Of a stretch of DNA of 64,000 nucleotides, positions 1 to 64,000 are shown piece after piece. The stretch is taken from assembly GCA_026683435.1 (NCBI GenBank), contig GCA_026683435.1_4866.1; one strand, 5' to 3'. Below the pieces are notes generated by a model. It made no database searches. It had not been told where the DNA came from and worked only from the letters and a program-made list of their open reading frames with translations. The position numbers and the translations under genes are program-made. How positions within the stretch are numbered: the first letter of the stretch is position 1; each line of letters opens with the position of its first letter. This stretch comes from a phage.

Positions 1-393
1 ATCGGCATCGATATCATCGTATAGTTTACCCTGACGGTTTAATACGTTCAGAATACGTTGCAGGGACTTGATACAGTTACCGCGTCCTGCGTTGATGCCG
101 AAGTCAAACATCCGGTCAGCTAGCAGGACATTCATTTTCATAATCTGGTCTAAGCGCATCCGCTGCCACCAGAGCTTGTTGTAAATGTCTAACGCGATTT
201 CTAAGCTCAGGTCACGCATATCCCCTTTATAGCCATATTCTCGCGCAGTGAGTTCAGTGACACCGCGGTTCGTTGCTTTGCCCAAATCTTTCGGGTTATT
301 AACGTAACCGGCTTCGATGTTTACTTTGGCACGAATAATGCCCTCTTTACTCCAACGATCGACCACGATAACCTCCTGAGTTGATAGGGTCAT
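1..393 (-). CDS. endolysin, GH108-type lysozyme catalytic domain (partial; 3' end lies beyond window start)
   Basis: ATG at 393-391, open to window edge (131 codons). Translation ...SKEGIIRAKVNIEAGYVNNPKDLGKATNRGVTELTAREYGY... fits the GH108 signature E-G-G-Y-V-x-D-P-x-D-P-G-G-x-T-x-x-G-I-T. Confidence 0.7.
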   Translation of the reverse strand, partial: MTLSTQEVIVVDRWSKEGIIRAKVNIEAGYVNNPKDLGKATNRGVTELTAREYGYKGDMRDLSLEIALDIYNKLWWQRMRLDQIMKMNVLLADRMFDFGINAGRGNCIKSLQRILNVLNRQGKLYDDIDAD

Positions 394-428
394 AAAAAGA
401 AAGCCTCTTCCCCGTGGGGAAGAGGGCA
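394..428 (-). terminator. rho-independent terminator after gene 472..2649
   Basis: Stem cctcttcccc / ggggaagagg with GTG loop; T-run on minus strand (plus-strand aaaaagaaag precedes the stem). Confidence 0.65.
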
Positions 429-471
429 TGGATTATCTTTAGGCTTTAAACCCGTCAAGTTCCTCGTTAAA

Positions 472-2649
472 TTACGATAACGGTATCGTTGGCCGCACCC
501 ACGGTTTAGGGGCAGATTTGGTATACGGATTACATTCCATCATTTTACCGAGATACGCATCGTAATACACGAAGCGATCGACGTAGAACTTCTCCACCGG
601 TGCACTACTGGTAGCCGATTTCACCCGGTTGCGTTCCACAGCGAGGCTAATCGCCCCGGTAGGTGCGGGTTTTAGCGTGAACATCACCGCGCGGTTGTAA
701 CGCCAAGTGTCGTGCACAATATCAAACTCCGATACACAGTGTGCCATGATACCAAACAATGTGGTGGCTGGTAAGTTGGCTACAGCATCGCCGTATGGTG
801 TTCCCACCAAACCGCCGGGTATGTTTTGCTTTTGGAACAGCGTACCTGAAATAATCGTACCTAAGAACTCCACAACTACAGGCTTGGTTGGGTCGGTGAC
901 TTTATCTATCCCATCCGCACTGGCCAATCGGTTGGCATCTAAATCTGCGAGGTAGTCGAGGAACTCTTGGTACTCGTTGGTGACATTCGGTTTCACCGTT
1001 CCGACGGATACCCAGTTGACGATACTTTTATTCCCACCGACGGCTTCGCCTGCCATCCCAGGGCGAGTCCATGACATCCCGTCTTCACGACCGTAGACAT
1101 AGATCGGCGAGCCGGTAGCCGGGGTGTTCCATTGCTCGAACGCTGTATATCGTCCCGGCTGGCCCCAATCCCCACCCGGACCGCCATAGTAGCGACTCTG
1201 GTAGCCGGTAAATTGTGCGACGACTAACTGAGTAGCACCGCCTTTGTCACGGGACCCAGCTAAGCCGTTACGGTTATTGGTGCCGCTGGGCACCACCGCG
1301 CCTGTCCCGAGTGGCGCACCACCAGCTCCACCGATCTTGGTGGTGCTAAACGCATAGTAGTCGCCCCCACCCCCACCTCCGGCGATGGTGCCGTAGTTTT
1401 CGATGGTGACTTTGCCACGGAAGGCATCGGTAATGTGGATTGCGTCAGCTCCGTCTGCTGATGTGTTCGCAGGCAGAGAATAGACCATACCCGAACCACC
1501 ACGACCAAGAATGGTTCCCCGGTTAACGAAGTTCCAAACCACCTCGCCAATTTGCGGCAATTCGTCGATAACGAACGTCGGTTTCAGGTTGCTGTCGCGA
1601 TAAACGAAAGCCCCCGCATCTACGGTCACGTTAACAAACAAACGCCCGCACGCCGCATGGTTGGTCAACGTCGTGGCCCAGTAGCTGTCCGAAACTTGCG
1701 ACGTAGTTGTGTAGTTCAGGTTAAGGGTTTGCTCGTTATCTTGATAGCGTGCCACATTCAACGTGGCACTGCCCATGACTTTGTACGAACCCTCCACGGG
1801 TGCCAATTGCACTTGTCTTGGCCACTCGCCTGTCAAGTTCTCTACAGGAGCAATTTCGTTTACATCAAAAACACTCCGAATGCCGAGTGTCTCGATGGCC
1901 AGAGCATCGTGCAGGCTACCGGTGAAATCATCCGGGACGTATGTGGTTTTGCCTGCATATGTCTCGAGTTTGTTACGTGAAAAGAACACATACTTCGTTC
2001 CAAACATCCCGCTCCCCGGTCTAGCGGTCAAAGCTACGACGCTGTTATACGCAGAGGTTTGGCCTATATCCTCCGGGGACATAGGGGAGCTGACATCGAC
2101 TTTATCAAGATCCACGATCCGTTTGGTTGCATTAGAGTAGAAGTTAATCCACTGCTGTTTATTCGCAGCCTTTAGCGTGAGAATGATGTTGGTAACAGTG
2201 TAGACGGTGTTGATATCCACGTCACCGTTTATCACATCTAGCGTTTGGCTGCCGTACCAGATAAGACTTGTCTGTTTCGTCTGGAACGTGATGCGCGCAG
2301 CATTGTTTGTCCAAGTGATAGGCAGGTCTTCAAAGTCGTCAGTTAAAAAGGTAATCCCTAGTAGAGTGTCTAAATGCGGCAACAGTTCGTGGATGGACGC
2401 ACAAGTGGGAATGGCATCCAACTTAACCTTGGCGAAATAATCAGCAATATTTTGCTTCGTGACTTGGGCCGTAATTTGACCGTAATTTGAATACCCCGGA
2501 CCCCCTGTCAGTGTGACGTCTAGGGTTTTTTCGTCACGATGCGCCACGGACACCAGGCGTACGTTAGCGGGGTCTACTGCTTTGGCGACCGCGTTTTTAC
2601 GGTTGAGCGACCGAATCACGGTCGCCACTAAATCAGGAGTGTAGGACAT
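472..2649 (-). CDS. N-module paralog family, 725 aa, glycine-rich; putative tail-fibre/virion protein
   Basis: ORF track 725 aa. N-terminal blocks (TLTGGPGYSNYGQIT...NIADYF; LLGITFLTDDF) shared with array paralogs; Gly tracts; C-terminal ...SAPKPWVRP resembles the end of the 2664..3983 product. Confidence 0.6.
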   Translation of the reverse strand: MSYTPDLVATVIRSLNRKNAVAKAVDPANVRLVSVAHRDEKTLDVTLTGGPGYSNYGQITAQVTKQNIADYFAKVKLDAIPTCASIHELLPHLDTLLGITFLTDDFEDLPITWTNNAARITFQTKQTSLIWYGSQTLDVINGDVDINTVYTVTNIILTLKAANKQQWINFYSNATKRIVDLDKVDVSSPMSPEDIGQTSAYNSVVALTARPGSGMFGTKYVFFSRNKLETYAGKTTYVPDDFTGSLHDALAIETLGIRSVFDVNEIAPVENLTGEWPRQVQLAPVEGSYKVMGSATLNVARYQDNEQTLNLNYTTTSQVSDSYWATTLTNHAACGRLFVNVTVDAGAFVYRDSNLKPTFVIDELPQIGEVVWNFVNRGTILGRGGSGMVYSLPANTSADGADAIHITDAFRGKVTIENYGTIAGGGGGGDYYAFSTTKIGGAGGAPLGTGAVVPSGTNNRNGLAGSRDKGGATQLVVAQFTGYQSRYYGGPGGDWGQPGRYTAFEQWNTPATGSPIYVYGREDGMSWTRPGMAGEAVGGNKSIVNWVSVGTVKPNVTNEYQEFLDYLADLDANRLASADGIDKVTDPTKPVVVEFLGTIISGTLFQKQNIPGGLVGTPYGDAVANLPATTLFGIMAHCVSEFDIVHDTWRYNRAVMFTLKPAPTGAISLAVERNRVKSATSSAPVEKFYVDRFVYYDAYLGKMMECNPYTKSAPKPWVRPTIPLS

Positions 2650-2663
2650 GGTGACACCTTAGT

Positions 2664-3983
2664 CTATAGCGGTGGATACCAAGGGACCGGGGCGGTTTTG
2701 CTATATGGACTGTAGACCATATAGCCGCCTTTGCTTGGGTCGTAATAGATGAAATAGTTACAGTAATTCGAGTAGAGGCTCGTCATTTGTTTGGATTGGT
2801 ATCCGTTACGGTATAGTCCCTGGTAAGTAGTAGCTGATGTCGTGGTGGTGTAAGCAGTGTGGTACAGTACCCGACGCCGGTTAGCAATACTTTCTTGGAA
2901 CATCTCTTCGGTCGGAAACGCGTGTTGCATCAGCCGTCGAATACTCCCGGTACAGTATCGAGTGCCATACGGGGAACCCGTTAAATCATCCGCCGTTTCA
3001 GGCGATTCTGCCCGAGTCAACACGTACTCGTTTTGATACAACGTGACGCTCATCGAATTTGGGCTGGTTTCCCGGAAACTCATGTAACGCGCATAACGTT
3101 CGACGTCCTCTTCCTGCGCCAAATAGGCCACGTTATTTTTCGGACCAAAGTGCAAGAAGAACGGACGACGGAGATTACCCATATCCTCAGGTGGCGTCAA
3201 CTTCACGCAGTAATTGTACTCCCCACGCATATCAGGGTCTAAGCCTGGGTTGTTATTGCGTGTAGCGACATACCCATAGAGGTCATACGGGTTATCAGTA
3301 GCAGCATTACCGATAGTGAACGGGATGCCCGACCATGCCGACAGCGCCGCGATGAACTGGGTCATGTACGAGTTACTGTTTAGTCGCAGCGGGGTACCCA
3401 TTGGAATATTGATTATCTGTTGGGTGTACATGCTCCAGTCGAGTCGATAGACCGTGCTGTAAACATCCATGGGTTCCCAAGCCCCGGTTTCGGTGGTGTG
3501 GTACAAGTCGGCAAAGCTGGGCTCTTCACGAATAAAGCTAATAGGAATGTGACCCGTGAATGCGGGGTTATCCGATTTAATCGCCACCGTCCGATCGCCC
3601 GTTGCCACAGTGATCATTGCAAACTGGCTGTCGGGATACGTTAAATCGTCAGCAGTAAGCACCAACCCACAAGCTGCGGAAATCCGGTCGATGATGTCGC
3701 GGTAGGACGTCGCCCGATAAGGTACTTTAACCGGTACGCTGACGCCTTTAAAATACTGCGAAAGGTTTAAGCGGTCGTAGTAGATGTCCATCTTACCGCT
3801 GTAACCACCACCCTGTAATCCGTTTACCACTATACGGCTGTTGCGGCCATCGCGCAAGGCATTGGTTAAAGGACCTTGTAATAACGCCACGTTTGTTGCG
3901 TTGAGTGGTTTCTTGAGCTGCGGGTTATCACGATTAATCTGATCCCAAACCAGCTGCATGACAGGTTTGTTATAGTTGATCAT
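2664..3983 (-). CDS. N-module paralog family (A-type), 439 aa; putative tail-fibre/receptor-binding-like protein
   Basis: N-terminus MINYNKPVMQLVWDQINRDNP...GRNSRIVVNGLQGGGYSGKMDIYYDRLNLSQYF...CGLVLTADDL matches the family module; ATG at 3983. Confidence 0.6.
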   Translation of the reverse strand: MINYNKPVMQLVWDQINRDNPQLKKPLNATNVALLQGPLTNALRDGRNSRIVVNGLQGGGYSGKMDIYYDRLNLSQYFKGVSVPVKVPYRATSYRDIIDRISAACGLVLTADDLTYPDSQFAMITVATGDRTVAIKSDNPAFTGHIPISFIREEPSFADLYHTTETGAWEPMDVYSTVYRLDWSMYTQQIINIPMGTPLRLNSNSYMTQFIAALSAWSGIPFTIGNAATDNPYDLYGYVATRNNNPGLDPDMRGEYNYCVKLTPPEDMGNLRRPFFLHFGPKNNVAYLAQEEDVERYARYMSFRETSPNSMSVTLYQNEYVLTRAESPETADDLTGSPYGTRYCTGSIRRLMQHAFPTEEMFQESIANRRRVLYHTAYTTTTSATTYQGLYRNGYQSKQMTSLYSNYCNYFIYYDPSKGGYMVYSPYSKTAPVPWYPPL

Positions 3984-3993
3984 TGCAACGTCC

Positions 3994-4030
3994 TAAAAAA
4001 AGAAAATAGGCCCTTCGGGGCCTATTTTTA
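3994..4030. terminator. hairpin terminator (TTCG loop) upstream of gene 2664..3983, A/T runs on both sides
   Basis: aataggccc-ttcg-gggcctatt flanked by aaaaaaagaaa and ttttt. Confidence 0.6.
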
Positions 4031-4034
4031 GCTG

Positions 4035-4637
4035 TTATGGTGAAGTACGCTATCCCTTTAACTCCAGCTGATTCGACCTGCGTGTTGGGGATTATCCCGC
4101 TGAATGAGCCGACACAACAGCTCAAGTGCAGTGGATGAGTAAAACCCCATATTAGCTCCTGTTAGCTAAGAACCAATTCGATAACGTGGACTACCGACGC
4201 GCTACTGTTCGAAGAGATGTACGATGGTGAGTCTGGATAAGTGGCGCGATAATACCACGTGTTGGCGTTGCCAGCGATTTGATAGGCGCGTCTACCGACT
4301 GTACACTGCTATCAGATAACCAAACACCGTATAAATCACGTAGAGCTGGGAGAAGATCCCGCACGGTCTTGGCCGTTTGTGGTACGTAGACGCGCGGAGC
4401 TATTTAAAATAGATCTGATAATGTTAAACGGTCGTAATAAACCGTGCACTCCCCAGAGAAACCTTTACCGGGTTTACCTACCAACGTAATTACCGTGTTA
4501 CGACCATTCTTAGTGGTCTCGGCAGGAATACCCCTCACCCCAATCGAATCAGCGCTGATTCTTCCTGCGAGTTCAGGGTTATCCCTTACAACCTGTTGGC
4601 AGAGCAGTTCCAGTTCGGGTGCGCTATACAATCCCAT
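4035..4637 (-). pseudogene. decayed array copy: intact 77-codon N-module fragment (4404..4637) followed by non-coding remnant
   Basis: Fragment MGLYSAPELELLCQQVVRDNP...VYYDRLTLSDLF is about 74% identical by eye (57/77) to the N-terminus of the 6550..7968 product; no ORF in 3984..4403; 4130..4400 keeps residual nucleotide similarity to the 3' end of gene 4649..5548. Confidence 0.55.
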
Positions 4638-4648
4638 GAAGTCTCCTG

Positions 4649-5548
4649 TTAAGGCAGAACGAGTTCAAGTACCGCAATAGAACGTATTGTATCGGTTTCG
4701 TATCTACCGTTCGACGGCGACTCTGGGTAAGGTGGACGGCTGTACCACTGATTGTAAATGTCAGACATAGTCGCAAAGAGTGCAGATTGCGGGGCAGTAG
4801 TCGAATCGGTTGGACCGACCGGAAGGTCGTCAAAGCGCGGCAACTGCCCACTGTAGTTGTACAGGCGCGCGAAAGTGTTAAACCACTCACCGTCGAGATA
4901 CAGCTCGGTCTTACCGCTTCTAACGTTAGTCGTCCAGAATCTGTAGTCGAACAAATACGGCAAACGCACCACGTATTCGTAACCGTTCTTCGCCACCGTG
5001 CGGCGTTGGTTACGTGCAGTGGCCCAGCTCGGTACAAATCCATTGCCATCCTGGCCGTACATCAGCCCCTGGTTATAAATGAACTGCGGGCTAGCGTATA
5101 TTATCGCGTTATCGGACATAAACAGAATACGGTTTTTGTAAATGAACTTATGCCAGGCACCAACGGCGGAACTGAACATATTCACCACGAGGCTGTTCAG
5201 TTCCGTGTTAGTGAATAACTCTGTTGGCGTTACTGTTCCAAAGTATCCAGCGTGCCAGTCGCCGTATAACAGCTTCTGGGGGCCAGGCCCGGTGTCTAAA
5301 AAGAACCCTTGGGCGGTAGGGGTGTTGAAGACACGCTCACCGTCTTTAACCGCAGCTATCCAATAACGGTAAGTGGTGTTGTTTTCCACAGCGTTGTCTT
5401 CGTACGATGTAGCGTCACCCGGAAGGGTTGCCAGAGGCGTTCCCGGTGCATTAACATCAATGGTGGCGTTGCCCGGCGTCTTGCGATAGATTTCGATGCT
5501 ATCGAGCGCCTGTGGCTTCCGTTGTGCAAAGTTTAATGTAATAGGCAT
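4649..5548 (-). CDS. array paralog B'-type (beta-sandwich-like N-terminus + shared core domain)
   Basis: Track ORF 4649..5584 starts at TTG; first ATG at 5548 (MPITLNF...) 2 nt after the upstream stop. Motifs IEIYRK...TYRYWIAAVKD, GPGPQKLL...GYFGTV, C-terminal ELVLP shared with 7982..8905. Confidence 0.6.
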   Translation of the reverse strand: MPITLNFAQRKPQALDSIEIYRKTPGNATIDVNAPGTPLATLPGDATSYEDNAVENNTTYRYWIAAVKDGERVFNTPTAQGFFLDTGPGPQKLLYGDWHAGYFGTVTPTELFTNTELNSLVVNMFSSAVGAWHKFIYKNRILFMSDNAIIYASPQFIYNQGLMYGQDGNGFVPSWATARNQRRTVAKNGYEYVVRLPYLFDYRFWTTNVRSGKTELYLDGEWFNTFARLYNYSGQLPRFDDLPVGPTDSTTAPQSALFATMSDIYNQWYSRPPYPESPSNGRYETDTIRSIAVLELVLP

Positions 5549-5550
5549 GA

Positions 5551-6537
5551 TTAATCCTCGATAAGCTCGATTACTGGAATCCAAACACCGCCCGCGGTCG
5601 CACCAGCGACATGTTGTATACGCTGGAGGTTATCCACGGTATCAGTGGAACCCGCCGCCGTTCCGCGCGTCAGCCCCAACTTACGGTCTGGGTCAAACTC
5701 CTGACAATGCGCCCCGCGGCCACTCACCGCCGATCCACTTCCGAATATGCTGGTGTTCGACCACTTTATCAGGGACATCACTTTTTTCTTTTCTGGGAAC
5801 CAGCTACTTATCCCATAGATGAGTCGGTTGTATTCGCTATCGGCAGTATACGGTGACGCGTCATGGAGTTTACCGTCCCACTGTGCATCGAGTGTCATGA
5901 CCGGGCTTTCACTGTCGAGTGTTAAACCGCGCAGCAGGCGCATCCGATAGCGGTCACCCAACCACGTAAACTCCCCAGCCTGGTCAACGTCAGGTAAATC
6001 ACCATGACCGCCTTCCGGACCAGGTCCCGCCACACCGTACAGCAAACCCGCGTTATAAATCGCATCACGGCTATACAGCGTGTTGCCGTTCACACGAAGA
6101 CCACTAAACAGATACAGAATTTTACCGTCTAGCTGGAACTTCATCAAGCCCGGCTTAACAGTTGGGTCGTATCCAGAAAGGGCCACAAACCCTGGCGGAT
6201 AATCAGCCGCGCTAGGCAATTCACCGTACGCCACATACCCGTAATACGCAAAGCGGTCATCACCGTACTGTGGAGCCACGATGCCGATACCGCGACGGTT
6301 CTGAATTAGAATTGATTTCTGCGGACTGAACAGTGTCCGACTTCCCACTGTCACGGTGGTCATGTAGTAATACGTTGTCCCCAGTATCGCTGTTCGGTCA
6401 GTATACTCAGTTTCCCCGTTAGTGAACGTTGCCAGGGGTTCAGGTAATGCCGTACGCACCAGAGGTTTGGTGTCGCGGTACAGCTTCACGGTCGAAGCCC
6501 CAGGGTTATTGTTCGTCCAACGAATTGTAAAAGCCAT
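5551..6537 (-). CDS. array paralog B-type
   Basis: 328 aa; MAFTIRWTNNNPG...VKLYRD...TYYYMTTVT; core motifs AIYNAGLLYGVAGPGPEGGHG, RMRLLRG; paralog of 8915..9913. Confidence 0.6.
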   Translation of the reverse strand: MAFTIRWTNNNPGASTVKLYRDTKPLVRTALPEPLATFTNGETEYTDRTAILGTTYYYMTTVTVGSRTLFSPQKSILIQNRRGIGIVAPQYGDDRFAYYGYVAYGELPSAADYPPGFVALSGYDPTVKPGLMKFQLDGKILYLFSGLRVNGNTLYSRDAIYNAGLLYGVAGPGPEGGHGDLPDVDQAGEFTWLGDRYRMRLLRGLTLDSESPVMTLDAQWDGKLHDASPYTADSEYNRLIYGISSWFPEKKKVMSLIKWSNTSIFGSGSAVSGRGAHCQEFDPDRKLGLTRGTAAGSTDTVDNLQRIQHVAGATAGGVWIPVIELIED

Positions 6538-6549
6538 TGTCGTTACCTC

Positions 6550-7968
6550 TTATTGGAATCCATCCAACTCACCGTTAGTATCGCCCAGAGTAATTTTTGA
6601 AGGTTGGGCGATTTGGTCAGTCGTGAGAATAATCGGTCTAATCTTAACGCTAGCCATGCCTGTTACCGCGACGGAATATGCACGTTCATCATTGTCCGTC
6701 GTGGCAAGCAGAGGACGTGGATTCGCTGCAGCGGAGGTTTCCGTAATAGGCACCACACGAAGCGATTCGTTTTGGTCGATGTCTGTCAGAGTAACCACGG
6801 ACGGTGCCCATGTCAGTTCTGCACCTTCGTCAATCAACGGCACAGGTTCATTGGCAACATCAAACATCTCCAGGATTGGCCAAAAGCCAGAAGAGGTGTG
6901 GATGTATGTGTATGAACGATAGCTCCCACTGATAGACTGGTAATACGCTTGGTCGGCACCGAACTGGTGTCGTAACCACACGTAATCCAGGAAGTTAGCA
7001 TCAGTCGTGCTAAGAGTTCCCCATTCCCCATATACGTTCACCGACCCCAATTTGCTGGTCAGTGACAGGATAGAGGTGATTGACGGCGGTTTACTCCAAT
7101 CAGGCGCGGCGGCGTTCTCGGTGTAATACGGGATAGACATTCTGAAATAATGCGTTCCTTCATCATCCCGTTTTACCATGTATTTCAACTGTTCAACATC
7201 GACAGGTGTGTAAGTCGACTTCGGGCGAGGTCCTGCGTCTCCGGAATCAAATATTGCACCCTTGTTGTACAGGTCTGCCCAGGTAACGTTGCAAATCGCA
7301 CGGGTCGGAACAAACACTACCGCCCCATTCAGAAAGAATTTGAGCCACTTGATAGCGTAGCGGTTAGGCCAGTTGGTGCCGTTATAGAGGGCATACACCA
7401 TTTCATCAGATGTGAATAACTCTTCCGCGCTTACCAACCCAAAGAATCCGTATAACTCATTACCGGCCATTAATCCTTTTGGCCCAGGACCCGATTTCGG
7501 ATACATCGCAATCGGTTCGTAAACATAGGTCATCTTGCATGACCCGGTATAACACAAGGAGTTAGCGTGCGCCGTCAGAGTTACAGTTTCCGGCGTAGCG
7601 TATTTCATTAATGCAACGTTTGGACTGGTGATGTCACTCGCGGTTAAGTTCAACCCGTTCAATTCATTGAACGCCGGTAACGCTTCCGCATGGGTTTGTG
7701 CGCTACGTGGAATACTCACCATATTCGGGCCAGACTTGAACAGACTGGCCAGATTCAACCGGTCGTAATATACCGTTATTTCCCCAGCAAATCCTTTACC
7801 GGGTTTTCCTACCAACGTAATCTGTGTGTTTCGTCCGTTAACGTTTTTCGCAACAGGAACACCCCTGACCCCAATGGAGTCAGCGGTGATTTTTCCTGCT
7901 AAACCGGGATTGTCACGCACAATTTGTTGGCAGAGCAGTTCCATTGAAGGTTCTGTATACAACCCCAT
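6550..7968 (-). CDS. array paralog A-type (N-module + core domain), 472 aa
   Basis: N-module MGLYTEPSMELLCQQIVRDNP...GRNTQITLVGKPGKGFAGEITVYYDRLNLASLF; core GPGPKGLMAGNELYGFFG; C-terminal NGELDGFQ shared with 9925..11337. Confidence 0.6.
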   Translation of the reverse strand: MGLYTEPSMELLCQQIVRDNPGLAGKITADSIGVRGVPVAKNVNGRNTQITLVGKPGKGFAGEITVYYDRLNLASLFKSGPNMVSIPRSAQTHAEALPAFNELNGLNLTASDITSPNVALMKYATPETVTLTAHANSLCYTGSCKMTYVYEPIAMYPKSGPGPKGLMAGNELYGFFGLVSAEELFTSDEMVYALYNGTNWPNRYAIKWLKFFLNGAVVFVPTRAICNVTWADLYNKGAIFDSGDAGPRPKSTYTPVDVEQLKYMVKRDDEGTHYFRMSIPYYTENAAAPDWSKPPSITSILSLTSKLGSVNVYGEWGTLSTTDANFLDYVWLRHQFGADQAYYQSISGSYRSYTYIHTSSGFWPILEMFDVANEPVPLIDEGAELTWAPSVVTLTDIDQNESLRVVPITETSAAANPRPLLATTDNDERAYSVAVTGMASVKIRPIILTTDQIAQPSKITLGDTNGELDGFQ

Positions 7969-7981
7969 GGTATTTACTCCA

Positions 7982-8905
7982 TTACGGTAAGACTAATTCA
8001 AAAGCAAAGAACATCGTGGCCGAGTTCCCGACACCTGAGGTGTTACTAATCCCCATAGGCGCATAACCGTACGCATAAGCGAAAATGTTGTTGCTCCATA
8101 AAGGAGCTAATGCAGCAGCACCTGTTTCGTTAGGCTGGTAAGTTGAACCTTGCGCCGGTATTGAATCGATGGCACCAAGACCAATAGGCGGGAACTGTGA
8201 ACCGACAGGATACAAACGGCCCATTGTGTTTCGCCATTCACCGTTGTTGTAATCCTGTCCTGAGAGTGCCGCGTCGTACGGGACTGCGTAAGGTAACCGG
8301 ATACGGTACGTACGACCATCCTTCGTGACCTTACAATCTTGTTTGGTCGCCGTGGCCCCCAGCGGAACAATACTTCCGTCATCATCGGTCCCGTACATCA
8401 TGCCGTACTGATACGCCATTTGTACCGAGTTGCTTTTCGAATGCATCGTCGCTGGGAAGAAGACAATTCGCCCACGGAAAATAAACTTGTGCCATTCCTG
8501 AGGGTCGTAAGTAAACATGTTTCCCTGCTGCGCGGTTAACATGAGTTTTAACTCGGCAGTATTAAAGAACTCGGTATTAGATACCGTACCGAAATAGCCT
8601 GACGCCCAATCGCCACGCAAAATAGTTTGTGGCCCCGGTCCAGTGTCCGGATAGAACCCTTGCGTAATCGGATTGCCGATAAGTCGTTCATTATCTTTCA
8701 CAGCAGCTACCCAGTAACGATAAGTTGTATTCTTCGTCAGGGTATCGATATTATCTACGAACTCTACCGCGCTACCGGATAAGGTGGCGTGGGGTGTACC
8801 TGGGTTGTAAACGTCGATTGTTGCGTTCCATCCTTCCTTGCGGTAGATTTCAATCGCGGTAAGACCTTTGCTGGCTTGGGACGGCCAGCTTAACCGTATA
8901 GTCAT
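7982..8905 (-). CDS. array paralog B'-type
   Basis: 307 aa; IEIYRKEGWNATIDVYNPGTP...TYRYWVAAVKD...GPGPQTILRGDWASGYFGTV; C-terminal FELVLP. Confidence 0.6.
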   Translation of the reverse strand: MTIRLSWPSQASKGLTAIEIYRKEGWNATIDVYNPGTPHATLSGSAVEFVDNIDTLTKNTTYRYWVAAVKDNERLIGNPITQGFYPDTGPGPQTILRGDWASGYFGTVSNTEFFNTAELKLMLTAQQGNMFTYDPQEWHKFIFRGRIVFFPATMHSKSNSVQMAYQYGMMYGTDDDGSIVPLGATATKQDCKVTKDGRTYRIRLPYAVPYDAALSGQDYNNGEWRNTMGRLYPVGSQFPPIGLGAIDSIPAQGSTYQPNETGAAALAPLWSNNIFAYAYGYAPMGISNTSGVGNSATMFFAFELVLP

Positions 8906-8914
8906 GACTGCCCC

Positions 8915-9913
8915 TTACTCGACCAGTTCAAAGATAGGGTAGTAGCGCCCTTTCGTGGTGGGTGATAAATAGTTTATACGCTGAATCGTGGATACGGGTG
9001 TTCCACCGGCATTGTTAAAAATACCACGATGGAGCACACGGTCTTCCGCGGTATCGTGTTCCATACAGAGAACACCACCGCCGAAATACTGTGCCAAGGT
9101 TCCCAAAGTACCCTGTCCCAGATAAGTATAACCGATTGTTGCCCAGTTAGCCCAACGCTGTTTCTTCGGCACCTCGTTAACCATCGTGTAAAGTAAATCG
9201 TTATACTCACACGGGTTGGTTAGAGAAGCGATTTCATCATGGGTTTTCCCATTATAGTCAGCTACGAAAGGATACGCAGGAGGCTCGCTAGACGTCGTCA
9301 GGCCGCGAGGAAGACGCATAATGTACGTATCCCCTTTGTGGACTATCTTAGCGTCTTGTGGAGTGGCCGGTAGCGTTCCATGGCCGTTCTCTGGGCCAGC
9401 ATCGCCCGTACCATAGACTAAACCAGCTTGATAGAGGGAAGCCCAGTCCACAGGCGTATTCGGGAACTGCGACGTGTTAGATAGCATGTAATAGATCTTC
9501 CCGTTTCGGGTAAATTTATACAACGCCACACGATCGGTTAGTAGGTTAGGGAACATCGCCAAAAATGCAGGTGGCATTTGCGACGGAAGCCACTGTTCGT
9601 CGTAAGGAACCGCACCCATAAACCCTAAACGGTCGTCACCGTTTAGAATAGTCATTGGGCCTATCCCGCGTTTTACCTCAACAGTATATTTCTGGCTAGA
9701 CGATGCCACTGTTTTACCGTTGGCGGTTACCGTCAGAAGGTAATAATAGGTTGCGCCTGGTGTGGCGGTGGTATCACGCCATTCTGTCTCGCCATTTGAG
9801 AGCGTTGCAATCGGTTCAGGCAAAGCGCCTGGTGTGATATCTTTAACATCACGGTAGATTTTTACTACCGTAGGGATTACGTTTGGATTTTTCCAACGCA
9901 AAGTAAAAGACAT
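8915..9913 (-). CDS. array paralog B-type
   Basis: 332 aa; MSFTLRWKNPN...VKIYRD...TYYYLLTVT; LYQAGLVYGTGDAGPENGHG; C-terminal PIFELVE. Confidence 0.6.
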   Translation of the reverse strand: MSFTLRWKNPNVIPTVVKIYRDVKDITPGALPEPIATLSNGETEWRDTTATPGATYYYLLTVTANGKTVASSSQKYTVEVKRGIGPMTILNGDDRLGFMGAVPYDEQWLPSQMPPAFLAMFPNLLTDRVALYKFTRNGKIYYMLSNTSQFPNTPVDWASLYQAGLVYGTGDAGPENGHGTLPATPQDAKIVHKGDTYIMRLPRGLTTSSEPPAYPFVADYNGKTHDEIASLTNPCEYNDLLYTMVNEVPKKQRWANWATIGYTYLGQGTLGTLAQYFGGGVLCMEHDTAEDRVLHRGIFNNAGGTPVSTIQRINYLSPTTKGRYYPIFELVE

Positions 9914-9924
9914 GGATGATACCT

Positions 9925-11337
9925 CTACTTAAAGCCGTCCAGTTCACCGTTAAGAGACGTTAACGTTGTCTTGTCGGGGGGAGTATACATTTCAGCGGTA
10001 GCCGCAATAGGTTGGAAGTCGACTGTCTTCGGCAGCATTAATGCAGGCGGATGCAGTGCGAAACTGTTTTCTGAAGTAACAACTACCGGTTCGAAATCGG
10101 TAGTATCTGGATTACCGAGCACCAACGGCTTGAGACTAAACGTGTTTTCTGCGGACACGCTGCACGGTTGGAGGCTGTAATCTACCGCGCCGTGGATATC
10201 TTCTAAGCCCAAGGTAACCGTGGACTTATCCACCAACTCTAGCACCGGGAACCAGTAGTAGTTGCCTGCGCTCGATGATTTTTCTAAGTTTGTCCAACTG
10301 GCTCCAGACAACGTCGCCATGCGATGATAGGCGACGTTGGTCTTCAGTGTATCTTTCAATAAACAGAACAGCGTCCAGTAACTGTTAATCGGTTTGTCCC
10401 ACGTTCCATTATACAGAAAGTTGAACATCTCAAACTCACTACCTGCTAACTCAGCGGCAGTTGGGGTGCCGCTGACGTATGGGTCTTTCCCGGCACTAGG
10501 TAGACGAACACGGAAGTAAAACCTTTTGTTGTCTGCGCCTGTAAAGCTAATGATGCGTCCCTGGTTAACGGGCGTCGCCGCAGGGTATTTACCATTATCA
10601 TCTGTTCCGTAAACGAGTCCGTTTGTATATAATGTATTCCAGGAGATGGAGCTAGCGACAGGACTGATCGGGAGGTAAATAACCCTACCCTGGTAAAAGA
10701 ACTTGTACCAACCTTCGGCACCAGAATGTACCGGTGGTAACGCACCGGCCGATATAGTGGCATTAAGAAGTTGAGAGTGTGTAAACAACTCTGCAATTGT
10801 GGTTGTTCCGAAATAACCCGCAATAGTGTTACCTTGCAGCAACGTTTTAGGGCCAGGTCCAGAATCGGGGTAAATTGCACCGCTCGGGACGGTATAACGT
10901 ATCGTTAAGCTGCCTGTAAACGCAGGGCAATTACCTGAGATATTTAATTTCAGCGTCTGCGGCGAAGCGCTCGGTTTAGGTAGACTTGCGTCAGGTAACT
11001 GCAAATCAGAAGCAACTAATGTAAGCCCCAATGCGTCGTTTATTGCAGGTAGCGCGTCTCGTACCGTTAAGACTGTATCTTTGATAGCCACAGTCGGCAC
11101 AAAATTAAATAAAGTGGCCAGGTTAATCCGGTCGTAGTACACGGTAACATTACCTTGTACACCTGTCCCTGGATACCCGGTGAAAACAGCTTTGGTGTTA
11201 CGTTGGTTTAACGTAACTGAAGTTGGGCCGCTGGTTAAAGCAGCGATAGCCGGCGTCAGCTTAACAACTAAATCAGGGTTATCCCGATTGACTTGGTCGT
11301 ATACAAGCAGTGCCGACTCCTTCGAGTAAAATAGCAT
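9925..11337 (-). CDS. array paralog A-type, 470 aa
   Basis: ATG at 11337; N-module ...NQRNTKAVFTGYPGTGVQGNVTVYYDRINLATLF; core DSGPGPKTLLQGNTIAGYFG, LYTNGLVYGTDDNG; C-terminal NGELDGFK. Confidence 0.6.
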   Translation of the reverse strand: MLFYSKESALLVYDQVNRDNPDLVVKLTPAIAALTSGPTSVTLNQRNTKAVFTGYPGTGVQGNVTVYYDRINLATLFNFVPTVAIKDTVLTVRDALPAINDALGLTLVASDLQLPDASLPKPSASPQTLKLNISGNCPAFTGSLTIRYTVPSGAIYPDSGPGPKTLLQGNTIAGYFGTTTIAELFTHSQLLNATISAGALPPVHSGAEGWYKFFYQGRVIYLPISPVASSISWNTLYTNGLVYGTDDNGKYPAATPVNQGRIISFTGADNKRFYFRVRLPSAGKDPYVSGTPTAAELAGSEFEMFNFLYNGTWDKPINSYWTLFCLLKDTLKTNVAYHRMATLSGASWTNLEKSSSAGNYYWFPVLELVDKSTVTLGLEDIHGAVDYSLQPCSVSAENTFSLKPLVLGNPDTTDFEPVVVTSENSFALHPPALMLPKTVDFQPIAATAEMYTPPDKTTLTSLNGELDGFK

Positions 11338-11352
11338 AGGGACTCCGCATCG

Positions 11353-11382
11353 CCAAAAGAGGGGGGGCTCCGAAGAGCCCCT
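11353..11382 (-). terminator. hairpin terminator after gene 11387..12214
   Basis: ggggctc-cgaa-gagcccc, G7 run in 5' arm; T-rich on minus strand. Confidence 0.55.
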
Positions 11383-11386
11383 ACAC

Positions 11387-12214
11387 TTAGCTGTTATAGT
11401 GGTAGTACGCCACGCCTTTCACGCCTTCCTCATCGATACCCGTTTGGACAACCACGCGGTCGTACGATTTGTTAGCGAACTGAGCGGTGGATGTCGGCAC
11501 ATCCTGAACGGTGTTACTGTTCAGTGGCCCCGCGTAGTTCGGAATACCCAGGTCATCCAACACCTTACGCAAACCAGCCCACTGCGGTAGGCCAGAAGCA
11601 TCTACTGTCAGTAGGTTTTTATACGCGGTAAAGTCAATACCGTACGTCAACAAATCAATACACTTCTTACCGAGAGACGGTGAAATAGGCTCTTGAATCG
11701 CATTCAAGACATCCGATTTCACCGAAGTGTCTAGTACCGGTAAACCACGGTTATAACGCAACGTCGCAGAACCGATATAAGCCGGAGATGTCGATAGCGC
11801 TACGATGTTCTGTGTATTGGTGTAATTTGGGGTATTGGGACCCGCCAGTGGGAGGTTATAGATATCGATTGCAGAGAAGTTTACTCCGTAAGTATCCAAG
11901 AGCACCGAAAAGGCTGAGTGGAGGTTGGGAGCGTCAAACGTGACGAACTGCGCCTGGACAGAAGGACCCCACGGCAATAACCGCGCTAAGTTCACACGGT
12001 CGTAGTAAACGGTGATTGCGTCTCGAAATCCAGAACCCTGAATACCGCGCAAGCGTGCCGACGTATTGCGGTTGTTGGAAGCTGCATTAACGGGAACCTG
12101 TGTCACTTTCTCCACGTAGCAGTTTGCCGGCGACGCTTTAATAGGTAGGTTTGGGTTATCCCGGTTAATGAGGTCAAAGACCAACTCGTTTGACGGCTTA
12201 GCATAGTTGATCAT
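11387..12214 (-). CDS. N-module paralog, 275 aa, C-terminal YYHYNS (C-type end motif)
   Basis: Track start 12217 is TTG; ATG at 12214, 4 nt after upstream stop. MINYAKPSNELVFDLINRDNP...NNRNTSARLRGIQGSGFRDAITVYYDRVNLARLL. Confidence 0.6.
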   Translation of the reverse strand: MINYAKPSNELVFDLINRDNPNLPIKASPANCYVEKVTQVPVNAASNNRNTSARLRGIQGSGFRDAITVYYDRVNLARLLPWGPSVQAQFVTFDAPNLHSAFSVLLDTYGVNFSAIDIYNLPLAGPNTPNYTNTQNIVALSTSPAYIGSATLRYNRGLPVLDTSVKSDVLNAIQEPISPSLGKKCIDLLTYGIDFTAYKNLLTVDASGLPQWAGLRKVLDDLGIPNYAGPLNSNTVQDVPTSTAQFANKSYDRVVVQTGIDEEGVKGVAYYHYNS

Positions 12215-12217
12215 CAA

Positions 12218-13105
12218 TTATACCTCGCTTGGATCGTCCAGATCGTTGAACTGGAGATACAACGTTCCGACGATGGTGGTACAGGTAACAGGCAGTTTCA
12301 ACACCAGCGCATACTTGTACTTCGCGTTTGTCGGCATTGCAACAGGGTCATTCAGACCAACGCTGATAACCTCCGCGCCCGCCAAACCGTAGGAAGCGGA
12401 AGTGGTCGCTACCCATGCAGTACCCGTGATATCTTTCAGCAGGTTAACCATATCCGTCAACGGCTGTCCAGACAGAATACCCGGCTTGTATGCCAGCAGA
12501 GCATCTCGGTACTTAGTGAAGTTGTACGGGTAGGAATAGACCTCTGCAATGACCGCAGTAACATTTTCGGAACCCATCTGACCGTTCGGGTATTTCAGAC
12601 CGGTCAGGACGTTAGTAGTGACCGCAGAGACTAACGACTCATCGCCTTTCACGACTTTAAATGTCGCCTGTCCAACCCAACCGATAGACTCTGGATGTGC
12701 AACAACACGCACAGTACCTTCGGTCTTATCACCGTTCCATTCGATATCTGCGTCCTGCAGGTCAGCTTCTTCCAGAACAAAACCGTAACGTTGGTTCAGT
12801 CCAGGAATGGCCGCATACAAGGTTTCGTTGGATGGGCCGATCGCCAACGTGTCACCAATCAACACTAACAAGTCTTCGACTTTCATGCGGTTGTAGAAGA
12901 CATTTTTCTTACCCGACCAGGTAGAGCCCGTTACCCCATCTGCCGTAATTTTAATTTGCGTGTTACGGTTAGTCAGCGTTTCCTTTTCCGTACCACGGAT
13001 GTCCTTTGGCGTGGACCAGATGATGTCAGTCATCTTAACAGCAAGCGAGTTCTGTGCGTTCACTGCTGCCAACAGGACGTCTTTAGAAGGTTGATAAATA
13101 GCCAT
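12218..13105 (-). CDS. N-module paralog C-type, 295 aa
   Basis: MAIYQPSKD...TNRNTQIKITADGVTGSTWSGKKNVFYNRMKVEDLL...RYGFVLEEADL; C-terminal LYLQFNDLDDPSEV. Confidence 0.6.
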   Translation of the reverse strand: MAIYQPSKDVLLAAVNAQNSLAVKMTDIIWSTPKDIRGTEKETLTNRNTQIKITADGVTGSTWSGKKNVFYNRMKVEDLLVLIGDTLAIGPSNETLYAAIPGLNQRYGFVLEEADLQDADIEWNGDKTEGTVRVVAHPESIGWVGQATFKVVKGDESLVSAVTTNVLTGLKYPNGQMGSENVTAVIAEVYSYPYNFTKYRDALLAYKPGILSGQPLTDMVNLLKDITGTAWVATTSASYGLAGAEVISVGLNDPVAMPTNAKYKYALVLKLPVTCTTIVGTLYLQFNDLDDPSEV

Positions 13106-13115
13106 TCGCTAATTC

Positions 13116-13955
13116 CTAGTTGTTGTAGTGCAACATACACTCGCCGATTACTTTCGGGTCGTTCTGAATGCCGGTAATCAGCAATACGTTATCGTACGCT
13201 TTATTGGCGGTCGCCAACTCACTCGTTTTGTAGCGGGTAATTGTGCAGTTCGTCGGATCAAACGACGGTACCCCACGTGCGACCAATGTGGCCATCAGAT
13301 TGGACGTGTAACCCAAATCAAAGTTACTTCCTACGTCCATTCGCCCGTTCTTAAACGAGGCCATAACCTGCACTTCATCGGTAAAGTCTTCCCCGTACGT
13401 CAAGAAGCCCATGTATTTCTTACCAGTGCTTGCTGCTGCAGGGTGGTTCAAAGCCAACAAGATGTCGTTTACCACGAGGTCTTCGAGGCTATTCTTACCC
13501 CGGATAGACATAAAGGTGATGCTGCCAGTGTATTGGATACAGCTAGCGTTAATACGCATCGTGTTGTTTACGTTCAGATAAACGTATTGTTCTGGGATAT
13601 CATCTGCAACCAGGTTTAATCCATAACGACCGTTCAGGTTCTGCGCAAACGCAGTACGTTTCGACTCCACGTTCAACCAACCGTAGGCATTCGGTGCAGT
13701 TACCTGAGGTGTCATGTTCTTAAATAAGTCGTTCAGCGACAAGCGCTTATAACGGAACGTTTGAGGACCGATATAACCACGACCTTGACGACCACGAATG
13801 ATAATCTCGGTGTTGGCACCGCTTGCTGTCGGTGTGATTGCTTTCGGCGTACCGATGATAGCATTGTCTAAACCCATCGGTAGAACAGCATCCGGGTTTT
13901 CGGCATTAATCGCATCGTACAGATATTGTCGCTGAGACAGACTATATAAAGCCAT
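13116..13955 (-). CDS. N-module paralog C-type, 279 aa
   Basis: Track start 13973 is TTG; ATG at 13955 with GAGGAGG 4 nt upstream (MALYSLSQRQ...). Module ...GRQGRGYIGPQTFRYKRLSLNDLF...RYGLNLVADDI; C-terminal MLHYNN. Confidence 0.65.
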   Translation of the reverse strand: MALYSLSQRQYLYDAINAENPDAVLPMGLDNAIIGTPKAITPTASGANTEIIIRGRQGRGYIGPQTFRYKRLSLNDLFKNMTPQVTAPNAYGWLNVESKRTAFAQNLNGRYGLNLVADDIPEQYVYLNVNNTMRINASCIQYTGSITFMSIRGKNSLEDLVVNDILLALNHPAAASTGKKYMGFLTYGEDFTDEVQVMASFKNGRMDVGSNFDLGYTSNLMATLVARGVPSFDPTNCTITRYKTSELATANKAYDNVLLITGIQNDPKVIGECMLHYNN

Positions 13956-13970
13956 AATAGCCTCCTCGGC

Positions 13971-14012
13971 CAAAAAAGAAAGGAGTAGCCAGGAGGAGGA
14001 TTTCCTCCTCCC
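13971..14012 (-). terminator. hairpin terminator after gene 14025..14936
   Basis: ggaggagg-attt-cctcctcc; minus-strand T-run (plus caaaaaagaaagg). Confidence 0.6.
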
Positions 14013-14024
14013 AGCGAGGCCTAA

Positions 14025-14936
14025 TTAGGCATTAAAGTGCAGGTACATGATACCCTGGAAGTTGGTGCACAGAGTGTCATCCAGCTGCAGCAGCAGAACC
14101 TGGTTGTAAGCAGTGTTTGCACCTTCAACCGGTTTCTTAGGTTCGTCGCCTGAAGCAGTGCCATCGTCAGTAGTAGAACCAACGTACAACACGTTAGCGC
14201 CTTTCAGGTTATAATCCGCAGGCTTATCAGATGCAACCCACAGTTCCGGCACAACTTTATTCAGCTCAACCGGGAATGCAGAGTCGCCAGCGATAACACC
14301 TTTCGCCTGTACTTTCAGGAATGCTGCGATTGCTGTGCAGTCTACACCGTAAGAGTAGATGTAACCCTGACCCTTCGCAGCGCTTGGACCATCTGGGTAA
14401 ACCAGGCCGTCGAGCTTGGTTTGTGTTACCACCAGACTCAGACGTTCACCAACCTGAGGCTTAGCACCGATTTTAACCGGGATGCTGCCCAGATAAGCGT
14501 AGCAGTCTTCTTTGAAAGTAATGACGTGGTCAACCGGTGCTGGGTCCGGATCGTTCGGGTTAGTCAGCGGCGGGTTGGTATTTTCCGGAATAGCCGCCGG
14601 AACGATATCGTCTTCGGTCAGCTTCAATCCGTATTGGGTGTTCAGGGTCGTCAGCAGGTCGGTGGTGGTTTTCGGCAGTTTAACGTCGAGGTATGCGGTT
14701 ACATTACGGAACAGCGCACTGCCTTCCAGGCGATTATAAGTCACGTCCTGAGTACCGATGTACCCGGAGTTCTTTTTCGCAGTCAGGGTCATGCTGGTAT
14801 TGCGATCGGCACCTTCATCGCTAATAGGGGTCGGTGTGCCGAGCGTTATTTTAGAAAGTTCCAGTTCTGCGTCTGGGTTTTTCTCATTAATAAAATCCAG
14901 AACCAGCTTATCGGACGTTTTGTTTAAAGGTTTCAT
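14025..14936 (-). CDS. N-module paralog C-type, 303 aa
   Basis: MKPLNKTSDKLVLDFINEKNP...ADRNTSMTLTAKKNSGYIGTQDVTYNRLEGSALF...QYGLKLTEDDIV; C-terminal MYLHFNA. Confidence 0.6.
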   Translation of the reverse strand: MKPLNKTSDKLVLDFINEKNPDAELELSKITLGTPTPISDEGADRNTSMTLTAKKNSGYIGTQDVTYNRLEGSALFRNVTAYLDVKLPKTTTDLLTTLNTQYGLKLTEDDIVPAAIPENTNPPLTNPNDPDPAPVDHVITFKEDCYAYLGSIPVKIGAKPQVGERLSLVVTQTKLDGLVYPDGPSAAKGQGYIYSYGVDCTAIAAFLKVQAKGVIAGDSAFPVELNKVVPELWVASDKPADYNLKGANVLYVGSTTDDGTASGDEPKKPVEGANTAYNQVLLLQLDDTLCTNFQGIMYLHFNA

Positions 14937-14957
14937 TCTTACTTCCTTTACTCAGGA

Positions 14958-15803
14958 TTAATCAGGGTCGTTGTAATGCAAATACAAACGCCCGCCAAAA
15001 TTCAGACAGTACAACGACAGCTCCACAATCAGCACGTTGTCGACTGCTGGGTTGGTTGGTAATTCCGCTTTGTTACGCCCGTTATAGACGACGACGGCTT
15101 CACGAAGGTTAAAGTCGATAGGGTTGCGGTACGTTGTCCAGTTATCACCGGTGACCGTTTTGAGAATCTGTGCCAGACGTTCTGTGGTTATCGCAGCACC
15201 TAGTCGTTGAAATTCCTCCGCGAAATTATCAAAGCGCCAGGGATACGAATAAACTGCACCTTGACCGACCTTGATGTTAAAATACGGATACTCGTAAGGC
15301 ATCACTGTTAACGGTTCGAAGTTTGCAGGAAGCAACGCATCGCCTGGTAACAGCTGTACCTGTTGTTGCCCTATCCAACCTAAAGAAGTGGGCGTGGCAA
15401 TCAGATCCACACGCCATGTCTTCCTGTCGATTTCGGTATTCACCACATCTGCAGGTTTAAGGCTGAGACCGTAATACTGGTTAATTAACCCGACCACGTC
15501 ATGCATCTGGTAAACAGCATCGAGACGTGCAGGAACACGTAGAGGTTGAATCCCGTCCGGATCGGTAAACATGTCTGCGAAGTCAACACGATCGTAGTAC
15601 ACGGTAGTGGCACCGATAGCATTAGCCGTGGCCAATGCCTGAATGCGCACCATCGCGTTGTGACCGTTAGCTTTTGCCAGGTCTTCGTCAGACGTCGGAA
15701 TCGCAGGGACACCAAAAACAACATCTTCGACTTTTAAATCGAGATTGTTTTCGACGTTAACTTCCGCGATAATAATCTTTTCAGCTGTGGCTAAAAGTGG
15801 CAT
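14958..15803 (-). CDS. N-module paralog C-type, 281 aa
   Basis: ...TTVYYDRVDFADMF...YYGLSLKPADVV; C-terminal LYLHYNDPD. Confidence 0.6.
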   Translation of the reverse strand: MPLLATAEKIIIAEVNVENNLDLKVEDVVFGVPAIPTSDEDLAKANGHNAMVRIQALATANAIGATTVYYDRVDFADMFTDPDGIQPLRVPARLDAVYQMHDVVGLINQYYGLSLKPADVVNTEIDRKTWRVDLIATPTSLGWIGQQQVQLLPGDALLPANFEPLTVMPYEYPYFNIKVGQGAVYSYPWRFDNFAEEFQRLGAAITTERLAQILKTVTGDNWTTYRNPIDFNLREAVVVYNGRNKAELPTNPAVDNVLIVELSLYCLNFGGRLYLHYNDPD

Positions 15804-15813
15804 GTCAAAATCC

Positions 15814-16656
15814 TTATATCGGGAGATAATGAAGGATGAGATTACCGGCGTAGTTGCTGTCCGCAGCTAGCTTGATAATCGCCACACGCTGATAATCGGG
15901 GTTGTAACTATCGTTCGGTGTGACTGAAGTTATCCCCATAAATCGTGCACCTTGGAGTGCAATTTGTTCAGGTTGCGCATTCGCCCCCGTCACATATGCA
16001 AACTTTAATGGCACCACTTCATTCAACAACTCAACATCCGCTGCAGTGATTGCACGGTTGTAAACCCAATCGGTGGTGAACTGTTTTTGCAGTTCAGTCC
16101 AATCGTAACCATACGCCACATACTCAGCCTGCGGTTTACTAGCAACCACGAACGGCGCGATAATTGCGCTGAGGTCAACATCCGTCACCACATCCGCCAA
16201 GTTCGGGAAGAACTTCGCAAAGCGTAAACGGAAACCACCTTGCCAGGCCAAGCAACCGGGCTTAATAGTCACATCGATTAACCAGCTTTCTCCCAAATCT
16301 TTTACTGACTGGTCAACGATATCGTCGGCAACTAAAGACAAGCCGTATTTCGCATTCAGAAACGGCAACAACTCAGAGAGTTTATTTACCGGGTCGGCAA
16401 CGACTACCGGTATTACGTTCCTGAACAGAATTTCCATTTCGATACGGTCGTATTCGAGCGTAACGTTGCCTTTGTAGCCCTTGCCGTTCAACCCGTATAA
16501 GAGCACACGCGTATTCCGGTCAGCGCCAGGCGTTTGGACAGACTCAGGGAAGCCAGTTGCAACCTGCTCCCATGTGAGTGGATTGGCCGTTAATCCGTTC
16601 TGTCGGTTAATAGCATCTAACAACATCTCTTTCGAGGGCTTATCGTAAATAGACAC
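15814..16656 (-). CDS. N-module paralog C-type, 280 aa
   Basis: MSIYDKPSKEMLLDAINRQNG...ADRNTRVLLYGLNGKGYKGNVTLEYDRIEMEILF...KYGLSLVADDIV; C-terminal LILHYLPI. Confidence 0.6.
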   Translation of the reverse strand: MSIYDKPSKEMLLDAINRQNGLTANPLTWEQVATGFPESVQTPGADRNTRVLLYGLNGKGYKGNVTLEYDRIEMEILFRNVIPVVVADPVNKLSELLPFLNAKYGLSLVADDIVDQSVKDLGESWLIDVTIKPGCLAWQGGFRLRFAKFFPNLADVVTDVDLSAIIAPFVVASKPQAEYVAYGYDWTELQKQFTTDWVYNRAITAADVELLNEVVPLKFAYVTGANAQPEQIALQGARFMGITSVTPNDSYNPDYQRVAIIKLAADSNYAGNLILHYLPI

Positions 16657-16666
16657 CTATACCCTC

Positions 16667-17464
16667 CTAGTTGTTAAAGTGTAGGTTGAGGCTGCCCTGG
16701 AAGTTCGTACATTTATCGGTCAGTTGCACTGACACGACTTTCGCGAACGCCGTATTTGCTCCCGGCAAGTCTGCAGGTACGCCGTCGAATACGACAGTGG
16801 CACCACGCAGGTTATACGGGGATGGGGTATCTTCAGCTACCCAAATCTCAGGAACACATTTGTTGAGTTCGATTGCCAACGCCGTGTCATCTACCTCGAT
16901 ACCGACCGCTAAGAGGCTCAGGAAACGAGAGATGTGGCTACAATCGATGTCACGCGAATAGATATACGCCTGACCCAACTGGATGTCCTGGTGATCCGGG
17001 TACAGAAGACCGCTCAACTCTGTATTGGTTACTACTTCTGCCAGAGGTGTAGCAGGTTTCAGCTCGATGACCGCTTGACTTCGCCACTCGTGGGAAGTTT
17101 CAACAGCAACGACTGTGTGCGTCTGTCCATCAATGGGGTTATCTTCGATATCCTCAGGTAAGATAGACAGATTAAAACGCTCGTTAATCGCCGCGAGTAA
17201 GTCGTGCGTGGTTTGCACGTCCTCGTCTCCAAAGGCAACATCGCCTGTAAGGTAGTCCTCTAATGGGCGACGATGGTAGTCCACAATCACTTGCGTACCT
17301 TCATCACCGCGCATCTTCGAGGTAAGGACTACCTCCGAATCACGACCGTCTACTGACACAACCTCCGGCAGTCCGATATCAACATCGTCAAAGGTAAGCG
17401 GTGGGCTTATCTTATTCTCTTCGTTGATGAGTTTTAGCAGATTCTGTTTTGAAGTAAAAGACAT
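16667..17464 (-). CDS. N-module paralog C-type (first gene of array), 265 aa
   Basis: MSFTSKQNLLKLINEENK...; C-terminal SLNLHFNN; divergent N-module. Confidence 0.55.
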   Translation of the reverse strand: MSFTSKQNLLKLINEENKISPPLTFDDVDIGLPEVVSVDGRDSEVVLTSKMRGDEGTQVIVDYHRRPLEDYLTGDVAFGDEDVQTTHDLLAAINERFNLSILPEDIEDNPIDGQTHTVVAVETSHEWRSQAVIELKPATPLAEVVTNTELSGLLYPDHQDIQLGQAYIYSRDIDCSHISRFLSLLAVGIEVDDTALAIELNKCVPEIWVAEDTPSPYNLRGATVVFDGVPADLPGANTAFAKVVSVQLTDKCTNFQGSLNLHFNN

Positions 17465-17565
17465 CGCGTTAACTCGAGTTAAGGGATTATTGAGGTCGTA
17501 AGATTTTTAGACCCCCTGCCAGCATATTAAAAGCGTAGTGCGTACCAGAATCCGAACAAGAGCAA

Positions 17566-17618
17566 ACAAAAAAAGAAAAGGAAACAAAAAAGAAGGGGAG
17601 CCGAAGCTCCCTTTTCTT
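17566..17618. terminator. hairpin terminator after gene 17643..17861; T-run also on plus side
   Basis: gggagc-cgaa-gctccc preceded by long A-rich tract and followed by ttttcttc. Confidence 0.6.
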
Positions 17619-17642
17619 CACGACTATATCCTCAATCGTCGA

Positions 17643-17861
17643 TTAACAGACCCACACAAGGCCGTTATTCTTTGGGCGGTCTTTAACACCGTAGGTTACT
17701 TCAACATTGTCAATCTTTTTTTCGTCGTCTTTCATTGTATTCATGAAAGCTTTGGCTTCTGCTGCAGACATTTTCAGCAGCAGGTCAATCATGTCGGGCT
17801 TACGTTTGGCTGCGGTTTCAACAACAGGTTTGATTTCAGATTTGGAGAACAGGTTGCGCAT
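17643..17861 (-). CDS. small hypothetical protein (72 aa)
   Basis: ORF with AAGGAA-type SD before ATG at 17861; lysine-rich. Confidence 0.45.
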   Translation of the reverse strand: MRNLFSKSEIKPVVETAAKRKPDMIDLLLKMSAAEAKAFMNTMKDDEKKIDNVEVTYGVKDRPKNNGLVWVC

Positions 17862-17922
17862 GGGATATTCCTTTTTTGTAGATTGCGGGTGAATTGGCGG
17901 GACTTTGCCCGCCGGGTTATTA

Positions 17923-18369
17923 TTAGTGTACTTCTTTTTCTAAACGCAGGCGATGCGTCGCTAAGGCAACCGCGCGGTTTTCGAATTCAAGACTGAATGG
18001 ACTGATTTGTGCCATGTATTTCTTTACAACATCGTCAGAGACAACTTGACGACGATAATCACGAATCATTTCAGCGAAGCTGCTAGTAGGAAGTTCGTCG
18101 TATTCGATTTCCATACCACGTCTATTGATGTAATACGAAGCAACCATGTCGTTAAACATTACGTCACCGGCTTCACCTAAAGGGAACTCGTCACGTGTGG
18201 GTTCCGTAGTCTGGAACGTGGCTTCTTTGGCGTTGGCGATAATCTCTTCGAAGTCCTCAGTAGTGAATTCGCTAGGGTCTTGTTTGTTGGCCGCCATCAC
18301 GATTAGGAAAGAAATCATAATCGGGTTTTTGCTAGCGTACTTAGTAAGTTCGTTATTCAGAATGTACAT
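17923..18369 (-). CDS. hypothetical protein (148 aa)
   Basis: ATG at 18369 preceded by AAGGAG; downstream of promoter-like element copy 1. Confidence 0.7.
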   Translation of the reverse strand: MYILNNELTKYASKNPIMISFLIVMAANKQDPSEFTTEDFEEIIANAKEATFQTTEPTRDEFPLGEAGDVMFNDMVASYYINRRGMEIEYDELPTSSFAEMIRDYRRQVVSDDVVKKYMAQISPFSLEFENRAVALATHRLRLEKEVH

Positions 18370-18370
18370 G

Positions 18371-18450
18371 TTAAAACTCCTTAAGATAATGGTCGATTAG
18401 ATAAGAGTTAATGGTTAACTCTCACCTAAGTAATATATATCTGAAAATAA
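18371..18450 (-). repeat. duplicated promoter-leader unit (copy 1 of 2; partner 37126..37205)
   Basis: About 80% identity by eye with small indels; both contain the core motif, a stem-loop (agagttaa...ttaactct) and an AAGGAG SD. Confidence 0.6.
18424..18448 (-). promoter_or_regulatory. conserved quasi-palindromic promoter/operator-like element, copy 1
   Basis: Plus-strand cacctaagtaatatatatctgaaaa; coding-strand core AGATATATATTACTTAGG contains a -10-like TATATT. Confidence 0.5.
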
Positions 18451-18465
18451 TTGTAATCGGACTAG

Positions 18466-18504
18466 ACAAAAAAAGAAGAAACCCTACTCCCGAAGGAGTA
18501 GGGT
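18466..18504 (-). terminator. hairpin terminator after gene 18541..18969
   Basis: ccctactcc-cgaa-ggagtaggg preceded (plus) by aaaaaaagaagaa. Confidence 0.7.
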
Positions 18505-18540
18505 ACTGCTTTATTCGCTACCCTTGGGATAAGCGTCATC

Positions 18541-18969
18541 CTAGTTGATGTGGAGTAGAGTGTCCTTCAACGCCTTCTGCTTTTCGTACGACTGACGACA
18601 CAAGGAAGTCAGCGTCGAATACGCCGTGCCGGTACGCACCGGTAATTCGCCACCCGCTTCGGTGGGTTCTGTACGAACAAAAGACCCTTCTTCAAACGGC
18701 GGCGCTGCGTGTGGGAAGTTCTTTTTCATGTATCGCTTATACCAGCCGGCTACAACACGGATAACTTTTGGCATCTGAGATCGTCGGTCACGTACTTTCT
18801 TCCCGTGCATCTGATTCATCTCGGAAGACATGCATAGCGAGGTGTACTGACTGAATCCGTCACTGACCCACTTACCGTCCTGGACCAGTAATTTCTTACC
18901 AACTGCTACAGCGATTCTCGGAGAGAAAATGACCGCACCATCTTTACGTTTCTTAGGCTTAAGCATCAT
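18541..18969 (-). CDS. hypothetical protein (142 aa), basic N-terminus
   Basis: MMLKPKKRKDG...; N-terminus resembles that of the next gene (MLKPRKQKR). Confidence 0.6.
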   Translation of the reverse strand: MMLKPKKRKDGAVIFSPRIAVAVGKKLLVQDGKWVSDGFSQYTSLCMSSEMNQMHGKKVRDRRSQMPKVIRVVAGWYKRYMKKNFPHAAPPFEEGSFVRTEPTEAGGELPVRTGTAYSTLTSLCRQSYEKQKALKDTLLHIN

Positions 18970-19762
18970 TATCGTCCTTGTATAGGGAGTCGTAAGGGCT
19001 GTTAGTGTTCATGTTAAATTCTTGTTCTACTTCAGGATGTTGTGAAAGGGAATCCAGAAAGATCGGTTGATATCCACCCTCTGTACGTTTCTTTATCATT
19101 TCAAGGAACGACTTTCCATCAGGAACATCAGGTGTTGATACTAACACCGTGTCAGAGACTGTCGGTAAACGCGTGCAGCCTTCAGTGTTCAGCTGTAGTA
19201 CCGCGTCTGGTGCGATGTGTCTGATGTTAGGAAACTTCAACGCGATCTCTTCCATCTTCGCTTTCAATGCATCACCGTTTAGCAGCGGTACAGTCGGCGT
19301 CATATAAGCGAACTCAACATCTCGATCGGCCACATAATCGCGTAAGTGTTTTCGGGCTGCTACTGTAGCAGAAACTTGCTCTTTATTAGCGTTTATGCCG
19401 ATGTCATTAAAGCGTTTTAGTTTGTCTAAGAAAACGCTAATGTTTTCCTTCGGCATAGGGCGTGGGAACTTACGCAGAAAATAAAGTTGTTCGCGGCCAG
19501 GCACCCAGCTGAGTACCCAGCACGCTTTTAGTGTACGGAAGATATCACGATAGGGTTTCTTCTCTTGAAAGAAATCCCCTTTTAACTGGCAACGGTCTTC
19601 AACCATTGCCTGGAGTTGGGTGGCTACGTTGGCCATTGCCGACCAGGTGATAAGACGACTACGGTGTTTACCCACGTAGAGACGTCCACCTGTAACACGA
19701 CGGGACTGTGGATGTACTATTTTGACAAACTGTAATCTTTTCTGTTTGCGTGGTTTTAACAT
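18959..19762 (-). CDS. hypothetical protein (267 aa)
   Basis: Track ORF extends to 19831; first ATG at 19762 (MLKPRKQKRLQ...) with AAGGAG SD. Confidence 0.6.
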   Translation of the reverse strand: MLKPRKQKRLQFVKIVHPQSRRVTGGRLYVGKHRSRLITWSAMANVATQLQAMVEDRCQLKGDFFQEKKPYRDIFRTLKACWVLSWVPGREQLYFLRKFPRPMPKENISVFLDKLKRFNDIGINANKEQVSATVAARKHLRDYVADRDVEFAYMTPTVPLLNGDALKAKMEEIALKFPNIRHIAPDAVLQLNTEGCTRLPTVSDTVLVSTPDVPDGKSFLEMIKKRTEGGYQPIFLDSLSQHPEVEQEFNMNTNSPYDSLYKDDNDA

Positions 19763-19839
19763 TTTAATACTCCTTATGGTCGTAACTAATTTGAAACTGT
19801 TGCTTTTAAGGATTAACGAACAGCCTGCCAACCTCTAAT

Positions 19840-20241
19840 TTACTCATCTTTTACCTCGAAACCGTGACTACGGAAATACTCGATGGCCGCAGAACGTTTA
19901 CCTACACAGGAGAGTTTTTCATAGAGCAACTCAAGGAGTGTTTTTGGTTCCCAACGTTGCTCTATGAAATAGATTAGGGCACCCAGGTTCCGTCCTAACA
20001 TCTTGTCACGCAGATCCGCATCTCGTCGGGCATCCCGTAGCTCATCTTCGAGTTTCCGGTTCTTAGACTGTTCCTCAGAAAGTAGTCGTGTAAGCTTACG
20101 GCGTTCTTCGAAAGATTCATCAAGATTTCTTTTCCACGCTTCTTTCGAAATTTCCAACTCAGTCTTTGATAGGCTGAGTTCCAATTCCAGTATTTCTAAT
20201 TGGCGACGCAACTGTTTTTTCTCCTGAAACAGGCCGAACAT
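19840..20241 (-). CDS. coiled-coil protein (133 aa)
   Basis: Track start 20256 is TTG; ATG at 20241 with AAGGAG SD; charged heptad-like sequence (LEILELELSLSKTELEISKEAWKRNLDESFEERRK). Confidence 0.6.
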   Translation of the reverse strand: MFGLFQEKKQLRRQLEILELELSLSKTELEISKEAWKRNLDESFEERRKLTRLLSEEQSKNRKLEDELRDARRDADLRDKMLGRNLGALIYFIEQRWEPKTLLELLYEKLSCVGKRSAAIEYFRSHGFEVKDE

Positions 20242-20306
20242 GTTTTCTCCTTGCAATAGCTCTATCGATTCTGTTACGAATTTCTGCTAACGTTAACGGT
20301 TCCCAC

Positions 20307-20627
20307 TTAAAATCCATTGCGACCTCCATGTGCGATGTATAACGCACATTTCGCATTGAGTGCTTCGATATTAGCGATAAGTATCATCACCCCGCCGAGT
20401 GTTCGTGGTACGCGAACTGCTTCGTACTCGCGACTTTGTGTACGGACACAATATTCATCGCCCAGGAACGCGATTTCGTAATACTCAGCACGTAACGGTA
20501 CAAATGACTGTAGCAACATATCTGCGGTTTGATAGTCGTCAGTCAGTTTCCCGCCCTCGAGTAAATATTTCTGAATCTCGTGAATAGTCAGTCCCCGTAA
20601 TGAAATAGACACCGGCTTCTCCTTCAT
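20307..20627 (-). CDS. hypothetical protein (106 aa)
   Basis: ORF track; start uncertain (overlaps upstream ORF). Confidence 0.5.
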   Translation of the reverse strand: MKEKPVSISLRGLTIHEIQKYLLEGGKLTDDYQTADMLLQSFVPLRAEYYEIAFLGDEYCVRTQSREYEAVRVPRTLGGVMILIANIEALNAKCALYIAHGGRNGF

Positions 20628-20970
20628 GGTCGATTAATAACAGTTCAGGTGGTACGTCGTAGTCGATGGGTGCGGACTCCTCCATCACGCTATACAATCG
20701 CTGATAGAACTCTCTGGAGGTTTCCAGGTGCCCTCTTGACACGTGTCTGACATGCGGTGTATTAGGATGATAAAACTCGCCGTAGGTTATCGCTAACTCG
20801 ACAAACCATAGACATAGTTCTCTTGGCCCGTATCGGTTATAAAACTTTATCACCCCAACATCAAACATCTTGTTGTAATGCGGTAAATCACGATAACGAA
20901 GTTTTAGTGTACCTACACCGATGCGTTGAAGCTCGATAGAGATAGCTACGTCTATGGTTAACATTATCAA
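20539..20970 (-). CDS. hypothetical protein (143 aa)
   Basis: ORF track; colinear with neighbours. Confidence 0.55.
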   Translation of the reverse strand: MIMLTIDVAISIELQRIGVGTLKLRYRDLPHYNKMFDVGVIKFYNRYGPRELCLWFVELAITYGEFYHPNTPHVRHVSRGHLETSREFYQRLYSVMEESAPIDYDVPPELLLIDHEGEAGVYFITGTDYSRDSEIFTRGRETD

Positions 20971-20987
20971 TTACCCTTATCTACCGA

Positions 20988-21371
20988 TCAGTTAAATCCG
21001 GTATATTCGTTGATGCTACCGTCCTTGATATACACGCCTGGCGTCAGTGCAACTTTACGTGGATCGTTATCAGCACGCTCGCCGTTACACTGAACGTTCC
21101 ACTCGTTGACTAAGCGCTCCATTTCGCGCGATGCATATAGGCGCACGTCTGTAACCAGCTCGCTGGCCTCACCCAGATGCGTTGCGTGAAGCACGCTATT
21201 CTCCAGGCCGTAGAGTTTAGCGAGCAGGATTTTGTTAAGTTCTAACGCTGCTTTTGCAACGAGCGCGTACCCTTGACGTTGTCCATCTATGTCTGCGTTC
21301 AGTAACGTCAGCTGATGATTTTTCATGTGCTCGATAGCCAGTGCTAAATCGGTGTTCGGTGGTGTTTCCAT
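20988..21371 (-). CDS. hypothetical protein (127 aa)
   Basis: ORF track; colinear with neighbours. Confidence 0.6.
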   Translation of the reverse strand: METPPNTDLALAIEHMKNHQLTLLNADIDGQRQGYALVAKAALELNKILLAKLYGLENSVLHATHLGEASELVTDVRLYASREMERLVNEWNVQCNGERADNDPRKVALTPGVYIKDGSINEYTGFN

Positions 21372-21691
21372 TAGTTTTTATCCTCACGTTTACTAAATTC
21401 TTCTAACATCTCGTCGTACGCACTCCTGGTATCTTTTAATCCCTGAACGGCCGCGTCATAGGCACGCCGCGCAGGGGACGTAAGATGGTAGTGCCCAATA
21501 CGTTCGATAATGTCGTGACAGCGACTTATGTGCGTGCAGAGCCTACTCGCATTAACGCCCAGTTCCGCGAGGTCGTGTCTTAACTGCAAGTTATCGGCCT
21601 GTACACGACGGTTAGCGGCAGCTAATTCTCGGTTTTCTTCGTACAGTTGTTTTTGTCGCTTGTTAATCAGCGCCAGTAACCAGTTCAACAT
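21371..21691 (-). CDS. hypothetical protein (106 aa), helical/coiled-coil
   Basis: ORF track; start/stop overlap with neighbours. Confidence 0.6.
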   Translation of the reverse strand: MLNWLLALINKRQKQLYEENRELAAANRRVQADNLQLRHDLAELGVNASRLCTHISRCHDIIERIGHYHLTSPARRAYDAAVQGLKDTRSAYDEMLEEFSKREDKN

Positions 21692-21701
21692 CCTGTCCCC
21701 C

Positions 21702-22220
21702 TTAACGCTTCAGATAGATAACGTTATGGTTTTCGTACTTCGCGTCTACCCAGGAAAATTCCCAGTAATGTCTCGGACGATCGGCGATTTTCATGTCCAG
21801 TTCCAGTATACCGTCTAAAGGTACCTGTCTGAGCACCTCTACGATGCTCTGCAGCTCGTTACGAGGCCGGTCGTGGATTAGCTCCAGATAACGCTCCAAA
21901 CGCGCAGGCGTCGCTACAGTGCGAATATGAGTACGTTTATCATCGTCGTGCAGGTAAAGGAAGTTTGGTGTGCGTGGAACGTACCAGTGCCAGGTACCGA
22001 TATACGGACCGGGCTGATAATCAGACAGTTGTTTGATTGCATTTAATACCGACGAACAACGGAAATACCAGATGTCCCATTCATCACGAGGGAACAGTTC
22101 CGCGACTTTCACTTTCAATGGGTCGATACTAATATCCCCCGCAGCCAATACTTCCGGGGCAACGCCCGATTCTAAAACGTTACGTTCCCGTTTGGTATAC
22201 AGGTTCATGATAATATTCAC
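21702..22220 (-). CDS. hypothetical protein (172 aa)
   Basis: ORF track. Confidence 0.6.
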   Translation of the reverse strand: MNIIMNLYTKRERNVLESGVAPEVLAAGDISIDPLKVKVAELFPRDEWDIWYFRCSSVLNAIKQLSDYQPGPYIGTWHWYVPRTPNFLYLHDDDKRTHIRTVATPARLERYLELIHDRPRNELQSIVEVLRQVPLDGILELDMKIADRPRHYWEFSWVDAKYENHNVIYLKR

Positions 22221-22247
22221 TTAATGCTCCTTAGGATTTAAAATAGC

Positions 22248-22583
22248 TTACTGTTTAGCCCAGTATTCGGCTAACGTTTGGTCACCTTTACCGATGCGAG
22301 CATGAATGCCCATTTTACGCAGCCGGTACAGTTCAAGGGACATGGTGTTTAGTTTGATAAGATTTACGTCCGTTGGGCTCTTAAGGCAATCGTCTAATAC
22401 ATTAACGAATTTATCCAGCGCCTCTTGCGGAACTTTGCCTTCTGGGTAGTCGTACAGTGTTATCACTTTAAAGGTGTAACCGTCGATATTCGACAACTGT
22501 TTTACAGCTTCACCGATATCACGATTTATCATTGGTGTCCTATTGAGACGCATTGGTCTGGCAACACGGATTACTCTACCCAT
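22248..22583 (-). CDS. hypothetical protein (111 aa)
   Basis: ORF track. Confidence 0.6.
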   Translation of the reverse strand: MGRVIRVARPMRLNRTPMINRDIGEAVKQLSNIDGYTFKVITLYDYPEGKVPQEALDKFVNVLDDCLKSPTDVNLIKLNTMSLELYRLRKMGIHARIGKGDQTLAEYWAKQ

Positions 22584-22908
22584 TGACCACCCCCAAATCG
22601 CTTACAGTGGATGCTGCGGGGACATCCAGGTTATTCATCCATAACGACAGCTTGTTCATCTTCGCCGCGGTTTCAGGACTAGGGTTATTGCGCAAGTCAC
22701 TTAAAGCCATCGCAAACTGGGTTGCCAGGATTTGACTGCCGTAGAAAGCACTGCGGCTTACTGGTAACGCTTCGAAGCGTGCATCGAAATTGTTTGCTTG
22801 GTTAAGTTCTTTAACAGTGCTCAGAATGGCTTCCTGCATTCGAAGTTCACCGTCGCCTTCAAGGTCAGTTGCCTGACGCAATACCGCAATGTGATAGACT
22901 TTAGACAT
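22576..22908 (-). CDS. hypothetical protein (110 aa)
   Basis: ATG at 22908 with AAGGAG SD; downstream of promoter-like element copy 2. Confidence 0.65.
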   Translation of the reverse strand: MSKVYHIAVLRQATDLEGDGELRMQEAILSTVKELNQANNFDARFEALPVSRSAFYGSQILATQFAMALSDLRNNPSPETAAKMNKLSLWMNNLDVPAASTVSDLGVVNG

Positions 22909-22967
22909 TTTAAGTGCTCCTTAATACATGACATAAGCTCTGATTGAAACGTAAATTTCAGAGGTTC

Positions 22968-22992
22968 ACTGAGATAATATCTATCTGAAATA
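22968..22992 (-). promoter_or_regulatory. promoter/operator-like element, copy 2
   Basis: Plus cactgagataatatctatctgaaat; leader stem ctctga...tcagag follows. Confidence 0.5.
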
Positions 22993-23031
22993 AAATAAAG
23001 GTTAGGTGGTACCTCGTAGAGGTACCACCTA
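22991..23031 (-). terminator. hairpin terminator after gene 23037..25196
   Basis: aggtggtacctc-gta-gaggtaccacct (12-bp stem) followed on minus strand by a T-rich run. Confidence 0.7.
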
Positions 23032-23036
23032 GACAC

Positions 23037-25196
23037 TTACTGATATATTTTGATTTGTGGGTAACTATAGCTATAGCTATCGCTATCAACATCCTGACCG
23101 ACAAACAAAATGCCTGTGTTAGAAAACGCCGCGCTGCAATACAATGTTAGCCCGGCGGGGTTAGAAATCGTATTACCGTAGTAGGCGCTGTAGCGCATGT
23201 ACTTACCGTCATTCTTCACAAACAGGCTGCCTAACGATCCAACCATTCCGAAGATCAAACAAGCACCATCGGGAGAAACACAGACATTGCCGTTCGGATA
23301 TCGAGTGGATGTTACACTATAATCAATTTCCGTGTAATCCAACTCACGTGTCGCCACCCAACCATCGGCGCGTTTTTCGAAGATGTTGTATTTGTGGGTT
23401 TCAAGGACGGATACCAGTATGACTGAAAAGTTCGAAGATGCTGCCACCTTCAACGTCGAGGCTTCTGCTAACCCTGGGATGTCTAGCTTAGCGGTTTCAA
23501 CATAGAGTCCTTCTGAACCTTTAGTTACGATATGAACAGATTTTCCATTGTGCTCTGAAAAAGCAACGCTGGTGCCATCGGCGGTCATCGCAATACTGTC
23601 GTACGAACCACACAGAGCACCAGAATCGTCGAAGTCAAACGTGAGCGTTTCGTAATTTGAAAACCCATCACTTTTTTGGTAAACAGCTATTTCGCGCGTA
23701 CCATTCCCAACGAACAGTGTCTCTCCGTCCGGGGTGAGTTTGACCAACTTACCGTTTACACCGGTGGCCGGGAGATTGGTAATTGCTGTTGGCGTCACTT
23801 TGCCCCACGGCATGTCGGCACTGTTGTCGTAAACCAGCACTGCGCCCTTCGTTGTTTCCCCAGTTATCGCGGAAGGAATCCCGACGACGAACAAATCGCC
23901 TGACTTGTTTATCGATACCGGACAACGCCCATCGGTTTCCGCATTTTCACCAGTATCAAAAGTTAGATCCATCAGAATGCTGGCATCGTGTCTATAGCCT
24001 GGGAAATCTTTTCTATATATAGAAATTGTAGTTGAACGCTTTGCAAGTGGAGTGGTAATCAGTACATTTGCATCGCTACTACAATCCAATTCTGCACCCA
24101 ACGAATAATTATTTTCCGAAGACACGTTCAACGACTGGAATTCATTCGATGGGTATACGTTTCGGCTTATCTTTATCCGATAAGGATCGGACCACTGTCC
24201 GACGGTGTCCTCACCACGATATCTGACGCGTAGCCAATAACTACTACCGTATTGAAGCACGTTATCCGGCAGAGTTATCGTTGTAAGGTTTCGCATATCG
24301 AACAATGAAGAGAATGGTAGGTTGCTACTAGGACTAAAATCTAACGTATCGCCATAGTTATAATAGAGTTTCCAATCTGTAGCAATATGCGTTTCCGTGC
24401 CTGAAGTTTCAAACGTCGATGTTTCTATCGTTAAACCTGACGGTCCGTTCACATCGGTTGGGGTTGGCGACACTATCGTCGGTTTTTGGATTGTGGTCTC
24501 TATTACCGAAAACATGGTTACTGACCAGTCACTATTAACCGTATCTGAGTGAAATTTAGCACGGGCGTAATACGTCTTGTTTCCTACCAGTGTGCCGGGT
24601 GGTAAAGTTAGAAATTTTTTAGCATCCTGAGATTCGAGCAATTGGTAAACCGTAGTGGAAAAATCTTCATTTTCAGACACTTCCCAACTCGTCGCTCTAT
24701 GAGGTGTTGTTTGAAACGGCCTTGCAGTGAAGCCATTGAGGATAAAATCCAGATCACTAGCTGAACTAGAACCGTAGTACGGGGAAATCCATGTAGGCGC
24801 GTCCACTACATTAGAGACCACCTCAATTTCATAGGTTTTGGTGATGCCGTTAGCAGAAACGGTCAGCGTAATAATTTGTCCTAACTGCCGAGGATCTTCG
24901 ATAAACAACGTATAGTTTAAACCTCCATAATGCCTGATTATTGCTTCAGGGCACGTTACCTGATAAACCGACGGTTCTTCATTACCGGCAATGTAAAAAA
25001 ACGTTTCCCTGCCTAGAATGCATTTTTTTTCATCTCCGTCGGAAAAGATTACAGTGAATGATGACTCTGCAGAAGCATCTGACAACGGTATCTTGTATTC
25101 GATTCCATCCTTACTAAATAAAACAACCCCACCCGTTTTATCCCCAGTAAATTCAGGCAGTTCGTGTAAACGTTTCTTTTTGACTACAGTTGCCAT
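23037..25196 (-). CDS. large structural-type protein (719 aa) with beta-sandwich-like and beta-propeller-like repeats; putative fibre/adhesin
   Basis: Repeated segments ending ...W(S/E)...Y (HRATSWEVSENEDFSTTVY, SSYWLRVRYRG...WSDPYRI); C-terminal repeats TADGTSVAF / SPDGACLIF; start overlaps the upstream N-module gene. Confidence 0.55.
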   Translation of the reverse strand: MATVVKKKRLHELPEFTGDKTGGVVLFSKDGIEYKIPLSDASAESSFTVIFSDGDEKKCILGRETFFYIAGNEEPSVYQVTCPEAIIRHYGGLNYTLFIEDPRQLGQIITLTVSANGITKTYEIEVVSNVVDAPTWISPYYGSSSASDLDFILNGFTARPFQTTPHRATSWEVSENEDFSTTVYQLLESQDAKKFLTLPPGTLVGNKTYYARAKFHSDTVNSDWSVTMFSVIETTIQKPTIVSPTPTDVNGPSGLTIETSTFETSGTETHIATDWKLYYNYGDTLDFSPSSNLPFSSLFDMRNLTTITLPDNVLQYGSSYWLRVRYRGEDTVGQWSDPYRIKISRNVYPSNEFQSLNVSSENNYSLGAELDCSSDANVLITTPLAKRSTTISIYRKDFPGYRHDASILMDLTFDTGENAETDGRCPVSINKSGDLFVVGIPSAITGETTKGAVLVYDNSADMPWGKVTPTAITNLPATGVNGKLVKLTPDGETLFVGNGTREIAVYQKSDGFSNYETLTFDFDDSGALCGSYDSIAMTADGTSVAFSEHNGKSVHIVTKGSEGLYVETAKLDIPGLAEASTLKVAASSNFSVILVSVLETHKYNIFEKRADGWVATRELDYTEIDYSVTSTRYPNGNVCVSPDGACLIFGMVGSLGSLFVKNDGKYMRYSAYYGNTISNPAGLTLYCSAAFSNTGILFVGQDVDSDSYSYSYPQIKIYQ

Positions 25197-25747
25197 TATA
25201 CATCGTCTCCGTAGGTTAACACTGCATCATCACCGATGCATAAAACAGTTTCTTCATCCAGACTTGCCACAGCTTCTTTTTCATTAAACGCCGTGAATGT
25301 AAAGGTAGCCGTCCAAGCCGGTGAATCGTCACTCATCGCTGCAATCAATGGCTCGTTTGTTGGTGTAATAACCCCTGTCGAGATGTCTTCACGTGACAAG
25401 TTTAAACCGCATAACTGGTTTACAACTGTCGCTAAATCAGCATAGGTGTCGCCGGGAGCTACAGTAACCAGTATCGGTCCTTGCGGGTCGATAATCTTAT
25501 TAGCGACTAGACGGTCGTAATAGACGGTAACCTTCTTGCCGTTAGGTTTACGTGCTTTCGCAATGTACGCTTGCGAGGTACGGGCACTTTCAACACCTAA
25601 GTCGATTGGCCCTACTCCGCTTATCACAATCTCGTCAGGCGATAATGACAAGCCGTTATCGTGATTAATCAACGCCACGACAAGCGCTTTCGACGAGAGT
25701 GTTAGGTCTGGCTGATAGCGGTCTGCCATTAACGCCTCCAGAAACAA
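25196..25747 (-). CDS. stand-alone N-module protein (183 aa)
   Basis: ...KVTVYYDRLVANKII...QLCGLNLSREDIS matches both N-module blocks; followed directly (overlapping start/stop) by the 719-aa gene. Confidence 0.6.
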   Translation of the reverse strand: MFLEALMADRYQPDLTLSSKALVVALINHDNGLSLSPDEIVISGVGPIDLGVESARTSQAYIAKARKPNGKKVTVYYDRLVANKIIDPQGPILVTVAPGDTYADLATVVNQLCGLNLSREDISTGVITPTNEPLIAAMSDDSPAWTATFTFTAFNEKEAVASLDEETVLCIGDDAVLTYGDDV

Positions 25748-25784
25748 AAAAATAAGCTACCACACATATGATCGTGTGGTAGCC
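25744..25784 (-). terminator. hairpin terminator after gene 25798..26193
   Basis: gctaccacac...gtgtggtagc with T-run on minus strand. Confidence 0.6.
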
Positions 25785-25797
25785 TACTCGTACGCTG

Positions 25798-26193
25798 TTA
25801 GTGCAGTGTAGCACTGTGCACAACAGTTAACCCGCGACGTTTGATCTCATCCGCGATGGATTGCAATAGCTTATCGTAACCCACCTTTACAAATTCAGGT
25901 AAGCCACGGTCAACCATCTCCATCTCGGTGATTTCTTCACGGAAAACTTGACAACAGCCTTCTAAATAACGTTTAGCTTCTGTCACGTCATCGACATACC
26001 GCGCATAACTCAGGGCGATCGCGTAACCTTCTGCAATAAACGCATACTTCATGAAGACTTCAGGGTCGAGTTCTTCAACTGCCACGTCTAGACGTGAAGC
26101 GGTCTGACGTACAGAGTTGCGTAATGATTCAGAAAACAGTGTAGTCGTAACCATATCCTGATTAGGAACGGTTTTAGGCATAATCAATTTCAC
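25798..26193 (-). CDS. hypothetical protein (131 aa)
   Basis: ORF track; last gene of the 27537..28022 operon. Confidence 0.6.
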   Translation of the reverse strand: MKLIMPKTVPNQDMVTTTLFSESLRNSVRQTASRLDVAVEELDPEVFMKYAFIAEGYAIALSYARYVDDVTEAKRYLEGCCQVFREEITEMEMVDRGLPEFVKVGYDKLLQSIADEIKRRGLTVVHSATLH

Positions 26194-26204
26194 GAGGACT
26201 CTCC

Positions 26205-26588
26205 TTACGATAACTCGCCCATGTAAATTACTTCATAACCGAACCACTCACCGATTTCAATAAGGTAAGAAACTAGCAAGTGGCGATGACAGAATTTCCC
26301 CGGTGGGCAATAGCACATTAGTACGACCTCGCCCTGGCGGAGAATCTCTATCAACTTATCAGTGTCTTCATCAAACAACCGACTAAGTTTCTGCAGGTAG
26401 CGTTTGGTATACGCAGCTTCTGCGTCGGGGCCTTTGTCAGACTTCTTGTAGTCCATCAGAAAGTCCCAGTCGGGTGCCAAATATTTCAGCCCCGACTTAA
26501 CCGTTATATCCAGCTTTGGCAAATTCCGTTTTTCAGCTATCCGCCACTTCGCCAGTTGGAGCGTCCACAGCTTTACTTGCTTTGGCAT
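26205..26588 (-). CDS. DUF488-family protein
   Basis: C-terminal LMCYCPPGKFCHRHLL and central KYLAPDWDFL...YTKRYLQKL fit the DUF488 pattern. Confidence 0.5.
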   Translation of the reverse strand: MPKQVKLWTLQLAKWRIAEKRNLPKLDITVKSGLKYLAPDWDFLMDYKKSDKGPDAEAAYTKRYLQKLSRLFDEDTDKLIEILRQGEVVLMCYCPPGKFCHRHLLVSYLIEIGEWFGYEVIYMGELS

Positions 26589-27540
26589 TTTTCGCTATCT
26601 CTTTTTCTTTCTCCTGAAGCGCTTTAAAATGTGGCGCATACGCGCACCACTCTTCCGCGGTAAACGATGTGATACATAACCGGTTAGTATCTTCACTTAC
26701 CGTAAAGGTCGTGTGGTTTCTTTCCGGGTCCTTAAAGTTAGCAAAAGCCGGTACGCCCAAACCCATAGCAGAAATAGCACTACCGAGAGCAGAACACCAT
26801 ACCCGTCTGTAAGCATCGTTGATTTTAATCTCCCATCCCACAGACGGTGTAATACCAAGACTACGATAATTCTGCGACTTTGCCGACGGATGGGCATAAA
26901 CGATGAGCACGTTATTCTCACGGTCTATCGCGAATTCGTAGTTGTTGTTGTTACTGACCTGTACCAACCTACGAATATCTTCCGGCAACTCCTGCCACAT
27001 TTCCAGTTTCTCTTTATCCCACGCAGGTGTTAGAAGCGGTGGAACGCGACCGGCATGATCTTGGAAATACATCAATTCGCTATAGAGGTTCTTTAAGCGA
27101 GCGTACTCGTCTAATGTCCAATCTCCCAGCTCTAGACTATTCTCCAACGCATCTAGCTTATTCCAACCAACAACTGCATAGGCGTGGTGCTGTTTGCGCG
27201 TAATACCACACATCAGTTTAGCGAGACCGTTAACAACATTGCCCTGCTGAACCAGAGGCGACCAGCCGTTAGCATATCCAGCGGTAACGACAGGCTGGAA
27301 GTTCTCTTCCCCGAGCACCGCCCATGTAACATGTTCGGTTTGTGCATGGTGTCTATCCATCAACCGTTCAACAATGGCCACGCTACAAAGAATTTCCATG
27401 AAGTTCGCGTTACCTCCATTCCACATGGAGAAATATGCAGGACGGACATGTCGCGCTTCATTGGCCGGTGCTTTGCACAACAGCTGATACATTATCCAGG
27501 TGGAATCCAACCCTGCTGAAAACGAAACAAGCTTTGTCAT
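26533..27540 (-). CDS. PP-loop superfamily ATP pyrophosphatase-like protein
   Basis: Track start 27609 is TTG; ATG at 27540 forms an ATGA overlap with the upstream stop. N-terminus MTKLVSFSAGLDSTW resembles the SGGxDS PP-loop. Confidence 0.4.
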   Translation of the reverse strand: MTKLVSFSAGLDSTWIMYQLLCKAPANEARHVRPAYFSMWNGGNANFMEILCSVAIVERLMDRHHAQTEHVTWAVLGEENFQPVVTAGYANGWSPLVQQGNVVNGLAKLMCGITRKQHHAYAVVGWNKLDALENSLELGDWTLDEYARLKNLYSELMYFQDHAGRVPPLLTPAWDKEKLEMWQELPEDIRRLVQVSNNNNYEFAIDRENNVLIVYAHPSAKSQNYRSLGITPSVGWEIKINDAYRRVWCSALGSAISAMGLGVPAFANFKDPERNHTTFTVSEDTNRLCITSFTAEEWCAYAPHFKALQEKEKEIAKNAKASKAVDAPTGEVADS

Positions 27541-28022
27541 TGTTTCACCGTATGTAGAAATTGATAACGTGGGGTTTCTTCTGCCACAACATCGAAAGAT
27601 GGGATGCAAACAATCTTCCCATATCCATCGAGTTCTATACGTGGAGAAATCGTGATGGTGCCTGCACGCATCACTTCAATCGCTAACGCTTTGAGTGGGC
27701 CGTGTGGTGTGAATTCACCGCGGAGTTGAAAGTAACCATCGACAACGCCATAGCAGACGTTCGATACATAACCGCAAACGCGTACGAGTTCAATACAACG
27801 TATCCGATCAATGGCGGCCTTTACTTCCCCGAACGATTGACACGGTTTAATCACAGGCGCGTCGAATTCACAGAAAACGTGTCCGCGACGTAATGCTAAC
27901 GATATCGTTTCGTCGGGACGGGCCGAGTCTTTAAATTCGTCGCACGGTATAGACAGTATCAGTCCACTCGCGGATGCCACGGTTTGTGCGGGTATTTCCT
28001 TAACCTCGGTTTGTAGTTTCAT
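27537..28022 (-). CDS. Cys-rich hypothetical protein (161 aa)
   Basis: ORF track; translationally coupled to the PP-loop gene. Confidence 0.55.
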   Translation of the reverse strand: MKLQTEVKEIPAQTVASASGLILSIPCDEFKDSARPDETISLALRRGHVFCEFDAPVIKPCQSFGEVKAAIDRIRCIELVRVCGYVSNVCYGVVDGYFQLRGEFTPHGPLKALAIEVMRAGTITISPRIELDGYGKIVCIPSFDVVAEETPRYQFLHTVKQ

Positions 28023-28112
28023 TTATTCACTCGATAATTAATGGGGTTAAAATCAAATCCATGTAACCTAGGGTTAATAGCGCCACTATCTCAATCGGCG
28101 TGAGGTTTTCCA

Positions 28113-28322
28113 TTATTTTTCCTCTTTCAATATCTCAGCAACCGCTTTGCGACACGCGTTCACAGCGTCAGGATAAGTGCTATTGTTCGGGTCTACTCGA
28201 TCAATACACATTCTGAACGTGCTGGTTGCGGTCTCTCGACGTTCTGCAGTGCGGGTACTGGTACTGACGGCGATATAAATACAGAACAACACAGCAGCTG
28301 CGATCGGCCAACGTAGATTCAT
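28113..28322 (-). CDS. small membrane protein (69 aa, one N-terminal TM helix)
   Basis: WPIAAAVLFCIYIAVS hydrophobic segment followed by a charged tail. Confidence 0.45.
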   Translation of the reverse strand: MNLRWPIAAAVLFCIYIAVSTSTRTAERRETATSTFRMCIDRVDPNNSTYPDAVNACRKAVAEILKEEK

Positions 28323-29020
28323 CAGTAATCCCCTGTTGCCCCTATCGCAGTCGCTACTTTACCGACGACCTCGTCAACCGGAAGTACCACCTCGTCTTTC
28401 TTGCTCACAATCTCTGGTACTTCTTTGACATGTTCAACGGTCACGTCAAACTTCCGAGTATAACCAACAAGTAACTTTGCCATATCTGCACGACTAACGA
28501 ACTGTTGTTCTTCCGACAGATGTAACGACGTATCAAGTAGTCCAGAATGCATGAAGTTTTCAATGAGTTGGTCTTCTTCCTCTTTGAAGTCGTACCGCTC
28601 GTTCGGGGCGGCCACAAATGCATAACCGAAATACTTCCCCTCTTCCTGTTCAGGGCGTAACGATTTAACTAACTCCTCAGCGTGTTCACAGAAGTCCGCC
28701 AAAGTATAATCGTCAAGTGTGGCAACTGCGGTTTCTGTTACAATTTCACCGGTGTCGAGTTCAGTGAGGTGCATCACCCAAAGATGCCATGGTCGCGGTT
28801 GGTCGAACAGCCCACCGACTAACATATCTGTGGCGATAGCACGAATGCGAGGACTTGCCGTAAAGTGAAAACCACGGCCCGCGTACGGCCCGAGGCGACG
28901 AATCGAACTGCCGATAAACGTGATACGATTCAGAGCGTTTTCAGCGACGGTGTGTGCCGTACGTTCTGTGGCAACTTTCGGGTTATACTTTTTGTTACGG
29001 GGTTTCTTTTGCTTAGCCAT
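28322..29020 (-). CDS. hypothetical protein with basic N-terminus (232 aa)
   Basis: Track ORF extends to 29149; ATG at 29020 (MAKQKKPRNKKYNPK...) avoids overlap with the upstream gene. Confidence 0.55.
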   Translation of the reverse strand: MAKQKKPRNKKYNPKVATERTAHTVAENALNRITFIGSSIRRLGPYAGRGFHFTASPRIRAIATDMLVGGLFDQPRPWHLWVMHLTELDTGEIVTETAVATLDDYTLADFCEHAEELVKSLRPEQEEGKYFGYAFVAAPNERYDFKEEEDQLIENFMHSGLLDTSLHLSEEQQFVSRADMAKLLVGYTRKFDVTVEHVKEVPEIVSKKDEVVLPVDEVVGKVATAIGATGDY

Positions 29021-29063
29021 GTTCTGATTCTCTTTGTGGGTTACATTAAATGTGGCGGTGATG

Positions 29064-29621
29064 TTAAAAATAGTCTTTCTTATTTTCGCTACGCGGGAAC
29101 TCAGCGAAGGGGACGGTTCCGTTTTCATCGAGCTTTGCAACCAGCTCACTGAATTTCATGAACGGTACAAAACGGTTATTGCCGGGGAACACCGAACAGA
29201 TTTTCTCAATGCGCTCAATCGTCCAGTTCCCGTTTTCAGGATCAAGGTCAGGGTTTAATGCGAGGTGCTCAATAAAGGTCGACAGCAGCGACGATTCTCT
29301 ATCTTCGGGAATCACCACTACGCGATGATGACTGTGGGTTGAAACCAAACGATAGTTCGGCCCCGCTAACTTGACGTCTAAGATTTCACCCCCTGCTCGA
29401 ATCAACGTACCGGCGTAAGTGATTTCTTCATGACGCAGGTTATCCTTACCCGTGTTCAGTACGTCCGTTAACATCCGTACGTTTTCCGTTGGGAACCACC
29501 AACCGTGTATGGTGAAGTGTTCTTCTGGGTTACTGGGCATGGGTAGGTTTAAGCCAACGTGGTTCGTGTTGACGTAAATCTGGTCGTCGATAATAACGCC
29601 TGAGATATAAACGTTATTCAT
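29064..29621 (-). CDS. hypothetical protein (185 aa)
   Basis: ORF track; ATGA-type overlap with upstream gene. Confidence 0.6.
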   Translation of the reverse strand: MNNVYISGVIIDDQIYVNTNHVGLNLPMPSNPEEHFTIHGWWFPTENVRMLTDVLNTGKDNLRHEEITYAGTLIRAGGEILDVKLAGPNYRLVSTHSHHRVVVIPEDRESSLLSTFIEHLALNPDLDPENGNWTIERIEKICSVFPGNNRFVPFMKFSELVAKLDENGTVPFAEFPRSENKKDYF

Positions 29622-30142
29622 TTACGCAAATCCTCTCTGTAAACCACGTCGCATTTACGACTGGTCATGGGGTCAATGTACGATACCAACTGAACGATGT
29701 TCTTCGGCTCCATCCCGCAAGCCCAACCACAGATTGCTAAATCCCCTCCGCTACCAAACCCAATAGGTGCACGCAAGTCCAGCTCATCAACCATCAGTAT
29801 TTTGTTGGGTTCTGGCATGTTGGTGTTCGGGTCTTCCAACGACATCATGGAGTTATGCAATTTAAAGGATTTGGTGCGGGTCATTATCAGCAACGTATCG
29901 AATGCAATGAACTGGTTGATAAATGCTTCCGCTGCTTCGCGTGCTTTACGCTTGCCAAATACGAAAGCGTAGACCGCCTTGTCGAGTTTTACACGTTGTT
30001 CGGTAGTTGGGTGGCTGGAACCAAAGAAATACGCTATACGGCCTTTTAAGACCTGTATTTTCGTATCATCAACAACCATTCCATTCAGCAACACTGCGCG
30101 GTCACCAACGAGGTAGTCTTGAGTGAATAATACCGTGGTCAC
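29618..30142 (-). CDS. HslV/proteasome-beta-like Ntn-hydrolase (tentative)
   Basis: GTG start with AAGGAGG SD; N-terminus M-TTVLFTQDYLVGDRAV (compare HslV TTIVSVRRNGHVVIAGDG) and PIGFGSGGDLAI (compare HslV IAIGSGG). Confidence 0.4.
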   Translation of the reverse strand: MTTVLFTQDYLVGDRAVLLNGMVVDDTKIQVLKGRIAYFFGSSHPTTEQRVKLDKAVYAFVFGKRKAREAAEAFINQFIAFDTLLIMTRTKSFKLHNSMMSLEDPNTNMPEPNKILMVDELDLRAPIGFGSGGDLAICGWACGMEPKNIVQLVSYIDPMTSRKCDVVYREDLRK

Positions 30143-30152
30143 GCGACCTCCT

Positions 30153-30194
30153 TAAAAAAGAAAAAAGACGTCCTACTCCCGAAGGAGTAGGACA
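30153..30194 (-). terminator. hairpin terminator after gene 30200..30544
   Basis: gtcctactcc-cgaa-ggagtaggac preceded (plus) by aaaaaagaaaaaag. Confidence 0.7.
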
Positions 30195-30199
30195 CCGAA

Positions 30200-30544
30200 T
30201 TAGAAGTGCTTACGGAAGATAGACTCGTTGCAGGTCTCCCCACGCGTCTTACCACGAGACACGGTGGTTTTGTTTGCAGCAGTTTTACCATCACCCACAG
30301 CGGTCTTCGCCAGCGGCAGACGTTCGCTTGCACCACGGAATGCGTAGTAGCGAATGTTTTCTGGGGCAGCGACATCGCCTTCGAACTGGAAGGTGATACC
30401 TTTACGCAGTGACTTGTAGGTGTAGCCTTTCAAGTCCAGCGTCTGCGGCAGTGCATTTTCATCGGCACCATGTTGGTAGTGGATAACCGTACCTACACGT
30501 TTGATGACGATATACATCTGCGCTGCTTTTGGTGCTTTGGCCAT
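30200..30544 (-). CDS. small, apparently highly expressed protein (114 aa), N-terminus MAKAPK
   Basis: ATG at 30544 with AAGGAG SD; strongly biased codon choice (ctg, cgt, ggt, aaa); own promoter-like element and terminator. Confidence 0.65.
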   Translation of the reverse strand: MAKAPKAAQMYIVIKRVGTVIHYQHGADENALPQTLDLKGYTYKSLRKGITFQFEGDVAAPENIRYYAFRGASERLPLAKTAVGDGKTAANKTTVSRGKTRGETCNESIFRKHF

Positions 30545-30592
30545 TCTCGATACTCCTTATAGATTAAAATGTGAGGGAGAAAACAATCTTCT

Positions 30593-30618
30593 CCCCTAGA
30601 TAACATCTATCTGAAAAG
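30593..30618 (-). promoter_or_regulatory. promoter/operator-like element, copy 3
   Basis: Plus cccctagataacatctatctgaaaag; leader stem gggagaa...ttctccc. Confidence 0.5.
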
Positions 30619-30625
30619 TAATGCG

Positions 30626-30952
30626 TTAGAGGCGGATTTGCAGCTGGATAGGATCGCTGTTTTCTCTGTGGGTATCAGGCCAGCAGAAAATACGATGATG
30701 TACGCGACTTATCTCAACCACTAACCCGATAGCGGGTACAAACAGGAACACGTTCAGCGGCATGGTGAAGTCAATCTTACTTTCAAGATTGGTGAAGTGG
30801 ACTTCTTTGTTATCCACCCCAATCACCTGTGCGTACACCTGCCGTGCTTCCGGCGGACACCCTAACGACTTCTGAAACGCAGACTGCATCCGAATGAGTA
30901 GCTCACTCGGCGACAGTTCATCGCGGACATCAATGAGGGATGGGCTCGACAT
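30626..30952 (-). CDS. hypothetical protein (108 aa)
   Basis: ORF track. Confidence 0.55.
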   Translation of the reverse strand: MSSPSLIDVRDELSPSELLIRMQSAFQKSLGCPPEARQVYAQVIGVDNKEVHFTNLESKIDFTMPLNVFLFVPAIGLVVEISRVHHRIFCWPDTHRENSDPIQLQIRL

Positions 30953-31244
30953 GGTGGTTGGTATCCAGTACGAAGGAGTTCTCGCCGGTCTTTTTCGCCA
31001 GCGCCCACATCCACTTGTCGGTGGACTTGTCGTGCCACGATGCTAACCACACGCCATCGACAATGCCTGCGGTGTCAACTTCCGGGTGGAACAGCATGTA
31101 TTCGTTTTCTTCCGCATCGAGGACAACGAACTGCCCTTCCTCCATACGGTCGAAGTTAGCGACACCAACGGTAATCGGTTCCGCATCGACAGAAAGGGTC
31201 ACTTCACGTTTTGGCAGGTCACGATGAATAGCACTTAACCACAT
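30930..31244 (-). CDS. hypothetical protein (104 aa)
   Basis: ORF track. Confidence 0.55.
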   Translation of the reverse strand: MWLSAIHRDLPKREVTLSVDAEPITVGVANFDRMEEGQFVVLDAEENEYMLFHPEVDTAGIVDGVWLASWHDKSTDKWMWALAKKTGENSFVLDTNHHVEPIPH

Positions 31245-31340
31245 TCTCTTAATTCCTCTTTACGTGGGTTGTTTCACATAAGTTAGTGGACTGATGTAAA
31301 TAAAAAGGGACCCCCTCACCCGTGGGCAAGGAGGCAAACC

Positions 31341-31835
31341 TTACAGTTGGTTTTCTTCGCGGTCGTCTGTCAGGACGGCTGCGCAGATAAAGCGCGCGAG
31401 TTTCAATTTCGCAGCCGCTGTCTCCTCTGCAGACGGATTCGGGTCAACCGGCGCAGCCAAATCAACATCTGCCAGCTCTTCCGCGTATTTCTCAGCAGCT
31501 TCATCGAAGCCTGCACGGATACCTGCCAGAAGGTCTTGTACTTCATCGCTTGGCACAGGACCATCGATAAGAATCTTCTGAGCATCTGATGGCTCTACAT
31601 CGGCAAAGTTCATTTCGTTCAACATGCCAATGCGTTCTGCGTTAGAGGTGATGAGTTGTGCCAACAGTTTTTCAAAACGGTTGATATACTCATCGTCCAA
31701 CGGTTGACCGGTCAGTAGCTCGTAGTAGCGGGCCATTAGTGTGTTCGCGTCGGCCCCTTCCTCATGACGCACGCCTAAATCAAAATCGTGCTGAGGGAGC
31801 TGACCTAATTCGATCATATCCATAGTTAACCTCAA
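31341..31835 (-). CDS. acidic hypothetical protein (164 aa)
   Basis: ORF track; D/E-rich. Confidence 0.6.
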   Translation of the reverse strand: MRLTMDMIELGQLPQHDFDLGVRHEEGADANTLMARYYELLTGQPLDDEYINRFEKLLAQLITSNAERIGMLNEMNFADVEPSDAQKILIDGPVPSDEVQDLLAGIRAGFDEAAEKYAEELADVDLAAPVDPNPSAEETAAAKLKLARFICAAVLTDDREENQL

Positions 31836-31863
31836 CGGTGTTTAAGGGTCATACAATGGCGAA

Positions 31864-32154
31864 TTACGCCGTTACCGGAACAGGGGTGATTAACAGCTCC
31901 CCTTCCACCTCACGTAACTGATAACCGTACATAACGTTGTAGGATTTAATGCCGTCGCGCTGTTTGGCTTTCGCGACGAGCTTTTCCAACACGCGACTAT
32001 GTGCACGAGTCATCTCTTCTTTCGAATAAACAACTTGGAGTACGTGCTGTTCGTCAATAACGGCACGGAACTGCATTACGTCGCCATCCTCAACGTTGTA
32101 AACGACTTCTTTAGACTTCGACACTGTACGATTAATTTGCATTATTTTCTCCAT
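31864..32154 (-). CDS. hypothetical protein (96 aa)
   Basis: ORF track. Confidence 0.55.
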   Translation of the reverse strand: MEKIMQINRTVSKSKEVVYNVEDGDVMQFRAVIDEQHVLQVVYSKEEMTRAHSRVLEKLVAKAKQRDGIKSYNVMYGYQLREVEGELLITPVPVTA

Positions 32155-32944
32155 TAGTAGTTTTCAGGGCACGTCCGTACACATAACTTTCGGGTAGCCA
32201 ACCGTTTTCTAATAACCACATTGCGGCTGGTCCCCCAGTATATTGGTGGTAAGTGTAAACTAATTCATCCCCCACCGGTAATTCAGACTGGATACAATGC
32301 ATCAACAGTCCGAACTCCTCTCGAGTTAGAGTAACCACCCCTTCTGCGGTAAACCATCCACCAATAACCCAGCGTTGTCCACGATGTGAGAGCACTGTCA
32401 ACTTGTAGCTATCAGCGTTTCGCCACGACATCAGCCTCCCACCCATGACAAGCGTTGAGTAGATTGAGCTTGTACCGTAAAGCATCCTAACCCAATCCAA
32501 GAACGCTTTCTTACTATCGAACAACGAACTGACATCCCCACAGAAATCCTCATCGTGGCTAGGCACCGATGAATTAATTTTGCGGTAGTTTATCGTTTCG
32601 CAACAAAAGCCCATGCGAGCATATTCGTCCCCTTCAGAACGAGTAAAATGCATCGCGTAGTTACGCCCAGCTGCACGAAGTAAGGAATCCGCAAGCGAGG
32701 TTAACTGGGCGTCTAAAGCACGAACCATATTGATAACTTCTAACATGTATCCGTGGTCCAGACAGAGCACGATCGCATCAGGCGCAACTGTGTCCCGACT
32801 GAAAACTTCAAAGATTCGGTAGTAAAGACGACGTTCATCTTGTAACGTGGAAGGATCGATATCATTTAACAACGATAACGCTTTACGGTCTTCCAACCAC
32901 GTTCGGTCCAGAATCCTCTCCGTGCGTTCGATAACTCTCAGCAT
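32132..32944 (-). CDS. hypothetical protein (270 aa)
   Basis: ORF track. Confidence 0.6.
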   Translation of the reverse strand: MLRVIERTERILDRTWLEDRKALSLLNDIDPSTLQDERRLYYRIFEVFSRDTVAPDAIVLCLDHGYMLEVINMVRALDAQLTSLADSLLRAAGRNYAMHFTRSEGDEYARMGFCCETINYRKINSSVPSHDEDFCGDVSSLFDSKKAFLDWVRMLYGTSSIYSTLVMGGRLMSWRNADSYKLTVLSHRGQRWVIGGWFTAEGVVTLTREEFGLLMHCIQSELPVGDELVYTYHQYTGGPAAMWLLENGWLPESYVYGRALKTTNGENNAN

Positions 32945-32953
32945 ATTCTCTCC

Positions 32954-33757
32954 TTACGCAAGGGTGTAGTGATGCGTGATTACACGATACTCTAACCCAT
33001 CGATAGAAGGAAACTCGTGCTCTATCGCAACACCCATGTTGACCTTCTTACCTTTCTGTCCCGCCAAATGCAAAATGGCGTGGTAGTGTTTTAGAAACTC
33101 TACCGAGTAGGCAATCGGGTCAAAAGTTTGGCAGCAGAATTGCTCAGTAATGATGCTCTTCGGGAACTCCTTATAAAGCATTAATGAAAACGGTTTCTGA
33201 CCGTGCAACCCCACGAACGCAGAGACAAAACCATTTGCTAATTCACCCAACATCTCACGCGTTCCTGCGTCTTTTAGCGTAGGTCGCATTAGATAGCAAA
33301 CATCTTGGGTTTGTTCTAATGACAATGTCTCCAACGGGACAACCGATGGGTCTGACGTAAAACCGTATTTCGGACTGACAGTAATCTCCACACGCTTCGT
33401 TACAGCTTCGAACCCCAGACGTTGGTACAATGCCGCATGTTCGGTGTCATGCGGAAAACAGGTAATATCAAGCATCTGCACTTCCAGGAGTCGCGTTAAA
33501 CGCTTCCACTCGTGGAACAGGGGCTCGGAAAGCACGTGCAACTCGTAGATGTAGTAAACAATACCTGAACGACATCCACGAAAATACATTTGCGCACGAC
33601 CGCTATTGCTCAACACTAACCAATGATCGTCTTCTTGGTCTGCGACGGGTCGCAAATCTTGAATCCGTTCACGGAGTTGCCCCAAGGTGGTCAATCGACC
33701 ACTAAACTCTACGGTCAGGTCATTTTTGTCCATACCGTATAGATTAAATAGTTGCAT
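32954..33757 (-). CDS. hypothetical protein (267 aa), possible GNAT-like N-terminal half
   Basis: ...TEHAALYQRLGFEAV resembles a GNAT C-terminal motif; weak. Confidence 0.5.
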   Translation of the reverse strand: MQLFNLYGMDKNDLTVEFSGRLTTLGQLRERIQDLRPVADQEDDHWLVLSNSGRAQMYFRGCRSGIVYYIYELHVLSEPLFHEWKRLTRLLEVQMLDITCFPHDTEHAALYQRLGFEAVTKRVEITVSPKYGFTSDPSVVPLETLSLEQTQDVCYLMRPTLKDAGTREMLGELANGFVSAFVGLHGQKPFSLMLYKEFPKSIITEQFCCQTFDPIAYSVEFLKHYHAILHLAGQKGKKVNMGVAIEHEFPSIDGLEYRVITHHYTLA

Positions 33758-33766
33758 GTTGGTACC

Positions 33767-34585
33767 TTATAAGGTGCCGATTAGCTCTGTCACCGCTTTA
33801 CGTTTATTCGCATCCGCAGACATATATCGACCTACTTGAACTTCGCGCCAAGTAAAGCCGTAATAAATATCGCGTGTGAGTAACGTATCTGCGTTTGACA
33901 GAACGATCTTATTGCCATCGGCAGCTTGTTGTTTTAAAAGTTTCGCTAACTCGCGGTGGTCAGCTTGTGAAAATTCCTTGCTGTGATACTGCGCATGTTT
34001 AGCCGTATCCGAAAGTGGGATGTATGGCGGGTCAGCGTATATCACTGCGTTAGATGGGCACTTATTTAAGATGTCGCGGAAGTCGGCGCAGAGCAGCTCG
34101 ACGTTGGTTTCCGAACAACGTTTCGCCCACGCCAGAATTTCCTCTTCAGGGAAATAGACACCGTTCGGATGTTGACCATAAGGCACGTTAAACCCACCCG
34201 ACTGATTGTATCTGCACAAGCCGTTGTAACCATGACGTGTAAGATACAGGAACATCGCAGCGCGCTGGAGATTAGGTTTCCCCGTGGTTGTCTCGCTGTT
34301 AAATTCCTCGCGTCGTTTCATGTACAGACCGCGGTCCGTCCCATTTGCAAAGAGCGCCTTTGCTTCCAGTATCAACGCCTCCGGACGATCGCGCGCCATG
34401 GTCAATAACTCGATTAAGTCCGGGTTCGTGTCGCCGAGAATATAGTTCGGGTATTTAGTGTTTAAAAACACTGACCCTGCACCCACAAACGGTTCAACGA
34501 AATACTCAGCATCTGGAAGCACCTGTAGCAGCTCGGGAAGTACGCGACTCTTACCACCCATCCATTTTAAAATTGGTCTTATCAC
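33767..34585 (-). CDS. dam: DNA adenine methyltransferase (Dam-type, GATC-specific family)
   Basis: KWMGGKSRVLPEL...VEPFVGAGSVFLNT...YILGDTNPDLIEL and IYADPPYIPLS (DPPY motif) closely match E. coli Dam blocks. Confidence 0.9.
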   Translation of the reverse strand: MIRPILKWMGGKSRVLPELLQVLPDAEYFVEPFVGAGSVFLNTKYPNYILGDTNPDLIELLTMARDRPEALILEAKALFANGTDRGLYMKRREEFNSETTTGKPNLQRAAMFLYLTRHGYNGLCRYNQSGGFNVPYGQHPNGVYFPEEEILAWAKRCSETNVELLCADFRDILNKCPSNAVIYADPPYIPLSDTAKHAQYHSKEFSQADHRELAKLLKQQAADGNKIVLSNADTLLTRDIYYGFTWREVQVGRYMSADANKRKAVTELIGTL

Positions 34586-34591
34586 CCGTTA

Positions 34592-35620
34592 TCATCCTCT
34601 CATGCCAGATTGAAACATATCACTGATAGTCAGCCTGGTTGTAGTCTCCACCGGAATGCTAGGTTCTTCTTTCAGCACTCGATCGGCGCGGTTCCCATTC
34701 ACCCGTTTCCAGCTAATAAGTTCAGGATCGCGTTTCAACGTTAGTGTACGCAGTACCTGCTTGCAACGTAAGATGTTACCGTACAGGTGATTTGCTGGAT
34801 TATTATCAGCAGCTGTTTCAATATAGACTTGGTCGGAATGACGTTGTGCGAAATCGAACAGCGCGCCCATTAGCCGGCGACCAATGCCACGTTTACGATG
34901 CGTAGGTGCAACCGTCAAGCCAGAGAGTTCAACGACGCCTGGCGCGACCAAACGCATTTGGGCAATGCCGACGATATCACGACCGTCTCGCCAAATCGCG
35001 GTTTCCACATTAGCGTGCTGAATTCTTGCTATCACGGTTTCTGCCAAAGGACCAATGTGTGTATAATAGCCACGAATGTCATACCCCAGTTCCTCGCAAA
35101 TTGCACCACTGACCAGATTCAGGATAACGTCTTTGTCGTCCTTGGAAAGTTCTGCGTATGCGTCACCAGAAATAATCTTGATTTCCGATGCAGTTATTAC
35201 TTTATCAAACAGTTTAGAATGACATGCCCAGACGATATCTGAAAGAACAAACCCTTTTTCGACCAGTTTTTGTTCAACATCGCCAGTAGGTGCCGGGCAC
35301 GACATATATTCGAAGCCTGTGTGGTCGAGCACAAGGGCTAAACCAACTTTATCGAATGCCCCAGGTACAAACTCCTCAAAATAGTGACAGGTTAGTGTAG
35401 GGTCACCGTGTCGATAGGTGGCCACTAAATAACCCTCCCAGGTTTCTCTATTCCGTACCACGTAAACAGAATAAGTCTCGTCCTTTAGAAACTCTTTTAG
35501 GCGGCGTGCTCGTACAGTATCGCTACCGACGTTATTTTGGAACTCGGCAGAGCGAATGCTGCTGCGGAACAATTTAGCCACAGTTTTCATTGTAATGCCC
35601 TCAAAAGGTAATGCTGTCAC
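34592..35620 (-). CDS. two-domain protein with C-terminal GNAT acetyltransferase domain
   Basis: GNAT motif A LTVAPTHRKRGIGRRLMGALFDFAQ; start may be GTG at 35620 or ATG at 35590. Confidence 0.65.
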   Translation of the reverse strand: MTALPFEGITMKTVAKLFRSSIRSAEFQNNVGSDTVRARRLKEFLKDETYSVYVVRNRETWEGYLVATYRHGDPTLTCHYFEEFVPGAFDKVGLALVLDHTGFEYMSCPAPTGDVEQKLVEKGFVLSDIVWACHSKLFDKVITASEIKIISGDAYAELSKDDKDVILNLVSGAICEELGYDIRGYYTHIGPLAETVIARIQHANVETAIWRDGRDIVGIAQMRLVAPGVVELSGLTVAPTHRKRGIGRRLMGALFDFAQRHSDQVYIETAADNNPANHLYGNILRCKQVLRTLTLKRDPELISWKRVNGNRADRVLKEEPSIPVETTTRLTISDMFQSGMRG

Positions 35621-35640
35621 AACATGAGGATAATGCGTAA

Positions 35641-35677
35641 AAAGACAAAAAATTAAGGGGTCCGAAGACCCCTTAAT
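35641..35677 (-). terminator. hairpin terminator after gene 35680..36336
   Basis: ttaaggggtc-cgaa-gaccccttaa preceded (plus) by aaaaagacaaaaaa. Confidence 0.7.
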
Positions 35678-35679
35678 GA

Positions 35680-36336
35680 TTACAGTTCAGGTTTGGAGAC
35701 AAGCGCCGTCCAAGTTTCAGAATGTTTGATACTGACGTGCGCCAAGCGATTCACCATGAACGCAAATTTGTCCATATGCTTCTGCACTTCGTTATCAGTC
35801 AGATTACCAGCGATAACTTTACCGTCTTTGGTCAGCACGATATAACCGTGGTTGTTGTCTACAGTAGTAAACGCCACGTCAATCGTAACTGGGTACAGTT
35901 TCACCAGCGTCGGCAGAATATGACCAACACGATCCGCCATACCCGCAAGCTGACCACAAAGGTCGGCTTTATCCTGCATGAACAAACGCAACATCGCTAC
36001 TGCAAACACCGGATAGATGTTTTCGATTTGCGTGTCGTAACGAGACAGACCGATAACTTCATCACCACGGGTTAGCACCATGTTGTTCAGATGCGCGCCT
36101 TTATAGATGGTAAAGCGTACGTCGCTACCAAGGTTAACCGCAACGATTTCCTGACCAAGGTCAATCGGATATTCGCGCTCGATGTGAATTGTTTTCAGAC
36201 GTTCACTGATTGGTACAATTACATCCGGTTTAGGAATGGTAGGTGGGCGTGGAGATTCGGTAGTACGCGTTTTTGTGGCTTTAATCGCGTTGCTTGCCGT
36301 TGAATCTTTTGCTACAGTTTTAGGGGCCTTCGCCAT
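35680..36336 (-). CDS. hypothetical protein (218 aa), N-terminus MAKAPK
   Basis: Track ORF extends to 36414; ATG at 36336 with AAGGAG SD. Confidence 0.6.
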   Translation of the reverse strand: MAKAPKTVAKDSTASNAIKATKTRTTESPRPPTIPKPDVIVPISERLKTIHIEREYPIDLGQEIVAVNLGSDVRFTIYKGAHLNNMVLTRGDEVIGLSRYDTQIENIYPVFAVAMLRLFMQDKADLCGQLAGMADRVGHILPTLVKLYPVTIDVAFTTVDNNHGYIVLTKDGKVIAGNLTDNEVQKHMDKFAFMVNRLAHVSIKHSETWTALVSKPEL

Positions 36337-36358
36337 GATATACTCCTTAAGGGTTATA

Positions 36359-36748
36359 TTAGTTATCCCAGAAAGCTGCTTCTGGAAAGTCGTGTTCAAA
36401 TGCCCGACGGTCATTCTCTACACGGTTTAAATGTGTCGGTAAAGACACACAGTTATTACAGATACAAAGTTCTTTATCCCCTTGACTGGGGTCAAAGTCG
36501 TGCCATTTCCACTCAACAGTATCCCGTTTCGGGAAGGTACCTTTGCAATCGTCGCAGACCACTTCTTCAGCTGCAATTTCAGCCTGCAGTTTTTCCCAGC
36601 AGTCTTCGCACATGTAATACGTTTCGCGGCCCCATGGGTCGCACTCTGCCGTATAGCGCGGGGCTATAGAGCCCACTTTAAGATGTTTACATCGATCATC
36701 CTCTTCCGTCATCACGCGACGGGTGATACCATTTACAAACCAATTCAT
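36359..36748 (-). CDS. Cys-rich zinc-ribbon protein (129 aa)
   Basis: Multiple CxxC pairs (CEDCW, CDDCKG, CICNNC). Confidence 0.55.
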   Translation of the reverse strand: MNWFVNGITRRVMTEEDDRCKHLKVGSIAPRYTAECDPWGRETYYMCEDCWEKLQAEIAAEEVVCDDCKGTFPKRDTVEWKWHDFDPSQGDKELCICNNCVSLPTHLNRVENDRRAFEHDFPEAAFWDN

Positions 36749-36759
36749 ATGTTTGCTCC

Positions 36760-37125
36760 CTACATTACTGCAGAAGGTTTACGTGCCATGACTTTGAGTC
36801 CTGTTTCTCGTACCCGGATAGGACAGTTATTCATGTAGTCGGTGCAGGATTCAATTTTGAAGCTATGGCGGCATTTGCCGTTGATGGAACGGTAAACGAT
36901 TTCGTAATTCAGGCGCAGTGTATCGGCAACACGCATCAGAGTTTCGATAGTCACGGCTTTCTCGCGTTCATTTTTAATCGCAGAGATTTGTGACGGTGAG
37001 CAGCCTACCAACAATGCAATGTCTTTCTGCGTAACATCCTTCGCAGTGACACGAGTAATAATGTAAGAGAGACGAACCAGAAATGCTTTCTTTGCCAACA
37101 CAACGGTTTGATGTTTAAAACGCAT
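36760..37125 (-). CDS. XRE-type helix-turn-helix DNA-binding protein
   Basis: TQKDIALLVGCSPSQISAIKNEREKAVTIETLMRVADTL fits the Cro/C1 HTH pattern; ATG at 37125 with AAGGAG SD, directly downstream of element copy 4. Confidence 0.7.
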   Translation of the reverse strand: MRFKHQTVVLAKKAFLVRLSYIITRVTAKDVTQKDIALLVGCSPSQISAIKNEREKAVTIETLMRVADTLRLNYEIVYRSINGKCRHSFKIESCTDYMNNCPIRVRETGLKVMARKPSAVM

Positions 37126-37205
37126 TAGAATACTCCTTTAGATTAATAGTCGATTAGAGAGTTTAGTAGTAACTCTCACCTAAGTAATATATATCTGAAA
37201 TTTAG
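37126..37205 (-). repeat. duplicated promoter-leader unit (copy 2 of 2; partner 18371..18450)
   Basis: Shares core motif, stem-loop (gagagtt...aactctc) and SD with the 18.4-kb copy. Confidence 0.6.
37177..37201 (-). promoter_or_regulatory. promoter/operator-like element, copy 4
   Basis: Plus cacctaagtaatatatatctgaaa (identical core to copy 1). Confidence 0.5.
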
Positions 37206-37243
37206 TGGAGTGGAAGCAAAAAGCATAAGACTGTTCTGATCTG

Positions 37244-37283
37244 TAAAAAAAGACAATACCCTCTTACCCGAAGGTAAGAGGGG
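37244..37283 (-). terminator. hairpin terminator after gene 37289..37912
   Basis: ccctcttacc-cgaa-ggtaagaggg preceded (plus) by aaaaaaagacaa. Confidence 0.7.
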
Positions 37284-37288
37284 TACAA

Positions 37289-37912
37289 CTAACCTGCCAG
37301 AATACGTTCAACGATACGCGCGGCTTGTAACGCTATATCGTCGTCAGCCGTAACACGCATCAGCGGGAACTTATCGCCGCCATCTGTGGTGATGTGGAAA
37401 GCAAAACGGTAATGGTCGCGTAAGGCGTCCCAATCGGTCTGTGAGCGCAGATACTTCGCTGTCAGTACCTCATCATCCCAGTTCTTACCTTGTGCCTCTA
37501 CGCGCTTCTTAAAGCGTTCTGTGGCGGTTTCGTAAGATACATCGGTTGCCACGTAAAGCTTTGGTGCGTTAATGTGGTCTAATACCCGCGAACGGAAAAC
37601 TTCCCCTTTACCATCGACGCCCTGGTAGACAATAGTCGATTGACAAAAACGGTCAAAAATAACGACATCGTGCTCTGGTACAACGAGGTCCATCGTGTAT
37701 TGGAAATCCAGACACATCGCTTTAGCAATGCGTTCGTTAGAAGCGTGCTGGATAACCAGAGAACGTGCACTAATACCGGCTTCAGTGGTATTCGTCGGGT
37801 GATTGACGATGATGACATTAACGCCAGCGGAGCGCAACATCGCTTGAATCATTTTCGCGAGTGTTGATTTGCCAGAAAAATCTGGACCATCCAGCGCCAC
37901 TGAGTTTAACAT
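37289..37912 (-). CDS. tmk: thymidylate (dTMP) kinase-like P-loop kinase
   Basis: Walker A DGPDFSGKST; DRFCQSTIVYQG matches the Tmk DR...ST.AYQG block; track start 37954 is GTG, first ATG at 37912. Confidence 0.65.
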   Translation of the reverse strand: MLNSVALDGPDFSGKSTLAKMIQAMLRSAGVNVIIVNHPTNTTEAGISARSLVIQHASNERIAKAMCLDFQYTMDLVVPEHDVVIFDRFCQSTIVYQGVDGKGEVFRSRVLDHINAPKLYVATDVSYETATERFKKRVEAQGKNWDDEVLTAKYLRSQTDWDALRDHYRFAFHITTDGGDKFPLMRVTADDDIALQAARIVERILAG

Positions 37913-37973
37913 TTTATTCTTCCCCAAAAGTTTAATTAATTGTAGTGGTGTCACAATATAGCGAGCATACGTA

Positions 37974-38009
37974 AAGAAAAAAAATAATAGGCACTCCGAA
38001 GAGTGCCTA
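37974..38009 (-). terminator. hairpin terminator after gene 38016..38780
   Basis: aggcactc-cgaa-gagtgcct preceded (plus) by an A-run. Confidence 0.7.
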
Positions 38010-38015
38010 GCTTAC

Positions 38016-38780
38016 TTAGAAGTCAACTCGCGTTTTCGATTTTTCCTCAATGCCTTCTGGCCATGAATCAATCCACGCTTGCAGCACCGCAGCTACACGG
38101 GGCTCAGCTAAGAACCTCTTCAATAACGGCCATGACTGGAGAGGATATAAAAACTTCAACGAAACTTGACCTGGGTCAAACTCATTCCGAACAGTAAACG
38201 GTAAACGGAAATCATAAGTTACCTGAACAACTGGCTCACTGAAAGGCTGGCCAAAGAAACTCAGGTTCCGAGTTACCGAAAGGACATGCCCTGCAAACTC
38301 ACCCCGAATCAGTTCGCTGCTCTTAACGGAGACAAACGAATAACCGTCGGTGTTCGGCTTACGCAGTCGTTCGGTTTTCATCACGTTAGCGAAGAAGTTA
38401 TCAATCACTTCTTCGACCAATACGTAATTCAGACACTCCCCACGCAACGCCTCGAGATTGTGTTGAGACCATGCATCCCATAGCGCCGGTTTTCTGGCAA
38501 TCAGCTTAAAGAACAGACGTGCAGAAACCGCCCGGAGTTCGCCGAGCATTTTCTTGGTCAGTTCAGTTTGATCCCAACTGGGGGCACAAAAGATTGTCCT
38601 TCCGCCGGAACCTACTAAGGTGGCACCGGTCACGCTGTTAATCAGTTTGTGACTTAACATGTGCGGAATACCTTTTGCCGTCAGGTCATTTTCGTCATAC
38701 GTGAATACGTAGCGATACTGACCATCTGCGGTAGGTACGGAAAGCCATTCTTTGGTTGCTGCTTTATTGAGTTTTGACAT
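38016..38780 (-). CDS. hypothetical protein (254 aa)
   Basis: ORF track; own promoter-like element (copy 5) and terminator. Confidence 0.6.
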   Translation of the reverse strand: MSKLNKAATKEWLSVPTADGQYRYVFTYDENDLTAKGIPHMLSHKLINSVTGATLVGSGGRTIFCAPSWDQTELTKKMLGELRAVSARLFFKLIARKPALWDAWSQHNLEALRGECLNYVLVEEVIDNFFANVMKTERLRKPNTDGYSFVSVKSSELIRGEFAGHVLSVTRNLSFFGQPFSEPVVQVTYDFRLPFTVRNEFDPGQVSLKFLYPLQSWPLLKRFLAEPRVAAVLQAWIDSWPEGIEEKSKTRVDF

Positions 38781-38876
38781 TTTGTTTACTCGCTTTTAAG
38801 TTTAAGTTGGTGAGTTTTAACCGACTCACAACGGCTTCTAGCATATGCTAAGGATGAAACGTAATTTTTGCACGTC

Positions 38877-38904
38877 TCCCTAAGATAACATCTATCCAAA
38901 AAAG
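38877..38904 (-). promoter_or_regulatory. promoter/operator-like element, copy 5
   Basis: Plus tccctaagataacatctatccaaaaaag. Confidence 0.45.
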
Positions 38905-38936
38905 AATAGAGTCGACCCACTCCCGAAGGAGTGGGT
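38898..38936 (-). terminator. hairpin terminator after gene 38942..39541
   Basis: cccactcc-cgaa-ggagtggg preceded (plus) by aaaaaagaatag. Confidence 0.7.
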
Positions 38937-38941
38937 ATAAC

Positions 38942-39541
38942 TCACTGATGATCAACTGTCGGTTCAGACCACTCTGGGACTGGCGGAAGCTTAATATCAG
39001 CTGCATACTCTGAAGGTACTGCAAGTGTGGTAAAGCCTCGACATGCTAAATAGTGCTGCATTCGTGCTGCCTGGTTTGGTGTATCAGTAATCACCAAATG
39101 GGTCTTACGCATAAGTGCGAGTACCGCCTGTCCTTCTTGCGGTGTAGGTGTACGTGGATGCTTACTGATAATGCTCATTAACCAGTCACGTGCAATACCG
39201 CCTACATTACAACTGGCCTCACGCAAATCAACCACACCTTCTCCCTCACCGACCACCTGTTTCGTGGAGTTAGGATAAAAGCGATACGGTGCACGACGAC
39301 GCTTACGACGTACTTCTGAAATAGCACGCCCGAGTATCATCTGTGCATGTTTAACGCTACAGCCTTCCACCGGTCTACGCATGTTCGTTACTAAACAGGC
39401 AATCTCTAGTACCTTACCGATTTGATAACGACGCTTAAAGCCATGACGACTTATGTCTACGTATTCTGGAAGATTGCCGTTTTTATTGATGTTTGCAACC
39501 GTAATCAAAAACAGCGAATCGAGAATCATCTCAGACATCAC
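38942..39541 (-). CDS. hypothetical protein (199 aa)
   Basis: ORF track. Confidence 0.6.
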   Translation of the reverse strand: MMSEMILDSLFLITVANINKNGNLPEYVDISRHGFKRRYQIGKVLEIACLVTNMRRPVEGCSVKHAQMILGRAISEVRRKRRRAPYRFYPNSTKQVVGEGEGVVDLREASCNVGGIARDWLMSIISKHPRTPTPQEGQAVLALMRKTHLVITDTPNQAARMQHYLACRGFTTLAVPSEYAADIKLPPVPEWSEPTVDHQ

Positions 39542-39550
39542 AGTCTCCCC

Positions 39551-39922
39551 TTAAAACCCCGCAACGACTGCAGCCATAAAGTCATGGACGACTTTACGTT
39601 GTTCTGCAAGCGGGTAGCCAAATTTAGTAATGTCGTGCATCCACCGAACTCGGTGGGTCCGACCATCGTGACTGAATGTGGAGCGCAGTACCAGGAAATA
39701 ATCCGCACTGACTCGAAAATGTAACGAGCAGCTGCCATGTTTGGCTCGCACGGTCAACTGAATACGCTTTACACCGCCGCCTAAATACTTAGCGTCGATG
39801 TCGACCTGGTCAACCTCCGGCACAGCCCGTAAGGCTTGCGCGACGTCTTCCAGGTCCCCGTTCTTGCTCACATTAGCGCCATGGAGCGCTGCGGTACAGA
39901 GTTGAAGCTCTCGATAGAACAT
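39551..39922 (-). CDS. hypothetical protein (123 aa)
   Basis: ORF track; overlaps next ORF by about 55 nt, start uncertain. Confidence 0.5.
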   Translation of the reverse strand: MFYRELQLCTAALHGANVSKNGDLEDVAQALRAVPEVDQVDIDAKYLGGGVKRIQLTVRAKHGSCSLHFRVSADYFLVLRSTFSHDGRTHRVRWMHDITKFGYPLAEQRKVVHDFMAAVVAGF

Positions 39923-40476
39923 CCTTCTAGTCTCCTGTCCCTCCCATAGTTCAAGGGATTTTTATAATACCAATCTTCATGCACAGGAGTCACGCGGATA
40001 TACCGGCTGTAAAACAACAAGTATTTGTAAAAGGTATCAATACTGACGTCTTTGTCCACTGATAAAAAGTAGTTTAAAGACGGGTCGTCTGGGAACGACA
40101 CAAAGATACCGGTGAAGTGCGCATCGGAATAGGGGCCATTAAACGGCGTCACTTCACACTTCAGGCAAGGTAAGCCAACCTGAAACGCGTTCTGTCCTGT
40201 CCAGTAGATTCCACGTGTGGTTGCATCGCGTGTTTTCCCATCGGGACGACAAACGATCCCTGCCATAAAACTGGAGCGTTGACTTGGGTCAGCCGCATTT
40301 AAGAACCGGATTATTCTGTCTACTGAAAAATATTTTAACGTGCCGGGCGGTAATTGCCAGAACTGTCCCATCGCACGTACCACCTTCCAACCAGGGCGAT
40401 TTCTTGCCCCGAAACGCTTTACACAAAAAGTATATCGCGAGCCAGTCTGATGTGGCACGCTGCGGACAGCCACCAT
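39868..40476 (-). CDS. hypothetical protein (202 aa)
   Basis: ORF track. Confidence 0.55.
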   Translation of the reverse strand: MVAVRSVPHQTGSRYTFCVKRFGARNRPGWKVVRAMGQFWQLPPGTLKYFSVDRIIRFLNAADPSQRSSFMAGIVCRPDGKTRDATTRGIYWTGQNAFQVGLPCLKCEVTPFNGPYSDAHFTGIFVSFPDDPSLNYFLSVDKDVSIDTFYKYLLFYSRYIRVTPVHEDWYYKNPLNYGRDRRLEGCSIESFNSVPQRSMALM

Positions 40477-40477
40477 G

Positions 40478-40954
40478 TTAAAGCTCCTTTACCATATCCT
40501 GGTATTCAGTTCGAAAACCGAAACGTTCATAAAACGCAATAGCACGGTCATTATTACCGAGCACGTTAAGCTGCATCCATGCGCAGCCTTTTGATTTGCC
40601 GTAATTTTCTACGGCTTCAATTAACTCATGACCGACGCCTTGAGAGCGAACTGATTCATCTACAAAAAAGTTATATACCCAGAGGAAACGTTGTCCCTTT
40701 TTGGTGTAGCCGAAGGTGATGAAACCAACAGCCACACCACGGTCATCAACGGCGCAAGCGCACAGCGTACCTTCACCCCAAACCTCCTCCAGTTTTGAGA
40801 TTTGATTAAACCCTTCACGACCGTTTAAGTCGGCGAGTTTTATTTTCTGATCGTCGTATAACTTGTTGTGTAGTCCTAACAAGTCGGCGTAGTATTTCTT
40901 TCCATACGGGGAGTTGGGCTTGGTGACAAAAACGATTTTCATCACACCCTCCAA
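40478..40954 (-). CDS. GNAT-family N-acetyltransferase (tandem paralog 1)
   Basis: Motif A RSQGVGHELIEAVENYGKSKGCAWMQLNVLGNNDRAIAFYERFGF; N-terminus MKIVFVTKPNSPYGKKY parallels the neighbouring paralog. Confidence 0.75.
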   Translation of the reverse strand: MEGVMKIVFVTKPNSPYGKKYYADLLGLHNKLYDDQKIKLADLNGREGFNQISKLEEVWGEGTLCACAVDDRGVAVGFITFGYTKKGQRFLWVYNFFVDESVRSQGVGHELIEAVENYGKSKGCAWMQLNVLGNNDRAIAFYERFGFRTEYQDMVKEL

Positions 40955-41436
40955 TACATCTGGTAAGCACCTACCTTAAAGCCAGCTTTGTCGTAGAGCG
41001 ACTTCGCGGCAGCGTTACCGGCGTTCACGGACAGGTGAACAACTGTACACCCTTTTTCCGTTGCGGATTTCTTTACCGCATCCATCAACGCGGTGCCGTA
41101 ACCTTTACCACGTGCGCTGCTGCTAACGACCAGTGAGGATACCGACATCATCGTCACACCCTCTTCAGTCATCGTGCGGTATTGCGCAAAGCCATACAAG
41201 ACACCGTCGTCCACGACCGCCAGTAAACGACCCCGGAAGCGCTCGGCTAACGATTTAGCCGGCGTAAAACGGACATTAATACCCGTCTCTTTTCGATAGC
41301 TTTCTATTTCGCTTTTGTCCAGCTCGTTATAAAGCGCGAGGATATCTGTGGAATATTTCCTGCCGTTAGCCGTGTCTGGCCCCACTATGGTAATAATCTT
41401 CATCAGTTCACCTCGGCCAGCGATTGCTTCGTCCAC
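40942..41436 (-). CDS. GNAT-family N-acetyltransferase (tandem paralog 2)
   Basis: SARGKGYGTALMDAVKKSATEKGCTVVHLSVNAGNAAAKSLYDKAGF; N-terminus MKIITIVGPDTANGRKY. Confidence 0.75.
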   Translation of the reverse strand: MDEAIAGRGELMKIITIVGPDTANGRKYSTDILALYNELDKSEIESYRKETGINVRFTPAKSLAERFRGRLLAVVDDGVLYGFAQYRTMTEEGVTMMSVSSLVVSSSARGKGYGTALMDAVKKSATEKGCTVVHLSVNAGNAAAKSLYDKAGFKVGAYQMYWRV

Positions 41437-42536
41437 TCCATTAGACCCTCCGCCACGCGTACCAGTGCCGTGGTGAATGCGTCTTCCATTGCCATTGCAT
41501 TGCGATAGCGCAGAGTAGCTTCCTTCAGCTCAGCCCCTTCCAGGTTCTTAAGCTCGGACTTCATCGCTTCCACTTCTTCGTAAATGCCGGTGTAACCCAC
41601 AACACGGTTCTTTGTTCCACGTGCAGCAATAGATTTGATAAGTGCTTCCACAGCCTCTATTGCTTTCCCACACTGATGCATATCCAGCGACTTAATGGTT
41701 TCACCATACTCACCGTCACGCGCAATTGCCCAACTGACCTTACCACTATGGTGCTCAACCACAACGATATTTCCAGGGACAGGAAAAGCTTCCACCTTTT
41801 TAAAGGGATCGATGATGCCAAGCAACCCAGCAGCACGCTTAACTGCCCAGTTCGTGGACTTGCTGATTTGTTTTAAGCCCGGCCCTTCGAATGCTTTGCT
41901 TTTCTTCAGAGCAGTGCGTGTGTAAACCGTGTACTTTTGCACGACGCCTTCGTACGCATTTGTTTGTTTAGAAAACTTAACACACGCTTCAAAATCGGGT
42001 CGATCTTCAAAGCAAATTTTAGACGTCCAGCTACTCGTGTGAACGTCGACCGCAGCGAGTGTTTTGTGGTCATCTAACAGCGACATTCGCGTTTTAAGCT
42101 TATTGAGCTTACGTTCCATGAAAGCAGCTTTCGAAGTTATTTCTTTCAAACGGTCGGCTTGTTCTTTCGCTAGCGCTTCCGCGAAATCGTAAAAGCGTAA
42201 TGCGAGCTTTTTCGAGAGTTTACCCGCGCCCTTTGCGGTTGCACCTAGTCCGGCACCCACTAACTTTCCAGTACCTTTAACAGCTTTCGCAGTAATGCGC
42301 CCTGCTGCGCGATGGATGCCAGCCCGCGGGTCAGTATCAGTCATAAACTGAGCACGCTCCATCGCTTCGCGCGATTCACGAGCAACCAACATATCTTCAC
42401 CGTCGTCGGTTAAGCACCAACGCTGACGAATCGCGCAAACCGCAGGGAAGTCGGGCTTAACTCCCAGACCTTCGAGTGCGACCAGGCGATCGTAGTCGTC
42501 AGTCAGGACTTCTAAATCTAAATCGAGCGTCGACAT
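41403..42536 (-). CDS. hypothetical protein (377 aa)
   Basis: ORF track. Confidence 0.6.
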   Translation of the reverse strand: MSTLDLDLEVLTDDYDRLVALEGLGVKPDFPAVCAIRQRWCLTDDGEDMLVARESREAMERAQFMTDTDPRAGIHRAAGRITAKAVKGTGKLVGAGLGATAKGAGKLSKKLALRFYDFAEALAKEQADRLKEITSKAAFMERKLNKLKTRMSLLDDHKTLAAVDVHTSSWTSKICFEDRPDFEACVKFSKQTNAYEGVVQKYTVYTRTALKKSKAFEGPGLKQISKSTNWAVKRAAGLLGIIDPFKKVEAFPVPGNIVVVEHHSGKVSWAIARDGEYGETIKSLDMHQCGKAIEAVEALIKSIAARGTKNRVVGYTGIYEEVEAMKSELKNLEGAELKEATLRYRNAMAMEDAFTTALVRVAEGLMEWTKQSLAEVN

Positions 42537-42546
42537 CCCCTGCTCC

Positions 42547-42819
42547 TTACATCTGCGTCAAAGTATAGTAGTAGTTGCGATGTGGCCATCGAACACACAA
42601 GGCAAATATCTCTCCCGTATCCGGCGTGGTGTAAACTGTCTGAATTGGGTCATTTTCTTGTGGTGCGACTTTCGAATCAAAACCGTGGCGTTCCAGGTAA
42701 TCGAAGAACTCATCCTCGGAGCCTGGGAACAAGCGAAGGCTAGTCACCTTCTTAATCGGTTTTGACGGCGTAGGGAAGAATGCTTCCCACAAACGACGAG
42801 CTAAACTGGTAGTTTGCAT
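42547..42819 (-). CDS. hypothetical protein (90 aa)
   Basis: ORF track. Confidence 0.5.
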   Translation of the reverse strand: MQTTSLARRLWEAFFPTPSKPIKKVTSLRLFPGSEDEFFDYLERHGFDSKVAPQENDPIQTVYTTPDTGEIFALCVRWPHRNYYYTLTQM

Positions 42820-42849
42820 AATAGCGACCTCTGATTAAAGGCAACGTGG

Positions 42850-43449
42850 TCATAATAAGCACAAGCTCTCAAGCCACAGATGTCCTTCAAGCGCATGGTG
42901 GTAACAAGGAATACCACACTGCTTAGCGTATTTCACGCCCATGGCAGTACCGCCGGTCGGATTACCTTGTTTATCTAAAGGCGCAGAGTAATAAACTGCG
43001 TCTACAGGCGTTGCTAAATCATCGCCCATAATTATATTCAGATTACGGCCATGAAGCGCCCAGGCGAACTCCTGGAGCTTTTCTGGCGCGGGATGAAGCT
43101 TACCTACTATCTCACGATAGCGGTCATCCTGAGGGATTACACGGAACTCTACGTTGGGATTCTGTTTCTTGAGCCAGAGCTTTTTCTCATCGGGTAGGTA
43201 ACAAATGAACTCATCATCCCACGCCACTTTCTTGCCGGTATCTTGGTCTATTGTATTCGCCCACTGTCGGGCAAATCGGAATTGCAATTGGTCTGGACCA
43301 CACCAGCAGCCGCCAGAAGAAAAATGAATCGTGTAATCTTTGGCGTGCAGCGCATTAAACCCACGTAACAATCGCATGTACATTTCAGACATGGTATCTT
43401 CATCAGTCTTCCGAGAACCGATTACCGCAATTTTATAAATCTTTTTCAT
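42850..43449 (-). CDS. DprA/SLOG-like Rossmann-fold protein (tentative)
   Basis: IAVIGSRKT...FSSGGCWCGPDQ resembles the DprA/SLOG GSR...SGG.G.D pattern. Confidence 0.35.
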   Translation of the reverse strand: MKKIYKIAVIGSRKTDEDTMSEMYMRLLRGFNALHAKDYTIHFSSGGCWCGPDQLQFRFARQWANTIDQDTGKKVAWDDEFICYLPDEKKLWLKKQNPNVEFRVIPQDDRYREIVGKLHPAPEKLQEFAWALHGRNLNIIMGDDLATPVDAVYYSAPLDKQGNPTGGTAMGVKYAKQCGIPCYHHALEGHLWLESLCLL

Positions 43450-43484
43450 GGACTTACCTCCTATACGGAGTGGACGATTCGTAA

Positions 43485-43527
43485 GAAAAAAATAAATACC
43501 TACCCTCGCTAAACGGGCGAGGGTAGT
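43485..43527 (-). terminator. hairpin terminator after gene 43531..44148
   Basis: taccctcgc...gcgagggta preceded (plus) by aaaaaaataaat. Confidence 0.6.
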
Positions 43528-43530
43528 GTC

Positions 43531-44148
43531 TTAAACAAACTCACGATAACGAAAACCGTTAAGCTTCGTGATAGTCACTTCTTCTAACAGCTTACGCCCC
43601 CAGAAACCAGCCAAGTCGTATTCCAGACCAGGCAGCGTTGTCTTGGTTAAGTCTTGGCCGATATGGTACGGTAGCGTAATGCGTGTGCGCGATTCGTAAA
43701 CAAATGATTCACATTCATAGACGAGGACGTATCGATCAGTCGGGATGTCGTACTCTACGTGGCATTGCGCGGGGTTTTCCCACGCCTTACTTACAACGAT
43801 GCCGCGTTCTGCACACGCCGATTCAAAACTGACCATTGCAGGTTCAGACCATACGCGCAAATCGGCCGGTTTACCTTTCGACAAATCAAACCATGTGAGA
43901 TGTTCAGGCTTCAACGTGATTATATCATTTAAGCTCAATTTGCGGTAACGCACAACCACATAGTCATCTGGCTTACTCTTATTAGTCAGCAAAGCACTTA
44001 CACGACCGTCCGGTTCCGGTGGACCATAACTCTCCACTCGGATACGTTCTGTGGTCAGGGGCGTATAAACGGTTTCAGCATTAAAAGCATTGACTAAATC
44101 GAGCAAGGTTTGACTATGATGGTGGTTAAAGTCAATAACAAAAGACAT
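43531..44148 (-). CDS. stand-alone N-module-like protein (205 aa; weaker match)
   Basis: ...DYVVVRYRKLSLNDIITL resembles module block 1; own terminator. Confidence 0.5.
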   Translation of the reverse strand: MSFVIDFNHHHSQTLLDLVNAFNAETVYTPLTTERIRVESYGPPEPDGRVSALLTNKSKPDDYVVVRYRKLSLNDIITLKPEHLTWFDLSKGKPADLRVWSEPAMVSFESACAERGIVVSKAWENPAQCHVEYDIPTDRYVLVYECESFVYESRTRITLPYHIGQDLTKTTLPGLEYDLAGFWGRKLLEEVTITKLNGFRYREFV

Positions 44149-44195
44149 GCCTCGCTCCTGGTATTTGATTAAGGGGGGTCATAATACTTCACAGG

Positions 44196-44231
44196 AAAAT
44201 AATAAACAGTATAGGGGCCGAAGCCCCTATA
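44196..44231 (-). terminator. hairpin terminator after gene 44240..44629
   Basis: ataggggc-cgaa-gcccctat preceded (plus) by aataataaacag. Confidence 0.65.
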
Positions 44232-44239
44232 CGCTGTGT

Positions 44240-44629
44240 TTAATAATCGTACAAAGGATACCGTGCGGAAATTTCTTTACCTACCCAAAAAGTTAACTGG
44301 TGGGTATTAACGCTGCGGTGTGTTCGTACTGACGGGACAATTGTCGCTTTAACTTTCGGCGAACACGTACCGGCATCTATTGGCTGGTACGTCTTGCGCT
44401 TTGTGTTAACGAGATAAAAGCCACCGCCCGGACACAGTTCAGAACGCCCGTAGTTGACCACGGCAAACTCACCCTTCTCCACTGTCACGACTGGTTCATC
44501 TTTGTCGCTAAATTTTACAGGTGCGTCAGTTTCCCACATCGGTTTATACTGCGGGAAGTCCTGAATGGTAAAGGCGTTTACTGGCGCAGTAACGCAGACT
44601 ATAAACACAGCTAATACAGCACGCATCAT
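44240..44629 (-). CDS. secreted/periplasmic protein with cleavable signal peptide (129 aa)
   Basis: MMRAVLAVFIVCVTAPVNA|FT: basic n-region, hydrophobic core, A-x-A-like cleavage site. Confidence 0.6.
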   Translation of the reverse strand: MMRAVLAVFIVCVTAPVNAFTIQDFPQYKPMWETDAPVKFSDKDEPVVTVEKGEFAVVNYGRSELCPGGGFYLVNTKRKTYQPIDAGTCSPKVKATIVPSVRTHRSVNTHQLTFWVGKEISARYPLYDY

Positions 44630-44631
44630 AT

Positions 44632-45108
44632 CTAGTCCTCTTCCAGATAGGGTAGAAGCCAGTCCATTTTCTCCAAACGGTGAATCATGTTGCGAGTGTT
44701 TGGCGATACCTGTAGGGCATCATGGAACTGTTTTTTGAAGTGATGCCAGTGATAAGAGAAAGGTTTTGTTGGATAGCCCGCTTCCTTGAGAACTTCTTCC
44801 CACTCCAACCTCTGGATAAGGTGCTCGTCGACCAAAACCTCAACTAAAGCCTTCCAGGCACTCCGACGAAAATGCCGGGACAACCGACGTTTTAAATCGG
44901 CATAACTTTTTCTTTTACTGGACCGTATTGCTGGTGATGTCTTACTGTGATGAAAAGAACGTCTCGTAAGATTCAGAATCTTAACAGGAGTGCCCCTAAG
45001 CGAACTGTCTGCAATATTCAGTTCATGCTGAGGAACAAGCTCCACACGGCGGATGACGTTTATACGGGTTCCATCCGTATCTCGTGTTTCGTAAGCAACA
45101 CGTATCAT
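44632..45108 (-). CDS. basic hypothetical protein (158 aa)
   Basis: ORF track; R/K-rich. Confidence 0.55.
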   Translation of the reverse strand: MIRVAYETRDTDGTRINVIRRVELVPQHELNIADSSLRGTPVKILNLTRRSFHHSKTSPAIRSSKRKSYADLKRRLSRHFRRSAWKALVEVLVDEHLIQRLEWEEVLKEAGYPTKPFSYHWHHFKKQFHDALQVSPNTRNMIHRLEKMDWLLPYLEED

Positions 45109-45125
45109 TATACACTCTCGCTCGT

Positions 45126-45611
45126 TTAGACGAAATGACCTTCTGCCATCGAAAGAAAAATGGGAACGCTTTCAGCGTAATGAGTTAAAAACTTTTCCTC
45201 CGGTGGCGTGTGTGACGAAATAACATTGTAGTTCGTCATACGAAAATACCGTTGGCCGTCAGCAGCAATATACCATCGGTCAATCTGGAAGCCTTGTTGG
45301 TGAAAGAATCCTAGCGCGGGAATGTTGGTCGGGTGAACACGACAGCTGATGTGTTTACGATCGGAGTTCTGCTGAAGATACTTAAGCATAAATCTGCCGA
45401 CACCGCCCCGCCGCGATTCTTCGGGCACTACCATATAGACCAAATGGCCAGGTTCCCATGCCATGATTCCCCGCACGATATCATCCTCAACAAACATCGT
45501 GAGTTTAATAGGCTCCTCGCGGATACTGTTTAAGTCGCGCACCCATTCAACCAGTTCAGGATAAACATTCGCGGGAATCTTATCCTCGACCACATTAATA
45601 ACAAGCATCAC
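45126..45611 (-). CDS. GNAT-family N-acetyltransferase
   Basis: Motif A VVPEESRRGGVGRFMLKYLQQ and ...ALGFFHQQGF. Confidence 0.65.
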   Translation of the reverse strand: MMLVINVVEDKIPANVYPELVEWVRDLNSIREEPIKLTMFVEDDIVRGIMAWEPGHLVYMVVPEESRRGGVGRFMLKYLQQNSDRKHISCRVHPTNIPALGFFHQQGFQIDRWYIAADGQRYFRMTNYNVISSHTPPEEKFLTHYAESVPIFLSMAEGHFV

Positions 45612-46246
45612 TTCTCTCCACTAAGCAGGTATCTGGCTTCTGCCAATGACAGGGACGGTTTTAACAGCATGTGTAGCGGCAGGATTGTTGAACGGTGAAA
45701 CTGTGCCGGTGTTTTTGCCAGGTGTTCCAGATAGCGATTGACCGACATTTCTTGCCAATCGATAGTAGGACGAACCCAACTTATCTGTAACCATTTCCCC
45801 AATGAGACGTCACGCTTACCGCGTGGCATAATTATACTTAACTTGTACCCGTGGTCAAACTGACGCGGCGGATGGCCTGGCTCCCAAGGAACTTCGGGAC
45901 CTAACGCATCTGCAAGAAACCCTTCTTTAATTAACACATTTCTGACGGCAGCGAATATCCGTCCACGTTGCGCGGTGATCTCTTTGACGTGTGCCATGGC
46001 ATTTAGTTTACGTTTGGTAATTGCAGCGGAAAGCGCGCTGACAAACTGCCCTTCAACATACGGGGCGTTTAAGCAGCTACGAAACGGCACTACGTAAAAC
46101 GCCTCCCACAATACTTCTTCGACTGCCGCCAATAACAACGCTTCTTTCTCAGCTGCAGTAAAATCCACAGACAGCATTTTGGTAAACGAACCTAATATAG
46201 CGCTAAACGGTAGTAGTACAGACCGTTGACGAAATTGTAATTGCAT
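45608..46246 (-). CDS. hypothetical protein (212 aa)
   Basis: ORF track; ATGA-type overlap with downstream GNAT gene. Confidence 0.6.
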   Translation of the reverse strand: MQLQFRQRSVLLPFSAILGSFTKMLSVDFTAAEKEALLLAAVEEVLWEAFYVVPFRSCLNAPYVEGQFVSALSAAITKRKLNAMAHVKEITAQRGRIFAAVRNVLIKEGFLADALGPEVPWEPGHPPRQFDHGYKLSIIMPRGKRDVSLGKWLQISWVRPTIDWQEMSVNRYLEHLAKTPAQFHRSTILPLHMLLKPSLSLAEARYLLSGEK

Positions 46247-46295
46247 TTTTATATTCCTTTTGGGCCGTGCTTACACAGTAATTTACGTAGACGTA

Positions 46296-46339
46296 ATAAA
46301 AAAATAAGAAGCCTCTTCTCCAGGAGGAGAAGAGGGCTT
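46296..46339 (-). terminator. hairpin terminator after gene 46342..46914
   Basis: agcctcttctcc-agga-ggagaagagggct (12-bp stem) preceded (plus) by aaaaaaataagaa. Confidence 0.7.
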
Positions 46340-46341
46340 AA

Positions 46342-46914
46342 TTACACTTTAGGTGCGGTAGTCTGTTGCTTCGCGTTGCTCTTATTCAGCTTGTATTCAA
46401 CAACCTTGGCACCAATGGCCATCGAATTGTAAGCAAGTGTCTTAATCGGCCATGTAAAGAACACGGCCTGAGCAAACAAAGGTAAGAGCGCCACAATCAG
46501 CACATCCGTTAACTCCTGTGGATAATGTAGGTGCGTGTCCCAGGCCATCGCGCCAGTAATCACCACAGTGGTCAGCACCAACAAAACGATAAGGACTTTC
46601 TGCGGACCTTTCAAATTTGGCCACAGGGTCAATAACGTTTCTTTGGCGAGCTTTTCATCCATGCTTTCTACGGCGGCTTTTGCTTGCGATTCAAACGTTT
46701 TCGCCATGTTCCCTACCTGCTCAAGGATGAGGGGGCGTAAAGAAGTAAGAATCACGTTAGCAGGTTTAGTGACATCAATTTCAACATCACTTCCCAAAGC
46801 GGTCTGGGCGGCTGTTTTTAGTCGGTTACTCTCTTCCAGGCTTAATTTATTGGTGCCCGCCTGGATAAGAACATCCAACACATCCGTCGAGGCTTCTTGC
46901 AAAGACTGCGACAT
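46342..46914 (-). CDS. membrane protein with two C-terminal TM helices (190 aa)
   Basis: Hydrophobic segments VLIVLLVLTTVVITGAMAW and VLIVALLPLFAQAVFFTWPI. Confidence 0.55.
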   Translation of the reverse strand: MSQSLQEASTDVLDVLIQAGTNKLSLEESNRLKTAAQTALGSDVEIDVTKPANVILTSLRPLILEQVGNMAKTFESQAKAAVESMDEKLAKETLLTLWPNLKGPQKVLIVLLVLTTVVITGAMAWDTHLHYPQELTDVLIVALLPLFAQAVFFTWPIKTLAYNSMAIGAKVVEYKLNKSNAKQQTTAPKV

Positions 46915-46916
46915 CG

Positions 46917-47567
46917 CTATTTCCTCCGGCGTCTTCCTTTCCGCTTACCGGCCTTAGCTTTAGGAACTTTAACCTTGGGCGGAAGAAGACTATTTAGGTT
47001 TAATAAGTTGACCCTGACGAAGATATTGCCCACCGCCACGGCATCGATACTGTGTTCATCCAATACCGATAAGTCGCACCGGGTATGGTTCGCGTAGAGT
47101 TTGGTCACCGCTTGTTGCATATGCGATTTATCTGTACCCTTTGCTTCCACACCAACGTACGACTTCACAATAATAGGATTAAACCCATGGAGATATTTTT
47201 CGGGAAACACGTCCCAAAGCGTTCGCCGCAACATCAGTTGCAACTCCACCCCAGATTCGTACGCTGAGAGCTTAGCTCTTCGCATGAACGGTGTTTCGGT
47301 AGCGACAAAAGTCGGCCTTGCCAGTTTTAAAAACTCACGAAAGCGTTCTTCTAATTCTACCAAACGCGCATCGCGTTTCCCTACGCACTCACCAAAAGAG
47401 CCATTGTGCGTAGGGTCCGCAACATGAGCCGTGCCCGCCCAGACAACTTCACCTTGAGGTTGGCCAAATTCCCAGTCGATAACCGCCATCCCAAGATGGG
47501 CAGTACCGGGGTCAACAGCCGCAATCCTCACCATACTGTCGGGTAACCTCGGCTCAGGAATCAGCAT
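46917..47567 (-). CDS. RuvC-like Holliday-junction resolvase with polybasic C-terminal tail
   Basis: IAAVDPGTAHLGMAVID (compare RuvC IGIDPGSRVTGYGV); ...ATETPF...; C-terminal DEHSIDAVAVG; tail KAKAGKRKGRRRRK. Confidence 0.55.
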   Translation of the reverse strand: MLIPEPRLPDSMVRIAAVDPGTAHLGMAVIDWEFGQPQGEVVWAGTAHVADPTHNGSFGECVGKRDARLVELEERFREFLKLARPTFVATETPFMRRAKLSAYESGVELQLMLRRTLWDVFPEKYLHGFNPIIVKSYVGVEAKGTDKSHMQQAVTKLYANHTRCDLSVLDEHSIDAVAVGNIFVRVNLLNLNSLLPPKVKVPKAKAGKRKGRRRRK

Positions 47568-48454
47568 CAGTTAGCTGTCCCTAAGAACCACGGTGCCGGC
47601 TGGCCGATACGGATGGTCAGTGACAGACGATCGTTGGTCTGTGCCAGGTTAGTGAACAGGGAGATGTAGTACAACGCCTGCACACCGATAGCTTCGTCGT
47701 AGCTGAACTGTGAACCGGTAGCCGACTCACCCGTTTCAGGGGTATCAACGCCAGAGCACAGCGCAATTTCAGAGATAATCGAACTGCGTGGCGTACCACG
47801 TAGAATCGCCGTCACGTTCATGTATTCCTGAACATCAAACTCAGTCCATGGAATCACCAGGTCTGCGCCCGATTCAACATAACGACCGTCGGGGATCTCT
47901 ACAGTGCCGTCATCGTCGTAATCGTAGTCTGGGAGTTCTTTCGGTACCGGGTTCAGTTCCGCATCGGTATAGACGAAATCTTTGACGGTTTCAACACCGT
48001 TTTCGCGAGTGATATCCAGGTCAGTGGTCTTCACTGCGCGCATGTCGATACGTTTCAGATAATACGCCCAGTAATCCCGCGCGCCGATAGTTTCACGAGT
48101 ACGGAAAGCGTACTGTTTACGTTGCTCATCAGACAAGTCATTATCCAACGTACGCAGTACCAATGGAACGCGCGAGAACATCCCTGACGCAATCGGGGAT
48201 TTCGCGACGGGAACAACGTCTGCCACAACATCAGACTGATCAACGATGTGACCACGGTTACCCACGCACATGTATCCTAAATGCGGACGTGTAGCGCCAT
48301 CGGGAACTTTCGAGGTCATGAGTTTATAAAACTCGTTCATCGTGGATTTCTGTGGGTACTGCACGTCAGCACCTGTCAATAACGCGGTCGTAAGTCGCAT
48401 CGCGTTAAGAGTCACTGTTGACAGTTTACCATCGTAAACTTTGGTGTTAGCCAT
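47567..48454 (-). CDS. structural-type hypothetical protein (295 aa), biased codon usage
   Basis: ORF track; preceded by a stand-alone N-module gene. Confidence 0.6.
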   Translation of the reverse strand: MANTKVYDGKLSTVTLNAMRLTTALLTGADVQYPQKSTMNEFYKLMTSKVPDGATRPHLGYMCVGNRGHIVDQSDVVADVVPVAKSPIASGMFSRVPLVLRTLDNDLSDEQRKQYAFRTRETIGARDYWAYYLKRIDMRAVKTTDLDITRENGVETVKDFVYTDAELNPVPKELPDYDYDDDGTVEIPDGRYVESGADLVIPWTEFDVQEYMNVTAILRGTPRSSIISEIALCSGVDTPETGESATGSQFSYDEAIGVQALYYISLFTNLAQTNDRLSLTIRIGQPAPWFLGTAN

Positions 48455-48974
48455 TTAAAAATTCTCCTGGGCGAAACCCGTCGAGTGCCCGTTTAGTTAC
48501 CAGCTGCGCCAGCTTACGGGGAGTTGGGTCAACAAAAGTAATCGCAATCGTGCCTTTGAAAGATAGATGGTGCGGGATTAAGCGCGCCTCATACGATTCC
48601 ATTTCTGGGGTAATCGGTTCAACCATGATATCGTAGGTGTCAAGCTGGAGACCCAGCTCATCGACAATATACGGAACTAATTCATGGCTCCACTCCGTTG
48701 CACCCTTCGGGACTTCAACCGTTACGCCTCTAAGTAACTTGTTTAAATCCGCGCGAGTCAGGTAAAACTCTTGGGTGCCGTGTACCCCGTTTACAAAGCG
48801 CGCTGCAACTTTAGACTCCACGCCTTTAGCGCGTCGCTCTGCTCGTGTCAGTGGCCACACCCCACGTGGGTTAAACTCGTAGTTATTTTCACTATACGAT
48901 AACTTAAAAACGTAATTGATTCTCTCAACCAGAATCTGTTTCGGGGTTTTTGATAAATCTATACGGTATCCCAT
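48447..48974 (-). CDS. stand-alone N-module protein (175 aa)
   Basis: ...TQEFYLTRADLNKLL...VDELGLQLDTYDI matches both module blocks. Confidence 0.55.
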   Translation of the reverse strand: MGYRIDLSKTPKQILVERINYVFKLSYSENNYEFNPRGVWPLTRAERRAKGVESKVAARFVNGVHGTQEFYLTRADLNKLLRGVTVEVPKGATEWSHELVPYIVDELGLQLDTYDIMVEPITPEMESYEARLIPHHLSFKGTIAITFVDPTPRKLAQLVTKRALDGFRPGEFLNG

Positions 48975-48981
48975 AAGTCTC

Positions 48982-51165
48982 TCACTTTGGTAATTGGTCT
49001 AGCCGGAAGCCATCCATGTCACGGTCGGCCACGCGCTCGGCAAGCGTCCACTCCTCAAATGACGTCCGCACACGGATAATATCAATAGGCGGCTGTACCA
49101 TATCGACCACAACATCCTGCTCGACCTTCACGCGGATACCAGGGTAGACATTCATCCGCAACTTAATACGTTGCGGGATTGCCATTTCCTTTATCACGGG
49201 AGCGACAGGGATGGGCTTATCCGTCGTCATGAATGAACTACGGCTCACACGCTGCACGTCTGTCAGAGGGTAAATGATATTTGTTGTATCGGCAGCCTCT
49301 GCGAGAATATCATCCAGAATCGGGATGACTGGGTCGGTGACATCGTAGGTGTCAGAACCCATACGTGCGGCAAAATGGACAGTATACGACGAGAGTTTCG
49401 TCATTAACCGCACCATCGCGCGTTGTATTTCAGCTTGTGAGACAGACGCACGTGTTTCCAGATTAGTGGCCACGTTTAAAGCGTCGGTGGCGATGTCCTG
49501 CCAGGTTTCCGCAGAGACTAACTCGTAATCAAAACCAAACGTTTTGAAGAACTCGTCGTAATCGCGGTAAGGTAGGTCAAGATCGCACTTATAGTCACGG
49601 TAGTGGTAGGTAAACAACATTGTGCCGGCAGCACGGTCGGCTAGCTTGTGTCGATTATACGAGTAACGGTAACGACGACGCTTCTGCACCATGATTTCGC
49701 TGATTTCATCGTACAACTCATCTGCAGACGTCAAATTACCGATAACTTCATGATGTGTGTCCGTGTAGTAGTTAATCAACGCATTAAAACGGCCGGGCCA
49801 TGAGCTTGGCAGATGCTGCTCCATCTCATCAAAACCAACCCAGCGTTTGATTAGCACACCAAACACGTTCCACACCGGGATCTTATCCAGTGCTACACCC
49901 GAATAACCTTTGAAGCTCGCATACAAGAACAGTGCCAGCAGCTCTTTTGAAGTGAGCTTTAGCGTATCCCCGTTCGTTGGGTTAAGAATTTCGTGGTAAA
50001 TCTTGTACTGTCCACGTGCCACGATATGCATCCACTCGTTGAACAAGCCATGCATAAATTCCCAACGTTCGATGGCCTCTGGGTCAATCGCCGTTACCTC
50101 AACTAACTTCGTTGGCAGGTTCGGATACTGCGTCAAGCTCAAACGCCGATCGAGGTCTTCCTGATAGTCAGGTTCGTGCACTGGGTTATTGTACGCCAGA
50201 TTGATTTCTTTCTGGATGATGTCAGTTGTGCTAACAATGTCCAGGTCACGGCCCGAGTCACGTTCAGTATAGTTAAGCGATGACTGGTAGCCGATCGGGA
50301 GTGGTGTCAGGTCATCATCACTGCCCGTCGTCGGGTCGTGAATCTGCTGGGCGACCTTATATCCAACAGCAGGCATACCCCAACCCGTCAGCAGGGTGTC
50401 AATCATCCAGGTAAAGATTTCTTCCTTACCAGAGTTACGTTCCCAGTAACGGATATTGCGATACAGTGTGAATTTCTGCTTGAGGGTCAGGTACGGCATG
50501 AACTCGTGCAGTTCTTGGTGTGAAGCCAAGAACTCGGTCACGTAGTAGGAGTGCGTTTCGGTCGTAAACTGTAACCGTTTGCGGATGTACATGATAAGCC
50601 CCGGCCACACCGGGTACTGTTGCATGTAAAAGGCCAGTACGAAACAGTCGTTGTGAACTTTCCAGCCATCGGCCATGAAACGCACATGTGCTGCACGAAT
50701 AAAGTTCTCAATATGTGTAATTAACGACGTCTCCTGCGGTTCAACTAAAGCAGGATCGTAATACAAAATTGAGCAGTCATCGACACGTATCGCATATGCA
50801 ATATCAATCGGATTGAAAGTACCGCGAATATATACTGCGTAGTCCGGATACTCGGCGATTAAGTCGTCGATATACTCCGGGTTAGAACGATATACGTTTG
50901 AGGTCTTTTTATGACGGGAGAGGTTCTGCGTCGTTAACTCTATCTGCTCTTGCGTGTCGAGTGACGTAATGTATATCGGCTTGTCGATTGCATGTCGTTT
51001 ACCTGCTAAGTGTAGGTAATACCGCCACGTCTCACGGTTCTCGGAAACGAAACCGCCGTTTTTGGTTATTGCCAGGTTCATCTGTTGTGCGATGCTCTCT
51101 GATTTGACAATCAGGGATTTCGCTAACTGGATAGCCTGGTCACGAAAAATGTTAAATCTCTGCAT
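48982..51165 (-). CDS. large hypothetical protein (about 728 aa)
   Basis: Track start 51177 is TTG; ATG at 51165 (MQRFNIF...); no nucleotide-binding motif seen. Confidence 0.7.
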   Translation of the reverse strand: MQRFNIFRDQAIQLAKSLIVKSESIAQQMNLAITKNGGFVSENRETWRYYLHLAGKRHAIDKPIYITSLDTQEQIELTTQNLSRHKKTSNVYRSNPEYIDDLIAEYPDYAVYIRGTFNPIDIAYAIRVDDCSILYYDPALVEPQETSLITHIENFIRAAHVRFMADGWKVHNDCFVLAFYMQQYPVWPGLIMYIRKRLQFTTETHSYYVTEFLASHQELHEFMPYLTLKQKFTLYRNIRYWERNSGKEEIFTWMIDTLLTGWGMPAVGYKVAQQIHDPTTGSDDDLTPLPIGYQSSLNYTERDSGRDLDIVSTTDIIQKEINLAYNNPVHEPDYQEDLDRRLSLTQYPNLPTKLVEVTAIDPEAIERWEFMHGLFNEWMHIVARGQYKIYHEILNPTNGDTLKLTSKELLALFLYASFKGYSGVALDKIPVWNVFGVLIKRWVGFDEMEQHLPSSWPGRFNALINYYTDTHHEVIGNLTSADELYDEISEIMVQKRRRYRYSYNRHKLADRAAGTMLFTYHYRDYKCDLDLPYRDYDEFFKTFGFDYELVSAETWQDIATDALNVATNLETRASVSQAEIQRAMVRLMTKLSSYTVHFAARMGSDTYDVTDPVIPILDDILAEAADTTNIIYPLTDVQRVSRSSFMTTDKPIPVAPVIKEMAIPQRIKLRMNVYPGIRVKVEQDVVVDMVQPPIDIIRVRTSFEEWTLAERVADRDMDGFRLDQLPK

Positions 51166-51176
51166 CGGAGACCCCA

Positions 51177-53921
51177 ATGGAAGATATTAGTAAATTAACG
51201 GGCGACCCCGCGGTAGCTGCCATACTGCGTAAGTCCACGAGCCCGTCGGCTCAGCAGCAACGCGGTAAGCGTGAAGATGGCGGTGTTACACCAACCCGTA
51301 CAGAACTCACGGGCATTGCGAGTAGCCGCATTCGCACCGTTAAAAATGCCGAACGTATCTTTGATGCGCTCCCTGAGTTAGAGGTCATTGTTACCATCGC
51401 GACCTCCTCGCTCCTGTCCACAAAAGATTTGATTAACACCACGCTGATTTACGACAACGTGGCTGATATCCCGATCGACCTGCGTCAGCAGTTATTGGAA
51501 CCTGTGCGTGAATTCCATGACCACACGCGTCAGTTACCCAACAAACTGTATCAGTGGATTTACGATGCACTGAAATCCAAAGGCGCGAGCCCGGTGTTGC
51601 TGATTTCAGATACCGGATTCGATGAACTCTTCGGCTTAAAGCCGTCTGTTGCAACCGAATCGTTGCGCCGTAGCCAATCCGACTTCTTTGAACGTCAGTT
51701 GGGTATCCTGGGCAAGATTGGCGGTGAAAACAAACCGAAGGTTGGTGTAGAAAGTATTCTGGGTCGTGCACGTGGAGCTGACAAGCCCACCAAGCCACAA
51801 ACCATTAAACTTAACTTTGCAGCAGCCCCTAACAGTCCGTTTAAAGCAGACGGTATGTTAGCTTCCCTGGATATCGTTATCACCGACAACCCGCGTATTA
51901 CCCTGCTACCAGAGGCTTATCGCCGTGTGGCACAGGAGAATGCTCGCACCGGCCTGTTCGGTCAGTTAGAGCAGTACGCATATGAACAACCTTCTACGCC
52001 GACAGGTGCGTCAGCGTATAACGCTGACCAGTTCACAGACAGCGAACAAGAGAAGGCAAAACTCGGTTTAATCAACATCGGCGACCTCAACGAAGCGTAC
52101 CAGAAAACGCCTGAGCAAAAGCTTTACGGCGAAGTACCGAAGATGAGTTTCTCCGATGCCAACAAAATCGAATACACGGAACGATTACTGCCAGCAGAGT
52201 CCACACTCCCACTCGTTATCGGTGACGATGTTCGTAACCCCATAGGTTATCTGGCCATCGTTGACGAAATGGGTAACTTCATTAACTCGCGTTCCACACT
52301 TTACGGTGATGCGAACTTCATGAACTACCTGAACAACGACGGTATGGTGGATTCAACAATCAACCGTGCAAATCTGGGGATGGGCAACACAACCCGAATC
52401 ACACCAGACATTGCTAACCGCTTAACAGCGCGTTATGGTGAGATTGCTGAAGACCAGCTAACCAAAGCTCTGGGTGAGGCGTTGGGTGGTGCTGAGATTA
52501 GCATGACAGTAACCGAAACGTTCAGCCGTATCATGTTAGCACGCCATCTGGCAAAACGCCACACGCAGGTTATCTATATTCCTGCGGAAAACCTTTGCTA
52601 CTTCGCCACAGACTTTGATGAAGACGGCATCGGTGTGTCTATTACCGAACGTTCGTTCGTTATCTCTACTGTCCGTATGGCGCTGCTGTTCGCTACCATG
52701 AACTCTGCGGTGTTAAACTCTGCCCGTCACATGCAGTACGACATTGAGTTGGCACCAGACGACATGAACGGTCAGAAAACAATTGACCAGCTGAAAACAG
52801 ACATCATGAACTCCTATAACCGTCGTCAACCGATGTGGGGGGACATGAACGACACCTGGGCAATGACGACAAACGCAGGTATTGCGTTTAACGTTATTGG
52901 TAACGACTACTACGGTAGTACCAAAGTGTCTGTGTCGGATACTACGCCGGATTATAAATACCCGGATAAGGATTTCGACGAAGGTCTGTTACGTCGCACT
53001 TGTCACATCGCTGGCGTTGACCCCGACCTGGTAATGACCCCCGAGAACATCGAATTCGCTTCACAGATTTTCTCTAAATCGTTACTGGTCACCCAGCAGG
53101 TTGTTAAGAAGCAAGAGATTCTCTCTAAGCCGCTGACACGTTACGTAGTTAATGGGATGTTGGCCTCTCCGTCGTTGCAATCAGCGATGATTAAAATCAT
53201 TGCAGAGTACATCAACGCTAACGGTAATGGGATGACTACTGACCAGATTACGAAAAAGGTCTCTGAGTACCTGGCTGCGTTTATCAACGGTATGAAAGTA
53301 ACCTTACCACCGCCAGACACCTCTGCAGCAGCTTCGCAGATGGAGCTGTTCGATAAACGTACGGAGTTCTTTGAGAAGCTGGCTGATCTGGTTGTAACGG
53401 ATGACATTGCTGCGCAACTCCAGCAAGAAGGCATCACGATGGACCCGAACGATCTGAAGACGATGATCAAGTCCTTCTATACGCGCAACTGGCTGCGTAA
53501 ACAAGGCATTGAAACCGACTTCTTCGATCTGGTTTACGACGATGATTCTCGTCAGGACAACATCACCATGATGACTGATGAAGCGATGGCTGCTTCGAAA
53601 ACGCTGATTCAATTGGCGAAACGTTTTACAGGTCGTCTGGAAACGTTGGCGAAAAATGCTGACCTTGACCCTAACGAATCTGCTGGCGGATTCAGCGGTG
53701 GTTTTGATGCGGGCGGTGACACCGGTGGCGGCGAGGGAGATCTCGGTGGTGGAGGTGACGATGATTTAGACCTCGATTTCGATACGGATAACGGAACCGA
53801 CGGGGATAGTACAGGGGAAACGACTGAGTCGACCGAAACCACGGAAACAACTACCGAGGGAACGGAAGGCACAGAAGGTGGTGAAGGAACTACCGACGAC
53901 AACCCAGACAACGTCCTCTAA
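51177..53921 (+). CDS. 914-aa protein with acidic low-complexity C-terminal tail; candidate portal protein (speculative)
   Basis: ATG at 51177 with GGAG SD; C-terminus DLDLDFDTDNGTDGDSTGETTESTETTETTTEGTEGTEGGEGTTDDNPDNVL; one of only two plus-strand genes. Confidence 0.65.
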   Translation: MEDISKLTGDPAVAAILRKSTSPSAQQQRGKREDGGVTPTRTELTGIASSRIRTVKNAERIFDALPELEVIVTIATSSLLSTKDLINTTLIYDNVADIPIDLRQQLLEPVREFHDHTRQLPNKLYQWIYDALKSKGASPVLLISDTGFDELFGLKPSVATESLRRSQSDFFERQLGILGKIGGENKPKVGVESILGRARGADKPTKPQTIKLNFAAAPNSPFKADGMLASLDIVITDNPRITLLPEAYRRVAQENARTGLFGQLEQYAYEQPSTPTGASAYNADQFTDSEQEKAKLGLINIGDLNEAYQKTPEQKLYGEVPKMSFSDANKIEYTERLLPAESTLPLVIGDDVRNPIGYLAIVDEMGNFINSRSTLYGDANFMNYLNNDGMVDSTINRANLGMGNTTRITPDIANRLTARYGEIAEDQLTKALGEALGGAEISMTVTETFSRIMLARHLAKRHTQVIYIPAENLCYFATDFDEDGIGVSITERSFVISTVRMALLFATMNSAVLNSARHMQYDIELAPDDMNGQKTIDQLKTDIMNSYNRRQPMWGDMNDTWAMTTNAGIAFNVIGNDYYGSTKVSVSDTTPDYKYPDKDFDEGLLRRTCHIAGVDPDLVMTPENIEFASQIFSKSLLVTQQVVKKQEILSKPLTRYVVNGMLASPSLQSAMIKIIAEYINANGNGMTTDQITKKVSEYLAAFINGMKVTLPPPDTSAAASQMELFDKRTEFFEKLADLVVTDDIAAQLQQEGITMDPNDLKTMIKSFYTRNWLRKQGIETDFFDLVYDDDSRQDNITMMTDEAMAASKTLIQLAKRFTGRLETLAKNADLDPNESAGGFSGGFDAGGDTGGGEGDLGGGGDDDLDLDFDTDNGTDGDSTGETTESTETTETTTEGTEGTEGGEGTTDDNPDNVL

Positions 53922-53922
53922 A

Positions 53923-53986
53923 CAAAAAAAAGAAAAAGAAATAAGGTTTACCTCTCCCTTCGGGGAGAGGTACCTTTTCTTTTTTA
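53923..53986. terminator. bidirectional hairpin terminator between convergent genes
   Basis: acctctccc-ttcg-gggagaggt flanked by an A-run upstream and ttttcttttttaat downstream. Confidence 0.75.
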
Positions 53987-54286
53987 ATCTTCTGTAGCAG
54001 CTTTGGGTTTATTAACCAGTTCGTCGAGCATGATACCAATCGCCAGAGGGTCGTTCTGGAAAGGTTCTAGCTTTTCCAATACCTTTGTATCCTTTGCTGC
54101 TTTTAACGCCTTCAGGAGGCCTTTACGGGCGTTATAGAAGATTTGCCAGCGACGTCCATGACTGATCGCTGTTTTGGCTTTGTGGAAGTCGGCTAAGAAA
54201 GCTTCAGTCGCTTTGTTTTCAGGTAACTCAAAGCGAAAACGCACACTACGCTCAAAATCCATATTGACAACAATGAACTTTACCAT
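53984..54286 (-). CDS. hypothetical protein (100 aa)
   Basis: ORF track. Confidence 0.6.
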   Translation of the reverse strand: MVKFIVVNMDFERSVRFRFELPENKATEAFLADFHKAKTAISHGRRWQIFYNARKGLLKALKAAKDTKVLEKLEPFQNDPLAIGIMLDELVNKPKAATED

Positions 54287-54320
54287 GCTCGAACCTCATT
54301 ATAGAGCTACTCTATAATAA

Positions 54321-54605
54321 TTACGCCAGCGTAATGTGGTACTTATCAATGTCAGGGAATCGCTCTTTGATCATCCCGCAGAACATATCCAACACCGGAT
54401 CAGTTTTTGCGGCCTTCTCCATCTCAGGAAAAACACTACGCAGTGGCACGCCAGGGTTCTGCCCTGCCGTTTTCTTAAGCTCTTCTTTATACTTTGCCAA
54501 CAGAGATTTAACCCCTGTTGTCTTCGGGAAGCCACACCCTGCGACCCCATCGTTTTCAAAATAGATTACTGCTTCAACACTAGACATTTTAATACTCCTT
54601 TTCAT
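54321..54605 (-). CDS. hypothetical protein (94 aa)
   Basis: ORF track. Confidence 0.6.
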   Translation of the reverse strand: MKRSIKMSSVEAVIYFENDGVAGCGFPKTTGVKSLLAKYKEELKKTAGQNPGVPLRSVFPEMEKAAKTDPVLDMFCGMIKERFPDIDKYHITLA

Positions 54606-54610
54606 GATAG

Positions 54611-54646
54611 AATAAAAAATAATAATAGGAGACCCGAAGGTCTCCG
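54611..54646 (-). terminator. hairpin terminator after gene 54653..56323
   Basis: ggagacc-cgaa-ggtctcc preceded (plus) by aaaaaataataatag. Confidence 0.65.
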
Positions 54647-54652
54647 TATTAC

Positions 54653-56323
54653 TTAGTACAACACTGGTGCAGTTTTCTCACCATTGCTCAGAAGCAGGTA
54701 GGTGCGCTGCGGCAGCTGCATTAACACAATTGCATGTGGCACGTTTTCCTGTACTGCTTCGTAGATAGACACAACCGGGTCTGCGGTATTGCCCAGAGAC
54801 GCTACCGTAACTACGTCGTGTTTATCAACAGAATGGTACATGCCTGGAATCACGATGGTGAACTGGCTCTGAATCAGGTTAACCACCTTGCCAGAATCGC
54901 TCAGCTTGATAGTCAGTTTGCGCAGAGAGTTCGCTACCATCAGGAACAGGTCACGGAACCAGTCTTCATATTCACTTACGCCGTTGTCGCCAGCGGTTGC
55001 AGTGAACAGATCTTTTACGAAGAAATCAATATCGCTGATCTTCCGTTCGAAATCGATAGCTTTGAACTTCGGCACATCTTTACCGCGCTTAGTGCCCAGC
55101 GACAGCGCGTTGTGTACCAGGAAAGTGATATTCGCCAGGTACGCATTAGCAAAGCGAGAAATCTCACTGATAACCACTTCTGCTTCACTGCTGTTCGCAA
55201 TCGCATATTCGTGCAGTTCTTTCGTGTTCTTACGCAGTTCATCGATCGTACGCTTCACCTTAGCCATGATAGTTTCAACATCTTCTACCAACGCCAAGTT
55301 GTCGAGATCGGATTTCAGTGCGTCGTGCTTAGCAACAAATTGTTTCATACGCTCGCACATATCAGTGTTAACACCGACCAGATACGCGCGATAACTATCC
55401 CGTGCACGCACAATCAGGTCAGCCCCGTCGTAGAAAACAACCTCTTCATTACCGTTAAAGATATCTTGCAACGGTGTAGCCCAATCACGCGTTTCCGCGT
55501 AAACAGATTGCTTAATGCGACTGTTAGCTTCCTTCGCTGGAATCGACATTTTAAGCTCGGGGGTTTTCAGCTCGTGAAGTGCGTAGTCTTCCATCAAATC
55601 AATCTCCTGCAGAATGTTGTTAATTGGGCCATTGATAGTGTCCTTCTCGGTTTCTTCTGTTGCGCCGAGTGGGGAAAGCACTGGGTTATTAACTGTAGCA
55701 TTAGACACCGGCATTGGTTGTACAGGCACCGGTGCTGGTTCAGGCCGGGGCTGTTGTGCTGGGGCTACTTGCGCCGGTTGCGGGTTCAGAATAGGATCAT
55801 TGACCAGGTTAAGACCTTCACCGCCAGCAATCACGGTTAGTGCCGCATCTGTGTTACCAATCTTAACACCACCAGATGGCGCAGAAGACATGGTCAGGCC
55901 ATCAGTAACACGAACACCGCCAGAACTGTTACCGCCCAGTAACCCACCTGCGTTGCTACCACCACCTAAACCACCACTGCCACCCAAACCGCCAGACTGC
56001 TGAGAACGAATTTCGGCAAGAATCTTACCGACTTGTTCCCAAGCATTAACCAGTTTGGTGTGACGATCGTCGTTGTACGCGTCGCCTGCGTTATGCACCT
56101 GCTGATAGGCAGCTGCTTTATACGCATCGACCGCATATGCGATAACCTGTGCTTCACTACCCCCTTTGGATGCTGCCCATGCCGCAACATACGTCGCAAT
56201 CTTTAACGCCTGATCTGGCGGAATGCTACGGCTGCGCATCACATTATTCAGCTGCGACAGTACCGCGTCCTGATCGAGGTGTTTAACGATGACGTTTTTG
56301 ATTTGTTCAACAGTAATGCTCAT
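54653..56323 (-). CDS. structural-type protein (556 aa) with Gly-rich linker
   Basis: QQSGGLGGSGGLGGGSNAGGLLGGNSSGG linker, then Pro/Ala/Gln-rich stretch. Confidence 0.7.
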   Translation of the reverse strand: MSITVEQIKNVIVKHLDQDAVLSQLNNVMRSRSIPPDQALKIATYVAAWAASKGGSEAQVIAYAVDAYKAAAYQQVHNAGDAYNDDRHTKLVNAWEQVGKILAEIRSQQSGGLGGSGGLGGGSNAGGLLGGNSSGGVRVTDGLTMSSAPSGGVKIGNTDAALTVIAGGEGLNLVNDPILNPQPAQVAPAQQPRPEPAPVPVQPMPVSNATVNNPVLSPLGATEETEKDTINGPINNILQEIDLMEDYALHELKTPELKMSIPAKEANSRIKQSVYAETRDWATPLQDIFNGNEEVVFYDGADLIVRARDSYRAYLVGVNTDMCERMKQFVAKHDALKSDLDNLALVEDVETIMAKVKRTIDELRKNTKELHEYAIANSSEAEVVISEISRFANAYLANITFLVHNALSLGTKRGKDVPKFKAIDFERKISDIDFFVKDLFTATAGDNGVSEYEDWFRDLFLMVANSLRKLTIKLSDSGKVVNLIQSQFTIVIPGMYHSVDKHDVVTVASLGNTADPVVSIYEAVQENVPHAIVLMQLPQRTYLLLSNGEKTAPVLY

Positions 56324-56354
56324 TGTAAATAATACTCCTTAAGAGATGTAATAA

Positions 56355-58133
56355 TTAGCGGCCGATTTTAGCAATGTCTTCTTCGGTCGGTCTGATGTAC
56401 GGGTCCAGTTTAGGATTCCGCATCATTACCAAACTTGGGTTGGTCTTCATGTACGGGTTGAGGATGTTTGCCTTAAACGGTGCCGACTTAGGAATATAGT
56501 AGACGTTACCGCATTCCAGATGCGACGCAGATGCGTGCTTAGTACGGTCGTTCAAGTTAACGGTCTTGCCTCCTTTCTTCGAACGCTTAGCATCGGTTTC
56601 GGTTTGACCGATGGCGTGCGTAGACACTGCCAATACCATTGATTCTGTAGAGGCATTGAAGAAACTGATACCGCCGTTGCTCGTAATGGTGCGCATCACC
56701 AGATTGAGCACGATCTGTTTGTTCAGTGCGTCTCGAATAGACTTCGCCGCTGTCTCTGGAGTCCGATGTTCCAGCTGCCCCAGTTTCCAACGTATTTTCG
56801 AGATCGTTGTGGTAAAGCCGCGTTGACCCAACAGTAAATAATCGGTTACCGTGAGACGTTTTCCGTACATAGACGGAATATCATCTTGTTTGGTAAGACG
56901 AGTACGCACCATCAGCTGCGTGGTGTACCAGAGGAAATCAAACATATCCAAATCATCAGGGATGGACGGATCGTTTGCCATCAGCTCACCACGGAAGGTG
57001 CTGTTGACATAGCGTTCGCATTCCTGGAAGTGGCTGTCCATACTGCGACTCAGTTCGATATCCGAGGGCTTCAGTCCGCGAATACTACGACCCAACACTT
57101 CGCGCCAGGAGGCTGCAGAGTTGAGGTTCGCAATATCTTCGTCCATTGCCATTTCGTTAATCTGTGTAAACAGCCCCGGCAGTGTTGGTGCACGACCGTT
57201 CTTACTGTTCTGTTTACCTGCGTAGTAGTGCGCTGCTTTGAAGAACGCAGCAGTCGCTACCAGCAACAGATGTTCATTCTGATCCCAACGCCCTGCATCG
57301 GTGTTAGGCATATCTTCACGTTTAACCAACAGTACGTACTGGATGGTCTTCGCGAGTTGTGGCTCACCGGACTGAATCACCACATACTTCGTTAAGTCCA
57401 CATCACGTACTTTAATCGCTGGCCAAATCGCCACATCAACACCCGCATAACGCTTCACAGCTTGTTTAAAGCCGTAGCGCCCGAAGAGCCAATACATCAA
57501 CGGCTTCTCATCGGTGTCGTGTCCAATCTGTCCGGTTGAGACAAACAGATTCGATGTACCTGGCAAGAACAGCTGCTCAGGGCGACCATTCACCAGAATC
57601 TTCGTTGGTTTCTTACAGAACTTGATAGACACCTTGCGGGTGAAGTCAAAGTTAATAAAGATACCACCGTGCTCACGACAAATACCAGGTTGGTGGATTA
57701 CAGGTGCTACGTGGTACGTTGTACCGTAGTAGTTCATTAAGCCGCCACGACGAATAAACGGCAGGCTCATTGGTCGTTGCACCGGGCGAGGATCGCCTGG
57801 AACTCGGAACGAGGCCATTACCATATACGTGTCAGTGGATGAGATGTTAATAATTGACCGGCCACGATTGTTTCGTGAATTGTTATCCGACTTCGATAAC
57901 TTAAAGATAAAAGCTTCAAACGGGGACATCTGACGGCAGCCTAACACCGTTAACCCTTCTGGTAATTTCGGGTTATCGATTTCATCATACGTCAACTCAC
58001 GACGTAGAATGGTTGCCACACGATCATGTATCCCGTCTTTAGCTTGTGTGTACCCAACTCCTTCTGCAATTGCACGATTAAAAGGCACTATTTCGCCTGC
58101 CTCTTTAATCTTCCTAATCGCATCTTTAAACAC
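56355..58133 (-). CDS. large hypothetical protein (592 aa)
   Basis: ORF track; no recognisable motif. Confidence 0.7.
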   Translation of the reverse strand: MFKDAIRKIKEAGEIVPFNRAIAEGVGYTQAKDGIHDRVATILRRELTYDEIDNPKLPEGLTVLGCRQMSPFEAFIFKLSKSDNNSRNNRGRSIINISSTDTYMVMASFRVPGDPRPVQRPMSLPFIRRGGLMNYYGTTYHVAPVIHQPGICREHGGIFINFDFTRKVSIKFCKKPTKILVNGRPEQLFLPGTSNLFVSTGQIGHDTDEKPLMYWLFGRYGFKQAVKRYAGVDVAIWPAIKVRDVDLTKYVVIQSGEPQLAKTIQYVLLVKREDMPNTDAGRWDQNEHLLLVATAAFFKAAHYYAGKQNSKNGRAPTLPGLFTQINEMAMDEDIANLNSAASWREVLGRSIRGLKPSDIELSRSMDSHFQECERYVNSTFRGELMANDPSIPDDLDMFDFLWYTTQLMVRTRLTKQDDIPSMYGKRLTVTDYLLLGQRGFTTTISKIRWKLGQLEHRTPETAAKSIRDALNKQIVLNLVMRTITSNGGISFFNASTESMVLAVSTHAIGQTETDAKRSKKGGKTVNLNDRTKHASASHLECGNVYYIPKSAPFKANILNPYMKTNPSLVMMRNPKLDPYIRPTEEDIAKIGR

Positions 58134-58144
58134 ACCGGCCTCCC

Positions 58145-59149
58145 TCAGAGAATCATCCCAACGAGTGCTACCCCTGCAGCCAAATACGCGGGAATGGATT
58201 TCAAGAACTCCGAGCTATCTTTTCGCTGATAAGCTCGGGACTCGTATTGGTCTTTACGAACATCGGAACGCAACTTAAGCTCATTCGTCTGGATTGTGTT
58301 AAGGGTGTTAATCCTCTCCTTCTCTAGCGCCAGATTATTAAGTTGTGTACGATAATCGAGGTCTTGCCGATTCTTTTTCTCATCGAGATCTTGCAACTTG
58401 GCCTGATACGTGGCTTCCAGCTTCGCACGAACATCTCGCAACTCTGGAATGTTATCGAGCCACCGATAACGCCTCGCTTCATCTTCAGATGCAAACGCCC
58501 GGAACGGGGACATCGGGTCATCGAAAGAGTACATTATCATCTTACCCCCTTCGACGCACTCCGCACCACCGATTACCATGTAAATACCCTCGTCGTAATA
58601 CTTCGATCGAATCGGTTCGACTTCCAACATCGTTGTATAGAACCTCAGCCACTTTAAAGGTGCTGGGTCTTCGTACTTCTGTACAACTACCACGCCCAAG
58701 GCAAATTCTTTACGATCCCCTCCTGGCTTACCAATGACCTCAGAATCGAGTTTTACTGGTTGGGTAGAGAAAGCCATTCCTAGCTTCTTCAACACCACCA
58801 AGTCGCCTCGCATTAACGCACCGATATCATCAACTACATACATCAGCGTTGTTTCGCCGTTCGTAGTTAATTCCTTACATATCTGCGCATACTGCTTTGG
58901 CGAATGTGCGTCGCGCAAACCAGATAGGTTAGCACCGTTCGCAAACACCGTATAGGTCACGTAAATAACAATCCCAAATTCCGCCGCTGTGGTGGACGAC
59001 GGGGCTAAAACAAAATGCCCGCCACTGAGTTCAGTGACGTATATGGGAAACCCGGTATTATTTTCGTACGTGATAGTCTTCGACACGGCACCACGGTGCA
59101 TGGGCCGCTGGGTTAGCGTTGGCTGAACGTCTAAATCATAACGGTTCAT
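58145..59149 (-). CDS. coiled-coil protein with C-terminal transmembrane anchor (334 aa)
   Basis: Track start 59173 is TTG; ATG at 59149 (MNRYDL...); C-terminal IPAYLAAGVALVGMIL. Confidence 0.65.
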   Translation of the reverse strand: MNRYDLDVQPTLTQRPMHRGAVSKTITYENNTGFPIYVTELSGGHFVLAPSSTTAAEFGIVIYVTYTVFANGANLSGLRDAHSPKQYAQICKELTTNGETTLMYVVDDIGALMRGDLVVLKKLGMAFSTQPVKLDSEVIGKPGGDRKEFALGVVVVQKYEDPAPLKWLRFYTTMLEVEPIRSKYYDEGIYMVIGGAECVEGGKMIMYSFDDPMSPFRAFASEDEARRYRWLDNIPELRDVRAKLEATYQAKLQDLDEKKNRQDLDYRTQLNNLALEKERINTLNTIQTNELKLRSDVRKDQYESRAYQRKDSSEFLKSIPAYLAAGVALVGMIL

Positions 59150-59183
59150 TGAACATCCCAGTAATAATACCAAAAGAATTATT

Positions 59184-59209
59184 CACGTAGATAATATCTA
59201 TCTCAGATT
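59184..59209 (-). promoter_or_regulatory. promoter/operator-like element, copy 6
   Basis: Plus cacgtagataatatctatctcagatt, about 40 nt upstream of ATG 59149. Confidence 0.5.
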
Positions 59210-59262
59210 ACTTTGGGCACGGGTTCATACCCAGTGCCCTTAACGTAAAAAACTTTAGGGTA

Positions 59263-59346
59263 TCAAACGTGGTGACCGTTCGCCATAGAACCGCGCCCAT
59301 CAAACATCGGTGCAACTAGTCTTGATCTCTCTAAATTGACTTCCAT
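59263..59346 (-). CDS. possible 27-codon small ORF between two promoter-like elements
   Basis: ATG at 59346 with AAGGAG SD; MEVNLERSRLVAPMFDGRGSMANGHHV. Confidence 0.3.
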   Translation of the reverse strand: MEVNLERSRLVAPMFDGRGSMANGHHV

Positions 59347-59380
59347 TACTGTCTCCTTAAGTTAAAACCGAATGACTCTC

Positions 59381-59406
59381 TCCCTAAGATAATATCTATC
59401 TATAAA
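59381..59406 (-). promoter_or_regulatory. promoter/operator-like element, copy 7
   Basis: Plus tccctaagataatatctatctataaa, just downstream (minus sense) of the terminator. Confidence 0.5.
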
Positions 59407-59410
59407 TTTT

Positions 59411-59451
59411 TAGAAAAAAAGAAAAAGCTTACTCCCCGAAGGGAGTAAGCT
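59411..59451 (-). terminator. hairpin terminator after gene 59482..61782
   Basis: gcttactccc-cgaa-gggagtaagc preceded (plus) by aaaaaaagaaaaa. Confidence 0.75.
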
Positions 59452-59481
59452 AATCTTAGGCAACGTAATCCTTACGGATTA

Positions 59482-61782
59482 TTAGCCGCCAGCGCCTTCA
59501 CCGCCAGTACCTGGCTGGGTAGCGCCGCCGCCAACATCACCCGCATTACCGCCATTAGTACCGCCAGTACCGTTGGAAGTAGTAGTGACGTTGAACGCCA
59601 GTTTCTCTTCCACGAACTTGGTGATACCTTTAATCCAGATCAGACCAGTGATCGGGCAGTGGCAGATGTGTGCGTTACGAGGCTGTACTGCCAGCTCTTT
59701 GCTGGTAGCGCCGTTACGCTGGATGTTGATGTTGGTTACCATGATCGGAGACCAGAAGTGGTTACCCCAGTTCAGAACACAGTAAGAACCATCATCAGCG
59801 GTTGGAACTTTCAGAACCCACTGCAGGCGGCGAGTCCAGCTGCCGTCAGCTTCGTTCTTCACACGCCAGCGGTCATCGTTGGTGGTGATAACTTCGTACT
59901 CGTAGCGATCGCCCAGCAGACGCTGGTCACCCTGAACCAGCAGCAGCATTGCAGCAGTCGGTTCGTCAGTTGCGATAACAACTTTCGGCAGTGCGTTCGG
60001 ATCCGCGGTCAGCAGGCGCAGAGCCGGCATGAAACGAGAATCCTGGATAGCACGAGTTACCTGGTCGCCGATACGCTGTACCAGACCCTGACGGGCGTTG
60101 ATGAGCGCATCTTTGGTATCCAGAGACTGGATCACTTTGTCCACTTCGTAGTCGCTTTCGCTGTACCACGGAGCAACCCAGTGACGGCCCAGGCCGCGGA
60201 TAGCAGGTTTGTCCCACGGAGTGATCATGGACGCAGCTGCGTTCTTAACCGCTTCGGTGTAAGACAGAGTCTGAGTGATAGCCAGCATTTCGTTACGGAT
60301 GTTAACCGCAGAAACGAGGTCGTCCAGACGTTCGGTGTCGTCGTATTCAACGCCAACCGGAGATTTGGTCATGATCGGAGAACCGTACTGCAGTTTGTAG
60401 TTCTCTTGTTCCCAAATCGGGTCGAGCAGAAGACCCTGGGTTCTCCGGTTCTCGTTGGTACGAGTACCGTCGAAGCGCCAGCCCAGCAGCTCCAGTTTCA
60501 GGTTGTCGATGATCACTTTACCGGTGCCGCTTTCGATATCAACAGCAGTACCAGTTGCGTCGTACAGACCTTCGATTTCCAGAGACGGTGCAGTCACGTC
60601 AACACGACCAGAGAACTGACCGTTGGTGAACAGAGACATGCTGATGTTCATGGAATAACGAATGGTGTAATCGTTCTGTGCCAGAGCGGCCAGTGCCGGG
60701 ATTTCAGCACCTTTCCAGTCCAGAGACTTGGCGTTCAGGGAGAACACAGTGCGACGGAACTGCAGGACCAGCTCACGGCCATCACCTTCAGGAGGACGCT
60801 GGAAGGTAGCGAACTGCATGTCGCGTACGTTCAGTTTGATCAGCGCACCATCTTTCGCTTCTTCAGTCGGCTTACGCACAGACAGCAGCAGGCTACCCAG
60901 CGCTGCACCCGGTGCGATTTCGTCGGTTTCATCGTAACCTTCCTGCACGATACCTGGATGGGCAGACAGCTGGAACAGATTCAGACGACGTTCAGAGAAG
61001 CTCAGGTAGTTGGTCGGATACGCCGGCACACGACCCAGCTGAACGTTTTCGTTTTCGATGATGTCTTCGGATACGAAGAACTTCGCGTTCTCACCGGTTT
61101 CCATCACGTAAGGTACGATACGGATAGCATCGTCCTGCAGGACTTTGTGGTTAGACAGCGCGTTATGCAGCGGCTGACGGTTGTCTTCAACCACGTCTTT
61201 GGTCAGCAGGGCGTTCAGGATACCACGAGTTACAGTAGTAACTTTGGTACGAACGGTGATGCCGACGTCGTTGGTGTCCACAGTGATGGTCGGGAACAGG
61301 GTTTCTGCAAACTTGGATTGAGTTTCCAGAGCACGCACGTTCAGCGTCCAGGTCAGACCCAGGTTTTTGTCCAGGTCTTTGTTGGTGTAGTATTCGGTTG
61401 CGACCAGCGGAGTTTTACCGTAGTCAGCAGCCAGAGATGCTGCACCAGAAATAGCGATCGGCATGTAGCTGGCATATTCCGGCTTCGCGCTCTCAGCAGC
61501 AACACGGGTCATGAAGTCGTCTTCGTGACCGGCAGCAGCCAGAATCATCGCAGAAGCAACCTGAGCAGCGTGGCTCATGGTTTTGCCAGGGTTTACAGCT
61601 TCGTAGTGCTGCTGAGCAGTGTCACGCAGGTTGGTGAAGCCGGCAGCATTTTTACGTACAGATTCGCCAACGGCTACGGTTTGCCATACGTCATTAGCGG
61701 AAGAGCCTGCCTTGGCAGCAGCGACCAGAGCATTGCCCTGCTGAACCAGCTGGTCCAGACTAGCGATACGGGTATCTTTCAT
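59482..61782 (-). CDS. abundant structural protein, 766 aa; candidate major capsid protein of a large phage (speculative)
   Basis: Strongly optimised codon usage (ctg, cgt, ggt, acc, gaa); Gly-rich C-terminal tail; strong terminator; a capsid protein of this size would suggest a jumbo phage. Confidence 0.7.
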   Translation of the reverse strand: MKDTRIASLDQLVQQGNALVAAAKAGSSANDVWQTVAVGESVRKNAAGFTNLRDTAQQHYEAVNPGKTMSHAAQVASAMILAAAGHEDDFMTRVAAESAKPEYASYMPIAISGAASLAADYGKTPLVATEYYTNKDLDKNLGLTWTLNVRALETQSKFAETLFPTITVDTNDVGITVRTKVTTVTRGILNALLTKDVVEDNRQPLHNALSNHKVLQDDAIRIVPYVMETGENAKFFVSEDIIENENVQLGRVPAYPTNYLSFSERRLNLFQLSAHPGIVQEGYDETDEIAPGAALGSLLLSVRKPTEEAKDGALIKLNVRDMQFATFQRPPEGDGRELVLQFRRTVFSLNAKSLDWKGAEIPALAALAQNDYTIRYSMNISMSLFTNGQFSGRVDVTAPSLEIEGLYDATGTAVDIESGTGKVIIDNLKLELLGWRFDGTRTNENRRTQGLLLDPIWEQENYKLQYGSPIMTKSPVGVEYDDTERLDDLVSAVNIRNEMLAITQTLSYTEAVKNAAASMITPWDKPAIRGLGRHWVAPWYSESDYEVDKVIQSLDTKDALINARQGLVQRIGDQVTRAIQDSRFMPALRLLTADPNALPKVVIATDEPTAAMLLLVQGDQRLLGDRYEYEVITTNDDRWRVKNEADGSWTRRLQWVLKVPTADDGSYCVLNWGNHFWSPIMVTNINIQRNGATSKELAVQPRNAHICHCPITGLIWIKGITKFVEEKLAFNVTTTSNGTGGTNGGNAGDVGGGATQPGTGGEGAGG

Positions 61783-61794
61783 TTCAAGTTTACC

Positions 61795-62319
61795 TTATTT
61801 AGATAAATGACATGCGTACAACTGCGTCAGCACTTCGTGCGCAGCAAACTGCGTCGACGTACTGAACGTATCATCCACGACACGAGTCTTGGGACGCATA
61901 TATTTAAAAAGTTCTGCGCAGAACATCTTTTTCGCAGCGTGGTCTTCACTTAAAGAAAAACCCGGTCCGGATTTAGCTTCTGCAAAAGACGCCACAACAA
62001 CATCGCCACGTTGTGAGAACACCCAACGTAAACGACCGTCGAATGATTCCCCATATAAATCAGCAAGGGTTTCATTCGTACCTTTCTCAACCAGGTTTAA
62101 GACCTGGTCATAATAAAGAGTCGGAAGTGCAGGTGGTGCCATAATCGATTTATAAATCGAAATAGGGTCACTCACTGGCAGTATGATGGAACTAAAGCCC
62201 GACGAGCAGTCATATAACCAGTTAAAGAAGCTTGCTTGGAGTTCCTCCAACTTTTTAACGCCAGCCCCTTTATCTATGTTAGATTGAACTTCCCACGGTG
62301 GACTAAAACGAATTTGCAT
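61795..62319 (-). CDS. hypothetical protein (about 174 aa)
   Basis: Track ORF extends to 62373; first ATG at 62319 (MQIRFSPPWEV...). Confidence 0.55.
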   Translation of the reverse strand: MQIRFSPPWEVQSNIDKGAGVKKLEELQASFFNWLYDCSSGFSSIILPVSDPISIYKSIMAPPALPTLYYDQVLNLVEKGTNETLADLYGESFDGRLRWVFSQRGDVVVASFAEAKSGPGFSLSEDHAAKKMFCAELFKYMRPKTRVVDDTFSTSTQFAAHEVLTQLYACHLSK

Positions 62320-62333
62320 TTTAAGGATGCTCC

Positions 62334-63896
62334 ATGAATAGTAAAATGATGTTGATAACCGCCTTAGCCGCACTGTATACAGAATCTATGCTGACGGACC
62401 CTAGCAAGGATCATGATGTCATAAGAAAAGTTCTGATGCAGATCAAGCTTCCGGAATATGCGGAAGATGGCGAAGAGCGCTTTGCACTCATCGAGATCAA
62501 GGACATTATCACATCTATCATAGACGGCGGCATGGAATACGACCACGCGAGCGTTATGAAGCGCTTGAAGCTGGCCACCACTCAAGTACGTCCTCTATAC
62601 GATACGATTACCAAATTCCTCGAAGACGATTTGCCCGAGGAAGAAGACAAACGTACCGAGCATCTTAATCGACAACTGTCTCAATATTATTTCCAATTAC
62701 GTCAATGTTTACAGAGCGTCGAACTCAAAACAAAAATGGGTCGCGCGTTTGGAGCATTGAATGGAACTGAGACACGTGTTGATCTGAACACCGCAGTGCT
62801 CGAACTCAAAGAGGCGCTATCTACGTTCGGTGAACGCTCTCATAATAAGATTCCATCATTGGTCGGTGAGCTGGTTACAGATAATCGGGCTCCGTTTGTT
62901 AAAGTGTTCGACTCGATTAACAAGAAAGCTGCAGGTAATGGTTTGCAGACGGGCTGGAAAGCCATTAACCAAATGCTCGGTTGTAACAAAGGGATTACCG
63001 AAGAACTGTGGCTAATGCCAGCGTTACCTTTTAACTGTAAGTCTTTGTTCAGTCTCTTGCTGAGCCTATCGATTCCTATCTTCAACACGCCTGAGAAAGT
63101 AATGGCGGATGTGAAGGGCACACTGCAACCAATTATTCTTGACTTGAGTTTAGAAAACGAACTCGACGTTAACTTAGCTTACGGCTATCAAGCACTGTAC
63201 GGTCATTTTGAAGGACAAGTTCCACAGATGACCATTTCACAGGATGCAACCGCTGAAGAGAAGTTAGCACACACAACAGCAATGTCTGATTACCTCTGTG
63301 GTAAGATTCGCGCAAACGGTTGGGACTACGTTTTCCAAAAGCACACCAACTCCGATTTTAAAGTGCACTACATCAACGACCTTATTCTCGACTTACGTCG
63401 TCGTGGTTATCATGTTGTTGGCATTCGCGCAGACTACTTAGGCACAATCAGCAAAGCAGGACACGGCAACGGTATTGCCGGGAGTGATATCAAAGAAATT
63501 TATCGTATTGCTCGTAACATTCAAGTGGTACGCAACCGTGGGTTCTTAATTGCCCCACACCAGATTTCCCCAGAAGGTAAGCGCTTAAAAGCGTTAGACC
63601 CGGTAGGCTTCTGTAAGAACTTACCTGGTCGTGGTCTTTACGATAGTTGTTCGAGCCTTGATAACGAGGCCGATGGTGAAATGTATTTTAACAAGCGTGT
63701 GGTCAACGGCCATAGCTTCTTAGAAGTTCAACGCGGTAAACACCGCACCATTATCGATACTAAAGAATCTTATCACTACACAGTGATACCTTTCCAGGAT
63801 GTTGGCATCCTGCCATGGGATTGTGATAAAGAAGAAACCGTAACAGCGTCGTCTATCAACTTCTTCACCGGTGGAATGGGTGATGATTTGTTCTAA
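62334..63896 (+). CDS. hypothetical protein (520 aa), plus strand
   Basis: ATG at 62334 with AAGGA SD; head-to-head with 61795..62319. Confidence 0.7.
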   Translation: MNSKMMLITALAALYTESMLTDPSKDHDVIRKVLMQIKLPEYAEDGEERFALIEIKDIITSIIDGGMEYDHASVMKRLKLATTQVRPLYDTITKFLEDDLPEEEDKRTEHLNRQLSQYYFQLRQCLQSVELKTKMGRAFGALNGTETRVDLNTAVLELKEALSTFGERSHNKIPSLVGELVTDNRAPFVKVFDSINKKAAGNGLQTGWKAINQMLGCNKGITEELWLMPALPFNCKSLFSLLLSLSIPIFNTPEKVMADVKGTLQPIILDLSLENELDVNLAYGYQALYGHFEGQVPQMTISQDATAEEKLAHTTAMSDYLCGKIRANGWDYVFQKHTNSDFKVHYINDLILDLRRRGYHVVGIRADYLGTISKAGHGNGIAGSDIKEIYRIARNIQVVRNRGFLIAPHQISPEGKRLKALDPVGFCKNLPGRGLYDSCSSLDNEADGEMYFNKRVVNGHSFLEVQRGKHRTIIDTKESYHYTVIPFQDVGILPWDCDKEETVTASSINFFTGGMGDDLF

Positions 63897-63902
63897 CGAA
63901 CA

Positions 63903-63925
63903 CTGGGGAGCTTAGGCTCCCCTAC
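63903..63925 (+). terminator. possible stem-loop/terminator after plus-strand gene
   Basis: ggggagc-ttag-gctcccc; weak T-run, low confidence. Confidence 0.4.
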
Positions 63926-64000
63926 GGGCAGTTTATGCGTCCTGCCAAGATCAAAAAAAAATACGACGAACTATTTATATGCATGGAATTACCCGAGTGT

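Follow-up and report, generated by a model that had tools for sequence, protein, structure and literature searches.

A 27-codon open reading frame behind the capsid gene of a Seoulvirus phage is very probably the stub of a deleted PHROG 15414 gene

The interval between the capsid gene and the gp76 homolog

The window analyzed here, by which we mean the whole stretch of 64,000 nucleotides, originates, by sequence comparison, from an SPN3US-like jumbo phage of the genus Seoulvirus. Around the 27-codon open reading frame (ORF) considered in this work, BLAST identity to Salmonella phage SPN3US and Escherichia phage vB_EcoM_EC001 (EC001) is 99.4-99.6%, with positions 59100-59500 being 100% identical to SPN3US and the 59-63 kb stretch as a whole differing from it by only ~0.5%. 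That the window is SPN3US itself is ruled out by the comparison with 67.9-112 kb of the SPN3US genome, where blocks at 92-97% identity are separated by several segments that have no counterpart. BLAST found no match in the corresponding SPN3US region for window positions 23000-25159, 29020-31075, 38008-38799 and 40944-41395, and for positions 21000-31500 no record in the phage collection had a coverage above 60%. Taken together, the unmatched segments, the 92-97% identity of the remainder and the best coverage of 60% argue that the window phage is a mosaic Seoulvirus with several replaced gene cassettes, and one that is absent from the phage collection.

All genes near the ORF lie on the minus strand. 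The upstream neighbor in the ORF list is the major capsid protein (MCP) gene (59482-61782, minus strand), a homolog of SPN3US gp75; its homologs bear the label "major head protein" in the SPN3US and EC001 records, and the Pfam family PhiKZ_MCP matches the homologous gene of a Logan assembly contig (L016). The terminator scan placed a canonical intrinsic terminator directly after the capsid gene (59410-59451, minus strand), consisting of an 11-bp stem and a TTCG loop followed by TTTTTCTTTTTTT, the part at 59451-59426 being succeeded by a T tract, with a fold of -21.4 kcal/mol (z = -4.81), and the alignment shows it to be kept in all Seoulvirus relatives. Downstream of the ORF lies the homolog of SPN3US gp76 (58145-59149, minus strand; 334 aa, PHROG 7286, unknown function), which is followed by the gene for a 592-aa protein of PHROG 2943, a family described there as polymerase (56355-58133, minus strand). 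The interval between the MCP gene and the gp76 homolog carries no annotation in the SPN3US or EC001 records. An Rfam search at a permissive threshold returned just two sub-threshold chance hits, both away from the ORF, on the MCP terminator and gene end, and a tRNA search of the region returned none.

The sequence-only reading of this interval had described a 27-codon ORF with an AAGGAG Shine-Dalgarno (SD) sequence, situated between the sixth and seventh copies of a repeated element and followed by a hairpin of the form gggcac...gtgccc. Its strand was left unstated, and the hairpin falls outside the coordinates it gave (59263-59346). Each of these features is present. The ORF runs on the minus strand from 59346 to 59263 (ATG 59346-59344, TGA 59265-59263) and encodes the peptide MEVNLERSRLVAPMFDGRGSMANGHHV; the AAGGAG (59353-59358, minus strand) is separated from the ATG by the 6-nt spacer ACAGTA; a position weight matrix (PWM) scan identifies the flanking elements as the sixth and seventh copies in plus-strand coordinates; and the hairpin occupies 59239-59215. 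At the SD, the string AAGGAGACAGTAATG is invariant in all seven aligned Seoulvirus genomes. Sites on the minus strand of the window that combine AAGGAG with a start codon head ORFs of at least 88 aa in 15 of 16 cases, the 27-codon ORF being the sole short one.

The repeated element is a 14-nt promoter-like motif, GATAGATATTATCT, with one copy on either side of the ORF and its core GATAGATATTATC at 59400-59388 and 59202-59190 (minus strand). The upstream copy, TATAGATAGATATTATCTTAGGGAG, occupies 59380-59404 and the downstream copy, CTGAGATAGATATTATCTACGTGAA, occupies 59182-59206 (both minus strand); the latter is the putative promoter of the gp76 homolog and is kept at that position in Seoulvirus and Machinavirus. 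A 15-nt version of the motif matches the window five times against 0.08 matches expected, and the PWM scan recovers seven copies, every one of them on the minus strand (core starts 59400, 59202, 38896, 37195, 30611, 22985 and 18441). In five copies, nnGkGA comes after the core GATAGATRTTATCT, and the other two are the variants TTCAGATATATATTACTTAGGTGAGAG. All seven are intergenic and on the coding strand, mostly directly after a terminator hairpin, with 40-77 nt between the motif and the gene start and about 230 nt in one case. The genes that they head are small and non-structural, and include an HTH protein; the PWM scan found no copy upstream of the capsid gene. A second box, AAATTACGTTTCA, is present at 38855-38867 and, with one mismatch, at 22945-22957 (both minus strand), in both cases inside a 5' leader and 17-20 nt beyond a copy of the motif; 0.2 matches were expected.

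On the minus strand of the region, no pair of -35 and -10 elements at 16-18 nt spacing qualified as a sigma-70 promoter; the lone minus-strand hit (9/12, CTGAGA-17-AATAAT) overlaps the downstream motif copy, and the number of hits was not above that in shuffled sequences. A search of the accessible literature returned nothing relevant on this motif, or on promoter or transcriptome mapping in SPN3US-like phages. Early promoters of jumbo phages are recognized as a highly conserved AT-rich motif about 10 nt upstream of the 5' ends of early transcripts. In jumbo phages that encode their own RNA polymerases, the early promoters used by the virion RNA polymerase (RNAP) are short, AT-rich, nearly invariant and detectable bioinformatically, and the late promoters are not predictable (PMC7598289). 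On the basis of its form and distribution, the motif is most likely a promoter for a multisubunit RNAP of the phage itself and probably belongs to the early (virion RNAP) class. We therefore regard it as a likely, still putative, phage-RNAP promoter class of Seoulvirus and Machinavirus, with the assignment to early transcription being the more provisional part.

The hairpin downstream of the ORF, 23 nt past its stop codon, is the center of a larger intercistronic stem-loop (59208-59248, minus strand), which is preceded by TTTTTTACG. It combines an outer UUAC/GUAA pairing with an inner GGGCAC.GGGU-AUGA-ACCC GUGCCC structure, in which the arm GGGCAC (59239-59234) pairs with GTGCCC (59220-59215) around a GGGU/ACCC helix. 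The minimum free energy is -18.8 kcal/mol (z = -3.35 against shuffled sequences). The terminator scan did not flag this structure, which is followed by AAAGUAAUCUGA and no T tract, and no alternative, antiterminator-like pairing was evident on folding.

A full-length gene in the same position in related phages

In most Seoulvirus genomes and in the Erwinia Machinavirus phages, the slot between the MCP gene and the gp76 homolog is filled by a gene for a 232-aa protein of PHROG 15414, a family of unknown function. The matching interval in most other Seoulvirus genomes is ~600 nt longer than in the window and contains an annotated CDS of 699 nt; the records with the full-length gene form the large majority for the genus, comprising 16 clean genomes and about a dozen error-ridden SPFM assemblies. 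In SPFM19, the 232-aa CDS (SPFM19_00174 / VFR14698.1) starts with MVINLEKSRLVAPMFDGRGFMAAGFF. The terminator, motif, leader and AAGGAGACAGTAATG upstream of this CDS are the same as in the window, and so is the succession TAA-AGTTTTTTACG-hairpin-motif downstream of it. An alignment of seven genomes likewise shows flanks that are near-invariant and a gene body that is absent from the window, SPN3US and Escherichia phage vB_EcoM_Lh1B (Lh1B).

The arrangement that emerges is a conserved cassette made up of the capsid terminator, GATAGATATTATCT, the leader, the SD, the gene, its stop codon, a T-rich stretch, the stem-loop, GATAGATATTATC(T/C) and the gp76 homolog. In SPFM19, Proteus phage 7, the Logan contig L016, Caitlin, ChrisDB, Huxley and SNUABM_10, the motif heads the full-length gene at the same distance as it heads the ORF here. 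In the Erwinia Machinavirus phages, the motif is found at both of the positions homologous to those that flank the ORF. Within the main Seoulvirus group the full-length proteins share 69-100% amino acid identity, falling to 58% for Proteus phage 7, and the same-slot gene of Erwinia phages Caitlin, ChrisDB, Huxley and pEa_SNUABM_4/10/29 is 23-47% identical at the amino acid level. In SPAsTU, pEa_SNUABM_29, pEa_SNUABM_4 and a Logan contig, an extra gene of ~235 aa is located directly upstream of the 232-aa gene (L008 183-890, L012 1-369, L013 1-387 and L017 1-590 in the sequences compared), so that in cassettes with this insertion the 232-aa gene comes directly after it. The SPAsTU copy, the one that was aligned, is a distant paralog with 19% identity and a shared C-terminal G-Y-x-L-x-L-x-x-G-x-G. 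A post-capsid slot that holds zero, one or two paralogous genes is typical of a dispensable accessory locus.

The full-length protein had no match in Pfam, and in PHROGs it matched only families of unknown function. An exhaustive HMMER search of 1.8 billion representatives returned 13 proteins, all of them similar in length. Its AF2 model (pLDDT 77.5, pTM 0.76) predicts an alpha/beta fold with nothing significant among PDB structures (best E = 0.048, TM about 0.12); in BFVD the matches were uncharacterized proteins only, the named ones belonging to Erwinia phages (Huxley and Wellington). Neither the Pfam and PHROGs searches nor the fold search gave any feature of an endonuclease or transposase.

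The 27-codon ORF corresponds to the very beginning of this gene. In hmmscan, residues 1-24 of the peptide align with positions 1-24 of the 234 positions of the PHROG 15414 profile (E = 2.6e-5), and BLASTP shows 20 of 25 residues to be identical to residues 1-25 of P0002, the protein of the closest full-length allele, which is encoded on the Logan contig L016 together with the capsid gene. The ORF also agrees with PHROG 15414 in its position, occupying the slot between the MCP gene and the gp76 homolog with the motif and SD upstream and the stem-loop downstream. The family's full-length domain of ~230 aa is not present, as the in-frame remainder is just 24-25 of 232 codons. Residues 2-26 amount to a single beta-hairpin inside the larger predicted fold, and from the model it seems unlikely that they would retain the activity of the full protein on their own.

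The stem-loop can also be followed through the relatives, where the hairpin sits 15 nt past the full-length stop codon. The stem-loop occupies the same position in nine relatives and does so with three unrelated stem sequences, and this conservation of position and structure without conservation of sequence marks it as a genuine 3' element of the gene that was lost. At the homologous positions of L002, L008, L009 and L011-L015, the stem-loop always follows (T)5-6AC(G/A) and never precedes a T tract. A non-canonical terminator is one possible role for it, and an element for RNA 3' ends or processing is another. Because it has no U tract, a stabilizing or processing structure, or a weak terminator, is more likely than an efficient terminator.

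Two deletions and their junctions

The point at which the window departs from the full-length gene lies at 59270-59275 (minus strand), as judged from the alignment and from comparison with L016 and Lh1B, with an ambiguity of about 5 nt. The sequence immediately past this junction, ACGTTTGATACCCTAA (59255-59270, minus strand), reads ...R L I P stop in the original frame and ends on the native TAA (59257-59255); its 16 nt equal the end of the P0002 gene in L016, which closes with ...GCCCAACGTTTGATACCCTAA (...CAA CGT TTG ATA CCC TAA). From the ATG to the native TAA there are 92 nt in the window versus 699 nt in full-length alleles, and hence ~607 nt (3n+1) are gone. What has been removed is codons ~26-227, and what has been kept is codons 1-24/25 together with the last 16-20 nt including the TAA. 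Since 607 is 3n+1, the 5' frame runs past the junction into CAC GTT TGA and ends as "HV*". The ORF is thus composed of 24-25 ancestral codons, with its final 2-3 codons and its TGA out of frame. Microhomology at the junction amounts to at most 1-3 nt. The presence of the full-length gene, within the same cassette and in the same slot, in two genera argues that the long form is ancestral and that the window carries a deletion.

SPN3US, EC001, Lh1B, the window phage and one ENA metagenome contig share this junction, and its occurrence in all five points to a natural allele and not an assembly artifact. It might still be supposed that the deletion arose in the assembly or the laboratory history of a single reference genome, with the real phages carrying the full gene. 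The record of Lh1B lends this some color, as it has exactly the length of EC001 and contains many N, which is suggestive of reference-guided assembly. Against it stand the recurrence of the junction in SPN3US, EC001, the window and the metagenome contig, and the fact that the window phage is 3-7% removed from SPN3US and has had several segments replaced elsewhere. An artifact of this kind has, in our judgment, next to no chance of being the explanation.

A second, different deletion affects the same gene in phage JN03 and Salmonella phage SaP7. Here 548 nt (3n+2) are missing from an allele like that of Proteus phage 7, with the 5' breakpoint at about codon 43. The resulting stub has 65 codons, and its frameshifted tail, unrelated to that in the window, passes through the hairpin and stops at a TGA on the border of the motif that follows. 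In the SaP7 record, the stub is annotated as a 65-aa "hypothetical protein" (ULF48333.1; L005 909-1106), a frameshifted deletion product of the same gene whose last ~20 residues come from the 3' UTR and the stem-loop. By these sequence comparisons, the JN03/SaP7 deletion is independent of the SPN3US-type deletion.

These junctions also bear on the opposite polarity of events, in which an ancestral short form, an intergenic micro-ORF, later received the 232-aa gene by insertion, for example as a mobile or acquired gene. The variability of the slot, with its zero, one or two paralogous genes, would fit such a history. Several observations stand against it. A same-slot gene is present in two genera, with amino acid identities of 23-100% that track the relatedness of the phages; the gene has none of the features of a mobile element that were looked for; and two lineages have two different breakpoints. 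Most directly, the stub holds 5' 72-75 nt and 3' 16-20 nt of the gene, the latter with the native stop codon, and these two parts are mutually out of frame. It is this retained 3' end that effectively refutes an insertion, as far as can be judged from the sequences, and we consider such a history to have a negligible probability.

Variation in the stub, its origin and its relation to known systems

The sequence of the stub is identical in SPN3US, the window phage and the metagenome contig. As a sign of function this identity is ruled out, because the entire surrounding 59-63 kb is ~99.5% identical to SPN3US. The two remaining carriers differ from the window. EC001 has S20F, and Lh1B has E2V, V3I, S20F, H25P and H26N together with a change of the stop codon from TGA to TAA. 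Over 801 nt, the window and Lh1B differ at 13 positions, seven of them in the 84-nt stub and six among the ~698 determined positions outside it (Fisher p = 1.3e-4). Of the six stub differences in sense codons, five are non-synonymous, the seventh difference being the swap of the stop codon. The Lh1B record (OK428535.1, L006) has 240200 nt, the exact length of EC001, and scattered N, 19 of them in the 801 nt compared, which suggests that it is a reference-guided consensus whose variants should be treated with caution. The argument from clustering is weakened by these many N and by the possibly low quality of the record. With that reservation, the pattern points tentatively to a stub under no constraint, a reading that draws on four known carriers, of which Lh1B is of doubtful quality.

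The sequence-only reading had suggested that the ORF could encode a leader peptide or a small regulatory protein. In its fullest form, this proposal would have translation of the ORF and the hairpin together controlling the gp76 homolog and the polymerase-like gene. Several features of the locus make it attractive: the SD is perfect and ideally spaced, a stable hairpin follows 23 nt after the stop codon, the ORF sits between two promoter-like motifs, and its sequence is shared without change by SPN3US, the window and the metagenome contig. Set against these are the origin of the first 24-25 codons as the beginning of a 232-codon gene and of the tail as the product of a frameshift. The hairpin is not specific to the stub and is general to the relatives, where it follows the full-length stop codon; it is accompanied by neither a T tract nor an evident alternative pairing. 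Furthermore, JN03 and SaP7 carry an unrelated 65-codon stub in the same place, the non-synonymous changes in EC001 and Lh1B extend to the tail and the stop codon, and the local identity to SPN3US is uninformative. A functional leader or regulator is therefore very improbable, and neither version of the proposal is borne out.

Conservation of the reading frame in relatives had been suggested as a way of deciding the matter. The frame is indeed kept, but as the start of a far longer gene, and such a comparison would consequently mislead. A tandem promoter had also been considered, and this describes the present arrangement correctly without describing a design, for in the relatives the two motif copies lie ~800 nt apart and each serves its own gene; their proximity in the window is a by-product of the deletion.

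We conclude that the 27-codon ORF is, with high probability, a pseudogene stub of the 232-codon PHROG 15414 gene left by an internal deletion, a reading that draws on comparison between genomes and that none of the observations contradicts. Phage genomes commonly contain gene stubs produced by internal deletion, and the present stub is a case of ordinary gene decay and not a functional member of PHROG 15414. In the model that we propose, an ancestor carried a 699-nt PHROG 15414 gene between the MCP gene and the gp76 homolog. Some 607 nt, with codons ~26-227, would then have been lost through an illegitimate deletion inside the gene, leaving behind the promoter-like motif, the 5' leader, the SD, the ATG, the first 24-25 codons, the 3' end and the stem-loop. 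As the orphaned promoter, leader, SD and ATG are intact, and AAGGAG is a near-perfect marker of gene starts, transcription and translation of the stub probably continue, yielding a 27-aa peptide without a selected function, although some secondary use of the peptide or of the orphaned promoter is conceivable. Transcripts from the orphaned promoter might end or be stabilized at the stem-loop, or might continue into the gp76 homolog and the polymerase-like gene. The locus would in this way have become an accidental tandem promoter, in which 198 nt rather than about 800 nt separate the motif copies. Since the gene has been lost twice, and the promoter, SD, start codon and 3' stem-loop were kept each time, it is conceivable that the two independent losses were selected, either because the protein is a liability in some Salmonella or E. 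coli hosts, for example by triggering a defense system that the deletion would evade, or because a second promoter boosts the gp76 homolog and the polymerase-like gene. We regard selection of this kind as unlikely.

The case is instructive in that a strong SD and a short ORF between promoter-like repeats mimic a regulatory micro-gene, and it is the sister genomes that reveal a deletion scar. SPN3US, EC001 and the window phage lack the gene found right after the capsid gene in most of the genus, so growth on laboratory hosts does not require it. With SPN3US being the genetic model of the group, the locus offers a natural comparison between gene-plus and gene-minus phages, and it also provides a site where an insertion is tolerated and where a promoter and an SD are already in place. 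The ORF itself is of somewhat narrower interest than the motif GATAGATATTATCT and the 3' stem-loop, both of which are conserved across two genera.

Among known systems, the trpL and hisL attenuators likewise present a short ORF before a hairpin and downstream genes. The stub locus differs from them in having no U tract, no antiterminator pairing and no run of regulatory codons. Its peptide is not kept as a short ORF, as the relatives have either the 232-codon gene or the different, 65-codon stub, and its hairpin is an ordinary 3' element in those relatives.

The motif resembles the early virion-RNAP promoters of phiKZ-like phages (PMC7598289), which have the same short, AT-rich and near-invariant form and are located upstream of non-structural operons. 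Like them, it occurs after terminators and on the coding strand, and is missing before the capsid gene, although its sequence is unlike those described for phiKZ and AR9.

The JN03/SaP7 stub is a parallel case, being also a truncated remnant in the same slot that has kept the promoter, SD, start codon, 3' end and hairpin and that ends out of frame. It differs from the stub in the window in its parental allele, its 5' breakpoint, the length of its deletion and its tail.

The nearest relatives of the stub are the PHROG 15414 proteins themselves, such as those of SPFM19, SEGD1, Proteus phage 7 (QNN97499.1) and Caitlin (gp83). The stub lacks about 607 nt (~200 codons) of their genes and cannot form their predicted alpha/beta fold. 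It nevertheless shares with them the slot, the motif, the leader, the SD, which it inherits from the full-length gene, and the start codon, as well as 24-25 homologous N-terminal residues (L.(K/R)S.L.APMFDG.G), the last 16-20 nt and the 3' stem-loop.

Follow-up and report, generated by a model that had tools for sequence, protein, structure and literature searches.

The 766-aa open reading frame that runs from ATG to TAA on the minus strand, at exactly 59482-61782 of the window (the whole analysed stretch of phage DNA, 64,000 nucleotides in length), stands out through its codon usage and raises the question of which protein it encodes. An earlier note, made from the sequence alone, had read it as a capsid protein of a large phage. 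It pointed to the strongest codon bias among the large genes of the window, to a strong terminator behind the gene and to a 914-aa protein with an acidic tail nearby, as in the capsid-to-portal neighbourhood of phiKZ/SPN3US-like phages, and it named an abundant non-capsid shell protein as the alternative. We identify the gene, at a probability of about 98%, as that of the major capsid protein of an SPN3US-like jumbo phage (Seoulvirus, phiKZ-related). The gene is already known and well studied, as gp75 of Salmonella jumbo phages of the SPN3US group. The features discussed below are listed in Table 1.

Table 1 Features of the capsid gene and its surroundings, in coordinates of the window.
Feature	Position	Strand	Description
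Portal protein gene	51177..53921	+	Orthologue of SPN3US gp81; 914 aa with an acidic C-terminus; belongs to the same head module and is encoded on the other strand
Intrinsic terminator of the capsid gene	59416..59451	-	11-bp stem, UUCG tetraloop, T-run
Major capsid protein gene	59482..61782	-	Orthologue of SPN3US gp75 (SPN3US_0075); 766 codons and a stop, precursor of 83.9 kDa
Gly/Thr/Asn-rich low-complexity C-terminal tail	59485..59592	-	Residues 731-766; position corresponds to the C-terminal arm of phiKZ gp120
Mature shell-forming part, HK97-type core with large insertion domain	59593..61392	-	Residues 131-730; from Pfam, gp120 alignment and Foldseek
N-terminal propeptide	61393..61782	-	Residues 1-130, 13.5 kDa; ends in ATE-130; predicted mostly helical
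Probable ribosome-binding site AAGG	61793..61796	-	10 nt before the ATG; read from the sequence

Codon usage of the 766-aa gene

Codon statistics were calculated for 71 non-overlapping open reading frames of at least 100 aa each, selected from the window, and Fop values were based on the classical, long-established set of optimal codons of E. coli. With an Nc of 33.4, the 766-aa gene shows the lowest value of all 71 reading frames, most of which lie at about 45-61, and its Fop of 0.826 for E. coli-type (enterobacterial) optimal codons is the highest, the bulk ranging from about 0.40 to 0.60. The description of this gene as the most codon-biased large gene of the window is therefore borne out. 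Leucine is encoded by CTG in 66 of 70 cases, isoleucine by ATC in 36 of 41 and glycine by GGT or GGC in all 59, while TTA, CTA, TCA, ATA, GGA, GGG and AGG are entirely missing from the 766 codons. The preferred codons comprise CTG, CGT, GGT, ACC and AAC, and also GCT, GTT, TCT and GAA. The GC content of the gene amounts to 0.546 compared to about 0.48 in the window, with a GC3 of 0.60, and the raised GC content at 60-62 kb (0.533 versus about 0.48) corresponds to this gene.

Among the sizeable genes, the second most codon-biased is located at 14025-14936. It reaches an Nc of 39.4, the next-lowest among genes of at least 250 aa, and the runner-up Fop of 0.72, and it encodes the orthologue of SPN3US gp141, a protein that Ali et al. 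found to exceed the tail sheath in abundance per unit mass (PMC5694885). Since the runner-up thus encodes another abundant virion protein, the inference from codon bias to expression gains support.

A second long reading frame of 715 aa lies antisense to the gene at 59659-61806 (plus strand) and was considered as an overlapping gene. It is open only because the capsid gene, with which it lies in exact codon register, contains no TTA, CTA or TCA codons, and it was rejected as a by-product of the codon bias.

Identity and fold of the encoded protein

Direct comparison with SPN3US gp75 revealed identity at 766 of 766 residues, and the two genes differ at 19 of 2301 nucleotides, all 19 differences being synonymous. 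The protein matches the Pfam family PhiKZ_MCP (PF25620) with 751.6 bits at a gathering cut-off of 27, profile positions 2-634 of 635 aligning to residues 72-725, and the 'major head protein' family PHROG 3231 over positions 1-745 of 746 (E 1e-297). The comparison with jumbo-phage capsid proteins that the earlier note had proposed was carried out as a tblastn search of a phage collection. In SPN3US, SEGD1, the SPFM and SPLA series, JN03, Proteus phage 7 and others, it returned a protein that is 100% identical and carries the annotation of a major capsid or head protein; identity was 86-91% in Erwinia and SPAsTU relatives and less than 60% in Pseudomonas phiKZ-like phages. That the alignment ended at residue 730 is due only to the low-complexity filter. 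All 39 relatives collected from the databases carry PF25620. Those on long contigs reside on contigs of jumbo-phage size (165-250 kb), a few of which were deposited under bacterial names. The reading as a large-phage capsid protein is supported by the complete identity to SPN3US gp75 together with the membership in PhiKZ_MCP.

SPN3US gp75 has been experimentally established as the major capsid protein (PMC5694885, PMC10052503, PMC7552025). In mass spectrometry of virions purified from SPN3US, gp75 yielded more spectra than any other protein, and its copy number was estimated at 1,560-1,615 per virion (PMC5694885, PMC10052503); the isolate studied here differs from SPN3US by 1-3% of its DNA. 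This high virion abundance is consistent with the extreme codon bias of the gene. In cryo-EM, SPN3US displays a T=27 shell with an HK97-type core in which hexamers and pentamers are both built from gp75 (PMC7552025).

For the fold, solved structures were searched by sequence and with a predicted model. The sequence search of the PDB returned the major capsid proteins 11bt (E 5.5e-50) and 36za (E 4.9e-49), the phiKp24 major head protein 8bfl (E 4.4e-32) and phiKZ gp120 (8y6v, E 1.2e-28). The last alignment pairs residues 130-726 of the query with residues 163-735 of the chain, that is, it extends from the mature N-terminus to the mature C-terminus. Proteins of T4 were absent from the matches in both the PDB sequence search and Foldseek. 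An AF2 model, built from an alignment of 34 full-length homologues, was moderately confident overall (mean pLDDT 61.7, pTM 0.42), good in the region of the insertion domain (about 220-440) and in most of 540-660, and poor at the junction of propeptide and arm and in the C-terminal tail. Foldseek placed this model closest to the phiKZ capsid 8y6v (E 1.9e-29), followed by the phiKp24 capsid 8bfl (E 7.9e-29) and the capsid of Staphylococcus jumbo phage S6 (7x30, E 7e-7), and thereafter by weak matches including many other HK97-fold capsids and encapsulins.

Global TM-scores of the model to solved capsids were low (0.29-0.38) because the predicted arrangement of the domains to each other is unreliable, and the fold was therefore judged by homology to solved HK97-type capsids instead of by a clean superposition. 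Judged by local 3Di and sequence similarity, the protein is predicted to adopt an HK97-type fold with an insertion domain, as phiKZ gp120 does. The latter consists of an N-arm, the insertion domain, P and A domains and a C-terminal arm, and builds a T=27 shell in which it occupies hexamers as well as pentamers (PMC11297242). The check for HK97-fold capsid homology, suggested along with the original reading, thus turned out positive by sequence as well as by Foldseek.

Membership in a capsid family could also befit a specialised vertex or minor capsid protein, a paralogue comparable to T4 gp24 and distinct from the major shell protein, given that T4 fills its pentamers with HK97-fold paralogues (PMC5694885). 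The shared use of gp75 in hexamers and pentamers of SPN3US speaks against such a role, as does the finding that phiKZ gp120 fills pentamers too (PMC11297242). Moreover, the extreme codon bias is what is expected of the most abundant protein, and a second PhiKZ_MCP gene was not seen among the 8 neighbouring proteins scanned, which leaves the vertex paralogue with a very slim chance.

Even less probable is the abundant non-capsid shell protein of the earlier note, for instance the shell protein of the phage nucleus (chimallin), an idea that draws on the apparently very high expression of the gene and on the presence of a nucleus shell protein in phiKZ-like phages. Family and structure matches reject it: in Pfam and PHROG only major capsid families were matched, and every significant match to a solved structure, by sequence or by fold, was a capsid, with no non-capsid structure at an E-value of 0.001 or better. 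The identical protein of SPN3US is furthermore the dominant virion protein (PMC5694885). We hence retain the assignment as the major capsid protein.

Gene neighbourhood and transcription signals

The window belongs to a Seoulvirus, an SPN3US-like and phiKZ-related jumbo phage, with 97-99% DNA identity to deposited genomes of 240 kb. From 48 to 64 kb the identity amounts to 98.9% with Escherichia phage vB_EcoM_EC001 and to 97.9% with SPN3US, and the first 25 kb (1-25 kb) show about 97% identity with some indels. The window is therefore not a deposited record; it stems from a species-level group that is already known, as a new isolate or variant.

The 914-aa protein matches SPN3US_0081 at 903 of 914 aligned positions, most differences residing in the acidic tail. 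Its last 40 residues contain 13 D/E and no K/R, so that the term 'acidic-tailed' is correct. It falls into PHROG 3004, and the solved chains similar to it include 9xpe ('PHIKZ129', 12 chains, E 1.4e-49) and a 'Portal Protein gp36' (E 1.5e-26). Both published protease sites of the portal, ATE-161 and AQE-254 (PMC10052503), are conserved. SPN3US gp81 is the established portal protein (PMC5694885, PMC10052503), and the 914-aa protein is its counterpart, homologous to phiKZ gp129. Five genes, gp76 to gp80, separate the capsid gene from this cognate portal gene, and one of them, a 592-aa reading frame, belongs to a PHROG annotated as 'polymerase'. Upstream of the capsid gene follow gp74 and the divergently transcribed gene of a DnaB-like helicase, gp73 (Pfam divDNAB). 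The capsid gene is syntenic in all Seoulvirus genomes. Both the acidic-tailed neighbour and the resemblance to a phiKZ/SPN3US-like capsid-to-portal region, described in the earlier note, have thus proved real.

The GC content and GC3 given above could be taken as a sign that the gene was acquired recently from a host-like genome, which would explain its codon usage without translational selection. This origin is unlikely in the extreme, given the PhiKZ_MCP gene in 39 of 39 relatives, on jumbo-phage-sized contigs wherever these are long, the conserved synteny, the same trend in gp141 as another abundant virion gene, and a preference for translationally optimal codons, among them four that end in A or T (GCT, GTT, TCT and GAA), a choice that is not simply GC-rich. 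We infer that translational selection, linked to the abundance of gp75, caused the bias.

The hairpin of the capsid terminator (59451-59426, minus strand) lies 31 nt past the stop codon. Its stem includes 6 G-C pairs, and the tail reads TTTTTCTTTTTTT. The region folds with a dG of -27.2 kcal/mol (z = -5.2), a value that none of 200 shuffled sequences reached, and the terminator is kept in SPN3US and SPLA1a, in line with its earlier description as strong. At the other end of the gene, the AAGG of the putative ribosome-binding site overlaps the stop codon of gp74; its assignment is probable, as judged by position and sequence. A consensus scan for sigma-70-type promoters found 6 sites compared to 6.1 in shuffled sequences, none of them convincingly upstream of the capsid gene, and the late promoters of the phiKZ type (TATG) are too short for prediction (PMC7598289), so that no promoter was assigned to the gene.

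Between the capsid terminator and gp76 we observed a reading frame of 27 aa that is preceded by a strong Shine-Dalgarno sequence. Its reading as a small gene in its own right was rejected, since the alignment explains it better as the N-terminal remnant of a 232-aa gene. This gene is intact in SPLA1a, whereas about 607 bp are deleted in the window, in SPN3US and probably in EC001; most other Seoulvirus records list a hypothetical protein at this place. The intact 232-aa protein has no match in Pfam.

A further observation concerns the 14-mer GATAGATRTTATCT, which is present in five copies where 0.25 would be expected by chance. All copies are intergenic and lie on the transcribed minus strand. 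The motif is usually followed by TAGGGAG, and three copies stand directly after terminator-like hairpins, the capsid terminator among them. In jumbo phages that encode RNA polymerases, AT-rich conserved motifs of about 10 nt near -10 mark the early promoters of the virion RNA polymerase (PMC7598289). The 14-mer appears promoter-like and fits this pattern; a search of the literature found no description of it for SPN3US.

Processing, C-terminal tail and comparison with known systems

The prohead protease gp245 of SPN3US cleaves after A-X-E motifs, and ATE-130 is its site in gp75 (PMC10052503 Table 2). In the window protein the ATE motif likewise ends at residue 130, so the propeptide terminates in a prohead-protease motif of the form (A/G/S)-X-E; that cleavage takes place has been published for the identical SPN3US protein (PMC10052503). 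Calculation gives 83.9 kDa for the precursor, 70.4 kDa for the mature protein and 13.5 kDa for the propeptide, the same figures as in the literature (PMC10052503 Table 2). In the alignment of 34 homologues E130 and Y131 are invariant and preceded by (A/G)-X, which indicates that the cleavage site is conserved across the capsid family. The AF2 model predicts helices between residues 3 and 97 of the propeptide.

Taken together with the literature on SPN3US, these data suggest the following course. The 83.9-kDa precursor would be made in very large amounts, presumably late in infection, and such very high late expression would account for the host-optimised codons as well as for a transcript that ends in a strong terminator. 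A T=27 prohead would then be built from this precursor, the portal and internal proteins. A gp245-type protease would cut after Glu130 of the A-T-E motif and thereby free the helical 13.5-kDa propeptide, and the resulting 70.4-kDa HK97-type protein would form all hexamers and pentamers of the shell, in about 1,560-1,615 copies.

The match to the PhiKZ_MCP profile ends before the C-terminal tail, which also lies outside the ordered core of every solved homologue. Glycine makes up 42% of the last 36 residues, and the AF2 model predicts disorder, with pLDDT values below 50 at residues 728-766. Among the 34 homologues the tail is hypervariable in length (about 15-60 residues) and in sequence, apart from a semi-conserved GGNAGDVGG. 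The corresponding C-terminal arm of phiKZ is helical at the centre of hexamers and touches a vertex protein at pentamers (PMC11297242), and in SPN3US a small protrusion, so far unassigned, is visible in the middle of the hexamers (PMC7552025). One may speculate that the tail is a functional, surface-exposed and flexible appendage present about 1,600 times per capsid, and not a neutral linker, although we consider this rather doubtful. As examples of such a function, the tail may form the protrusion at the hexamer centre of SPN3US, or it may act as a rapidly evolving 'fuzz' in adhesion or against aggregation.

The protein offers little discovery value, being the shell protein of a model jumbo phage that experiments have already characterised, here in an isolate that diverges slightly. 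The locus is of use for calibration, in that capsid and portal were recognised from raw sequence by length, codon bias, terminator and gene order. Within the window codon bias tracks virion abundance, gp75 ranking first and gp141 second, a relation that could be used as a rule of thumb when unannotated phage genomes are searched for major structural genes.

Of the known systems compared here, SPN3US is the closest. Its gp75 (YP_009153369) shares with the window protein all 766 residues, the ATE-130 site and the terminator, and its gene has the same neighbours, gp74 upstream and gp76-gp80 followed by the portal gene gp81 on the other side. The window differs from it in the 19 synonymous nucleotides within the gene, and its surrounding genome is 97-99%, and not 100%, identical to deposited Seoulvirus sequences.

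PhiKZ gp120 (8y6v) belongs to the same Pfam family and likewise combines an HK97 core and an insertion domain with a propeptide removed after a glutamate (PMC11297242), but it shows only about 20% identity to the window protein in the Foldseek alignment. Its propeptide comprises 163 residues compared to 130 here, and its C-terminal arm is a 20-residue segment that is helical in hexamers, whereas the window protein ends in a Gly-rich tail of 36 residues with predicted disorder. The phiKp24 head protein (8bfl/8bfp), 11bt and 36za show significant full-length homology (E 4e-32 to 5e-50), with phiKp24 among the top-ranked fold matches, but they are distant in sequence and stem from other jumbo-phage lineages. 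T4 gp23 resembles the window protein: it is an HK97-type capsid protein with an insertion domain, a homologous prohead protease trims its N-terminal propeptide behind a Glu, and it is expressed at very high levels late in infection (PMC5694885). In contrast, the T4 propeptide measures 65 residues instead of 130, and T4 possesses a separate vertex protein, gp24.

Codon usage and virion abundance

The second strongest codon bias among the sizeable genes (effective number of codons 39.4, fraction of E. coli-type optimal codons 0.72) belongs to the orthologue of SPN3US gp141, a protein reported to be highly abundant in the virion (PMC5694885). Codon bias therefore tracks virion abundance in this genome.

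[quoted passage not shown] A 715-aa ORF lies antisense to it in exactly matching codon register. The reverse complements of TTA, CTA and TCA are the three stop codons, and the ORF stays open only because the capsid gene uses none of these codons. We rejected this ORF as a gene; it is a by-product of the extreme codon bias.

In several records of the Salmonella phages SPFM6, SPFM7, SPFM8, SPFM12, SPFM14 and SPFM20 the capsid gene is annotated in low-coverage fragments of 510-743 aa, and BLAST matches are split among 17-18 segments, which points to numerous sequencing errors or frameshifts in those deposited genomes rather than to biology.

Intergenic features and a promoter-like motif

Coordinates of the features are listed in the table.

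Features of the window discussed in this part
Feature	Position	Strand	Remarks
gp74 start codon (ATG)	62319	-	homology with the SPN3US annotation
gp73 (DnaB-like helicase) start codon (ATG)	62334	+	
27-aa ORF (MEVNLERSRLVAPMFDGRGSMANGHHV)	59261-59344	-	inside intergenic stretch 59174-59481; strong RBS
Antisense 715-aa ORF	59659-61806	+	
gp141 orthologue	14025-14936	-	
Capsid C-terminal tail, residues 731-766	59485-59592	-	Gly/Thr/Asn-rich, low-complexity
Portal, C-terminal part	53500-53921	+	
GATAGATRTTATCT motif copies	22972-22985, 30598-30611, 38883-38896, 59189-59202, 59387-59400	-	
Seven consecutive ORFs, 265-303 aa	11387-17464	-	alike in size
Four consecutive ORFs, 267-342 aa	32132-35620	-	alike in size

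Upstream of the capsid gene, the start codons of gp74 and gp73 are divergent with 14 bp between them, so any promoters must be within the adjoining coding sequences. On its 3' side, the 27-aa ORF is what remains of a 232-aa gene that is whole in the related phage SPLA1a; a hypothetical protein is annotated at this position in most other Seoulvirus records, and about 607 bp are missing here both in the window and in SPN3US. Despite the deletion, the promoter-like motif described below, the RBS and the start codon are still present at the remnant.

The motif GATAGATRTTATCT occurs five times in the window, compared with 0.25 copies expected by chance, and is often followed by TAGGGAG. Every copy is intergenic and on the transcribed strand, and three lie just 3' of terminator-like hairpins, that of the capsid gene among them. 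We consider the motif a candidate phage promoter; it is similar to AT-rich motifs that have been described for early promoters, those of the virion RNAP, in RNAP-encoding jumbo phages (PMC7598289).

Runs of similar-sized ORFs

Judged by size and order, two runs of consecutive ORFs look like candidate tandem paralogue arrays. Families of paralogous head proteins have been reported for SPN3US.

C-terminal tails of the portal and capsid proteins

The 914-aa portal protein differs from its orthologue SPN3US gp81 at 11 positions, 8 of which, including a one-residue insertion, fall within the last ~125 residues, and 6 within the last ~70, which form the acidic low-complexity tail; outside the C-terminal part the protein is almost invariant. 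The capsid tail is predicted to be disordered, and both its length and its sequence are hypervariable across 34 homologues, with a semi-conserved GGNAGDVGG within it. Its positional counterpart in phiKZ is the C-terminal arm of the capsid protein gp120 (PMC11297242).
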